A DNA stretch of 64,000 nucleotides from Mobula hypostoma (Eukaryota): the NCBI RefSeq assembly GCF_963921235.1, contig NC_086097.1:63676001-63740000 (forward strand). Reading direction: 5' to 3'. The notes under the pieces were generated by a model. The model saw only the letters and a program-made list of their open reading frames with translations, made no database searches and was not told the origin of the DNA. Shown one piece after another: positions 1 to 64,000 of the stretch. The position numbers and the translations under genes are program-made. The first letter of the stretch is position 1, and each line of letters begins with the position of its first letter.

Positions 1-93
1 TTCAATAAACTCTAGGAAGATGGGGTTACTCAATAATTATAATATTTGTCCTGACATGCCTTATCATAATTTATGTCTTTTTTATTGTATAAG

Positions 94-591
94 TGTAGCC
101 CCCTGGTAATCCTTAGGGTGGCTCCATTCGCTGTCGTCTAGGGAACAGCCCTCAGCCCCGCCAAACTGGGTAATTAAGTTTGTGTGGATGCTGTGTGATG
201 TACCCCACCCCGCCAAATAACAGACAATACACCATATACGATTAAATGAATTACAGTTTATGGATATTACTGGAACTATATAATTAATAGAGATAAAATA
301 TAAAAGGAAAATAAAAGGTGCCACACTTATCAAAGTTCAATCTCTTCATACACAAACAGCTGGAGCTCTAGTAACGATCCTTTCTTCGCCATTCGATCCC
401 CTCTGACCACCTCGACCTGCCGCCTGGGACCACAAGAAAGAATAACATGGACACCCATTGGTTCAATGACTCTCTTATCAATAATATAACCCAAACAATC
501 TACCAGCAAGAGAACTTTCTCAGCATTTAACAGAACAAAGAAGCCATTTTAATTAGCCTACACAGTAACATAAAAGAAGAAACCCCTTACA
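94..591. mobile_element. Solo LTR, probably Ty3/Gypsy
   Basis: Begins TGTAG and ends TTACA (TGTA...TACA inverted ends); 4-bp direct repeat TAAG at 90-93 and 592-595; 498 bp, no recognisable coding sequence. Confidence 0.7.
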
Positions 592-1493
592 TAAGGAAAT
601 CATTAATACAGCAATTCAAACTCAGACAAGTGCACCTATTTACAAAGGTAATCTACCTAACTCTGATATAATCCTATGAATACCCTATGATGTTTCCATA
701 TCTTGGGTGAACTTTTTAATTATTTTATACTTAACATAGGTACCACAAGTTTTTCTGCCTCTGAATTTTCAGATGTAATGATTCTAAATGTGTGATATAG
801 AATCAAAGGGGTGAATGTTGGATCGGACTGTATAATTGTTATTTCACTTGCAGTTTAACTTTCTTATGATTATTTGTATTTTAAATCATATCCAATATAC
901 ATATAATTTGTACTTTAGTGATTACAGTTGCCTTTGTACATTTTTGGAAACGTCCTAGTTTCAGTAGTGGGTATCACATTACTTGAATTGGGACTATCTT
1001 GTTGGTTAACTGTTATCCATGGAAATTCAATGGAATTAGTGGTCTATTATAAAAAGACCAGACCATCTTAGTTTGATCTTTTTGTTCTTCCTTTGCCACT
1101 AAGGTCTCTTCTTTTACTCTCTCCTCTCTTTCCATTCCCCTCATTTCTTTTGTTCTTGTAACACTTAATAAAAAAAGTTTTATGCCTCATTCTTGATTTC
1201 TAAAGAACCCTGGATTGCAAAAACATCAGGATCCAACACCCGTTTATTGTTATTCTGTTGACTCTCTGTAAACCAATCCTCAATCCAAGCCAGTATATTG
1301 CTTTCTCTTCTCTTGTTGTTGTTGTTTATATAATCTCTTGTGGCACCTGGTAGAGTCTTGCAAAAGGTCCAAATCTATCACAATCACTGTTCTGTCCTGA
1401 TCTATTCTGCTAGCTGTAACTCAAAAATTCTGACAGAATGATCAAATATGTTTTCCTTTCATAAGTCCATATTTTCCATGTTTCCCCCCAGGG

Positions 1494-1755
1494 GTAGGGA
1501 ATCAAAGGTTCAAGGCAATGTGTGAAAACTTCAAAAGGGACATGAGGGGAAACTTCTTCACACAGAGGCTGCCAGTGGAAGTGGTTCAGGCAAGTGCAAT
1601 CACATTTAAAAGGTATTTGGACAGGCACATAGATAGGAAGGGTTCAACGGGACTTGGGCCAAACACAGGCAAATGGGACTAGCTGAGATGGGTACCTTAG
1701 TCAGCACAGACAAGCTGGGCTGAATAACTTCTTTCCCTCCTTTATTATTCTATGA
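1494..1755 (+). mobile_element. Old CR1-clade LINE 3' fragment
   Basis: Resembles the 3' end of the CR1 copies here (AACTTCTTCACACAGAG ... TTCTATG tail). Confidence 0.5.
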
Positions 1756-2701
1756 CTTTTCTTGTGTATTCTTTCTATCTAAAGTAAACCTTCCAATTTT
1801 AAAGTTATTGCCGATTTACTATCCTCTTTATCTTAAAGTGTTGTATTTTTCATGCATCTAAAATCCTGCAGTCCCATTCCAGATGCAGGAGTCACAATAC
1901 ACCATGGAGGGCCCTATCTGTATGGCAGAAAGAGACCAAGCATTTCAAAGATCTGAAATGCTATTTGGCAACTCTTTGTAAATGACTTTAGTTGATAAAC
2001 AAGTCTGCCTGTGGCAGAATATTGCAGCCACTTCTGTGTTTCTCAGGGGAACTACAATCATGAAAAGCAGTAAATAACTCTTTTCTCCAAGCAGCCAGCC
2101 TGTCATTTGACAAGAAGCAACAACAAAAAGCATTTTCAGACGCCAGTTAAAGAAGGAAAATGTAACAAGGTGTTTTATAAGAGAAAAATAGACATTGTGC
2201 TGCTGGAAAAATTATCAAGATGGACAGTTAATAGATTACTTTGAAGTGGGGAAAATTCTGAAGATAACAACAGCTTTGAACTGCTGTTGCTAATGAACTA
2301 CTAATTTTAAACCACTAAAATTAAAATAAACTTCTCCTTGAAAACCACATGGAAAGGCAGAATCTCCGGATTTGACATTGAGCCACAGACATGATTGGTG
2401 GATTTAGTGCAACCCCATTTTTGGGTTCACTGACCAACGCTAAAAAGGTTCCTAAAGGAAAGTGGTTCATTTTTCTTTATCATAATGTGTTTGGTTAATT
2501 TACATACTTAATATACTTTTGATAAATTCATTATTTTTAAATCACTATTAATGATTTTGTTAAGGATTTTAATAGTTTCTGAATGATTCCAAACACTTTC
2601 CAAACATCAGAAAAAAATTATAAACATTAGGAAAGCCATTTTCTAACCTCTAATTGTTAGTTATCTGAACTTCATGTTGAGCAGCAAACTAGTTATTAGT
2701 T

Positions 2702-2835
2702 AGCAACACATAATATCCTAAAAGAATCCAGCAAATATTTGAACAACTGATCCAGGGTTTCAGCATGAAACATCGACAATCTCTTTCATCCCACTGATGC
2801 TACTCAACCTGCTGAGTTCTTCCAATAGAGTGAAT
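2702..2835. mobile_element. Degenerate inverted pair of Penelope 3' tails
   Basis: Minus-oriented tail remnant (AGCAACACA...CAGCA), then a plus-oriented decayed hammerhead tail (CTGATCCAGGGTTTCAGCATGAAACATCGAC...CCTGCTGAGTTCTTCCA). Confidence 0.45.
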
Positions 2836-2979
2836 GATATGACAATAATACAGTACTACAAAGAATGCACATCCCATCATTATCTTGAGCAATAGAACTA
2901 TAATATGAAAACACGCTGATTCAGAGTGAATAACATACCTATGCTTTGAGGTATACAATGCTAGTATCTTTTCATTAAC

Positions 2980-3201
2980 ATAAAAGTTGCTGGTGAACGC
3001 AGCAGGCCGGGCAGTATCTCTAGGAAGCGGTGCAGTCGACGTTTCAGGCCGAGACCTTTCGTCAGGGTCCTGACGAAGGGTCTTGGCCTGAAACGTCGAC
3101 TGCACCTCTTCCTAGAGATGCTGCCTGGCCTGCTGCGTTCACCAGCAACTTTTATGTGTGTTGCTTGAATTTCCAGCATCTGCAGAATTCCTGTTGTTTG
3201 C
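2980..3201. mobile_element. Palindromic Penelope-tail insertion with 14-bp TSD
   Basis: Arms 2978-3066 and 3069-3157 are reverse complements with 5 mismatches; sequence matches the Penelope 3' tail at 30241-30372; TSD ATCTTTTCATTAAC at 2966-2979 and 3202-3215. Confidence 0.9.
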
Positions 3202-4389
3202 ATCTTTTCATTAACTATCACTTTTATTTATATGATTATTCCATGGACTTTGGTACTCATACAAGTTACAGAAATTCTAATTTAATTGATCTGTTCAATT
3301 ATTTGTTTTTTTTTGTTCTCAGTGCATTAAATATATTAAATCAGTTATTGAGTTTCATCTATAGACAGAGCATTCTAGCAATCTAATTTCTTCTATAAAA
3401 TGTAGGCTCCTTTTTCAGGATTGAATTACTGAATGAATGATTGAAGAGGCTGTATTAGAAACATCCTCTCATCAACTATTTTTAGCTGGACTATGAAAAG
3501 TTTGATTCGGGTTGAGGTTGCCTCATTTTAATTAGGGTTCAGATAAAGTTATTGCCATAATAATACAAACAAGATTGGTAAGAATGTGAAATTTCATTTC
3601 ATGTTCTTATTGTTTAGATAAAATGTCAAAATTGTAGTTTAGGAGCTTGTGAAAACGAACACAGCATACAACAAAACATAAACATTGTTTTTGAAATTTC
3701 ATTTCTTCTCTGTATTGAAAGATAATGTAATAGCTTTACTATGTATTACTTCAGATAGATTATTCTATTACAGTGTGATTAATTATTTATAAGGTAATGG
3801 TACTCTTCCAGAGAAACCATCATAAAGATCAGTAAACTGCTATTTTTCTATTTTCCAAACGATTGTTTGGAATATTTGTCAAATTGGTAATTTAGTGAAT
3901 TATCCATTACGCATGAAAAGTAAGGGATAGATTTTATGAACTGGTACTGCAGCTGAGTATCTTTTCGGAATGACAGTACACATTTTGAATTCAGGTGCTT
4001 TGGCCATGCTCTGCATGAGTTATATCCATTAAAATTAATACAGAACAGTCTCGACTAGAATACTAATTCGCAATCCTTAACTCAAGAATAACTTCAAGTA
4101 ACGTGGCTGAGCTCTCAAAATTTAGTGTTTCTCAGCACATCAGTATACATTGTTCCAACTTGCATGCAACATTTAGGAATGCGAGAAGCACAATGAAACT
4201 AGATAGTGCTTATTTTGGAGTGTTATGAAAATCCTTATCGGTCCAGACTTTGAATCACACAAGTTATGCTAGATGCCTCATCAGTATGTGATATCAAGAG
4301 GTATAGCCTCTTATTTGGGGAAAGCTAACATTGCCTCATATGGGATAAACCATACAGATAATATTCCCTTATTATTGTCATACTTTCTC

Positions 4390-4670
4390 ACAACACAGGA
4401 GGAGGCCACTGAATCCATCAGGTCTATGCTGGCTCCCAGAACATTTCTCTCAGTCCTATTTGTCCACTTATTTCCCTGTAATCTATTCTATTTCACATTC
4501 CCGTCAATTCCTCCAGATTCTCCTGCTGGCTACCTACACTTTGGTACACTGAGGGAAACCAGCATGTCTAGGGAACATCCATGCAATCACTGGGAAACTA
4601 TACAAATACCACTGGAACAGCACTTGTCAGGATTCAACCCGATTCACTGTAGCTGAGTAGCAGAAGTGCT
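4390..4670 (-). mobile_element. Decayed SINE, V-SINE/HE1-like
   Basis: Pattern resembles elasmobranch V-SINEs; recognised by eye only. Confidence 0.35.
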
Positions 4671-6394
4671 AACAGGTGATTGGATTGCGCATGAGAAAGA
4701 TTGACTAGACTGGGCCCAATCTTTCTAGAATTTAGCAGATAAAAAGGTGTAAAGTTCTGAGGGGTAAACGCTGAGAATATGTTTCCTCAAGTGCTGTAAT
4801 CCAGAACCAGGAAGCATACTCTGGCGATAAAGGGTAGCCCATTAGACTGAGATAATAAGGATGTTCTTCTCTTGTAGTGTTGTGAATCTTTGAACTTTTC
4901 TACCCCACAGAGTTGTAGATACTGAAATAATGTATATCAAGCCTGAGATAAACGCATTTTTGTAGTACAAAGGAATCAAGGATATTCAAGAATCAGGCAC
5001 AAAAGTAAAGGTGATCTTACTGAATAGCAACACATCCCAGCTGTATGGATTCCTGCTATTTTTATTTGTTCGGTTTTTATAAATGTTAACCACTGATAAC
5101 ATTTGGCTTGCAAGCATGTGCACTCTAAACAGTCACTGAGAAATGTAAAGTAGGCAGATCATGCTGTCTATGAACCTGAAATGATGATTTATCACCAGCA
5201 GTGCTGTCTTAGAGCTTAGCGCTCCAGCTCACACCCACTCTTACAATTGAAAAGCTGAACATGCTTTCGGCAGTAAGAAGGGCCAGCCCACCAGTGCTAT
5301 TTAAAGGGATCATGGAATAAATGCACTCTTTGATTTCTATGAACTGTTGCTGAGATAATTCAAGTACTTGATCCTTTCTGAAGTTGGTTCAAGCTGCAGG
5401 GGCCTACAAAGAGTGTAGTGTCAGGACCAAAGGACATTTTCCTAACAGCACAAAACAGCTTTTCGCAAATAGGGGTACATGAAAAGACATTCTTCTTCTG
5501 ATGTAGCATTACTGGAGGAATGAGCAAAGGGTTACAGTGGAGGACAAGCTGTTGGAAAGGGGAGAGAGAGTGAAGAGCATTCTGAAGATCTGCCTAGGGT
5601 ACAAAGGAAGCAGGTCTTCAATCTGAACCTTGGTAAGGAAAAGCAGGTGAGACATCTATGTTTCCACAAAAATGTCCTCACAGAAATCTGTACTCTGCCA
5701 CATCATAATGCAGGTTCAAAGTAAGGTAATGATCCATATGCAACTGCTTTCAATGTGAACAAAACAAAAAAAATATGTCTTTCAATCCTTCCAGTTTGGA
5801 GCTGAGGTGTTTACAACATCTGGTAATTTACTGTTCATTGTTGAACATGGAAGATCAGTAATGTTCTCGATTCATCATGCATTAATTATATTTCAGTCAC
5901 TCTTGCCAGGTACCAACAGGCAGAGGGAACACATGATAACATTCATAGACACAATGCAGGCTCGCCAATATATACTTTCCCTCATGGGTACTGCATAACA
6001 ACTCTCTCCTGAACTAAATCCCAAAACATTCGAGGTTCCAATCACTCAGTACCAAGCTGATGTAAAACAGCAGAATAAGCAGGATCAATGCTCATTATCC
6101 TATCAACGCCTTCATTCTGAAACAGTCTACCATGCGGTATGCACATCTGCCATCATGGTAAGTTTTGTTGGGAAAGGTTACCACTAATTATATAGTTAAT
6201 GAGTACTTTGTACAACTCATGCATGAGCTGAATAAAAGGCAAGCTGCCAAGTGAAATATGATGGTTGTGAGTACAGAACTGTGTTTTCATCTATATCTTT
6301 TGCAGCAATATTCAGCAGGCTAAAGCCAAGAAGTGCCAACAAATATTTGGGCTGGGATGAAGCCCAAGGGAAATAGTCATTAAGTCAGGCACGG

Positions 6395-6975
6395 TCTGGG
6401 ATCTTTAGCAGAGAGTGATGAATCCATGGAATTCTTTGCCACGGGTAGTGGTTAATTGATTCCTGACAGGTCAGGGCATGAAGGGATATGGGGAGAAGGC
6501 AGGAGATTGGAGCTGAGAAGAAAATTGGATCAACCATGATGACATGGAGGAGCAGACTCGATGGGCCAAGTGTCTATTTCTGCTCCTATATCTTATGGTC
6601 TTCTGTGGACATCAGACAGAGTTCATCACTTCAGAAAATCTTTGGTGGTCAGGAATTTACCGGCACTGAGCCATGGAAGTTTTTGCTGCTGCCTCACAAC
6701 ATCAAGTTCAATCTGACCTCAGGTACAGTCTAAAAAAAGTTTGCAGATTCTGCCTGCAGCCCTAGATTTCCACCCAATTCTCCTGCTTCCTTGCAAATGT
6801 CGCACTGGTAGTTTAATTGACCAGTACAAATCATCTTTTGTCTTGGTAAGAAACAAATGAATTAAAAAGAGATTTGATGAGCTTGTGTGATAGTGTGAGT
6901 CTCTCATGGGCTTGCTCTGTTGAAGGTTAGCAGGGATTCAATGGAATGAATGGCCTCCCTCTGTTTTGTAATTAA
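6395..6975 (+). mobile_element. Decayed CR1 3' tail (about 6395-6602) plus V-SINE-like element (about 6660-6975)
   Basis: CR1-type terminus GATGGGCCAAGTG...TCTGCTCCTATATCTTATGGTC, followed by a SINE-like segment GCTGCTGCCTCACA...TGAATGGCCTCC. Confidence 0.4.
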
Positions 6976-8725
6976 TAAGTAGTTTTGGCCAGCACTACCA
7001 CCTCTTGTGCTATTAACCTCTACTTCTTGGTACCTTCCACCCCTTATCAGCGACTCAGAACCTGTTTAATTTCTAACTTTTCCCAATACTGATAAAATAT
7101 CAATAACATATAAAAACAGGAGCAGGAGTAGGCAGGCTCCCCAGCATCCCAAACCTGCCCCACCAATGAATATGATTGTAGCTGATCCCTGGCAGGTCTC
7201 ATCTCCTTTTCTTTGCTAGATCATTCCTACAGACCACATTTCCCTGATATTTCTAACACTTATCTACTTCCTCATTAAATGACATTCATTGATCCCACGT
7301 CCATAACGTTCAGAGGTACTGAATTCCACACATTCACCTCCCTCTGTTAGAGGTCCCTATGTACCTCAGTTTTAAATGACTGTCATACGATTTTGTAACT
7401 ATTGCCCCTCATTCAAGATTTTCCCATTAGTGGAAAGAAGCTGAAGTATTGGTTACATTACTCATACCTATCAAGCCTTAAGGACTGCCATTATTTTTTA
7501 TTTTCTTTTCTAAGCTCTGCTTTATAGCTTTGAAATAAAGATGGAAGAAAGAAGCTGGAGTGCATCCAAGATGGTCTCCTTAATTTTTGTCGTAAGAACC
7601 AGTGTAACAAGAGAATTAGCCTCCAAAGCTTAAACTCTTGCTTTCCATTGATGAGAACCGATAAAGTAATTTCATCTGGAATGTTAATTCTATTTCTCTC
7701 TTCTGACCTACTAAGTATTTCCAACATTTTCCGATTTCATTTAAAATTGTGCTTGTGAAATATATACAAACGTATGTATGTCCACTGGTCTCTAACAGTA
7801 ACAACCCATAGCTGAAAAGAAATCAATCAACATATGATATAAACGTATTGTCTTCCTAATAATATACCTCTCCATCAGACAGAATAATGTGGAATAAATT
7901 GATACAATGGATCATGAACTGGCTGCTTGTCTTTGGACAATGCTATTTCTGAGGAATTCTTTGGAGAACAGGCACAATATTGCCAATAGGCTATGGATTT
8001 TCACTGGCTTCAGAAAGAATCTGGAAAATGTTACTGGGTGATATGCATAAAGAGTTTAGGAGTCTAAAAAGAAAATAAAGATACATTTATATCGCACCTC
8101 TAGATTTCCTTCCAGAACATCTCAAAACAATCTAAAATCAAAGAAGAATTTTTATATGTTAGTTATATTGTAGAAGAGAAGAAAGATGTTCACCCAGAGA
8201 ATAGTAAATCTTTGAAGTTCTCCATTACGAGGGGGCTGTGGAGGTTATCTAGGAACATATTTAATTCAGAGATTGCGAGATCTTTAGATATGAAGAGAAT
8301 CATGGAATATACAACTAGTGAAGAAAAGAGGTGCTGATGCAAAAGATCAGCCATCGTCTTACTCAATGACAAAGAAAGCTGGAAAGGTGAATAGCTATTA
8401 CTGCTTCGATCTCTTGCATTCTTTTCTCTGTTCCACCCATTAGCCTGGTACTCCCAAATAAACCTTATCAAGTAGCATTTGGACACATCATTCATAAGTC
8501 CCAGCACATCCTATCATGAATATTACTATTCCAAACCCTACTCCCACAATTCACTGCATCAATAATTGCCGCCCTTTCACTAGGACGAGTGTATCAATAT
8601 TCAGTGAATCTCACAAACATATTTTCCTCTTGTACAGCACGTTAGTAGGTCTGCATTGGCATGCCACTATCAAGGAAATTCAGAATCAGGTTTACCTATG
8701 TCATGAAATCTGTTGTTGTTGCAGT

Positions 8726-10517
8726 AGAAACATAGAAACATAGAAAATAGGTGCAGGAGTAGGCCATTCGGCCCTTCGAGCCTGCACCGCCATTTATTAT
8801 GATCATGGCTGATCCTCCAACTCAGAACCCCGCCCCAGCCTTCCCTCCATACCCCCTGACCCCCGTAGCCACAAGTGCCATATCTAACTCCCTCTTAAAT
8901 ATAGCCAATGAACTGGCCTCAACTGTTTCCTGTGGCACAGAATTCCACAGATTCACCACTCTCTGTGTGAAGAAGTTTTTCCTAATCTCGGTCCTAAAAG
9001 GCTTCCCCTCTATCCTCAAACTGTGGCCCCTCGTTCTGGACTTCCCCAACATCGGGAACAATCTTCCTGCATCTAGCCTGTCCAATCCCTTTAGGATCTT
9101 ATACGTTTCAATCAGATCCCCTCTCAATCTTCTAAATTCCAGCGAGTACAAGCCCAGTTCATCAAGTCTTTCTTCATATGAAAGTCCTGCCATCCCAGGA
9201 ATCAATCTGGTGAACCTTCTTTGTACTCCCTCTATGGCAAGGATGTCTTTCCTCAGATTAGGGGACCAAAACTGCACACAATACTCCAGGTGTGGGCTCA
9301 CCAAGGCCTTGTACAACTGCAGTAGTACCTCCCTGCTCCTGTACTCGAATCCTCTCGCTATAAATGCCAGCATACCATTCGCCTTTTTCACCGCCTGCTG
9401 TACCTGCATGCCCACTTTCAATGACTGGTGTATAATGACACCCAGGTCTCGTTGCACCTCCCCTTTTCGTAATCGGCCACCATTCAGATAATAATCTGTT
9501 TTCCTATTTTTGCCACCAAAGTGGATAACTTCACATTTATCCACATTAAATTGCATCTGCCATGAATTTGCCCACTCACCCAACCTATCCAAGTCACCCT
9601 GCATCCTCTTAGCATCCTCCTCACAGCTAACAATGCCACCCAGCTTCGTGTCATCCGCAAACTTGGAGATGCTGCATTTAATTCCCTCATCCAAGTCATT
9701 AATATATATTGTAAACAACTGGGGTCCCAGCACTGAGCCTTGCGGTACCCCACTAGTCACCGCCTGCCATTCTGAAAAGGTCCCGTTTATTCCCACTCTT
9801 TGCTTCCTGTCTGCCAACCAATTCTCCACCCACACCAATACCTTACCCCCAATACCGTGTGCTTTAAGTTTGCACACTAATCTCCTGTGTAGGACCTTGT
9901 CAAAAGCCTTCTGAAAATCCAAATATACCACATCCACTGGTTCTCCCCTATCCACTCTACTAGTTACATCCTCAAAAAATTCTATGAGATTCGTCAGACA
10001 TGATTTTCCTTTCACAAATCTATGCTGACTTTGTCCGATGATTTCACCGCTTTCCAAATGTGCTGTTATCACATCCTTGATAACTGACTCCAGCAGTTTC
10101 TCCACCACCGACGTTAGGCTAACCGGTCTATAATTCCCTGGTTTCTCTCTCCCTCCTTTTTTAAAAAGTGGGGTTACATTAGCCACCCTCCAATCCTCAG
10201 GAACTAGTCCAGAATCTAACGAGTTTTGAAAAATTATCAGTAATGCATCCACTATTTCTTGGGCTACTTCCTTAAGCACTCTAGGATGCAGACCATCTGG
10301 CCCTGGGGATTTATCTGCCTTCAATCCCTTCAATTTACCTAACACCACTTCCCTACTAACATGTATTTCGCTCAGTTCCTCCATCTCACTGGACCCTCTG
10401 TCCGCTACTATTTCTGGAAGATTATTTATGTCCTCCTTAGTGAAGACAGAACCAAAGTAATTATTCAATTGGTCTGCCATGTCCTTGCTCCCCATAATCA
10501 ATTCACCTGTTTCTGTC
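8726..10517 (-). mobile_element. Young 5'-truncated CR1-clade (HER1-like) LINE with open RT frame 8822-10501
   Basis: [46 protein letters not shown]; (TTTCTATG)n-type tail; TSD-like TGCAGT at 8720-8725 and 10518-10523. Confidence 0.95.
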
Positions 10518-11824
10518 TGCAGTGCAAGACATCAATAATTATTACGTCACAATAAAAATAAAATAAATAAATAGTACAAAAGAGAAAAAGTGAGTTAGTG
10601 TTCATTGGTTCATAGATCATTCAGAAATCTGATGGCCGAGAGAAAAAACATAGAAACATAGAAAATAGGTGCAGGAGTAGGCCATTCGGCCCTTTGAGCC
10701 TGCACCGCCATTCAGTATGATCATGGCTGATCATCCAACTCAGAACCTTGTACCTGCCTTCTCTCCACACCCCCGATCCCTTTAGCCACAAGGGCCATAT
10801 CTAACTCCCTCTTAAATATAGCCAATGAACTGGCCTCAACTGTTTCCTGTGGCACAGAATTCCACAGATTCACCACTCTCTGTGTGAAGAAGTTTTTCCT
10901 CATCTCAGTCCTAAAAGGCTTCCCCTTTATCCTTAAACTGTGACCCCTCATTCTGGACTTCCCCAACATCAGGAACAATCTTCCTGCATTTAGCCTGTCC
11001 AATCCCTTTAGGATTTTATACGTTTCAATAAGATCCCCCCTCAATCTTCTAAATTCCAGCGAGTATAAGGAAGGCAACGGGCCCAGATGGCATCCCAGGA
11101 CAGGTTCTCCGGGCCTGTGCAAGCGAGCTAGCTGGAGTGTTTGCTGACATCTTCAGCTACTCCTTGCTTCAGTCTAAGATCCCCTCGTGTTTTAAGAAGG
11201 CAATGATAATCCCAGTGCCGAAGAAGAACAAGGTGGCATGCCTGAATGACTATCGAGCTGTGGCTCTGACATCAGTTGCTATGAAGTGCTTCGAGAGATT
11301 GATTATGGCACACATCAACCACAGCCTACAGGTCAACCTTGACGCTTTGCAATTTGCCTACCGGAGCAACAGGTCAACATCAAATGCCATCTCTCTGGCC
11401 CTACATTCCTCCTTAGAACACCTGGAGAATAAAGACGCATAAGTAAGGCTCCTTTTCATTGACTACAGCTCTGCCTGTAATACCATCATTCCAAATGAAC
11501 TGATTCCTAAGCTCCGGAACCTGGGCCTTAGCACTCAGATCTGCAGCTGGGTCTTCAACTTCCTCACAGACAGGACCCAGGCTGTAAAAATAGGGAACAA
11601 GCTCTCCTCTACAATCACTCTGAGCACCGGTGCCCCACAAGGCTGTGTACTCAGCCCCCTGCTGTACTCATTGTACACCCATGATTGTGTAGCCAAGTTT
11701 CCATCAAACTCAATATATAAGTTTGCTAACAACAGGAATTCTGCAGATGCTGGAAATTCAAGCAACATACATCAAAGTTGCTGGTGAACGCAGCAGGCCA
11801 AGCAGCATCTATAGGAAGAGGCGC

Positions 11825-11860
11825 AGTCGACGTTTCAGGCCGAGACCCTTCGTCAGGACT
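11825..11860 (-). ncRNA. Minimal type I hammerhead ribozyme motif
   Basis: Minus strand reads AGUC-CUGACGA-AGG-GUCUCGG-CCU-GAAA-CGUC-GACU: complete core, stem I AGUC/GACU, stem II AGG/CCU, GUC site. Confidence 0.8.
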
Positions 11861-12153
11861 AACTGAAGGAAGAGTGAGTAAGGGATTTGAAAGCTGGAGG
11901 GGGAGGGGGAGATGCAAAATGATAGGAGAAGACAGGAGGGGGAGGGATAGAGCCGAGAGCTGGACAGGTGATAGGCAAAAGGGGATACGAGAGGATCATG
12001 GGACAGGAGGTCTGGGAAGAAAGACAAGGGGGGGGTGACCCACAGGATGGGCAAGAGGTATATTCAGAGGGACAGAGGGAGAAAAAGGAGAGTGAGAGAA
12101 AGAATGTGTGCATAAAAATGAGTAACAGATGGGGTACGAGGGGGAGGTGGGGC

Positions 12154-14706
12154 CTAGCGGAAGTTAGAGAAGTCAATGTTCATGCCATCAGGTTGGAGGC
12201 TACCCAGATGGAATATAAGGTGTTGTTCCTCCAACCTGAGTGTGGCTTCATCTTTACAGTAGAGGAGGCCGTGGATAGACATGTCAGAATGGGAATGGGA
12301 TGTGGAATTAAAATGTGTGGCCACTGGGAGATCCTGCTTTCTCTGGCGGACGGAGCGTAGATGTTCAGCAAAGCGGTCTCCCAGTCTGCGTCGGGTCTCA
12401 CCAATATATAAAAGGCCACATCGGGAGCACCGGACGCAGTATATCACCCCAGTCGACTCACAGGTGAAGTGATGCCTCACCTGGAAGGACTGTTTGGGGC
12501 CCTGAATGGTGGTAAGGGAGGAAGTGTAAGGGCATGTGTAGCACTTGTTCCGCTTACACGGATACGTGCCAGGAGGGAGATCAGTGGGGAGGGATGGGGG
12601 GGACGAATGGACAAGGGAGTTGTGTAGGGAGCGATCCCTGCGGAATGCAGGGGGGGGGGAGGGAAAGATGTGCTTAGTGGTGGGATCCCGTTGGAGGTGG
12701 CGGAAGTTACGGAGAATAATATGTTGGACCCGGAGGCTGGTGGGGTGGTAGGTGAGGACCAGGGGAACCCTATTCCTAGTGGGGTGGTGGGAGGATGGAG
12801 TGAGAGCAGATGTACGTGAAATGGGGGAGATGCGTTTAAGAGCAGAGTTGATAGTGGAAGAAGGGAAGCCCCTTTCTTTAAAAAATGAAGACATCTCCCT
12901 CGTCCTAGAATGAAAAGCCTCATCCTGAGAGCAGATGCGGCGGAGACGGAGGAATTGCGAGAAGGGGATGGCATTTTTGCAAGAGACAGGGTGAGAAGAG
13001 GAATAGTCCAGATAGCTGTGAGAGTCAGTAGGCTTATAGTAGACATCAGTGGATAAGCTGTCTCCAGAGACAGAGACAGAAAGATCTAGAAAGGGGAGGG
13101 AGGTGTCGGAAATGGACCAGGTAAACTTGAGGGCAGGGTGAAAGTTGGAGGCAAAGTTAATAAAGTCAACGAGTTCTGCATGCGTGTAGGAAGCAGCGCC
13201 AATGCAGTCGTCGATGTAGCGAAGGAAAAGTGGGGGACAGATACCAGAATAGGCACAGACCATAGATTGTTCCACAAACCCAACAAAAAGGCAGGCATAG
13301 CTAGGACCCATACGGGTGCCCATAGCTACACCTTTAGTTTGGAGGAAATGGGAGGAGCAAAAGGAGAAATTATTAAGAGTAAGGACTAATTCCGCTAGAC
13401 GGAGCAGAGTGGTGGTAGAGGGGAACTGATTAGGTCTGGAATCCAAAAAGAAGCGTAGAGCTTTGAGACCTTCCTGATGGGGGATGGAAGTATATAAGGA
13501 CTGGACATCCATGGTGAAAATAAAGCGGTGGGGGCCAGGGAACTTAAAATCATCGAAAAGTTTAAGAGCGTGAGAAGTGTCACGAACATAGGTCGGAAGG
13601 GATTGAACAAGGGGTGATAAAACAGTGTCAAGGTATGCAGAAACGAGTTCGGTGGGGCAGGAGCAAGCTGAGACAATAGGTCGGCCAGGACAGGCAGGTT
13701 TGTGGATCTTGGGTAGGAGGTAGAAACGGGAAGTGTGGGGTGTGGGAACTATAAGGTTGGTAACAGTGGATGGGAGATCCCCTGAGTGGATAAAGTCGGT
13801 GATAGTGTGGGAGACAATGGCCTGGTGCTCCTTAGTGGGGTCACGATCGAGGGGTAAATAAGAGGAGGTATCCGCGAGTTGTCGCTGTGCCTCGGCAAGG
13901 TAGAGGTCAGTACGCCAGACTACAACAGCACCCCCCTTATCAGCGGGTTTAATAATAAGGTTAGGATTAGTGCGGAGGGAGTGGAGAGCGGAGCGTTCCG
14001 AAGGAGTGAGGTTGGAATGGGGACAAGGTGCGGTGAAGTCGAGACGGTTGATGTCCCGTCGGCAGTTGGCAATAAAGAGATCCAGGGCAGGCAGAAGACC
14101 AGAGCGGGGTGTCCATGAAGAAGAGGAGGGTTGAAGTTGGGAGAAGGGGTCATCGGTGGGGATGGAAGAGTCCTTGCCGAAGAAGTGGGCTCGGAGACGG
14201 AGACGGCGGAAGAAAAGTTCCGCATCATGGCGAACACGGAACTCACTGAGGTGTGGGCGAAGGGGGACAAAGGTGAGGCCCTTACTGAGAACAGAGCGTT
14301 CTGCCTCAGACAGTTGAAGGTCGGAGGGGATGGTAAAGACCCGGCACGGATGAGAGCTGGGATCAGAGGGGGGAGGGGGGAGGCTGCGGGTGTCAATGGA
14401 GAGGGGAGGGTTGGAGTGAGAGGAAGATGGAGCCTCTGAGGGCCCAGGAGCTGACGGTAGGATCTGAGGGAGACGGGATTGCAGAGTATTGGTGGGGGAA
14501 GGGGAGACGGGAGTCACAACAGCAGCACATAAAGACCCGGCCTGGAGTTCAAGGCTGGAATCTTGAGAGCTGGGATCAGAGGGGGGAGGGGGGAGGCTGC
14601 GGGTGTCAGTGGAGAGGGGAGGGTTGGGGTGAGAGGAAGATGGAGCCTCTGAGGGCCCAGGAGTTGACGGTGGGATCTGAGGAAAACGGGGCTGCGGAGT
14701 GGTGAT
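12154..14706 (-). CDS. Penelope-like RT-GIY-YIG polyprotein, uninterrupted but N-terminally truncated
   Basis: IIKPADKGGAVVV, FYLLPKIHK, GRPIVS, MDVQSLYTSIP, GVAMGTRMGPSYA, RYIDD, Cys linker [28 protein letters not shown]...RFAEH. ORF-track residues from 14707-14883 are antisense Rex1 sequence. Confidence 0.9.
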   Translation of the reverse strand: MTTPQPRFPQIPPSTPGPSEAPSSSHPNPPLSTDTRSLPPPPSDPSSQDSSLELQAGSLCAAVVTPVSPSPTNTLQSRLPQILPSAPGPSEAPSSSHSNPPLSIDTRSLPPPPSDPSSHPCRVFTIPSDLQLSEAERSVLSKGLTFVPLRPHLSEFRVRHDAELFFRRLRLRAHFFGKDSSIPTDDPFSQLQPSSSSWTPRSGLLPALDLFIANCRRDINRLDFTAPCPHSNLTPSERSALHSLRTNPNLIIKPADKGGAVVVWRTDLYLAEAQRQLADTSSYLPLDRDPTKEHQAIVSHTITDFIHSGDLPSTVTNLIVPTPHTSRFYLLPKIHKPACPGRPIVSACSCPTELVSAYLDTVLSPLVQSLPTYVRDTSHALKLFDDFKFPGPHRFIFTMDVQSLYTSIPHQEGLKALRFFLDSRPNQFPSTTTLLRLAELVLTLNNFSFCSSHFLQTKGVAMGTRMGPSYACLFVGFVEQSMVCAYSGICPPLFLRYIDDCIGAASYTHAELVDFINFASNFHPALKFTWSISDTSLPFLDLSVSVSGDSLSTDVYYKPTDSHSYLDYSSSHPVSCKNAIPFSQFLRLRRICSQDEAFHSRTREMSSFFKERGFPSSTINSALKRISPISRTSALTPSSHHPTRNRVPLVLTYHPTSLRVQHIILRNFRHLQRDPTTKHIFPSPPPAFRRDRSLHNSLVHSSPPSLPTDLPPGTYPCKRNKCYTCPYTSSLTTIQGPKQSFQVRHHFTCESTGVIYCVRCSRCGLLYIGETRRRLGDRFAEHLRSVRQRKQDLPVATHFNSTSHSHSDMSIHGLLYCKDEATLRLEEQHLIFHLGSLQPDGMNIDFSNFR
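14352..14704 (-). repeat. 213-bp-period duplication encoding Pro/Ser-rich repeats in the Penelope N-terminus
   Basis: GAGAGCTGGGATCAGAGGGGGG starts at 14352 and again at 14565; the peptide PGPSEAPSSSHxNPPLSxDTRSLPPPPSDPSS occurs twice. Confidence 0.85.
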
Positions 14707-17700
14707 GTTTGCTGATGACGCAACAATTGTAGGCCTTATCTCGGGTAATGATAAGTTTGAGTACAGAGAGGAAATTAAGAACCTGGTGGCATGGTGTGAA
14801 GACAATAACCTATCCCTCAATGTCAGCAAGGCAAAGGAATTGGTTGTTGACCTCAGAGGGAGTAGCGGACCGCACGACCCCATTTACATCAGCGGTGCAC
14901 AAGTGGAACAGGTCAAAAGCTTTAAGTTCCTCGGGGTCAATATCACAAATGACCTAATTTGGTCCAAACAAGCAGGGTTCACTGCCAAGAAGGCCCACCA
15001 GCGCCTTTACTTCCTGAGAAAACTAAAGAAATTTGGACTGTCCCCTAAAACCCTCACTAATTTTTATAGATGCACTGTAGAAAGCATTCTACTAGGGTGC
15101 ATCACAACCTGGTATGGAAGTTGTCCTGTCCAAGACCGAAAGAAGCTGCAGAAGATCGTGAACACGGCGCAGCACATCACACAAACCAATCTTCCGTCCG
15201 TGGACTCACTTTACACCGCACGCTGTTGGAGCAGTGCTGCCAGGAAAATCAAGGACACGACCCACCCAGCCAACACACTTCTCGTCCCTCTTCCCTCCGG
15301 GAGAAGGCTCAGGAGCTTGAAGACTCATACGGCCAGATTTGGGAACAGCTTCTTTCCAACTGTGATAAGACTGCTGAACGGACCCTGACCCGGATCTGGG
15401 CCATTCCGTCCAAATATCCAGACCTGCCTCTCGGTTTTTTTGCGCGACCTTACTTTCCATTTTTCTATTTTCTATTTATGATTTATAATTTAAATTTTTA
15501 ATACTTACTAATTTTTACTATTTTTAATATTTAATATTTGTAATCAAGGGAGTGGGAAGCGCAGAAACAAATATCGCTGTGATGATTGTACATCCTAGTA
15601 CCAATTGTTTGGCGACAATAAAGTATAAAGTATAAAGTAAAGTATAAGCCTAGTCGATTCAGTATTTCTTCATATGAAAGCCCTGCCATCCCAGGAATCA
15701 ATCTGGTGAACCTTCTTTGTACTCCCTCTATGGCAAGAATGTCTTTCCTCAGATTAGGGACCAAAATTGCACACAATACTCCAGGTGTGGTCTCACCAAG
15801 GCCTTGTACAACTGCAGTAGTACCTCCCTGCTCCTGTACTCGAATCCTCTTGCTATAAATGCCAATATACCATTCGCATTTTTCACCGCCTGCTGTACCT
15901 GCATGCCCACTTTCAATGACTGGTGTACAATGACACCCAGGTCTCGTTGCACCTCCCCTTTTCCTAATCGGCCACCATTCAGATAATAATCTGTTTTCCT
16001 GTTCTTGCCACCAAAGTGGATAACCTCACATTTATCCACATTAAATTGCATCTGCCATGAATTTGCCCACTCACCTAACCTATCCAAGTCACCCTGCATC
16101 CTCTTAGCATCCTCCTCACAGTTAACACTGCCGCCCAGCTTCGTGTCATCCGCAGACTTGGAGATACTGCATTTAATTCCCTCGACTAAATCACTAATAT
16201 ATATTGTAAACAACTGGGGTCCCAGCACTGAGCCTTGCGGTACTCCACTAAGTCACTGCCTGCCATTCTGAAAAGGTCCCGTTTATTCCCACTCTTTGCT
16301 TCCTGTCTGCCAACCAATTTTCTATCCACATCAATACCATACCCCTAATACCGTGTGCTTTAAGTTTGCACACTAATCTCCTGTGTGGGACCTTGTCAAA
16401 AGCCTTTTGAAAATCCAAATATACCACATCCACTGGTTCTCCCCTATCCACTCTACTAGTTACATCCTCAAAAAATTCTATAAGATTCGTTAGACATGAT
16501 TTTCCTTTCAACAATCCATGTCGACTTTGTCCAATGATTTTACCACTTTCCAAATGTGCTGTTATCACATCTTTGTTAACTGACTCTAGCATTTTCCCCA
16601 CCACTGATGTCAGGCTAACCGGTCTATAATTCCCCGATTTCTCTCTCCCTCCTTTTTTAAAAAGCGGGGTTACATTAGCCACCATCCAATCCTCAGGAAC
16701 TAATCCAGAATCTAAAGAGTTTTGAAAAATTATCACTAATGCATCCACTATTTCTTGCGCTACTTCCTTAAGCACTCTGGGATGCAGACCATCTGGCCCT
16801 AGGGATTTATCTGCCTTTAATCCCTTCAATTTATCTAACACCACTTCCCTACTAACATGTATTTCCCTCAGTTCCTCCATCTCACTAGACCCTCTGTCCC
16901 TTACTATTTCCGGAAGATTAGTTATGTCCTCCTTAGTGAAGACAGAACCAAAGTAATTATTCAACTGGTCTGCCATGTCCTTGTTCCCCATGATCAATTC
17001 ACCTGTTTCTGACTGTAAGGGACCTACATTTGTCTTAACCAATCTTTTTCTTTTCACATATCTATAACAGCTTTTACAGTCAGTTTTTATGTTCCCTGCC
17101 AGCTTTCTCTCATAATCTTTTTTCTTTTTCCTAATTAAGTCCTTTTTCCTCCTCTGCTGGACTCTGAATTTCTCCCAGTCCTCAGGTGTGCCGCTTTTTC
17201 TGGCTAATTTGTATGTTTCTTCTTAGGAATTGTCAGCCACAGGTGCACTACCTTCCCTGATTTATTCTTTTGCCAAACTGGGATGAACAATTGTTGTAGT
17301 TCATCCATGCGATCTTTAAATACTTGCCATTGCATATCCACCATCAACCCTTTAAGTATCATTTGCCAGTCTATCTTAGCTAATTCACATCTGATACCTT
17401 CAAAGTTACCCTTCTTTAAGTTCAGTACCTTTGTTTCTGAATTAACTATGACACTCTCCATCTTAATGAAGAATTGCACCATATTATGCAAGACAAGATT
17501 GCTAACTAACCGGTCCTCATTGCTCAATACCCAGTCTAGAATGGCCTGCTCTCTAGTTGGTTAGTTGGGCCTAAAACATTGTGTGTGCATCTTTAGGCAC
17601 TTTTGCCTGTCCCTGATGGTAGTAGTTACAATAGGGCATGTCCTGAATTATGGGGGTCCTTGATGATGAGTTCCACCTTCTTAAGTCACCACCTCTGGAA

Positions 17701-20340
17701 GATGCCGTTGATTGTGAGGCTTGTGCCTATGATGGAGCTGGCTGAAACTACAGCCCTCTGCAGTCTCTTCTGACCCTCTGCATAGGAACCTTCATACCAG
17801 GCCGTGATGCAACCAATCAGAATGCTTCCCATGATATATCTGTGGAAATGTTCTACAGTATTTGTGACATACCAAATTTCTTCAGACTCCTAATTAAATA
17901 CAGATCCTGGTGTGCCTTCTTCATGATTGCATTAGTATGTGAGGCCCAAGATAGATTGAGATGTTAATGCACAGGAATTTGAAGCTGCTCTACCTTTCCA
18001 TTGCTGACCCCACGATGAGGAGTAGTGTGTGTTCTCCCAATTTCCCCTTCCTGAAGTCTACAATCAATTCCTTGGCCCTGCTGACAGTGAGTGCGAGGTA
18101 CTTGTTGTGATACCACTCAACCATCTGATCTATCTCATTCCTGCACACCTCCTTGTTGCTATCTGAGATTCTACCAACAACAGTGAATATATAGACAGCA
18201 TTGAGTTGTGCTTAGCCACACAGTCGTGACTGTAGAGGGAGTAGAGCAGAGGGCATGCATCCTTGAGATGTGCCTGTGTTGATTGTCAGCAAAGAGGAGG
18301 TGTCATTACCAAACCCCACTGCCGGTGGTCTCCCGATGAGCAAGTCAAGGATCCAGGTGCAGAGGAAGTTACAGCAGACCAGGGTTTGGAGCTTGTTGAT
18401 TAGTGCTGAGGGTATTACTGTGTTGAATGCTAAGCTGTAATCAATAAACAGCAGCCTGATGTAGGTATTACTGTTATTGTCCAGGTGGTCCAAAGCCAAG
18501 TGGAGAGCCAGTGAGATTGCATCCACTGTAGACCTATGGTGGTGATAGGCACATTGAAGCAGGTCCAGGTCCTTGCTTAGACGGGAGTTGATTCTAGCCA
18601 TGACCAACCTCTCCGAGCATTTTATCACGGTAGATGTGAGGGCAGCTGGACAAGGGTCATTAAAGCAGCTCATATTGCTCATCTTGGACACTGACATAAT
18701 TGATGCCCTTTTGAAATTGGTGGGAACCTCTGACTGCAGCAGTGAGAGATTGAAAATGTCCTTGAACACTCTAGCCAGCTGGTCAACAGAGGTTTTCAAT
18801 ACCCCAACAGGTACACCATCAGGGTCTGATGCCTTTCGAAGGTTCATCCTCGTGAATGATGCTCTGATGTTAGTTTCTGAGACAGAGATCATAGAGTTGG
18901 CAGATGTTGTGGGGATCCATGCAGGTGTAGTTTTATTCCTCCCTTCAAAGCGTGCAATGGAATTGCCTTTTCACTTTTACGATTGCATTCTGTAGATTGT
19001 AGAGTTCTGGATCACTGATCCTGAATGCCATTGATCTAGCCCTCAGCAAAATATGAATGTCTTGGTTCATCCATGCCTTCTGGTTTGAGAATGACTATTA
19101 CGCTCTCTAAGACTCAGTCATCCACACAGGTCTTGAAGTAGCAGTAGATGTTGTTGGCACATTCATTCAGATGCAAAGATAGATCCCTGAATATGGTGTA
19201 ATCCACTGACTCAAAGCAAACCTCTAAGCGTTACTTCACCTCCCTTGACCATGCCTTCATGGTCCTCACCAGCGGTGCTGTGGTTCTCATTCTCTATCTG
19301 TCAGTAGTAAAAGTACAGCCAAATGATTAGCCTTGCCAAAGTGTGGGTGTAGATGGCGTGGTAAGCGTTCTTGATGGTGGTGTAACAGTGAACAAGTGTG
19401 TTGGCTCCCTGGTTCCACAGGTAACATGTTGGTGCTTGACTGTCAGAGGCTTTTCAAGCTGGCCAAGTTGAAGTCCCCCGCAATGACCAGGAAAGCATCA
19501 GAGTGCACTACCTTGTAGCTGTTGATCACAGTGCTCAGCTCCTCCAGTGCCATCTTAACATTTGCCAGAGATGCAAAGTACATCGCAACCAAGATGACAG
19601 AGGAAAATTCCCATGGCAGAACAGATGGATTCAGTGTTGTTAAAAAAATCTGTAGCCAAATATGACATTAAGATGATAGAAAATATTGTCAGACTCATAT
19701 CTGCTTCTCCATTTCACAATTCAATCTCAACCCCTTCTTATTTACAAGGTCCACCTTCTGTAAGCTATTACCTCTCTTCTCCACTCCTTTAATCATCATC
19801 CTAAGATCCTGTGCTTTTCTCCTCTCTGATAGCCAAAAGCTCTCACTTGGCCAAGGAGAACCAGGCAATTGGCAAGCTTAATCAGATGATCTAACACCTG
19901 CGACCACTTTGAGAACAGTCTCATCCAAAATTTGTCCTTCGGTGGCCAAAGTTGCTTGAGGATGTCCCATACTCCAAGTCAATGCAGCAGTCAAGGTACA
20001 TTAATATATAATAGGAAAATGTTTCTATTGATAGTTGTTTTCAATGATAGTTGGAAGTATAAATGAGTTTTACAAAGCAATTATTATTTTGCAGCTGTCC
20101 GTAGTTTTGGGCAAAAGATCACAGAGATACTCAGCTGCAGAAAAAAGGTAAATATGGCCTGTGGTAGAAATGGTTTCTTGGATAATATCTATTAGATTTT
20201 CAATTGAATTAAGATTTTATCTGGCTAGTAATGGGCTGCCAACAGTCCCTCTGACTTTTTTATTGCTTGTTGAAGTAACTAAGAAGACTGGTGAAGTGGT
20301 AGATGCAGCTTTTTCTGCAAATGATGGCATATTCCAATTT

Positions 20341-21290
20341 GGGTGCTGGAGGAACTCAGCAGGTCAGGCAGCATCTATGGAGAAGAGATGCTGTTCCAGG
20401 CTGAGGCCCTTCATCAGGACTGGCGATGGAGGGAGAAGAAACCGAATAAGAATGTGAAAGGAGGGGAAGGAGTACATGCTGGCAGGTGAAACCCGGTGAG
20501 GGGGAAGATGGATGGGTGGGTGAGAAGGAAGAAGTAAGAAGCTGGGAGGTGATAGGTGGAGAAAAATGCTGCTCAGAAGAAATCTGATAGGAGAGGACAG
20601 TGTAACATGGGAGAAGGGGAAGGAAGAAGAGTACCAGAGGGAGATGATAGGCTGGTGAGGAGAAAAGAAGGGGTAAGAGAGAAGTCAGAATAGGGAAAGG
20701 AAAAAGAGAGAGGGTTGGGGAAAATTACCAGAAGTTGGAGAAATCAATATTCATGCTATCAGGTTGAAGGCTAAATCGATACAATATGAGGTGTTAGTCT
20801 TCCAACCTGAGTGTGGCCTTATCTTGGTAGTTAGGGAGGCCATGGGCCGACACATAGGAATGGAAATTTGAAGCCAGGTTGTGGTGGACAGAGCAATGGT
20901 GTTCTATGAAGAGAACTTCAATCTACATTGGATCTCATGGATGGCACCTCACCTGGAAGGACTGTTTAAAGCCCTGAATGATAATGAGGGAGGAGATGTA
21001 GGGGCAGTTGTAGCACTTGTCCTGCTTACAGGATTAAATGCCAGAAGTGAAATCAGTGGGGGGGACGAGTGGACAAAAGAGTCATGTACAGAGCGATCCC
21101 TGTGGGAAGCAGGATGAGTGTAGGGTGGGGGGGGGGGAGGAAGAGAAATCTGTGTTTAGTAGTAGGATCCTGGTGTAGGTGGCCGAAGTTATGGAGAATG
21201 ATGTGCCTGATGAGGAGGCTTATGGAGTGGTAAGTAAGGACAAGTTGAACCCTTGCAGCAAGCAGAACGGGCTTCAAATCAGATCTGTGT
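20341..21290 (-). mobile_element. Older Penelope-like 3' fragment
   Basis: Decayed LVLTYH...HIILHNF...QDPTTKH coding remnant, 3' UTR and degenerate hammerhead (CAGTCCTGATGAAGGGCCTCAGCCTGGAAC on the minus strand). Confidence 0.8.
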
Positions 21291-23014
21291 GAATACTAAT
21301 AATATCTGTATTTAATCCATAAATATCTGACACATGTTCGCATCCACTCTAATAAAGTTACTGGTGATTCTAGAAATGCATACTCGTGCATGAAATTAGA
21401 AAGATCGCATTCAATGTGCCAAAAATGGTTCTTTGCATTCAATTTTGTAGCTCAAGAATCCTCACTTTCTTGAAACAGAAATTGATTGAGAAAAGGGGTC
21501 TTGGAATTAATGCAAAATTAGCCAAAGACTGGTGAACAATATAGAAGATTATATATATAGGATGAATACAGATTGTATTAAAGTTGTATATGTAAGGTAT
21601 TTACTGTTATTTTTCTTAGAAACTTGTGGAAAAAGTTAATGGGTTGTGTAGCAAATGCTTTCATTCTGAGAGCTGAGCTTGCATTAGATCATAATTCATG
21701 AAAGACAGTTAAAATACCAAAATATAATTGTTCTTGGTCTTGGATCTGTTTTACTGCTGATGAGATTCAAAATTTTCCCCACATTTCCTCCTTGAGTTTT
21801 TATTCTTTCTTTGCATCCCAGGACAGCGTCAGATCATGGCTGGTCTTTAATTATGACACTTTAGACATCACTAGCATGATGGACTTTTTTACCTGTCATT
21901 TCCATAGGTTTATAATGTTCTCAAAATATTTTAATGAGTGCTTGAATACCACCATTGGAATAATGATGCCATTACAGGCTCTTTTCTTCTAAGCTGTCTC
22001 TGAAGGATGAATTGCTTCTACTGCCACAAGGGAAGCAGGTGGTGCTCCATAGTTCTGTGGGTGATGATGTTCTAATTTATCAATGAGGCTTTGGGAAAAT
22101 CCTACAAACATTTTCTCTAAAATTCAGGAATTTCATTGCTATGAAGGAGCTTCGAGTACCTCGTATCAGGCATATGGATGATGAGGCCCTGCTGAATGTG
22201 ATTAGATAGAGTTGAGATAGAGAGATAGAGATAAAGTGAGAGAGGGAAGATGAAAGTAAGAATTTTAAAGCAGCATAATGCAGAACTGTATGAAAAGCTG
22301 ACATGTCAGGCTACTCTGGTAGAAAAACTGAGCCAAAATTACAGTTGAATAACCTAAAGTAGAAAAGGAGCTCTGGAGATGTAGCAAGTCAAGCAGAGAG
22401 GATTAAAGCACTGGGATTTTCAAAAATGACTAAAATATAAAGCAGTTTCAACTTCTATTCAGTTATGTAATTTTATAATTAAGCATAGTTTCCAGTGAGT
22501 GGAAAATGATAAATCTCATCCAAAAAATGTTGTACACTACTGGTTTGGTTGCTTTATTATTGATAGCTATATTAGTGGACAGCAACATAGAAGAACACTA
22601 CATTGATCATATAGACATGTACCCAAAATATCTGCGATGTTGCTGCTTGATACAATAGCAAGGTAGTAACTAACTGAGGTAATAGAAAATAGGGAATTCA
22701 AGGAAGAACATAATATTGGTATGCAGTGAACACAATGGATGTTTGATACATTATTGTTCTAGCCACTGCTGTTAGTGAAGTACCTTTGATATTTCTTTAG
22801 ATTCATGCCTGTTATTTGTTCGTGAACAGCAACACATAAGAAACTGCAGACACTACATCCTCTAGAATTGAACTTACTGAGGCTGATCAGCTTGTCTCCC
22901 ACACAAGAAAATAGCAGTAGAAGCAGTACCACAAGCTTACCCCTCCATTCCATATGACCATAGCTGATCTGTGCTGGCCTTAACTCCTCTTAAGTGCCGT
23001 AACTATCAACTTAA

Positions 23015-25160
23015 AGGATTGACAGTGGATATGCAATGGCAGGCATTTAAAGGTTGCATGGATGAACTACAACAATTGTTCATCCCAGTTTGGCAAAAGA
23101 ATAAATCAAGGAAGGTAGTGCACCCGTGGCTGACAAGAGAAATTAGGGATAGTATCAATTCCAAAGAAGAAGCATACAAATTAGCCAGAGAAAGTGGCTC
23201 ACCTGAGGACTGGGAGAAATTCAGAGTTCAGCAGAGGAGGACAAAGGGCTTAATTAGGAAGGGGAAAAAAGATTATGACAGAAAACTGGCAGGGAACATA
23301 AAAACTGACTGTAAAAGCTTTTATAGATACGTAAAAAGGAAAAGACTAGTAAAGACAAATGTAGGTCCCCTACAGACAGAAACAGGTGAATTGATTATGG
23401 GGAGCAAGGACATGGCAGACCTATTGAATAATTACTTTGGTTCTGTCTTCACTAAGGAGGACATAAATAATCTTCCAGAAATAGTAGGGGACAGAGAGTC
23501 CAGTGAGGTGGAGGAACTGAGCGAAATACATGTTAGTAGGGAAGTGGTGTTAGATAAATTGAAGGGATTGAAGGCAGATAAATCCCCAGGGCCAGATGGT
23601 CTGCATCCTAGAGTGCTTAAGGAAGTAGCCCAAAAAATAGTGGATACATGAGTGATAATTTTTCAAAACTTGTTAGATTCTGGACTAGTTCCTGAGGATT
23701 GGAGGGTGGCTAATGTAACCCCACTTTTTAAAAAAGGAGGGAGAGAGAAACCGGGGAATTATAGACCGGTTAGCCTAACGTCGGTGGTGGGGAAACTGCT
23801 GGAGTCAGTTATCAAAGATGTGATAACAGCACATTTGGAAAGCGGTGAAATCATCGGACAAAGTCAGCATAGATTTGTGAAAGGAAAATCATGTCTGACG
23901 AATCTCATAGAATTTTTTGAGGATGTAACTAGTAGAGTGGATAGGGGAGAATCAGTGGATGTGGTATATTTGGATTTTCAAAAGGCTTTTGACAAGGTCC
24001 CACACAGGAGATTAGTGTGCAAACTTAAAGCACACGGTATTGGGGGTAAGGTATTGATGTGGATGGAGAATTGGTTAGCAGACAGGAAGCAAAGAGTGGG
24101 AATAGACAGGACCTTTTCAGAATGACAGGCGGTGACTAGTGGGGTACCACAAGGCTCAGTGCTGGGACCCCAGTTGTTTACAATATATATTAATGACTTG
24201 GATGAGGGAATTAAATGCAGCATCTCCAAGTTTGCGGATGACACGAAGCTGGGTGGCAGTGTTAGCTGTGAGGAGGATGCTAAGAGGATGCAGAGTGACT
24301 TGGATAGGTTAGGTGAGTGGGCAAGTTCATGGCAGATGCAATTTAATGTGGATAAATGTGAAGTTATCCACTTTGGTGGCAAAAATAGGAAAACAGATTA
24401 TTATCTGAATGGTGGCTGATTAGGAAAAGGGGAGGTGCAACGAGACCTGGGTGTCATTATACACCAGTCATTGAAAGTGGGCATGCAGGTACAGCAGGCG
24501 GTGAAAAAGGCGAATGGTATGCTGGCATTTATAGCGAGAGGATTCGAGTACAGGAGCAGGGAGGTACTACTGCAGTTGTACAAGGCCTTGGTGAGCCCAC
24601 ACCTGGAGTATTGTGTGCAGTTTTGGTCCCCTAATCTGAGGAAAGACATCCTTGCCATAGAGGGAGTACAAAGAAGGTTCACCAGATTGATTCCTGGGAT
24701 GGCAGGACTTTCATATGAAGAAAGACTGGATGAACTGGGCTTGTGCTCATTGGAATTTAGAAGATTGAGGGGGGATCTGATTGAAACGTATAAGATCCTA
24801 AAGGGATTGGACAGGCTAGATGCAGGAAGATTGTTCCCGATGTTGGGGAAGTCCAGAACGAGGGGTCACAGTTTGAGGATAAAGGGGAAGCCTTTTAGGA
24901 CCGAGATTAGGAAAAACTTCTTCACACAGAGAGTGGTGAATCTGTGGAATTCTCTGCCACAGGAAACAGTTGAGGCCAGTTCATTGGCTATATTTAAGAG
25001 GGAGTTAGATATGGCACTTGTGGCTACGGGATCAGGGGGTATGGAGGGAAGGCTGGGGCGGGGTTCTGAGTTGGATGATCAGCCATGATCATAATAAATG
25101 GCGATGCAGGCTCGAAGGGCCGAATGGCCTACTCCTGCACCTATTTTCTATGTCTATGTT
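23015..25160 (+). mobile_element. CR1-clade LINE, 5'-truncated, with in-frame stops
   Basis: ORFs 22971-23651, 23652-24125, 24132-24419 and 24435-25088 are one frame broken by TGA codons; TSD TAACTATCAACTTAA at 23000-23014 and 25187-25201. Confidence 0.95.
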
Positions 25161-25302
25161 AATAAACAAACTATCAACTTAATAAATAACTATCAACTTA
25201 AGAAATAAATATGTGGACTATTTTCTAAATGGGGAGAAAATCCAGGAATCTGAGATGCAGAGGGACTTGGGAGTCCTTGTGCAGAACACCCTGAAGGTCA
25301 AC

Positions 25303-27045
25303 TTTCATTTTCTTCTAGAGGGTCATCATTTCACAGCGTTCACTCACCACAAACCCCCCTGTGCCTGCGATGGCCAAAATATCAGACTTTTGGTCTGCAT
25401 GGCAGCAACGCCAACTGGCGTACATATCAGAGTTCACAACTGATATACAACATATCAAGGGGAAAAATAATACCATGGCTGATTGCCTCTCACGGCCAGC
25501 CATTGAGGCCGTACACCTAGGGGTCGACTATGCCGGCATGGCAATCAACCAAGCTACTGACCCAGAAGTCCAGGCTTACCAAACAGCAGTCGTGGGGTTT
25601 GTGGTTTGCTGACATTAAGTTTGGGGAAGCTGGGGCTTCTCTCTTGTGCAATGTCTCAACCGGTTGTCCTTGCCCTCAAACAGGGGGCAGACTGTTTTTG
25701 ACTCCACACATGACCTCTTGCATCTGGGCTGGAATGCCTCATAGAAACTGGTTGCACTGAAGTTTGAGTGGCGCAGCCTTAGAAAGGAAATGTGTATTTT
25801 GGACTGCAGCCTGTGTTGAAGGCCAGTGTGCAAAAATTAATTATCATATCCAAGTGCCAACGGCAGCTTTTGAGGCCCCTGAGTGCCAGTTTGACCATGT
25901 TAATGTGGACCTTGTTGGACCTCTTCCCCCAACCTTTCCTGGTTTCACACAATTCCTTACCATGGGGGACCATACAACCAGGTGGACAGAGGCCTATCAT
26001 CTTGCATCGACGACAATTGCAGACATGGCTTGGGGGTTTATAAGCGCCTGGGTTGCTCAGTTTGACAGACCATGGTCCCCAGTTCATAGCAAACCTCCAG
26101 GAGACGATGGCCCGGAACCTCGGTGTTAGGCTACATCAGAGAATGGCGTGTCATCCGCAGTCCAATGGTCTATTCAAGCAGTTTCACCGCTCATTAAAGG
26201 CTGCTTTGAGGGCTTCCCTGATGAATAAGTTTTGGCATGATCTTCTCCCGTGGATCTTGCTGGGGCTCAGAACAGCTCCAAAAGAGGACCTGCAGTCATC
26301 CATAGCTGAATTGGTATACAGGCAGCTTTTTTTGAGTGCCAGGTGATTTTTTTCCTGATGCCATGACCGCCTGGTCAGCCTCTAAACAGCCTTCCACCCT
26401 CCTCAGTAAATTAAATTCCTTGCATCTATTCCTACCTCCCATCATGACATTCAGCACTTTTGAGTTCCTGTTGACCTACGTTCCACTTTTGTTTTCGTCC
26501 GCCATCATGCACACCAACATCCCCTAAGGCTCCCTTACAATGGCCCATTCTGCAGCTTGGAATGGAGAGAAACTACTTTTATCATAGATAAGCGGGGTAA
26601 ACCTTAATGTGTTTCAGTAGGTCGCCTTAAACTGGCCCACCAATATTTGGAGGATTCCGCTACCATGCCCCTGCCATCACAACATGACCATGAGCGTCTC
26701 CACACACCTCTAGACAAGCCAAAATCACCTTTTGTTCCTCCACCCATGAAACATAGGCCCAAGCTGGGTCTTTCGTCCAAGGTCCAGACAGGCTCACATT
26801 GCCGGTTTTAGCATATTCTGGAGGGGGTGGGGGTGTTGGGTAATATAATTGGTGGAAATATACAGAATTCACGGTCACAGACATTGGGTTGGGGTTTCCC
26901 TTAAGAGGCTGATCTGATGTGATGAGGTAATTACTTAAAGGACTTTGCACCTGCTTTGTGTTGTTTTTGGTGTTCAATATATGATTTCCTATGTTTTTTT
27001 CTTAAACATAAAACGCCTCCGCAGTTTTATTTGTGAAAACCTACA
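25303..27045 (+). mobile_element. Ty3/Gypsy remnant: RNase H end, integrase, PPT and 3' LTR
   Basis: LEGHHFTAFTHHKP, YISEFTTDIQHIKGKNN.MADCLSR, FDHVNVDLVGPLP, TDHGPQF, HPQSNG..KQFHRSLK; purine tract about 26820-26833, then a TG...CA LTR candidate at 26834-27045. Confidence 0.85.
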
Positions 27046-27060
27046 TTCTGACCCCAAGGG

Positions 27061-27186
27061 CAGTCCTGATAAAGGGTCTTGACTGAACCGTCGACTATCC
27101 ATTTCCCTCCCTAGATGCTGCCCGGCCTGTGAAATTCCTCGAGTATTTCACGTGTGCTCCAAAGTTCCAGCATTTGTCGTCTCTCT
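27061..27186 (+). mobile_element. Stand-alone Penelope 3' tail starting at a decayed hammerhead
   Basis: CAGTCCTGATAAAGGGTCTTGACTGAACCGTCGACT...GATGCTGCCCGGCCTG...TTCCAGCATTTG. Confidence 0.6.
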
Positions 27187-27430
27187 CAGAATTAGCTTTA
27201 TTATCACCGCATGTGTCGTGAAATTTGTTAGTTTAGCAGCACAATTCAATGCAATACATAATATAGAAGAAAAAGAAAATATAATAATAAATAAGTAAAT
27301 CAATTATAGTAATTGTGGTCCCTCCGGCAGCATCAGTGGCTGGAGTGTTATCTTGTGAAAGATGTTTCCCTGTAAAGTCTGCGCGCTGTGAATCGGACTG
27401 TGAGTCCTGTGCCACGACCAATTCACTCAC

Positions 27431-27500
27431 AAACCCAGCATCTCGACCCTGCACCGGCATTTTCCGACCACCTCCGGCCGCCACGCTGTTAGCTCCACGT
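27431..27500 (-). other. Putative non-coding first exon of a divergent gene (start approximate)
   Basis: Minus-strand donor TTT|GTGAGTG at 27431/27430 inside the CpG island; no downstream exon was identified. Confidence 0.35.
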
Positions 27501-27527
27501 CCGACACCAATACGCAGCGGCAGTTCA

Positions 27528-27555
27528 CGCAATGCCTGCTGGGTGTTGTAGTTCC
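27528..27555 (-). promoter_or_regulatory. ZNF143 (Staf)/THAP11-type SBS-ACTACA motif
   Basis: Minus strand GGAACTACAACACCCAGCAGGCATTGCG closely fits the ACTACA-nn-(T)CCCAG-nn-GC SBS pattern. Confidence 0.75.
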
Positions 27556-27559
27556 CTAC

Positions 27560-27638
27560 GCGCCGTGGCCCGTGGGACGGTGGCTACAGGGGCGAGGTTG
27601 CACCGCGATAGCTTGTGAAAGGGACGGGTCTGAGGACG
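27560..27638 (+). other. GEMIN2: Putative non-coding first exon of GEMIN2 (start approximate)
   Basis: Just downstream of the ZNF143 motif, no ATG, ends ACG|GTACGT. The first coding exon has a splice acceptor at 33408-33409, which implies an upstream exon. Confidence 0.5.
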
Positions 27639-28197
27639 GTACGTACACGTGTGCGGGAAACCGTTAAACGCCCGGTGCTCGCGAGCCCCCATGTGGAGTT
27701 CAGGCCAACTCTGCGGCGGGGTTGTGCGTGGCATCGCGGCCTGGTGTCTGCTCCAGACATTGGATTATAGCGAAAGGCGCGCCGAGCATCAGCAGACACG
27801 GCTTTTTCGGTGAATCCCTGCCCCGGTGGTTCCGGTAAAGTCCACGATGTAGCTTTTTGTAAACGTGCCAGCCAGTTCCCTCCGGGCCAGTCACTGGTTC
27901 AGAGAAGGGCTGCACTTTCAGAACTGACTGTTCTTTGGGTTGATTTAAAAATATTTTTAAGATTAATCCCTTACATTTTGGCCAACTTCGACCAATATGC
28001 TGAGATTTGTTTCAGTTCGCGACTATTTGTAAAATTTAGCTTTTTTTTATTACTGTGCATTCGTGCTTGCACTTAATTCCTCTATCACACCGCCGTCATT
28101 TTGGTATCAATACAAGTTGTTTACACCCCCCCCCCGCCCCCAACAGACTAAGTTACCGAGTAACAATCATATCATCTCTTAAATAAGCCCCTAAATA

Positions 28198-30372
28198 CTC
28201 TACCTTGCCGAGGCACAGCGACAACTCGCGAATACCTCCTCTTATTTACCCCTCGATCGTGACCCCACTAAGGAGCACCAGGCCATTGTCTCCCACACTA
28301 TCAACGACTTTATCCGCTCAGGGGATCTCCCATCCACTGCTACCAACCTTATAGTTCCCACACCCCGCACTTCCCGTTTCTACCTCCTACCCAAGATCCA
28401 CAAACCTGCCTGTCCTGGCCGACCTATTGTCTCAGCTTGCTCCTGCCCCACCGAACTCGTTTCTGCATACCTCGACACTGTTTTATCACCCCTTGTTCAA
28501 TCCCTTCCGACCTATGTTCGTGACACTTCTCACGCTCTTAAACTTTTCGATGATTTTAAGTTCCCTGGCCCCCACCGCTTTATTTTCACCATGGATGTCC
28601 AGTCCTTATATACTTCCATCCCCCATCAGGAAGGTCTCAAAGCTCTACGCTTCTTTTTGGATTCCAGACCTAATCAGTTCCCCTCTACCACCACTCTGCT
28701 CCGTCTAGCGGAATTAGTCCTTACTCTTAATAATTTCTCCTTTTGCTCCTCCCATTTCCTCCAAACTAAAGGTGTAGCTATGGGCACCCGTATGGGTCCT
28801 AGCTATGCCTGCCTTTTTGTTGGGTTTGTGGAACAATCTATGTTCCGTGCCTATTCTGGTATCTGTCCCCCACTTTTCCTTCGCTATATCGACGACTGCA
28901 TTGGCGCTGCTTCCTGCATGCATGCAGAACTCGTTGACTTTATTAACTTTGCCTCCAACTTTCACCCTGCCCTCAAGTTTACCTGGTCTATTTCCGACAC
29001 CTCCCTCCCCTTTCTAGATCTTTCTGTCTCTGGAGACAGCTTATCCACTGATATCTACTATAAGCCTACTGACTCTCACAGCTATCTGGACTATTCCTCT
29101 TCTCACCCTGTCTCTTGCAAAAACGCCATCCCCTTCTAGCAATTCCTCCGTCTCCGCCGCATCTGCTCTCAGGATGAGGCTCTTCATTCTAGGACGAGGG
29201 AGATGTCTTCATTTTTTAAAGAAAGGGGCTTCCCTTCCTCCACTATCAACTCTGCTCTTAAACGCATCTCCTCCATTTCACGTACATCTGCTCTCACTCC
29301 ATCCTCCCACCACCCCACTAGGAATAGGGTTCCCCTGGTCCTCACCTACCACCCCACCAGCCTCCGGGTCCAACATATTATTCTCCGTAACTTCCGCCAC
29401 CTCCAACGGGATCCCACCACTAAGCACATCTTTCCCTCCCCCCCTCTCTCTGCATTCCGCAGGGATCGCTCCCTACACAACTCCCTTGTCCATTCGTCCC
29501 CCCCATCCCTCCCCACTGATCTCCCTCCTGGCACTTATCCGTGTAAACGGAACAAGTGCTACACATGCCCTTACACTTCCTCCCTTACCACCATTCAGGG
29601 CCCCAAACAGTCCTTCCAGGTGAGGCATCACTTCACCTGTGAGTCGACTGGGGTGATATACTGCGTCCGGTGCTCCCGATGTGGCCTTTTATATATTGGT
29701 GAGACCCGACGCAGACTGGGAGACCGCTTTGCTGAACATCTACGCTCTGTCCGCCAGAGAAAGCAGGATCTCCCAGTGGCCACACATTTTAATTCCACAT
29801 CCCATTCCCATTCTGACATGTCTATCCACGGCCTCCTCTACTGTAAAGATGAAGCCACACTCAGGTTGGAGGAACAACACCTTATATTCCGTCTGGGTAG
29901 CCTCCAACCTGATGGCATGAACATTGACTTCTCTAACTTCCGCTAGGCCCCACCTCCCCCTCGTACCCCAGCTGTTACTCATTTTTATGCACACATTCTT
30001 TCTCTCACTCTCCTTTTTCTCCCTCTGTCCCTCTGAATATACCTCTTGCCCATCCTCTGGGTCACCCCCCCCCGTCTTTCTCCCTAGGCCTCCTGTCCCA
30101 CGATCCTCTCGTATCCCCTTTTGCCTATCACCTGTCCAGCTCTCGGCTCTATCCCTCCCCCTCCTGTCTTCTCCTATCATTTTGCATCTCCCCCTCCCCC
30201 TCCAGCTTTCAAATCCCTTACTCACTCTTCCTTCAGTTAGTCCTGACGAAGGGTCTCGGCCTGAAACGTCGACTGCGCCTCTTCCTATAGATGCTGCTTG
30301 GCCTGCTGCGTTCACCAGCAACTTTGATGTATGTTGCTTGAATTTCCAGCATCTGCAGAATTCCTGTTGTTT
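28198..30372 (+). mobile_element. Penelope-like element, same family as 11728-14706, 5'-truncated
   Basis: Near-identical RT/GIY-YIG sequence, with a nonsense TAG at 29137-29139 and a 6-bp deletion; TSD GCCCCTAAATA at 28187-28197 and 30373-30383. Confidence 0.95.
30239..30274 (+). ncRNA. Minimal type I hammerhead ribozyme motif
   Basis: AGUC CUGACGA AGG GUCUCGG CCU GAAA CGUC GACU; predicted cleavage after C30270. Confidence 0.8.
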
Positions 30373-32094
30373 GCCCCTAAATAGTTCAAATCGCATCCTA
30401 ATTCTTTGCAATTTAAATATATCCACAAATAAAATTTCATATACTAGCCTTTAGCTGGAAATAGAACTTTTTCTGCGGTTTTCCAATTATTAAATTTATG
30501 GTGATTCTACTTAGACCATTTGTAATGACCATTAAAGGAAAAAATTGTACAACAGTTAAGCTCCCATGATCTGCTATTATACTTTCTTTTCAAATCTTTT
30601 TATTATTATCCAAAATTAACGAGAGTACATCGAAGTAGGCAACACTTACAATGTCTCAACTCATTAGATACTGATTCCTGCAATTCATTTGAATCTCTGA
30701 GTTTGGGGTCTAATTTTCTGTAACCCTTTTGGTATATTGGGGCTCCACTCTTTGAAGCTCACCTGGGTCCTGTATTCCCCACCCCCCAAACTCTTGAAAC
30801 TCACCTGATTCTCACACTACTGCGAAACTAACAAGGTTCTCTTTCCTGCATTTCCTTTTAACTCACCCTTTATGTCTTAAATGCAGGATTTCAACCCAGG
30901 ACATCAATTATCTAATTGCACCGCAAACCTTGCTTGCCCAACTGAGTTCCAAAAGCAAATTTGGGTTTTTTTTTTGCTCCAGATTCCAGCATCTGCAGTG
31001 TCTCTTGTTCTGGGATCATTGTAAGATTTATTTTACTGCTGTGTGGCATCTTTTTAAAAAAGGTAATTAAAAGTGTTGGAGTATTAATAACAATAATTTT
31101 CAATAGTCTGGAAAATCTAGTCTTGCACCAGCAATATCCTGATCATACCACATTAAGAGCTTTTCTGTGCATAGTAATGTTATTGAAATGTTTCAATGCA
31201 TTTTACACAAATTATTTTACACCAGCCCCGCCCCCGATTTCACCATCTGCAGTGTCTTGTGTCTCTGCTTTTCTACTATGTTAACTTGTGTAGGATAATG
31301 CAGAACTTAAAATACACAACGAGTGATAACGTGGTTAACTATAAAAACAAATTTGGAGTATAGGTAGTACATATTTAACAATGTATCTATCTCACTGCCT
31401 TGTATTCAACACCTCAATTTCAGGACTGACAACAAGATATAACTACTTAAAAAATCTTCAACCTTTTCTCAGTTGTTTGGTGAACAGAGAAGGTGAGAAT
31501 AGCACTTTGGGATCTTTCAATGTCAATATCCGGTTATTGGCACTTGGGTGATGAAGATCTTAAATTTATTATTAAAAACACGCCAGAGTTGTGTTTAAGT
31601 TTTGTGTTTCTGGTCTCTGCAAAATCTTTGGCATTAATTTTTATTATGATCTAATTTGCTCTACAAATTACTGGTATAAACAAAGCTTTGATTGTTTCAC
31701 TGGCACACAGAATACTGGAGTTACACCTGATATGACCTTCTTCTGATCAATCCAGTCTTTCCAAATATCAATTTGTTCTAATTTATATGAAGTACTACAG
31801 AAGCCTTCATTGGACTTTGGTCACAACTCAGTTCTGTATGTGAATAGAAAGCTTTATTCATATATTGATCCTGTCCTTGGCAAAAATATTTATCCCGCTG
31901 TCTAAAAACAATGTAATTTGTTCCAATTAAAGAGTAATGACTAGAAATTGTAAATCGTATTCCAATTTTTTTCATTCAATTAATACAAAAATATACCAAC
32001 ATCAGAAATGTACTGTTGGAAGCACTGAAGATATTTCATGGTTTTGCATGTTTGGAATTTATTATTGTAAACATAAAATGTAAACCTATTCTCA

Positions 32095-33345
32095 TAAGGT
32101 ACGCCCTCCAATCCAGTTGCCCGGATTTGAGTGAGTACCTTATGAGAATATGTTGAGTGAACTTGGCCTTTTCTCCTTGGAGTGACGGAGGATGAAAGGT
32201 GACCTGATTGAAGTGTATAAGATGATGAGAGGCATTGATCATGTGGATAGCCAGAGACTTTGTCCCAAGGCTGAAATGGCTAACACAAGCAGGCATAGTT
32301 TTAAGGTGCTTAGAAATAGGTACTGAGGGGATGTCAAGGGTAAATTTTTCACACAGATGGTGGGTGAGTGGAATGCACTACTGGTGATAGTGGTGGAAGC
32401 AGATACAATAGGGTCTTTTAAGTCTTTTATGCAACTTAGAAAAATAGATGGCTATGCGCTAGGGACATTCTAGACCATCTCTAGAGTAGGTTACATGGTT
32501 GGCACAACATTATGGGCTAAAGGGCCTGTAATGTGCTGTAAATTTCTATGTTCTGTGTAACCGGGCTGAGAAATGGCAGATGGAGTTCAACCCCGATAAG
32601 TGTGAAGTGGTTCATTTTGGAAGGTCAAATTTGAAGGCAGAATATAATATTAATGGTAAGACTCTTGGCAGTGTGGAGGATCAGAGAGATCTTGGGGTCC
32701 ATGACCATAGGACACTCAAAGCTACTGCGCAGGTTGACAGTATTGTTAAGAAGGCATATGGTGTGTCGGCGTTCATCAACTATGGGATTGAGTTCAAGAG
32801 CCATGAGGTAACGTTACAGTCATATAACACCTTTGTTAGATCCCACTTGGAGTACTGCATTCACTTCTGGTCACCTCACTAAAGGAAGGATGTAGATACT
32901 ACAGAAAGAGTACAGAGGAGATTTACAAGGATGTTGTCTGGATTGGAGAGCATGCCTTATGAGAATAGGTTGAGTGAACTTGGCCTTTTCTCATTTGATA
33001 GAGGTATACAAGATGATGGGAGGCATTGATCGTGAGGATAGCCAGAGGCTTTTTCCCAGGGCTGAAATGGCGAACACGAGTGGCATAGTTTTGAGGTGCT
33101 TGGAAGTGGGTACAGAGGGGATGTCAGGGGTAAGTTTTTCACACAGAGAGTGGTGGGTGCATGGAATGCACTGCTGGCGACGAATGCAATAGGTATTTTA
33201 AGAGACTCTTAGATCTCATGGAGCTTAGAAAAATAGAGGGCTATGTGGTAGGGAAATTCTAGGTAGTTTCTAGAGTAGGTTACATGGTTGGCACAACGTT
33301 GTGGGCCGAATGGGCTGTAATGTGCTGGAGATGTCTACATTCTAT
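32095..33345 (+). mobile_element. Two tandem CR1-clade 3' fragments
   Basis: MEFNPDKCEVVHFG...HLEYC ORF at 32580-32882; two similar 3' UTRs ending near 32555 and 33345. Confidence 0.85.
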
Positions 33346-33446
33346 GTAAAATACTTGCTCAAATATTTTACTTATTGTTTGAATTTTCTTCTGATTCCAC
33401 GTTTATTAGGTGAATCAAATGCAACTCTAAAGTTAAATTTCCCTTT

Positions 33447-33592
33447 ATGGGTGGCAAAAAAGTTTTGACAGAAATGAATTTTGATGAAGAATTGATGCCC
33501 AGGCAATTGCCTGTGGATGACTGGGACACCACAGAAGACTTTGACCCTAGTGTGCCACCAAGAACACCCCAAGAATATTTAAAAAGAGTCCA
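33447..33592 (+). CDS. GEMIN2: GEMIN2 coding exon 1 (exon begins at 33410)
   Basis: [48 protein letters not shown](Q); acceptor TTATTAG, donor CA|GTAAGT; a second in-frame ATG at 33474. Confidence 0.92.
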
Positions 33593-36500
33593 GTAAGTAA
33601 GAATATCTGAATTGAAACTAATTATCTGAGTTAACTGAAGGTGCAAAAAAAGTCAAATTGCTAGACCAATAGTGGATGTTTTGCATTGTGTGCCAGTGCA
33701 CTTGAGATGTAATTGATGTGTAAAAGTGTGGCAGTACCTACTTTCCATCAGTAGATTGGTGCTCTAGCTGCACCTTTCATCAACCAAATATGGCATTGGT
33801 TGCCCAACAAAAGATTGGTTTTATGGTGTAAAATTGTTAGTGGACTACCAGAACATAGATAATGGATATTCAGATGAAAGTTTAGAAGTAAATAATGGTG
33901 GATAATAAAAATGTAATTGGGTAATTGGATGGTTTAGTTTTATTTAGTTTATGGCTATGGATTGTAATTCAGAAGTTATTTCTAAATTTTTGCATTCAGG
34001 ATTGAAGCATCAAGATGTCCTGAAGTAGTAGTGGCAAAAATTGACCCAAGAAAGTTAAAAAGCAATCAGACAGTAAATATTTCGGTAAGTTCAATGTCAG
34101 TTTTCACTCTATTTTCTTGACTACTTTTATTTCTTTATTATCAGTCAATTCCACTGAAATTAGTAGTAAGGTTCAGGTTCTGATTTATTTATTTATTTAT
34201 CACGTGTACATTGAAACGTACAGTGAAATTCAGTCCTGCCGAAGGGTTTTGGCCTGAAATGTCAACAGTACTTTTTCCCATAGATGCTGCATGACCTGCT
34301 GAGTTCCTTCAGCATTTTATGTGTGTTGCTTGGACTTCCAGCATCTGCAGATTTTCTCTTGTTCGTGGAATGCATTATTTGCATTAACAACCAACACACC
34401 CAAGGATGTGCTGAAGGCCTGGAAATGTCATTACATATTCTGGTGCCAATAGCGAGTGCCCACCATGTTCAGCAGACAAGTGCAGAACGCAAAACAGAAC
34501 ATGCCATGTGACAAAGCAACAACAGCAAAACAAGCACTGTTCCTCCCTCTCCAGCAGACTCATGGATTCAGTCAAGCAATCGACTTCCCCAGCAGACTTG
34601 CAGAGATTTTCAGACTCAGGGCTCCAGCCATCAAACCTCAACTTTTGGACCTCCAATTGACCTTCTGGTTTCTTCCTTTGTTGACTTCCTCCCTTTTCCC
34701 CTAATCACACTGGACCCCAATACCTTCCCTACCCTCTCAATCTGCCCAACACCCTCACATTCCTCCTCTCACTTCCCTTCCTCACCTCCTTTTTCTGACG
34801 GTTTACTGTCCTCTTCAATCAAATTCCATCTTGTTCAGTTCTTTGCCTATTCCACTTATCACCTCCCAGCTTCTTACATCATTCACATTCTCAACACCAA
34901 CTCCTGCCTTTCAGCCCATCCCTTTACCTGGATCTACCTATCCTGCTAGCTCTTAGTCCACTCCTTCCCCCTACCATTTTATATTGTCTATCTTCTCTGT
35001 TTCTTTCCAGTACTGATGAAGAGTCTCGACACCAAACATCAACAGTCCATTTCCCTTCATCGATGCTGCTCGGCCCACTAAGTTCCTTTGAGTTTTTATA
35101 TATGGCTGCAGATTTCCAGCATCTGTAATGTCTTGTGTCTCCTGTTAACTGAAGAATGATTCTCCATTTTAAAGACAAAGTGAAGGAGAAATAGCTTAAG
35201 TTGGTCTAGCAACTTGTTTTTAATTACATTATGCAGCATTGCAAGTTGTTGGATGGGATAGTCATTTCAAAGGGCAGAGTCCAAAAATAACATTTTCTCA
35301 GTGTTAAGGTGAACATTCCATTCTATCATTAAATTACATTGATTATTTGGACATATGCTGTTTTTCGATCTTGCTGTTTATCAATTCTCTGCTTAATATT
35401 GGTCTAACGTCAAAAGATTTTTAAAAATGTTTTAAAGTGCTTTATAATAGGATAGGTTGTAAAATATAAATGCAGGATAGTTAAGATGCCTTATAACATA
35501 GTAGCTAAGAAAATAAATTGATAAATTAACACATTATTTTTACTGAGAACTTCAAAAAAAAATCGTTTATCTGAGTGAGGTGATTCCCTTGTAATTTGGC
35601 TGGGCCTTGTCACTTACATAAAGAATGCTTCCTTTTGTATGTACATCTTGAAAATATAGTTGAGGAATAGTCAAATATATTTTGAAATACTGTATGAGGT
35701 AAAGGGATTACACTAAGGACACATTTTGTCTCCATTTGCAGTTGCGAAATTCATAGGGTACAGTGTCATATTAATGTAATTTTGTTAACTCGTGGGGTTG
35801 GCCGTGGTAATATTATATGTGGCTGATGCAATTAATGCAACATATCATTTTTAAATTATAGTCCTCTAAGCTCCAATGCTTCCCTTCAGAAGCATCCAGT
35901 TCACACATATCCAATCATCTGCTCAATATGGAACCCATTCTTTTATGAATTTCAGCTCCCAAGAAGATTCACACTTCTGACAAGCTTCATGTGATACATA
36001 GCCAGTCCTCTCATTCCTACTCAGAGCCACTCAACAACATGTGTCTTCTAATGGGTATCAACACCCCACCCACATTGTCAGTTAGCAGTAGGTAAACTAA
36101 TTGGGGAAAGCATGTGAAGGCAGTAGATATAGTAAAATAAGTACCCATTCCAGCTGAGCAATATGACTACCCACTCTGTCACCTTTAATGAACATTGAAA
36201 AAACTGCTGCAGCTGGATTGTAAATTGAAAAATAAATGAGCACTTATGATCTTGAACAAGGTCAAGTAGCTACAGTAAGCCCCTGTGAAGTAATTTGAAA
36301 TGAAACTGTCCAAAAGTCATAGGCACTCTAGATTTTTTTTATATAAATTTTGTTTTAGGTGTTTTTTTTTGTCTTCTGCATTAGTGTATCAGTAGAAAGG
36401 AGCAAATTTTATTTTTCCAAACATTCATTTTCCAAAAAAATAAATTTTAGAGTTTTCTGTACTTCATTAAATAAAGTAAAATATTAAGCAATAGACCTCT

Positions 36501-39500
36501 TCAAATTAAAAAGTGATTACTTTGCAGGTATATAGCCCAGTGCATGATTAAACAAAGATAACAAACAGGTGCTAATGATCAATGACATGAGTTGAATGAA
36601 CTAAACTGATTAACTGAGACAGAAGTGTATGCAGAAGAATTGAATTCAAATTGACTATTACTTACATCCTTCATGCATGAGGAGTAAAAATCTTTTCGTT
36701 ATGTTTTCGTCTAAGGGTGCAATTTATAGTAATTTATAATAGTATGTACAACAGGATAGTCATAGAAATACAGTTGTGTCAGCATGAACTAAGCAGTCTG
36801 ATGGCCTGGTGGAAGATGTCCTGGAGCCTGTTGGTCCTAGCATTTATGCTGCGTACTGTTTCCTGGATGGTAGCAGCTGGAACAGTTTGTGGTTGGGATG
36901 ACTCAGGTCCCCAATGATCCATCGGGCCCTTTTTACACACCTGTCTTTGTAAATATCCTGAATAGTGGGAAGTGCATCTACAGATGCGCTGGGCTGTCCG
37001 CACCACTCTCTGCAGAGTCCTGCAATTGAGGGAAGTACAGTTCCCATACCAGGCAGTGATGCAGCCAGTCAGGATGCTCTCAATTGTGCCCTTATAGAAA
37101 GTTCTTAGAATTTGGGGGCGCACACCAAACTTCTTCAACCATCTGAGGTGAAAGAGGCGCTGTTGTGCCTTTTTCACCACACAGCCAGTATGTACAGACC
37201 ATGCGAGATCCTCAGTGATGTTCATGTGAGGAACTTAATACTGTTCACCCTCTCAACCCCAGATCCGTTGATGTCAATAGGGGTTAGCCTGTCTCCATTC
37301 TTCTTGTAGTCCACAACGAGCTCCTTTGTTTTTGCACCATTGAAGGAGAGGTTGTTTTCTTGGCACCACTGTGTCAGACTTCTCTGTCAGCTGCCTCATT
37401 ATTATTTGAGATTAAGCCTTTCAGTGTAGTATCAACAGCAAATTTAATTAGCGGATTGGAGCAGTGGGTGGCGACATGGGTATACAGAGAGTAAAGAGGG
37501 GGGTCAAAATGGCTGAAAGACAGCTAAACTAAAAAGTGAGGGTGTGGAGATGTGATAGTTTAACCTTCAGATCATCAATTCTTACACCATGGCAAGAGTG
37601 AGCATAGCAACAAGACACAAGATGGTCATCCTGCATCAGCAAGGTTTCTCCCAAGCATAAAATTTTGCCGCAGACAGGAGTTTCAAGATGTGCTATCCAA
37701 GCTCTTCCGAAGAAGCACAAAGAACCAAGCAAGATTGAGGACAAGAAATGCAGTGGTCAGGCAAGGAAACTGAGTGCAGCAGATGAGAGATACATCAAGA
37801 TATAGATGTCCCTTCTAAATCGGAAGAAGTCCATCACTTCTATCAGCTCTGAACTCACAGTTTGGCTGTAGAACGGCTGGAGAGTGCTACATGGATGACT
37901 GTTTGCAGCCAAAGTGAAGCACAGCAGAGGTTCCCTGCAGGTTTGGGACTGCATTTTTGGAAATGAGTGGGTGATCTGATCAGAGTTAATGGAATCCCCA
38001 ATGCTGAAATGTCCAAGCAGATGCTCATCCATCACCAAATGGCATCAGGGAGTTGTCTGATCAGTCCTAGCTTCATTCTGCAGCAGGACAATGACCCCAA
38101 ACACACAGCCAAGGTCATTAAGAGCTGTCTTCAGGGAAAAGAAGAACAAAGAGTTCCACAACAGCTGGTTTGGCCTCCACAGAGCCCTGATCTCAACATT
38201 GTCGAGGCTGTCTGCATTACCTGTGAAGACTGAAGCAAGCAAAGTCTGGAGAACTGTGGCAGGTTCTTCCAAGATGCTTCAAACAACCTACCAGCTGATT
38301 TTCTTAGAAAACTGCACAACAGTGCACAGTACTTGAAAGTATTGATGCAGTTTTAAAGACAAAGGGAGGTTACACCGAATATTGATTTCACTTAGATTTT
38401 TACTGTTTATTGCTCTTCATCATATTTTTGATATTTAAAAACATTCTATTTTATTATTTTTGAAAGCATCTTCCCTTTGCAGAGTTTTTTGCATGTACCT
38501 AAGACTTTGCTACAGTACTGCAACTGTAAATTTGCCAAAATTTTATTTACTGATGCAGCCAAAATCGTGATTTAATCATGAATGTTTTTAATCTTGCATT
38601 CATTTCTAATCCTTTGATAGTTCTCATATAGAAATTAACTTTGCTTTTGTGTGCCTTTGCACTGTGTAATAAAACAAAATATAAACATTGAAAAATATTC
38701 GGCAGATGATCAAAGTTCACTATTCAGAGTGTAACTTTTTTTGCATTATCTGATAACTTTCTCTATAAAGATGTATGTCAGGACTTATCTGTTTTTTTTT
38801 TGTTTCTTTTAATAAATCTTGAAAAGGAAGTAGTCCTGGTACTGCATGAAATGTTTCCTACCTAGTTGCTATCTTTTTTGTTGCTGTAGAAATTGAGTTA
38901 TTTTATCTTCATCGGAGTTTAAAGTACAGATGTATTCAAGCTGTAATGTTGCTACATGTTTTGGATATTTATCATAATTCAATTTATATATTTTAGCTGT
39001 CGGGATGTCAGCCTGCCCCTGCAGGATTTTCTCCCAGTCTCAAATGGCAGCAACAGCAAGTGGCTAATTTTTCAATCCTTCGACAGGTAAAAATATTTGT
39101 TTATACTACCAATTTAGGAATACAGTCGCGAAAAGCATTAGAGTTACATTATAGGGGAAAGTCAAATTAATTTTCTAGCTACGTATAAGATTACATTTAT
39201 GGTATTTAGTATTACAGAGTGGATGAGTGTGTGCCTTCAAAGACTTACTGTACATTCTCAAACCTAAAACCGTGAATGAACCAGGAGGTACATCATCTGC
39301 TGAAGGCTAGATCTGTGGCATTCAAGTCTGGCGATCCAGACCTGTACCAGAAAACCAAGGATGATCTGCGAAGAGCTATTTCAAGGGCAAAGAGACAATT
39401 TTGAATGAGGTTGGAGGTGACATCGGATGTATGACAACTCTGGTAGGGTCTGCAGGACATTCCTTCCTACAAAGTCAGAAGGCATGGGATCCAGGGAAGT

Positions 39501-42500
39501 TTGGCCAGGTGGATTCAGAATTGGCTTGCCTGCAGAAGGCAGAGGGTCATGGTAGAGGGAGTACATTCAGATTGGAGGATTGTGACTAGTGGTGTCCCAC
39601 AAGGATCTGTTCTGGGACCTCTACTTTTCGTGATTTTTATTAATGACCTGGATGTGGGGGTAGAAGGATGGGTTGGCAAGTTTGCAGACGACACAGGGGT
39701 TGGTGGTGTTGTAGATAGTGTTGAGGATTGTCAAAGATTGCAGAGAGACATTGATAGGATGCAGAAGTGGGCTGAGAAGTGGCAGATGGAGTTCAACCCA
39801 GAGAAGTATGAGGTGGTACACTTTGGGAGGACAAACTCCAAGGCAGAGTACAAAGTAAGTGGCAGGATACTTGGTAGTGTGGAGGAGCAGAGGGATCTGG
39901 GGGTACATGTCCACAGATCCCTGAAAGTTGCCTCACAGGTGGATAGGGTAGTTAAGAAAGCTTATGGAGTGTTAGCTTTCATAAATCAAGGGATAGAGTT
40001 TAAGAGTCGCAATGTAATGATGCAGCTCTATAAAACTCTGGTTAGGCCACACTTGGAGTACTGTGTCCAGTTCTGGTTGCCTCACTATAGGAAGGATGTG
40101 GAAGCATTGGAAAGGGTACAGAGGAGATTTACCAGGATGCTGCCTGGTTTAGAGAGTATGGATTATGATCAGAGATTAAGGGAGCTAGGGCTTTACTCTT
40201 TGGAGAGAAGGAGGATGAGAGGAGACATGATTGAGGTTACAAGATAATAAGAGGAATAGATAGAGTGGATAGCCAGCGCCTCTTCCCTAGGGCACGACTG
40301 CTCAATACAAGAGGACATGGCTTTAAGGTAAGGGGTGGGAAGTTCAAGGGGGATATTAGAGGAAGGTTTTTTACTCAGAGAGTGGTTGGTGCATGGAATG
40401 CACTGCCTGAGTCAGTGGTGGAGGCAGATACACTAGTAAAGTTTAAGAGACAGGTATATGGAAGAATTTAAGGTGGGGGCTTATATGGGAGACAGGGTTT
40501 GAGGGTCGGCACAACATTGTGGGCCGAAGGGCCTGTACTGCGCTGTACTATTCTATGTTCTATAAAGCGAAACCCAGTAGCATGAATGGCAGTGATGCTT
40601 CTCTACCAGATGAACTCAACGCCTTGTATGCCTGCTTTGAAAGGGAGAACACAACTACAGCTGTGAAGATCTCTGCTGCACCTGATGACTCTGTGATCTC
40701 TCTCAGAGGCCGATGTTAGGTTGTCTTTAAAGAGAGTGAACCCTCGAAAGGTGGAAGGTCCCAATGGAGTACCTGGTAAGGCTCTGAAAACCCGTGCCAA
40801 CCAACTGGCGGGAGTATTCAAGGACATTTTCAACCTCTCACTGCTATGGGCGGAAGTTCCCACTTGCTGCAAAAAGGCAACGATTATACCAGGGCCTTAG
40901 AAGAATAATGTGAGCTGCCTTAATGACTTTCGCCCAGTAGCACTCACATCGACAGTGATGAAGTGTTTTGAGAGATTGGTCATGACTAGACTGAACTTCT
41001 GCCTCAGCAAGTACCTGGACCCGTTGCAATTTGCTTATCGCTACAATAGGTCAATGGCAGATGCAATCTCAATGGCTCTCCACACGGCTTTAGACTACCT
41101 GGACAATACAAACACCTGTGTCAGGATGCTGTTAATCGACTATAGCTCAGCATTTTACACCATCATTCCCACAATCCTGATTGAGAAGTTGCAGAACCTG
41201 GGCCTCTGTACCTCCCTCTGCAAATGGATCCTCGACTTCCTAACCGGAAGACCACAATCTGTGCGGATTGGTGATAATATCTCCTCCTCGCTGACGGTCA
41301 ACACTGGTGAACCTCAGGGGTGTGCGCTTAGCCCACTGCTCTACTCTCTCTATACCCATGACTGTGTGGCTAGGCATAGCTCAAATACCATCTATAGATT
41401 TGCTGACAATACAGCCCTTGTTGGTAGAATCTCAGATGGTGACGAGAGAGCATACAGGAGTGAGATGTCAACTAGTGGAGTGGTGCCACAGAAACAACCT
41501 GGCACTCAATGTTAGTAAGACGAAAGAGCTGATTGTGGGTTTCAGGAAGGGTAAGATGAAGGAACACAGAGCAATCTTCATAGAGGGATCAGAAGTGGAG
41601 AGAGTGAGCAGTTTAAAGTTCCTTGGTGTCAGGATCTCTGAGGATCTAACCTGGTCCCAACATATTGATGCAGTTGTAAAGAAGGCAAGACAGCGGCTAA
41701 ACTTTATTAGTAGTTTGAACTTTGGTATGTCAACAAATACACTCAAAAACTTACATAGATGTACCATGGAGAGCATTCTGACAGGCTGCATCACTGTCTG
41801 GTACTGGGCGGGGGGTGCTACTCCACAGGGCCGAGAGAAGCTGCAGAGGCTTGTAAATTTAGTCAGCTCCATTTTGGGTACTAGCCTACAAATTACCCAG
41901 GACATCTTCAAGGAGTGGTGTCTCAGAAAGGCGGCTCCATTATTAAGGACCTCCAGCACCCAGGGCATGCCCTTTTCTCACTGTTACCATCAGGTAGGAG
42001 GTGCAGAAGCCTGAAGGCACACACTCAGCAATTCAAGGACAGCTTCTTCCCCTCTGCCTTCCGATTCCTAAATGGATATTGAACCCTTGGAACTACCTCA
42101 CTTTTTTAATATATAGTATTTCTGTTTCTGCACATTTTTCAATCTATTCAATATACGTATCCTGTATATACTGAATAAGATTTACTTACTTTTTTTCCTC
42201 CTCCTATATTATGTATTGCATTGGACTGCTGCTACTAAGTTAACAAATTTCATGTCACATGCCAGTGATAGTAAACCTGATTCTGATTCTAATAAGATTT
42301 CGCATGTTTTAAATGTGCACTGGGATGTTTTTAAATATTGAATTTCTTTTTTAATCACAGAAGTATTTTTGGTAATAATGTTCTCAAATACTAGGATTAG
42401 TACCATAATCCTATAGCATTCTATATAAAGTTCTAATTACAAAGGGCCTAGTATACCCACAGTATACATAAAAATAATTATGACCTAGCTGAGTATAAAA

Positions 42501-45500
42501 TATATAACTTTAATGGGTTTAAAAATATACCCAAGAAGATACCCGAAATAGCTATCTGCTTTTGATATTTGTATTTCAAAAATAAAACTTATGTACTTTA
42601 GGATGATTGTAGTCATTGGGATGAGTTTATGCTAATTTATGGAAAGCTACAATAATGTGAAAGGTTACCAGATAAGCAGGGAATGTAACATGTAGTCCTA
42701 CACCTCTGTGCTAGCTAAATGCTAGTCAGAAAATATTATTTGTGTTACAGTCTACTGGAATTCCATCACATTTTTCATTTTTCTGTTTATAATTTTTTTG
42801 CAGCACAATAATGTTCTTGTTTTAGGGAAACGACATTAAATTTTCTTTGCTCTATTTTCCAGAATATAGACAAAAACAGAGATCATTGGAAGTCACAGCC
42901 TTTGGACAGTAATGTAATGTTGGTATGTGATAATACGGGTGAGCTAAAGCAAAGCATTAGCCATATTCATGGTGATGTCTTCAAACTGAATCACTACTTG
43001 TATAGTCAAGGATATTTATCGCTTTGAAGTTGTAATTTTCAGCAAAAGTAACCACTTTTTTAAAAAAGGAAGCAAAGGTTCAGATTACATCGATGAGGAT
43101 TTTGCTAACAGTGGCTCTTTGATGAGATATGGAACTGTCCAGCACGTGCCCCACACTTGCTCAGTGCCTGGACAAATGCCTTCTAGACTTGACTGGGGAG
43201 GATTCAATTGATTCACAATGAAATCTGGTCATTCATGTGGGCCAGTGTAAATTTCACCTATAACTACTTCAACTACTGCACAGAGTCTTGTCATCTTCAG
43301 AAGTTTTCTGATGATTCTGCCATAGTTGGATGCGTCAGCAAGGGAGATGAGGCTGAGTACAGGACTATGGTAGGAAACTTTGTCACATGGTGTGAGCAGA
43401 ATTATCTGCAGCTTAATGTGAAATGGGCTAAGGAGCTGGTGGTAGACCTGAGGAGGGCTAAAGCATCAGTGACCCCTGTTTCCATCCAGGGGGTCAGTGT
43501 GGACATTGTGGAGGATTACAAATACCTGGGGATACGAATTGACAATAAACTGGACTGGTCAAAGAACACAGGCTGTGTACAAGAAGGGTCAGAGCCGTCT
43601 CTATTTCCTGAGGAGACTGAGGTCCTTTAACATCTGTCAGACGATGCTGAAGATGTTCTACGAGTCTGTGGTGGCCAGTGCTATCATGTTTGCTGTTGTG
43701 TGCTGGGGCAGCAGGCTGAGGGTTGCAGACAGCAACAGAATCAACAAACTCATTCGTAAGGCCAGTGATGTTGTGGGGATGGAACTGGACTCTCTGATGG
43801 TGGTGTCTGAAAAGAGGATGCTGTCCAAGTTGCATGCCATCTTGGACAATGTCTCCCATCCACTACATAATGGACTGGTTGGGCACAGGAGTACATTCAG
43901 CCAGAGACTCATTCCACCGAGATGCAACACAGAGCATCATAGGAAGTCATTCCTGCCTGTGGCCATCAAACTTTACAACTCCTCCCTTGGAGGGTCAGAC
44001 ACTCTGAGCCAATAGGCTGGTCCTGGACCTATTTCCTGGCATAATTTACATATTACTATTTAATTATTTATGGTGCAACTGTAACGAAAACCAGTTTCCT
44101 TCGGGATCAATAAAGTATGACTATGACTAAAAGGCTGGGAGAACCATTAGTGATAAATCCTTTTCTCAGCTTCATCAATCAATCCTGTCATTTTTTTTCA
44201 GTGATGTGTGATTGTGATGTTCAATCACATTAAACACTATTAAAACAAAATAATCAATTGATTTTTACAAATTGAAACAGAAAACACCAGAAATACTCAA
44301 CAAGTCGTGCAGCATTCCTGATGAGAGAAGCAAGATGTTTGTGCTCAATAGTACAGAATGATCTTGGAACTGACAAAAGATCAACAATCTATATTATTAG
44401 TGCTTTTTGTCTTCGCAGTTGCTTCCTGATCTGCAAAGTATTTCCATCACTTTCTTCTTTTATTTGAGATTTCTAGCACCTGCAGTTCAGTGCTTTTCAG
44501 ATTAAAAAGTAACATCAATATTGGTCTCTAAAAGACTTTAAAATAATTTAAAATAGAAATAAATATTGCAAATATTAATTTTGAAAATTACCTTTATTGC
44601 CTTTGGAAGCACAATAGACTGCAGATGCTTAACCCTGATGCAGATCTCAACCTAAAATGTTGGCCATCCCTTTGCTTCCACAGATACGGTGTGACCCACT
44701 GAGTTCTTACAGCAGTTTGATTTTTGTACAATATTGATGTTTTTCCATACATTTGTAATGAAGCTTGAAGATCTGGCTACAATACCCTCCTTTATTGACC
44801 AACTACCTATACTCTCCCTCTACGCTTGCTTGTGAAGACTAGCCATTTGGATAACGTATTGAAGATTAACTGGCATTAGTGCTGGTTTACACAAGTATAG
44901 AGTCTTTAGAAAGTGGGGCAGAAATGTAAAGGAGATGTGACTATCCCCTTTAATGTCACAATTTCTTGAACTGAGTATGTGCTTAAAATATTTTGTGTAA
45001 TAAGCTGAAATCATGTCCAGGTCCCAGCAGTTAATTATGCCATATTTTCCTCAAGTACAGAAATGAGCAAGAATTAGTAGGGCACAGTTCACTCTGTACT
45101 TTCTCCACTACACAGATGTATTTGTTTGCCTTTTGTCTCTGTATTATTGATAAAAGGATTATTAAAGTTAATGTAAAGCTTAGCTTTGGTAATTCTAACA
45201 CATTTATGTAACTATGCAGGTGAGGAGAGAACCTTTCTCATTCTTTTTGAATAAGCAACAGTTGCGCACAGATCTTCTGCATTTGGTATTATGCTAAAAT
45301 GCTATTCAGTGTAATGCTCAGGGGTGTTTACTATGTAAAATGCAAGTTATTTAGAGATAAGACCGACATCCAATGGTTGCAAAAAGTAAACATATTCAGC
45401 AATATCTTGCTGCCATCTAGTGACAGATGAATGGCCTCAAATATTTGCCATGTTCAGTAAGTCTTAGTTTTGAAGTAGAATTTATATTAGTTTTTGTTTC

Positions 45501-48500
45501 CAAGATGATGAAATGTTTTTCTAAACACGTTGAAATTCATTCATACCTCATAGCCATCTCCTGAAGATGAAGAAGGGTGGAAAAAATTTTGTCTTGGAGA
45601 AAAGTTGTACTTAAACTCATCATCAATTACTGAAGAAATTGATAACCCAGGGATTGACTATGTGCAGGTAAATATTTTTTTAAGTTATGTATATGAAGAT
45701 ACCAGAAAGTTTTATAATTCCAAAGTTAGTCATATATTTATATTTATATTTACTAATGATTTAATATCAAGGAAACCTTTGTTTATATTAAATAAATGCA
45801 GCCTCCTATAAATGGAATTGATAAAAATGTAGAGGGTCAACAATTTATTCATACTTCGTTCAATTTCATTATAATCCAGTATCTTATTAGCATTTTTTCT
45901 CTAGTTCATTGGCAGACACCAAAAATTTGCGGAGGAATAGGAACACAAAGTAGAAGGTTCCTATTTGAATTTCAAAGCTGTAGATATTCTGGATTCATAA
46001 CTAATTCTAGTAAATATTTTTGTAGTTTCAGTAGAAACATGACTTGATTCAAATAATTAATCACGACAAATAATCATTTTGTTATCCATTTGCTTTGGAA
46101 TTTATTGTGGTAATTGAAAATGCTTCCTTAAACTATTGTTTTGATTGTTAATAATAACTGAACCAATATCTTCCATCTTGACAACAATTTTGTGCACTTC
46201 TTAAGCAAAGTTCTGTACAGAGTTGTATATATTCTTGTCATTTAGGATAAACCTTGGACATGAAGATCAATAAATTCAAACAACATTACTTATTATGAAT
46301 TGAATATTTCATCTAATTTGAAATGGTTTTAGAAATCTGCATAGAAGCTTTTAATTGTTAGTCCAACTACATTTGTACGTTACTATATTGATCAGCAACA
46401 GCAGCAAGCAAAAAATAATTAGCTAATCCGAAATGAATGCAAACAGCCCTTGCAAAGAGCAAAATAAACTGGACTGTTGAAAACTATGCTGTTAAATTTT
46501 TGGTGAGTTAGTAAGCATCTGGTCAAGTAACACGAGTTTTTTTTAGTAAATACAAAGTACTGCTGATCATACCTGATGGATTTATTCCTATGGCTGCAGG
46601 AGAAGAGTGCACAGTAAAAATAGAAGCATGATACTTGTCTTATGACCATATCTTGCTAAGTAGTAGAAAGACTTTTGTGAAACCATCCTTATCTGGATTT
46701 CTGATTTCCAAATAAGTCTTTACAAGTTCATAGTGCAAACTGGAAAAAGATACGTGTACAGTTTATACCAAAAGAACCTTGAAATTGTGATTTTTATGCA
46801 AAATATTAGAAAATTCTGCCTGCCATACTAAAAGGTTATAAATTAGTCTACAGAGTAGTTTATTCTTTTGGGAAAATATTGCAGTATTTGGAAGTAAGTA
46901 ATAAAATTGAGTATATATTTTGTACCTCTGAAAGAAAATAACTAGAATTTTTCATGTATTCCCTATGCAACCTCTTTAGTACACCTTTTTCTGTAACTGA
47001 ACAGGAAGAGATCTGTGAATTTCTGATTACATAAGTGGTGTTTCAGTGTTTTAGTTAACATGTAAGATATATTCTTAAGATATATTTATACCTTCACGCT
47101 CTTTGTAAGGCCAGTGATGTTGTGGGGATGGAACTGGGCTCTCTGACGGTGGTGTCTGAAAAGAGGATGCTGTCCAAGTTGCATGCCATCTTGGACAATG
47201 TCTCCCATCCACTACATAATGTACTGGTTGGGCACAGGAGTACATTCAGCCAGAGACTCATTCCACCGAGATGCAACACAGAGCGTCATAGAAAGTCATT
47301 CCTACCTGTGGCCATCAAACTTTACAACTCCTCCCTTGGAGGGTCAGACACCCTGAGCCAATAGGCTGGTCCTGGACTTATTTCCTGGCATAATTTACAT
47401 ATTACTATTTAACTATTTATGGTTTTATTACTATTTATTATTTATGGTGCAACTGTAACGAAAACCAGTTTCCCTCGGGATCAATAAAGTATGACTATGA
47501 CTATTGCTTTCCATGCACTTGGATTGCAGGCTGTCCTCGGGTTAAGAATGGGTTCCATTTTTACATACATCTATAAGTCTGTTTTGTCGTTAAATTGGAA
47601 AAGATATAAAATTACTTAATTTGGTAACCATGCCTCTACAGTATTGTAATGTATGGTGTTAAATAGAGCCACTTAACATGAATGTTTTTATTGCCTTTCC
47701 CTACCTAGTTACAGTGTTACAGAAGCAGGATATCTCATGCTCAGTGGCTGGTTTTGAGTATCAGTGTGGTTGCATACTAGTGGAAGCCATTGTGCATCAC
47801 TTTTCAAAGCAATTTTCTTAAGTGGCCTCCAGTGATGAAAATGGCACTCTGTGATCTTAAGAGATAACGGTGTCTGAATTCTGCCAGGAGATTGCATGTA
47901 AACAGGGTTGTTTTTATAAACATGAAAAAGTCTGCAGGAAATCTGAAGCATCACACACAAAGTGCTGGAGGAGCTCAGCAGGTCAAACAGCATCTATGGA
48001 AATGAATAGATAGTCAATGTTTTAGACCAAGATCTTTCTCCAGGACTGAGAAGGAAGGGGGAAGATGCCAGACTGCCAGGATGCTTGGTTGTTTTTATCT
48101 GCTTTTGGATCGATTTTAATAATATTTAAGGGAACACGTTTATATAAATAGGGTGACCATAATCAGTTGTTTCTAATCTGAGGAAGGTGTTTTCCATATT
48201 ATTCAGACTGTTATTCTGAGAATTAGACTGAAGTCTAGCTTGATTTGCTGAAGGTGGTTTCTCTATCTTTCAGGTGGGATTTCCCCCCCTGTTGAGTATT
48301 GTCAGCAGAATGAGTCAGGTATGGGATTTTACATTTTCAATCACTTTTTAGCAGTAAACAAACTCTAATTTGCCTTAAGGTTAAGTACTTTGTTTTTACC
48401 AAAGAACAAGTACATCTTTGCCTGGAATTTAAATAAGAGTATGATGTGATCTTGTGAACTATGCAACTTAAAACTGTATCTAAGTGAAAATTCGGGTTTA

Positions 48501-51500
48501 GACAGCTAATTGCAAAATGTCCAAGATTTTCCCTCCCAGGTCTTCTCTGTGACTGGTATGCTGACATTGACACCATTTGGAACATAGAACGTAGAGCACT
48601 ACAGCGCAGTACAGGCTCTTGAGCCCACAATATCATGCTGACCTTATAACCTGCTCTGAGATCAATCTAACCCTGCCCTCCATTTTATCTATTATCCATG
48701 TGCCTATCTTTTTCCAGGATTTTTGGCCAGAAGCAGCCCCTCACATTATTTGAAGGGAGCTTCATCCAGGTTACATTCTCTCAAATCTGATGCTAGAATA
48801 GCCTTCCTATCTGCCTCCTTTTTGTGAACCCTAAAAGCCCTTCTCAACTATCTTTCTTTTGCAGTGCCAAAACACACAAAGCCCTTTCCTGGTTTAAGGC
48901 CTAGGCAGTAACATGTAGCTTTGGATATTGTGCATTGCTCAATTTCCTTACACGAGTTCTGACCTGCTGTGTTGAGATCAAGCACCATGTCAATGTCAAG
49001 GTCAGAACTTATTAAAACTAAAAGAAGCAGGAACAGAAATAAGCCATTCAGCCCCTTCATACCTGCTCTGCCATCCAATGGGATTATGCCTCCCTCCCCA
49101 TGGATCTCCCACCCGGCACTTATCCCTGTAAGTATAAGTGCTACACCTGTCCCTACACCTCCTCTCTTGCCACCATTCAGGGCCCCAAACAGTCCTTCCA
49201 GGTGAGGCAACACTTCACTTGTGAGTCTGTTGGGGTCATCTATTGCATCCAGTGCTTCCGGTGCGACCTCCTCTACATCGGTGAAACCCGACGCAGACTG
49301 GGGGACTGCTTCGTCGAGCACCTCCGCTCCGTCTGCCACAACAGACAGGATCTCCCGGTTGCCACCCACTTCAACTCTGCTTCACATTCCCATTCAGATA
49401 TGTCCATACGTGGCCTCCTCTACTGCCATGATGAGGCCAAACTCAGGTTGGAGGAGCAACACCTCACATACCGTCTAGGTAGTCTCCAGCCCCTTGGTAT
49501 GAACATAGAATTCGACTTCTGGTAATTCCCTCCCCCTCCCTTCCCCTATCCCTATTTCACTCTGCCCCCTCCCCCAGCTGCCTACTACCTCCCTTATGAT
49601 TCCGCCTCCTTCTACTACCCATTGTGTTTTCCCCCATTCTTTCTTCACCTTTCCTGCCTATCACCTCCATGCTTCCCCTCCCCCACCCCTTTATCTTTCC
49701 CCTTGCTGGTTTTTCACCTGGAACCTACAGCCTTCTCCTTCCCACCCTCCCCCCACCTTCTTTATAGGGCCTCTGCCCCTTCCCTCTACAGTCCTGACGA
49801 AGGGTTCCAGCCCGAAACGTTGACTGATCGTTTCCATGGATGCTGCCTGACCTGCTGAGTTCCTCCAGCATGTTGTGAGTGTTGCTTAGACTCCAGCATC
49901 TGCAGAGTATTTTTTGTTTAGGATTATGCCCTACCTGACATTCCTCAAATCTACTTGCCCTTTGTATCTTTTGCTCTTGGATTTCCATACTGATTAGAAA
50001 TCAATTTTCTCAGTCTAAAAAGTATACCTGAGGATTCCAGGCCTACTACTTTCTTCAGCAAAGGGATCTAAAGGCTTGCAATTTTTCTGAGAGAATGAAT
50101 TCTTCTTCCTCTCTTACTTATTCTGATTCTACACCACCTTATTTTTGGGCTGTCCCATGAGTGAAAATATTGTCTTAGCATTTACCCTCTCAAGCCTCTT
50201 TAGAATCTACATGCTTCCACAAGGTTGCCTGTCATTCTTCCAAATTCTGTTGAGCTATATGTGACATTTGTACTTTGATAATAAATTTACATTGAACATT
50301 GAATTTTGAGTTGAGTCCCACCTTGTTGGACAACTGCTCCATATCTGGAATTATTCCAGTGAACCTTCTCAGAACCACTTCTAACAAAATAATTCTTTTT
50401 TAGATTGTTTATAGTACTGCAAATTTGATCTCACAAGTACCTTGTTCATTTGTAGTCAAAATGTCTCTACTTTTGCTCAAAAACACTTGAAGTAGGGAGT
50501 AATATTCGATTAGTCTTCCCTATTACCGCTAGACTTGTGTGCTAGCTCTCTGTGTGGTGTGTACAAGGACTCCCAAATTTTCTGGGTCTGCAGCTTTCTG
50601 CCGTTTTACTTCATTTAATTTTTATTTTGTTCTTCCAAAATAAACAACTTCATACATGCCCACTCCATATGCCAAATTTTTGTTCTATCTATTAGCTGCT
50701 TGTATCCTCACTGCTTGTCTTTCAACGTCTTTTTGTGTCTTGCAAATTTGGCCACCATATATTCACTTGCATACTTTCTCCAAAGCATTAATACAGTAGA
50801 TTCTGATTAATTGGGGTAGCTGCTTATTTGGAACAACTCTTGAAGAACAAAAATTAATCAAGAAAATAGCCGGAATTCCCTTCATTTATTTAGGACACTG
50901 TGCTGCTTATTTGGGACAGGAGACTGTTGCCAAACAGTTTCTAATTAGTATTAGTCACATGCACTTGTGTGGCCATTAGACACTGCACTGAGTTTAGAGC
51001 AAACAGTTTTTAAATAGCGTCAGATGCGTGTGCTTCTGGTATGATATCCATATTGGCCAATGGGCACATTTGAAGCTAGTGACCACACAAGATGCCAGGA
51101 AATTTGTTGTTGGATTACAACACTAATTCATGCAGGAAGGGCAATGAAGGCAGTGCATTATCTGCACTAGGTGGGAGCACTGGTTTTGTTTATGGACAGT
51201 CACTCAAAAGATCATGCATGGCAGGGAACGCTGAATGAATTCCTCCATCGATAACTATTAGGTTTTATAGTATTGTAGTAAAATTGGTGGTGTTCTAATT
51301 TGTTCTGTATTTCATTTAAATACATAATTTGTTACTCAGTTAAACAATAGTTTGTTTTTTTTTAATACGGTTTTATTACTTCCACAAAACTTTGGCTAAT
51401 TGGGCAGCTATTTAAATGGAACGGTCCTGATGTGTCATGGATGAACAATGGGGTACAGAATCTAACAAGAGAAAATCTGCAGGTGCTGGAAATCCAAGCA

Positions 51501-54500
51501 ACTACACACAAAATGCTAGAGGAACTCAGCAGGCCAGGCAGCATCTAGGAAATGAGTACAGTCAACATTTTGGGCCGAAACCCTTCAGCAGGGCTAGAGA
51601 AAAAAGAGGCTGAGGAGTAGATTTAGAAAGGTGGGGGAGAGAAACACAATGTGATAGGTGAAACTTGGAGGGGGAGGGATGAAGAGGCGGGAAGTAAATT
51701 TGTAAAAGAGACAGAAGGCTATGGTAGAATGAAAAGTGGGAGAGAAGCACCAGAGGGACGAGCAGGCAAGGAGATAAAGTGAGAGAAGGAAAGGGGGATG
51801 GGAAAGGAGAAGGAGAGTGGTGGGGGCATTACCGGAATTTGGAGAAATTGATGTTCATGCCATCAGGTTGGAGGCTATTCAAATGGAATATAGGGTGTTG
51901 TTCCTCCGACCTTACTGTGGCCTCATCACAACTGTGGAGGAAGCCATGGATAGACATATTGGAATGGGAACGGGAAATGGAATTAAAATGGGTGAGCACT
52001 GTGAGATACCACTTTTTCAGGCGGACGGAGCGTAAGAGCCCAGCAGAGGTTTCGGAGAATTATGTGTTGGAACTCTATCCCTGGTAGCGTGGCGGGAGGA
52101 TGAGGTAAGAGCAGACGTGCATGAAATAGGTTCCTCTTGTCCTCACCTACCACCCCACCAGCTTCTGCATCCAGCAGATAATTCTCTGAAACTTCCACCA
52201 TCTCCAATGGGATCCCACCACCAAGCACATCTCTCTCCCCCCACCTTCTGCTTTCCGCTTTCCGCAGGGATCACTCCTGTGCATTCTGTGCAACTCCCTT
52301 GTCCATTTACCCTCCCCAACTTATCTCCCTCCTGGCACTAATCCTCGCAAGCAGAACAAGCTACAGCTACCCCTACGCTTCCTCCCTCACTACCATTCAG
52401 AGCCCCAAACAGTCTTCCCAGGTGAGGTGACACTTCACCTGTGAGTCCAATGGGGTCACATACTGTGTCTGGTGCTCCCGGTGCGGCCTCCTGTATATTG
52501 GTGAGACCTGACGTAGATTGAGAGACCATTTTGCCGAGCATCTACACAAAATGGTCTCCCCCACTGTCATGATGAGGCCACAGTAAGGATGGAAGAACAA
52601 CACCTTATAGCCTCCAACGTGATGACATGAACATCGATTTCTCGAACTTCCAGTAATGCCCCCCAACCCCCCCCCTTCCTTCACCTTTCCCATCCCCTTT
52701 TCCCTCTCTCACCTTATCTCCTTGCCTGCCCATCACCTCCCTCTGGTGCTCCTCCACCCTTTTCTTTCTTCCATGGCCTTCTGTCTCTTTTACCAATTTA
52801 CTTCCCAGCTCTTTAATTCATCACCCCCCCCCCCAGGTTTCATCTATCACCTTGTGTTTCTGTCTCCTGTCCCCCCACCTTTTAAATCTTCTACTCAAGT
52901 TTTTTTTTCTCCAGGCCTGTTGAAGGGTTTCGGCCCAAAACGTTGACTGTACTTTTTTCCTAGATGCTGCCTGGCCTGCTGAATTTCTCCAGCGTTTTGT
53001 GTGTGTTGCATGGTGCAGAACCTGTTCAAAGCTTATGATGCCTCTTACAAATCCGGTGAAGCCAAAGCATACAGTGAAGCTAGATCAAGTCTTAAAGAGA
53101 GGTATCAAGACCACCAAGTATAGACATAAAGTACAGATTGAGACATATTTCTGTAACGTCATCAATCCCCAATGTGTTTGGGAAGGCATCAGATCCATCT
53201 CAGATTACAAAGGAAAGCTCTCCTGCTCTGCTCATGGTGACACCAAACTAGCCAAAGAGCTAAGCAACGTCTTTGCTCGCTTTGGTGAGCACAATAAGGA
53301 ACCAGTGATGAGGGCTTTGGCATCGGATGGAGGAAGTGCGCTGACACTAAATATACAAGAGGTGAGGCGTGTACACACAGAGCAGGGGAACCAGACAGTG
53401 TACCCAGATGGGTTCACAGGGACTGCACTGACTAGCTGGTGGGAGTTCTGACAGGTATTTACAATCTCTCATTGTATCAGGATATGGTTCCAGCATGTTT
53501 CAAAGCGGCAACCATCATACCAATCCCCGAGACGTCAGTGGCAACATACCTTAATAACTACAGACCAGTGGCACTCAATCCCATGGTTGCCAGGTACTTG
53601 GAAAGATTGCTCATGTCTCACATCAAGGATGTAATCCCAGCTACCTTGGACCAGCACCAGTTTGCCTAAAGATGAAAAGATCAACTGAAGATGCCATTTC
53701 TATTGCCTTTCGTACTGCCTTGGACCACCTGGAGCACAAAGACACTTACGTCAGGATGTTTTTCATTGATAACGCTCAGCCTTTTACACCATACTACCAA
53801 GCAAGCTGACTGTCAAGCTCCACAATCTAGGTCTTGGCAATCTTAATTAGATCTTGGACTTCCTCTATAATGGTACCCAGACAGTGAAGCTAGCCCAGTG
53901 CTCAACCCCCCCCCGACCCACCCTGAACACCAGTGTCCCGCAGGGGTGTGTACTGAGCCCACTTCTCTGCTCTCTCTTCACCTACAACTGCACTCCTGCT
54001 TTGTGCTACAAACTCGATCATCAAATTTGCAAACACGGAACTGTGATTGGCCTAATCAGAAACAATAACGAATCTGCTTATAGAGGAGGTGCTGAAACTG
54101 TCCAATTAGTGCAGGAACCACAACCTATTACTCAGCATCAAAAAGACAAAAGAAATGATAATTGACTTCAGGAATGTAAGAGGTTCTGAAGAAACCCCAC
54201 TATTCATAAATGGTGAGGCAGTGGAAAGGGTCTTTAGTTTCAATTTTTTGGAGATGAACATCAATGAGGAGCTCTCTTCATCCGTCAACACAACCTCAAT
54301 AGTAGGGAAGGCACAACAGTGACTATACTACCTGAGGTGCCTAAGGAGAGCTATCTGCCCCAAAAATTGCTGGCCAATTTTTAATCGATGTGTGATAGAG
54401 AGCTTACTGACATATGGAATGACAGTACAGAGCTCTAGCTGCAGCAAGACAAATGAAAAAGCATTCCAACCAATCAGCACATCATTGAGACACAGCTACC

Positions 54501-56597
54501 GGACCTGGAGACATTCTAAATCTCTTGATGCCCATAGTGTGCTCATAACCCATCCCATCCCGGACACTTGTCTGTTCAACTATCTGCCATCCTATAGGAG
54601 ATACAGAAACATCTTGGCCAAGACAGCTTTTTCCTGAGGGCTGTTGTGCAGCTGAATAATGCTACACCTCGGCTTGCCAATGACCTATCAATAGTTATGG
54701 ACTCTCGAAGTCACTTGTATGTAAATATGGGATTTTTTTAAATTAAGCCGTACAGCGTACAAACTATCTGTTTGGCATGGACTATAGCACCGCAATCTTG
54801 CTTTGAGCAATGACAATAAAGTTTTCTTCTATTCTATTATGATAAAAGCCCTTTATCCTATTTTGCTGCTTCCTGTCTTGTAGCAGATTCCCTATCCATG
54901 TTGATGCATTATTTCCAGCACTATATTTCTTTTTGTTCAATGTTTCTGAACTGAAAACACATTCTAAATGCAAAATTTCAAAAATTAATTAATAAATACT
55001 CAGATTTTTATATTTATGGTTATCTAAATAATCCAGTTTAGCAGTATGACAACCTCTCCGTAATTCTTTATAAAACTGTACAAATTATAATAAGTGGAAC
55101 TTTGATATGATTGCTTGTATCTTGGAGAATTTGCGTCATTGAACAAAATCACTGCACAACTAATTTAGCATTAGTGCAAAAAAAATTAAATGCAGAACAC
55201 TGCTGGCTTGCAGCTTGAAATTGCTGGTACATTCCAATCTGTCAAAGAGCAATTGGTCTCTAACATGACCTGAATCTTTCTTAGCTAAAACAGTTGTACT
55301 GTGTCTTACATAGAACATAGAATAGTACAGCACAGTACAGGCCCTTCGGTCCACAATGTTGTGCCGACCCTCAAACCCTGCCTCCTATATAAGCCCCCAC
55401 CTTAGATTCCTCCATGTACCTGTCTAGTAGTCTCTTAAACTTCACTAGTGTATCTGCCTCCACCACTGACTCAGGCAGTGCATTCCACGCACCAACCACT
55501 CCCTGAGTAAAAAACCTTCCTCAATATCCCCCTTGAACTTCCCACCCCTTACCTTAAAGCCATGTCCTCTTGTATTGAGCAGTGGTGCCCTGGGGAAGAG
55601 GCGCTGGCTATCCACTCTATCTATTCCCGTGAAAAAATATCTATAATGTGAAAAAATAGAAATAGTGAAGTGGTGTTACGTGTTTTTTGAACATTCAGAA
55701 ATCAGATGACGGAGCGGAAGAACCTATTCTTGAATTGTAGAGTGTGGGTCTTCAGGCTCCTTACTCCACCCAGATAGTAAGAACTAAAAGAGGGAAAATC
55801 CTGGACAGTGAGGGTCTTTAATGACAATGCTACTGTCCTTGATGCACTGCCACTCAAAGATGTCCTTGATGGTGGGGAAGGTGTGCTTGTGATGAAGCTG
55901 ACTGAGATTATATCTCTGCAGCCACTTGCAATTTGGTGGTAACCAAATCTCCTCAAACTCCTAAAATGTAGAGCCTTTGTCATGCCTCCTCAGTGTGTTA
56001 GTCCTAGGGCAGATCGTCAAGATGTTGACACCCAGGGACTTAAAGATGCTGACCCCTCAGTGGGGACTGGTGCACATTCTTTCACTGCTCCCTTTCTCGA
56101 GTCCACAATCAATTCCTTGGTCATGCTGAGGTGGTTGTTGTGACACCACTCCACTAGCCCTGTATGCTTCCTAGTTGCCATCTGAGATTTTATCTTATGA
56201 AATAAACGTTAAAAGGAACCCAAGAGGTTTGTTGTGTTTTTAAAATGTCATCACTGATAATTAAGATAAGGAATTTAAAGTTAATATTGCAAAAAATAGT
56301 GTTTATTTCACGAGTGGAAGAATCATGAGTTGAAGATGTGTGTATTAATGGCATAGTAATGACAATTTAAACAACATTTTGATCTGTATTTAAAATATTT
56401 CAGACTTGTTTAATTTCCTACTGGGCATCATGCGATGTGCAGAACTCATTGCATTATATTTCTGCTTCAACTACCTTTTTTGTGACTCTGTTTTACATGA
56501 TATAATTTTTCAGTTTTTTTTTCCCTAGCCAACAGTATTTAACATATTGGAATACTTAATCAGCTGGTTTGGAGATAAAAAATTATATCCTGAATTG
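33447..56597 (+). CDS. GEMIN2: Gem-associated protein 2 (SIP1), spliced CDS, 3'-incomplete in this window
   Basis: Seven GT-AG exons join in frame: [44 protein letters not shown]../[18 protein letters not shown]../..[11 protein letters not shown]../..[36 protein letters not shown]/..[12 protein letters not shown]. This matches vertebrate GEMIN2 as I recall it. Confidence 0.97.
34000..34084 (+). CDS. GEMIN2: GEMIN2 coding exon 2
   Basis: (Q)[33 protein letters not shown]| ... |GTAAGT. Confidence 0.96.
34230..34364 (+). mobile_element. Stand-alone 135-bp Penelope tail starting at hammerhead stem I
   Basis: TCAGTCCTGCCGAAGGGTTTTGGCCTGAAATGTCAAC...CAGCATCTGCAGATTTTCTCTTGTT; TSD-like GTGAAAT (34223-34229) and GTGGAAT (34365-34371). 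Confidence 0.75.
34690..35145 (+). mobile_element. Old Penelope 3' UTR and tail
   Basis: Pyrimidine-rich UTR, decayed CAGTACTGATGAAGAGTCTCGACACCAAACATC, end TTTCCAGCATCTGTA. Confidence 0.6.
36301..38520 (+). mobile_element. Decayed Tc1-family DNA transposon interrupted by a LINE
   Basis: Inverted ends ACTGTCCAAAAGTCATAGGCAC (36305) and GTACCTAAGACTTTGCTACAGTACTG (ending 38520); transposase remnants [19 protein letters not shown] and [14 protein letters not shown]...WPPQSPDLN. Confidence 0.8.
36641..37503 (-). mobile_element. Rex1/Babar-like 3' fragment inserted in Tc1
   Basis: ORF 36779-37225 ([34 protein letters not shown]). Confidence 0.85.
38997..39086 (+). CDS. GEMIN2: GEMIN2 coding exon 3
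   Basis: [36 protein letters not shown]| ... |GTAAAA. Confidence 0.96.
39270..42290 (+). mobile_element. Rex1/Babar-like LINE interrupted by CR1
   Basis: [42 protein letters not shown]; (GATTCT)n tail at about 42278-42290. Confidence 0.9.
39475..40562 (+). mobile_element. CR1-clade 3' fragment inserted in Rex1
   Basis: ORF 39501-40247 ([23 protein letters not shown]); TSD-like CTACAAAG (39467-39474) and CTATAAAG (40560-40567). Confidence 0.9.
42863..42922 (+). CDS. GEMIN2: GEMIN2 coding exon 4
   Basis: [26 protein letters not shown]| ... |GTATGT. Confidence 0.95.
43265..44129 (+). mobile_element. Rex1/Babar-like 3' fragment
   Basis: [38 protein letters not shown](TATGAC)n tail. Confidence 0.88.
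45554..45667 (+). CDS. GEMIN2: GEMIN2 coding exon 5
   Basis: [43 protein letters not shown]| ... |GTAAAT. Confidence 0.96.
47105..47503 (+). mobile_element. Shorter copy of the 43265-44129 family
   Basis: Near-identical to 43756-44129, with the same (TATGAC)n tail. Confidence 0.88.
47920..48070 (-). mobile_element. Decayed Penelope 3' tail
   Basis: TGCTGGAGGAGCTCAGCAGGTCAAACAGCATCTATGG...CAGGACTG, the reverse orientation of the tail family. Confidence 0.6.
48274..48318 (+). CDS. GEMIN2: GEMIN2 coding exon 6
   Basis: [21 protein letters not shown]| ... |GTATGG. Confidence 0.96.
49091..49920 (+). mobile_element. Penelope-like 3' fragment (GIY-YIG, UTR, tail), second subfamily
   Basis: ORF 49100-49525 ([16 protein letters not shown]); TSD GGATTATGCC at 49081-49090 and 49921-49930. 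Confidence 0.92.
49789..49826 (+). ncRNA. Minimal type I hammerhead ribozyme motif (GUU site)
   Basis: CAGUC CUGACGA A GGG UUCCAG CCC GAAA CGUU GACUG; stem I CAGUC/GACUG, stem II GGG/CCC. Confidence 0.75.
50794..51436. mobile_element. Possible non-autonomous pogo/Tigger-like DNA element, right end missing
   Basis: Starts TA|CAGTAGATTCTGATTAATTGGG with repeated GCTGCTTATTTGG motifs; no matching right TIR was found. Confidence 0.3.
51437..54835 (+). mobile_element. Old Rex1/Babar-like LINE, split by the Penelope composite
   Basis: WMNNGVQNL continues across the insertion; [22 protein letters not shown] remnants; AATAAAG...TTCTATTCTATT tail. Confidence 0.75.
51464..53011. mobile_element. Inverted composite of two Penelope 3' fragments with tails pointing outward
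   Basis: Minus copy about 51464-52125 and plus copy about 52125-53011, each with a tail and decayed hammerhead; diverged TSD GGTACAGAATCT (51452-51463) and GGTGCAGAACCT (53012-53023). Confidence 0.8.
55308..55627 (-). mobile_element. CR1 3' fragment, family of 39475-40562
   Basis: Reverse complement of about 40255-40560, including the CATAGAACATAGAA tail. Confidence 0.85.
55640..56190 (-). mobile_element. Decayed Rex1/Babar-like 3' fragment
   Basis: [15 protein letters not shown] remnant in ORF 55702-55983. Confidence 0.6.
56529..56597 (+). CDS. GEMIN2: GEMIN2 coding exon 7
   Basis: [29 protein letters not shown]| ... |GTAAGA. Confidence 0.95.
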
Positions 56598-57306
56598 GTA
56601 AGAGACTGGTTGTGTATGGTAAACAACCTTATTTTTGCAGTTTAAATGTGTCTTGCTGCTATGGATGATCATAAATCATGTGGGTGTTTGATTTGTTCTG
56701 GTATTAGAGCTCTGTCCTCTAACGCTCAACTTAACTATTATTTACCATCCGCAAAGATAACTGGCTGCCTAGTCTCCATTTGTGTAGATGTGTCTAATGG
56801 TACTGAAAAATTGAGTTAATTTTATACTCTGATGTTTAAAGAACACATTTTAATGGCTGGGTTGAGTTGATCACCGATCTTGCAATCTACTTGCAAACAT
56901 TTTGTCACCCTGCGAGGGGTCATCGACAGTGTAAATTATTTCCAACACATTTTAATATTAATGAAAAGGAAAATTTTCCTGATAAACAAACGAATCATAT
57001 GGCTTATACTAAAGTTCTCCCTGTCTGGAATTTTACTGCCCAGTAGCTGTAACATCCACTGTCATAAAGTCTTCCCAGAGGCTGGTCATGGCATGCATCA
57101 ACTCCAGCTTTCCAGGTGACCTTAACCCACTGCAATTTGCCTACACCAAAACAAGCAGACACCACCCCCCTGGCCCTACACTCATCTCTGGAACATCTGG
57201 ACATTAAAGACACCTACATCAGACTATTGTTTATTGACTACAATTCTGCCTTCAATACAATTATTCCAAGCAAACCATAACTGAACTTCAGACCCTGTGA
57301 GTTAGC

Positions 57307-60300
57307 CCATAAGACATAGTTGCAGAATTAGGCCATTCAGCCCATCAAGTCTGCGCTACTATTCCATCATGGCTGATCCCAGATCCCACTCAACCCCATA
57401 TACCTGCCTTTTCATTATATCCTTTGATGCCCTGACCAATCAGGAAACGATCAACTTCTATTTTAAATATACCCAAGGACTTGGCCTCCACTGCAGCCTG
57501 GGCAGAACATTCCACAGATTCACTACTCTCTGGCTAAAGAAAATTCCTCCTTACCTCTGTTCTAAAAGTTTGCCCCTCAATTTTGAGGCTGTATGCTCTA
57601 GTTCTGGATACCCCCACCATAGGAAACATCCACTCCACATCCACCCTAACTAGTCTTTTCAACATTCGGTAGGTTTCCATGAGATTTCCCCACCTCCTCC
57701 TCTCCCCCCCCCCCCCGGCACGTTCTTCTAAATTCCAGTGAGTACAGGCCCAAATTTGCCAAGCGCTTCTCATGTATTAACCCCTTCATTCCTGGAATGA
57801 ATCTCCTGTGGACTCTCTCCAATGACAGCACATCCTTTCTGAGATATGGGGCCCCAAACTGTTGACAATACTTCAAGTGTGGCCTGACCAGTGTCTTATA
57901 GAGCCTCAGCATTATCTCCTTTTTTGATATTCTATTCCCCTTGAAATAAATGCCAACATTGCATTTGCCGCCTTCACCACAAACTCAACCTGTAAATTAA
58001 CCTTCTGGGAGTCTTGCACGAGGACTCCTAAGGCCCTCTGCACCTCTGAGGTTTGAACCTTCTCCCCATTTAGATAATATTCCATGCTATTGTTCCTTTT
58101 ACCAAAGTGTATTATCATACATTTCCCAATACTGTATTCTATATGTCACATTTTTGCCCGTTCTTCTAATTTGTCTAAGTCTGGCTACAATCGCATTGCT
58201 TCCTCATCACTACCTACCCCTCCACTTACCATTGTATCATCTGCAGACTGTGCCATAAATTCATCAATTCTGTTATTCAAATCATTGACAAACAATGTGA
58301 AAAGCAGCAGTCCCAATACTGACCCCTGAAGGACACCACTAGTCACTGGCAGCCAACCAAAAAAGGCCCCCTTTGTTCCCACTCGCTTCCTCCTGGCTAT
58401 CCACCATTCCTCTATCCATGCCAGTATCTTTCCTGTAACACCATGGGATTTTATCTTGTTTGGCAGCCCCATGTGTGACACATTATCAAATGCCTGCTGA
58501 AAATCCAAGTAAATAACATCCACTGCCTCTCCTTTGTTACTTCCTCGAAGAACTCCTAACGGATTTGTCGGGCAAGATTTCCCTTCATAGAAACCATGCT
58601 GACTTTGACTGACTTTATCTCCAAGTACCCTGAAAGCTCATCCTTAATAATAGACTCAAAACTTTCCCAACCACTGGGGTTAGGCTAACTGGCCTATAAT
58701 TTCCTTTTTTTGCCTTCCTCCCTTCTTAAAGAGTTGAGTGACTTTGCAAGCTTCCAGTCCTCCAGGACCATGCCAGAATCAAGTGATTCTTAAAAAAATC
58801 ATGATTAATGCATCCATTATCTCTTCAGCAACCTCTTTCAGAACTCTGGGATGTAGTCCATCTGGTCCACGTGACTTATCCACATGCCTGGCACTTTTTC
58901 CCTTTGTAATAGCAATGGCACTCACTCCTGTTACCTGCCACTCACGGACCTATGACACACTGCTAGTGTCTTCCACAGTGAAGACTGATGAAAAGTACCC
59001 ATTAAGTTCATCTGCCATTTCCTTATCCCGCATTATTACCTCACCATCATTTTCCAGTGGTCCAATATCAATTCTCACCTCCCTTTTGCTCTTTATATAA
59101 CTGGAAAAAGCTTTTAGTATCCTGCTTTATATTATTGGCTGGCTTACCCTCATATTTCATATTTTCCCTACTTATAGCTTTTTTAGTTGCCTTTTGTTTG
59201 ATTTTAAAAGCTTCCCAATCATCCAATTTCACACTCACTTTTGTTACCTTATATGCCCTTTCCTTGGCTTTCATGCAGTCCTTAACTTTCCTTGTCTGCC
59301 ACCATTGCCTAGACCCTGCCATTTGAGAACTATTGCTTCTGTGAGACATCTCTGTCCTGCGGTTTGTGAACTATTCCCAAAAACTTCAGCCATCTCTGCT
59401 CTGCTGTCATCCCCACCAGTATCCCCTTCCAATCCACCTGGGCAAGCTCCTCTCTCATGCCTCTGTAATTTCCTTTATTCCATTGCAATACTGATACATA
59501 AGAGTTATGCTTCTCCACCTGCAGTATGAATTCAATCATGTTATGTCACTGTCTCCTAAAGGTTCCCTTACATGAAACTCCCTAATAAGATCTAGCTTAT
59601 TACACAACACCCAATCTAAGATGGCCTTTCCCTGAGAAGGGTCAAGCACAAGCTGCTTTAAAAAGCCATCTCATAGGCATTTAACAAATTCCTTCTCTTG
59701 CGATCTAACAGCAACCTGATTTTCCCAATTCCCTTGCATACTGAAGTTCCCCATTACAAATGTGACCTTACCCTTATTACATCCTTTTCCAGCCCCACAT
59801 CTTGGCTACTATTTGGAGGCCTATATATGATTCCCATAATGGTTTTTTTACCCTTGCAGTTTCTTAACTCAGCACACAAAGATTCAACATTCTCTTAACC
59901 TGTATCACCTCTTTCTAAAGATGTAATTCTTTCTCTTACCAACAGAGCCACACCACTGCCTATGCCTTCCTGCCTGTCCTTTCAATACAAAGTATATCCT
60001 TTTATGCTAAGCTCCCAACTGTGGCCTTCTTTCAGCCATGACTCGGTGATGCCCACAACATCGTACCAACCAGTCTCTATTTGCGCCCCGAGTTCATCCA
60101 CCTTAATCTGAATTCTATGTGCATTTAAATACAGCACCTTCAGTGCTACATTCATCACCCTTTTGAATTTTGCCTCTGTGGTACAATTTAACTCTTTGCT
60201 TTGTCTTTGTACCCAGTCATTGCTTGTCCTTCCTTACATTCGTATTACACCCATCATCTACTTGTAAACCTGCTGGCTCATCCTCATCACTATCATACTG

Positions 60301-61518
60301 GTACCCATCCCCTGCCATATTAGTTTAAACCACTCCCAACAGCTCGAATTAACCGGCCCACAAAAATATTGATCCCCCTCGGGTTCAAGTGCAACGCATC
60401 CCTTTTGTACAGGTCACAGCTGCTCCATAAGAGGTGTCAATTATTATCCAGAAATCTGAATCCTTGCCCCCTGCTCCAATTCTTCAGCCCCACATTTATC
60501 TGCCACCTCATTCTGTGCTTATTTTCACTGTCGCATGGCACAGACAGCAATCCCAAGATTACTACCCTTGAGGTAAATCTTCTCAGCTTCCTTCCTAACT
60601 CCCTTTATTCTTATTTCACGACCTCCTGCCCTTTTCTACCCATGTTGTTGGTATCAATATGTACCACCAGTTCTGGCTACTCACCCTCCCTTTTCAGGAT
60701 ATATTTGATGCGTTCAGAAACATCGCGGAACTTGGCACCTGGGAGGCAAGCTATCATCCACGCTTTTTTGGCATCCACAGAATCACCTGTGTGTCCACCT
60801 AACTAAAGAGTCCCCTATTACTGCTGCCATCTTCTTCGGTTCCCTACCCTTCTGAGCCACAGGGCCAGACTCAGTGTCAGAGGCATGGCCGCTGTTGCTT
60901 CCCCCAGGTAAGTTGTACCTCTAACAGTACGCAAAATGAAGTACTAGGGTCTCGGCCTGAAACGTCGACTGCACCTCTTCCCACAGATGCTGCCTGGCCT
61001 GCTGCGTTCACCAGCAACTTTGATGTGTGTTACTTATTGTAGAGGGGGCCAGCCACAGAGGTGCTCTCCACTATCTGATGTTCTCCCTTCCTTCTCCTGA
61101 CAGTCACCCATTTATCTGTCACCTGTAGCCATGGGGTAGCTCCTGTTTATCAGTGCTTCACTTTCCCTAACATGCCGAAGGTCATCGAGCTGCAGCTCCA
61201 GTTCTTTAACACGGTCTGTAAAGAGCTGCGTCTCGATGCACCTGGTGCAGATGTAGCTGTCCGAGAGACTGGTAGTCTCCTAGAAATCCCACATCTGACA
61301 CCCAGAACAGAACACTGACTCTGTAGACATTCCCCCTGTTCTCTCAAGAGTTAAATAAGGAATGAACGTACCTACTTACCTTGCCTCCACCTGTTCTCGC
61401 CGAAGCCCTGTTGAGCCAAAGCTTTACTACTCCAACTCAGACCACTCTGACGACGATTGCTCCCACGACCTGTGTGGGAACGCTTCTCCTGCATCTGCAC
61501 AATACTCCACTCAACGCC
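57307..61518 (-). mobile_element. Near-full-length decayed CR1-clade LINE (ORF1 + ORF2)
   Basis: ORF1 remnant VFCSGCQMW...YICTRC...VKELELQLDDL and AVIGDSLVR (zinc finger, leucine zipper, esterase); ORF2 remnants YLDFQQAFD, GVLQGSVLG, SADDT, LVRPHL. Confidence 0.88.
60946..61030 (+). mobile_element. 85-bp young Penelope tail fragment inserted in CR1
   Basis: AGGGTCTCGGCCTGAAACGTCGACTG...TTTGATGTGTGT; TSD-like TACT at 60942-60945 and 61031-61034. Confidence 0.8.
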
Positions 61519-62808
61519 GAGTTAATGCCTCACTCTGCAACTGGGTTCTTGACTTTCTGACCAAAAGACCACAGTCAATAAAGATAGGCAGCGACACCTC
61601 CACCACAATTATTGTAAAACACTGGAGCTCCAAAAGGCTGCATCCTTAGCCCCCTGCTCACACGGCTAGATTCTGCTGTAACTCTACAAGTTTGCGGATG
61701 ATTGAGAAGGGCCACATCGCAAGTAAAAATGAACTGCAGTACAAGAAGCATCTAGGAGAGCTTACTGACATGGTATCATGATTATAACCTTTCCCTCAGT
61801 GTCAACAAAAGAGCTGGTCATTGACTTCACAGTGTGGGTGATGCACATGCTCCTGTCTACATCAATGGTGTTGATATTAAGAGGATTGAGAGCTTGAAGT
61901 TCCTAGGTGTGAACATCATCAATAGCTTGTCAGGGTCCAACAATGAGAAAGCTTATCAAAGCCTCTACTACCTCAGGAGGCTAAAGAAATTCAGCATGTT
62001 CCCATGGACTCTTACCAATTTTTACCAATACACTGTAGTAAGCATTCTGTCTGGATGCATAACAGTATGGCAACTGCTCTGCACGTATGTGACTGCAAGA
62101 AATTTAGCACATCACAGGAACCAGCCTCCCTTCTGTGGACTTTGTCTATATTTCCCACTGCTTTAGTGAAGTAGCCAGCATAATCAAAGACCCCACTCAC
62201 CCCGTTATTCTCCTTTCTCCCCTCTCCATTAGGTAGAAGGTAAAGAAGCCTGAAAACATGTACCATTAGACTCAAGGACAGCTTCTATCCCACTGTTATC
62301 AGACTTTTTTATGGACCTCTTGTATGATAAGATAGACTATTGGCCTCACAATCTACGTGGTTATGATCTTCCACTTTATCGTTTACTTGCACTGCAGTTT
62401 TTTGGTAGCTTTTACACTATATTCTGCATTGTTATTGTTTTACATTATTCTAGCTCAATGTATTGTGTAATGAGTTAATCTGTATAAACAAATCAGGCTA
62501 TTCACTTCATCTTGGTACATGTAATAATAGTATACCAGTACTAACTTTAACAACTTTTACTGCATGGATTTAGTGACATGTTGTTCCGGATATCTCTTTT
62601 GAGTTGGGACGTTTTTGTCATTTTTGTTTTTTTATATTCCAAATTAAATGCATTCCATAATCCAATTTACCTTCAATTGATACTCTGGATTCATCTTAAT
62701 GATATTTACACAGATTTACCAGGAAGCTAACTGACAGGAATAACATTAAATATATATAAATATAAAACTACAAGATCGTACTCTCTCAATTTAAGATTGA
62801 GGGAAATG

Positions 62809-64000
62809 CAGTGGCATGCAAAAGTTTGGGCACCCCGGTCAAAATTTCTGTTACTGTGAATAGTTAAGTGAGTAGAAGATGAACTGATGTCCAAAAGTCA
62901 TAAAATTAAAGATGAAACATTCTTTTCAACATTTTAAGCAAGATTAGTGTATTATTTTTGTTTCGTACAATTTTAGGGTGGGGAGAAAAAGGGAAAGGAG
63001 CACCATGCAAAAGTTTGGGCACCCCAAGAGATTTGAGTTCTCCGATAACTTTTACCAAGCTCTCGGACCTTAATTAGCTTGTTAGGGCTATGGCTTGTTC
63101 ACAATCATCGTTAGGAAAGGTCAGGTGATGCAAATTTCAAAGCTTTATAAATACCCTGACTTCTCAAACCTTGTCCCAACAATCAGCAGCCATGGGCTCC
63201 TCTAAGCAGCTGCCTAGCACTCTGAAAATTAAAACAAATGATGCCCACAAAGCAAGAGAAGGCTATAAGAAGATAGCAAAGCGTTTTCAGGTAGCCGTTT
63301 CCTCAGTTCGTACTGTAATTAAATGGCAGTTAACGGGAACGGTGGAGGTCAAGTTGAGGTCTGGAAGACCAAGAAAACTTTCTGAGAGAACTGCTCGTAG
63401 GATTGCTAGAAAGGCAATTTCAGACCCCTGTTTGACTGCAAAAGACCTTCAGGAAGATTTAGCAGACTCTGGAGTGGTGGTGCACTGTTCTACCGTGCAG
63501 TGACACCTGCATAAATATGACCTTCATGGAAAAGTCATCAGAAGAAAACCTTTCCTGCGTTCTCACCACAAAATTTAGCATCAGAAGTTTGCAAAGGAAT
63601 AGCTAAACAAGCCTAATGCATTTTGGAAACAAGTCCTGTGGACTGATGAAGTTAAAATAGAACTTTTTGGCTGCAATGAGCAAAGGTATGTTTGGAGAAA
63701 AAAGGGTGCAGAATTTCATGAAAAGAACACCTCTCCAACTGTTAAGCACGGGGGTGGATCGATCATGCTTTGGGCTTGTGTTGTAGCCAGTGGCACGGGG
63801 GACATTTCACTGGTAGGGGGGAGAATGAATTCAATTAAATACCAGCAGATTCTGGAAGCAAACATCACACCATCTGTAAAAAAAAAGCCGAAGATGAAAA
63901 GAGAATGGCTTCTACAACAGGATAATGATCCTAAACACACCTCAAAATGACACAATGGACTACCTCAAGAGGCACAAGCTGAAGGTTTTGCCATGGCCCT
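62809..64000 (+). mobile_element. Tc1-family transposon of IR/DR type with a pseudogenised transposase; runs off the window
   Basis: Starts CAGTGGCATGCAAAAGTTTGGGCACCCC; 22-bp direct repeat at 62815-62836 and 63004-63025; ATG 63192 [46 protein letters not shown]; in-frame stops such as 63501. Confidence 0.92.

Follow-up and report, generated by a model that had tools for sequence, protein, structure and literature searches.

How does a single insertion come to consist largely of a nearly perfect palindrome, and why should the axis of that palindrome lie at the edge of a hammerhead ribozyme motif? These questions are raised by a short insert in the stretch of DNA analysed here, 64 kb in all and referred to below as the window. 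Two inverted repeat arms, 2978-3066 and 3069-3157, are 89 nt each and 94% complementary, and are separated by the spacer GT at 3067-3068. Analysis of the window for inverted repeats and arm mismatches agreed with the initial annotation on the 89-nt arms, the 2-nt spacer and the five mismatches, and the RNA folding suggested there gave a strong hairpin with a minimum free energy of -189.6 kcal/mol (z=-26.6), which none of 200 shuffles equalled. It seems to us almost certain that the insert is a mini-insertion of a Penelope-like element (PLE). It carries two short, 5'-truncated copies of the parent's hammerhead-bearing 3' module, placed head to head, and it has the features of EN+ PLE insertions: an inverted 5'-truncated neighbour at the 5' end, a tail at one end only, and a target site duplication (TSD) with an empty site.

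The boundaries of the insert document one insertion event. In the 64 kb the 14-mer ATCTTTTCATTAAC has two exact matches, one from 2966 and one from 3202, and the chance of a 14-mer at a given site is about 3e-8. Four of 24 listed sequencing runs were compared as Logan contigs: X1, from the source organism and possibly from the same sample; X5, from a relative whose flanks are 1.1% diverged; and X9 and X10, whose flanks are diverged from the source by 4.6% and 3.6%, respectively. Both of the distant-organism runs have an empty site with one 14-mer copy remaining. In record 10 of X10, window positions 2824-2965 correspond to 173-314 of the record and 3202-3373 to 1-172; in record 24 of X9, 2824-2965 correspond to 652-793 and 3202-3848 to 1-651. 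In these records 2965 is directly joined to 3202 and the 14-mer is single, so that the left copy (2966-2979, plus strand; the single copy at the empty site) and the right copy (3202-3215, plus strand; an exact repeat, also supported by contigs) are a true TSD. At the filled site, contigs of X1 and X5 cross both outer junctions (to 3003, and from 3178/3179). The proposal of one insertion event with a perfect 14-bp TSD is thus confirmed, and the empty orthologous site that was to be looked for exists in X9 and X10. The centre junction, 3066/3067, is spanned by none of the 32 contig pieces listed (there are 162,050 further); its support comes from the assembly and from the insert ends, which have opposite orientations. 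Since the insertion is present in the source and X5, and absent in X9 and X10, it dates between the two splits. Other members of the family have TSDs of 11-15 bp where these are clear (11 bp at copy B, described below, and about 15 bp at 49091-49920); for the copies at 60946 and 27063, a TSD search gave nothing convincing.

What lies between the TSD copies? The arms share 2 nt with the left TSD copy, which leaves 2980-3201 (222 nt) as the insert itself. It begins with an inverted, tail-less copy of the Penelope-like 3' module (2980-3066, minus strand) that covers module positions 3-89. The last two letters of the left TSD copy (AC) are also complementary to the element, a 2-nt microhomology, and the inverted copy reaches module position 91 if these are counted. 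A sense copy of the module (3067-3166, plus strand) follows, and runs to the family's modal tail-less end, as judged by loose ends at 3165/3166. Its first two letters are the junction GT (3067-3068, plus strand); alignment with the copies at 11859 and 30240 finds the same GT in the parent, and there is no unrelated loop. The remainder is a 35-nt tail (3167-3201, plus strand), present on one end only and delimited by the modal ends 3165/3166 and 3200/3201. The right copy extends 44 nt past the palindrome (3158-3201), a diagnostic asymmetry to which the initial annotation gave no emphasis: the right arm carries the tail, and the left one ends before the modal tail-less site, with about 8 nt missing. 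The two modal module 3' ends, 35-36 nt apart, come from the best 24 of 1269 rows among the run contigs, with loose ends at 3165/3166 in 177 contigs of X1 and 192 and 180 of X5, and at 3200/3201 in 175 contigs of X1 and 177 of X5. The stretch between them is the PLE tail. Tails of 30-40 bp, often at one end only, have been described in PLEs (PMC8557442), and the tail is also defined in PMC11167929, where two internal reverse transcription start sites bound it in the Anolis element. The entire 3' module is stop-free in one frame (3066-3200, plus strand; 45 codons), as expected if the module also begins the element's ORF.

The parent is represented in the window by two long copies. Copy A (11725-14700, minus strand) has a reverse transcriptase plus, C-terminally, a GIY-YIG endonuclease with a CX4CxxC linker motif. 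Its end near 14700 is approximate and adjoins other LINE fragments, its 5' end is interrupted by other repeats, and no 5' pLTR is seen within the 64-kb window. The stop-to-stop frame of copy A (12154-14883, minus strand; 909 aa) has Pfam matches to RVT_1 (E=5e-5) and GIY-YIG (E=8e-4), both below curated cut-offs, and DKG, CX4CxxC (CKRNKCYTC) and CC/HH motifs are visible in its translation. A Zn-finger-like CX2-5CxxC linker upstream of GIY-YIG is a Neptune/Nematis feature (PMC8557442), and by its linker motif the parent appears to fit the Neptune (or Nematis) clade. Copy B (28198-30374, plus strand) is 5'-truncated, is 98.1% identical to copy A and has an 11-bp TSD. The right arm is 94.8% identical to the 3' module of copy A (11859-11725, minus strand) and 95.6% identical to copy B over 135 nt; taken together, the palindrome arms are 91-96% identical to young family copies. 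A literature search largely confined to sources outside the subscription journals gave no paper that treats this family in sharks or rays. Young RT-frame LINE copies (92-98% alike), together with a transposase fragment, lie at 8729-10531 (minus), 15641-17357 (minus), 23009-25160 (plus) and 63129-63503 (plus); we take the LINE copies to be CR1-like and the transposase fragment to be Tc1-like. Among window frames of at least 120 aa, no host exon is evident.

Does the palindrome encode a working ribozyme? The descriptor of PMC4209133 places a minimal type-I hammerhead motif at 3066-3101 (plus strand). The right-arm hammerhead has a stem I of 4 bp (one of them G-U), a CUGACGA core at 3070-3076, a stem II of 4 bp and GAAACGUC, with a predicted cut after 3097. 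The parent motif has a stem I of 5 bp, CUGACGA and GAAA boxes, a stem II of 4 bp and a palindromic ACGU that replaces stem III. Both arms and both parent copies share the CUGAnGA, GAAA and UH boxes, an additional nucleotide ahead of stem II and the palindromic 15.2-16.2. The symmetry axis, however, cuts stem I: the plus strand retains four pairs and the minus strand one of the parent's five. The earlier suggestion that either strand reads into a ribozyme core stands as far as the core letters go, since these are intact in the left arm as well, and fails for stem I of the minus strand, which is reduced to the 1 bp adjoining the core. In a read-through transcript the hammerhead core is paired with p of at least 0.99, and imposing the hammerhead stems on the locus costs 56.6 kcal/mol. 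With stem I gone from the minus strand and the plus-strand core enclosed in the hairpin, neither strand is predicted to act as a ribozyme. An Rfam scan of the window at gathering score returned no matches. At E<=10, six miRNA-precursor families match the region; we rejected these matches, which lie far under the cut-offs and reflect hairpin shape only. A 26-nt degenerate motif for the hammerhead region likewise had no matches in metagenome_contigs or in viral_contigs. One might think that ribozyme cleavage had set the axis, and this origin was rejected, because about 30 nt separate the axis from the predicted cut, which lies 3' of it. Both arms retain sequence 5' of that cut, and therefore the template was uncleaved there.

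Other head-to-head arrangements are found nearby. An older-subfamily Penelope-like insertion at 51464-53012 has the same plan, with arms of about 670 nt (51464-52130, minus) and about 890 nt (52125-53012, plus) that overlap by 5-6 nt at 52125-52130. Its tail is on the left arm only, its tail-less arm ends at the modal site, and its degenerate TSD (51452-51463 and 53012-53023) is 10/12 identical. Three decayed mini-insertions probably share this head-to-head plan. Two of them, at 26993-27193 and at about 44617-44721, have the tail on the antisense arm (shuffles as good: 0/100 and 4/100, respectively). The third, at 2702-2826, lies 150 nt upstream of the palindrome and is weak (3/100 shuffles as good); its antisense arm ends at the tail-less site and its sense arm starts at the hammerhead core. 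In this stretch, the 54 nt that the window has from 2769 to 2824 stand against about 860 nt in X10. With the older insertion and the probable decayed minis, as with the contig joints described below, head-to-head joining is routine for the parent family. As a separate observation, a short palindrome at 32083-32154 (32-nt arms, 8-nt spacer) sits at an inverted LINE-fragment junction and is unrelated to the Penelope family.

The run contigs extend this picture. Among 278 joints, the best 15, which are the best supported and no random draw, all link an antisense arm to a sense arm, all are asymmetric, by 6-81 nt, and in all of them one arm reaches within about 19 nt of the hammerhead 5' edge; none of the 15 is in X9 or X10. 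Joint positions are soft, many being flagged 'between: not known' and drawn to the private variant at 3057. Within the 64 kb, the centre junction of the locus itself has one site, with up to 3 mismatches allowed. In X1 and X5, the depth of several head-to-head junction contigs is about 10 times that of single-copy sequence, depth being no copy number; for the 3050>3115 junction the summed depth is 143.9 in X1 and 67.9 in X5, versus about 14 and about 8 in the flanks. It is possible that such joints are recurrent junctions of a lineage-specific burst.

Why does the axis lie where it does? Of 16 nhmmer matches to the 3' module in the window, eight start at module positions 1-11, none starts at 12-100, and eight continue upstream into pyrimidine-rich parental sequence; the model derives from these copies themselves, and among the eight short matches that at 30884 is weak. 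A live lead is that the starting point of short copies is the outer 5' edge of the hammerhead and not the cut site, and we read the position of the axis as a reflection of this preferred edge. Against this reading, the deep junction contigs could be recurrent or propagating junctions. With a common 5' edge for short copies, a near-symmetric meeting of two copies becomes likely by chance, the probability being 0.40 if ends fall in 1-11 versus 0.07 if they fall in 1-70. The outer edge resembles a splice acceptor, pyrimidines and then AG. This resemblance is suggestive only: the edge AG also belongs to stem I, and the whole 296-nt UTR is 67-87% pyrimidine. In D. virilis Penelope, the 3' end of an intron lies at helix I (PMC4209133).

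How were the two copies joined? We prefer a double-priming path, and think it a reasonably probable one. The element's protein would cut both target strands 14 nt apart, and both free 3' ends would prime reverse transcription. On one strand synthesis would start from the tail end, 3201, and on the other close to the second, tail-less start site, about 8 nt short of it, at the 2-nt microhomology. Both cDNAs would run through the uncleaved hammerhead, stop at the shared outer 5' edge and there be joined head to head. The palindrome would then be a by-product of integration, and we claim no function for it. Thus, where the initial annotation offered a double-primed Penelope-tail product, the Penelope tail is supported by the parent element in the window and by the empty site, and the double priming is what we infer. 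In L1 twin priming, both target strands prime reverse transcription, which leads to an inversion inside one TSD; what is inverted there is another part of the single RNA, farther upstream. In the present locus the two arms are copies of one and the same stretch, so that a pair of RNAs, a pair of pLTRs on a single RNA, or re-use would be needed. The Anolis protein, a predicted dimer, cleaves and extends both strands in vitro, and the Anolis element prefers an AT-rich target and uses uncleaved RNA as template (PMC11167929). The spacing of our two modal ends matches the two start sites that bound the Anolis tail, which supports double priming, as does the like plan of the older insertion at 51464-53012, and the asymmetry of the best 15 of 278 joints is as expected for two independently truncated cDNAs.

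Some features of the locus nevertheless sit uneasily with double priming, and they bring forward a different route. In fold-back, a tail-primed cDNA would reach the hammerhead 5' edge, snap back, copy itself and be joined via the 2-nt microhomology to the other target strand; in a variant, antisense RNA would self-prime, with the same family and the same single event. We consider fold-back unlikely, though a serious contender. It directly predicts an axis symmetric within 2 nt, and the near-perfect symmetry, with arms that start at module positions 3 and 1, counts against double priming. The inverted arm ends about 8 nt off the modal tail-less site, at a microhomology, and this too counts for fold-back and against double priming. 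Both arms have the same subfamily variants relative to copies A and B, as fold-back would have it; such common variants fit one template as well as two. The five differences in 89 nt are compatible with arms identical at birth if the insertion goes back almost to the split from the X9 and X10 organisms (P=0.22-0.39 at 3.6-4.6% flank divergence), but the fit is poor (P=0.003 at 1.1%) if it is as young as the split between the source and X5. Junction palindromes have been read as self-priming on an antisense template (PMC3846280). A snap-back, however, would need untemplated letters and a loop of 2-4 nt, as the parent's next letters are unpaired. Neither the best 15 of 278 joints nor the other inverted insertions of the window (51464-53012 and, weakly, 2702-2826 and 26993-27193) have the symmetry that fold-back would give. 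One locus cannot separate the two routes.

Could the palindrome instead be a mobile unit in its own right, or a source of regulatory RNA? The initial annotation raised a MITE-like fold-back element; in such a MITE-like or retrozyme-like non-autonomous family, the palindrome would be the unit transcribed and re-inserted by Penelope protein, which we find improbable. Some head-to-head junction contigs, at about 10 times single-copy flank depth, may indeed recur, and non-autonomous hammerhead-bearing PLE derivatives exist (bioRxiv 10.64898/2026.07.22.740005). But the junction of the locus has one site in the window, even with 3 mismatches allowed, and the other listed junctions differ in breakpoint, which argues against a MITE family, as do the 278 different joints among the contigs. 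The 3050>3115 junction has a 4-nt microhomology, so it could form repeatedly. TSD length varies in the family, within the 11-15 bp noted above. As to the terminal repeats of a MITE, 44 nt of element separate the right arm from the TSD, and as to a transposase, no link to one is seen, what was inserted being the end of an element with RT and GIY-YIG. A tandem non-LTR retrozyme was rejected, the layout being head to head with no head-to-tail tandem unit. Doubtful, though a little less so than the MITE-like family, is that a short or spliced family RNA has a usable 5' end at the hammerhead edge (a start site or an AG|TCC splice-acceptor-like motif being the candidates), that dimeric RT copies it from both nicks, and that some of the resulting palindromes re-template; it is equally doubtful that there is, as this would imply, a hammerhead-centred fold-back non-autonomous class with fixed junctions, of which the deep junction contigs would be members. 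A hairpin-RNA (siRNA) source directed at the young family and maintained by selection, with G-U-preserving substitutions, we judge very improbable. If transcribed, the palindrome would give an 89-bp duplex 91-96% identical to young copies; the insertion is retained in two organisms (X1 and X5), and PLE small RNAs are known in a rotifer (PMC3846280). The insertion is absent, however, from organisms only 3.6-4.6% diverged in the flanks, the locus is without an Rfam match at gathering score, the miRNA matches being shape-only, and the G-U pattern on which selection would have acted does not stand out. Four of the five arm mismatches (3057/3078, 3051/3084, 3028/3107, 3015/3120 and 3009/3126) are G-U on the plus strand. 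Compared with three young window copies, the left arm has four differences of its own and the right arm one, a change at CpG, and the plus-strand G-U cases comprise three C>T changes, one of them at CpG, and a single A>G. For 4/4 transitions as G-U, p=0.125 (two-sided), and four other opposite-orientation repeat pairs of the window, with G-U:A-C of 13:19, 12:12, 10:11 and 12:20, are without a G-U excess. The G-U bias is chance, as had been allowed for at the outset. G-U selection and RNA editing were both rejected, the substitution types having no editing signature; the asymmetry of arm mutations (4 in 89 nt on the left, 1 in 135 nt on the right) is not significant (p=0.08). Least probable of all, and extremely so, is that the palindrome centre is an assembly artefact. 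Although no piece crosses 3066/3067 among the 32 contig pieces listed, the outer junctions are in opposite element orientation in contigs of two organisms, the arms differ at five sites, the unit is flanked by an exact TSD, and there are empty sites.

Returning to double priming as the preferred reading, how does the locus compare with known systems? An inverted 5'-truncated copy adjoining the 5' end is described for EN+ PLEs (PMC8557442, Fig. 2 legend), and inverted pLTRs with a tail, TSDs of 8-10 bp, an empty allele and junction palindromes are described in PMC3846280. The head-to-head form has been called the most frequent PLE arrangement (PMC3846280; PMC8557442), and inverted pLTRs and 3' extensions are listed among the known PLE peculiarities (PMC8969392). 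The locus resembles these EN+ PLE inverted-pLTR insertions in its 5'-truncated inverted neighbour, one-end tail, TSD, junction palindrome and pLTR hammerhead. It differs from the rotifer cases in its TSD, 14 bp as opposed to 8-10 bp (PMC3846280), and from published PLE inversions in that its copies are only 87 and 135 nt, with no ORF between them and with the axis at the hammerhead 5' edge. PAc (Poseidon, Anolis carolinensis; PMC11167929) has in common with the locus a tail bounded by two sites, an AT-rich target and an uncleaved hammerhead template. PAc belongs to the Penelope/Poseidon clade, however, whereas the parent here has the CX2-5CxxC linker of Neptune/Nematis, and the available sections of the PAc work do not show inverted-junction formation.

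The hammerheads and the short non-coding relatives of PLEs offer further comparisons. Metazoan PLEs have dual minimal hammerheads on opposite strands, 100-700 bp apart (PMC4209133). The locus is like these in its core boxes, the extra nucleotide before stem II, the missing stem III and the short stem I, but its cores are 4 nt apart and its left arm is without stem I. The usual G10.1-C11.1 pair of minimal hammerheads (PMC4209133) is replaced here by G-U, the left arm having A-U. The non-LTR retrozymes of animals (bioRxiv 10.64898/2026.07.22.740005) are likewise short, non-coding, hammerhead-bearing and pLTR-related. Retrozymes, however, are monomers or tandem repeats, whereas the locus is a head-to-head pair, 95% identical to the end of an autonomous element.

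What does the locus mean for the Penelope-like family? Taken alone, it adds one copy to a very abundant repeat, and it is an ordinary, new instance of an already published Penelope-like insertion layout, which the initial annotation had not recognised as such. How PLEs form tandem and inverted structures has been called undefined (PMC8557442). Against that background the locus is a clean, dated specimen: its filled and empty sites are usable as a phylogenetic marker, and young, short, TSD-flanked palindromes, in a genome with empty-site relatives, are well suited to a decision between double priming and fold-back. Such a genome is also suited to asking why the short copies begin at the outer edge of the hammerhead.
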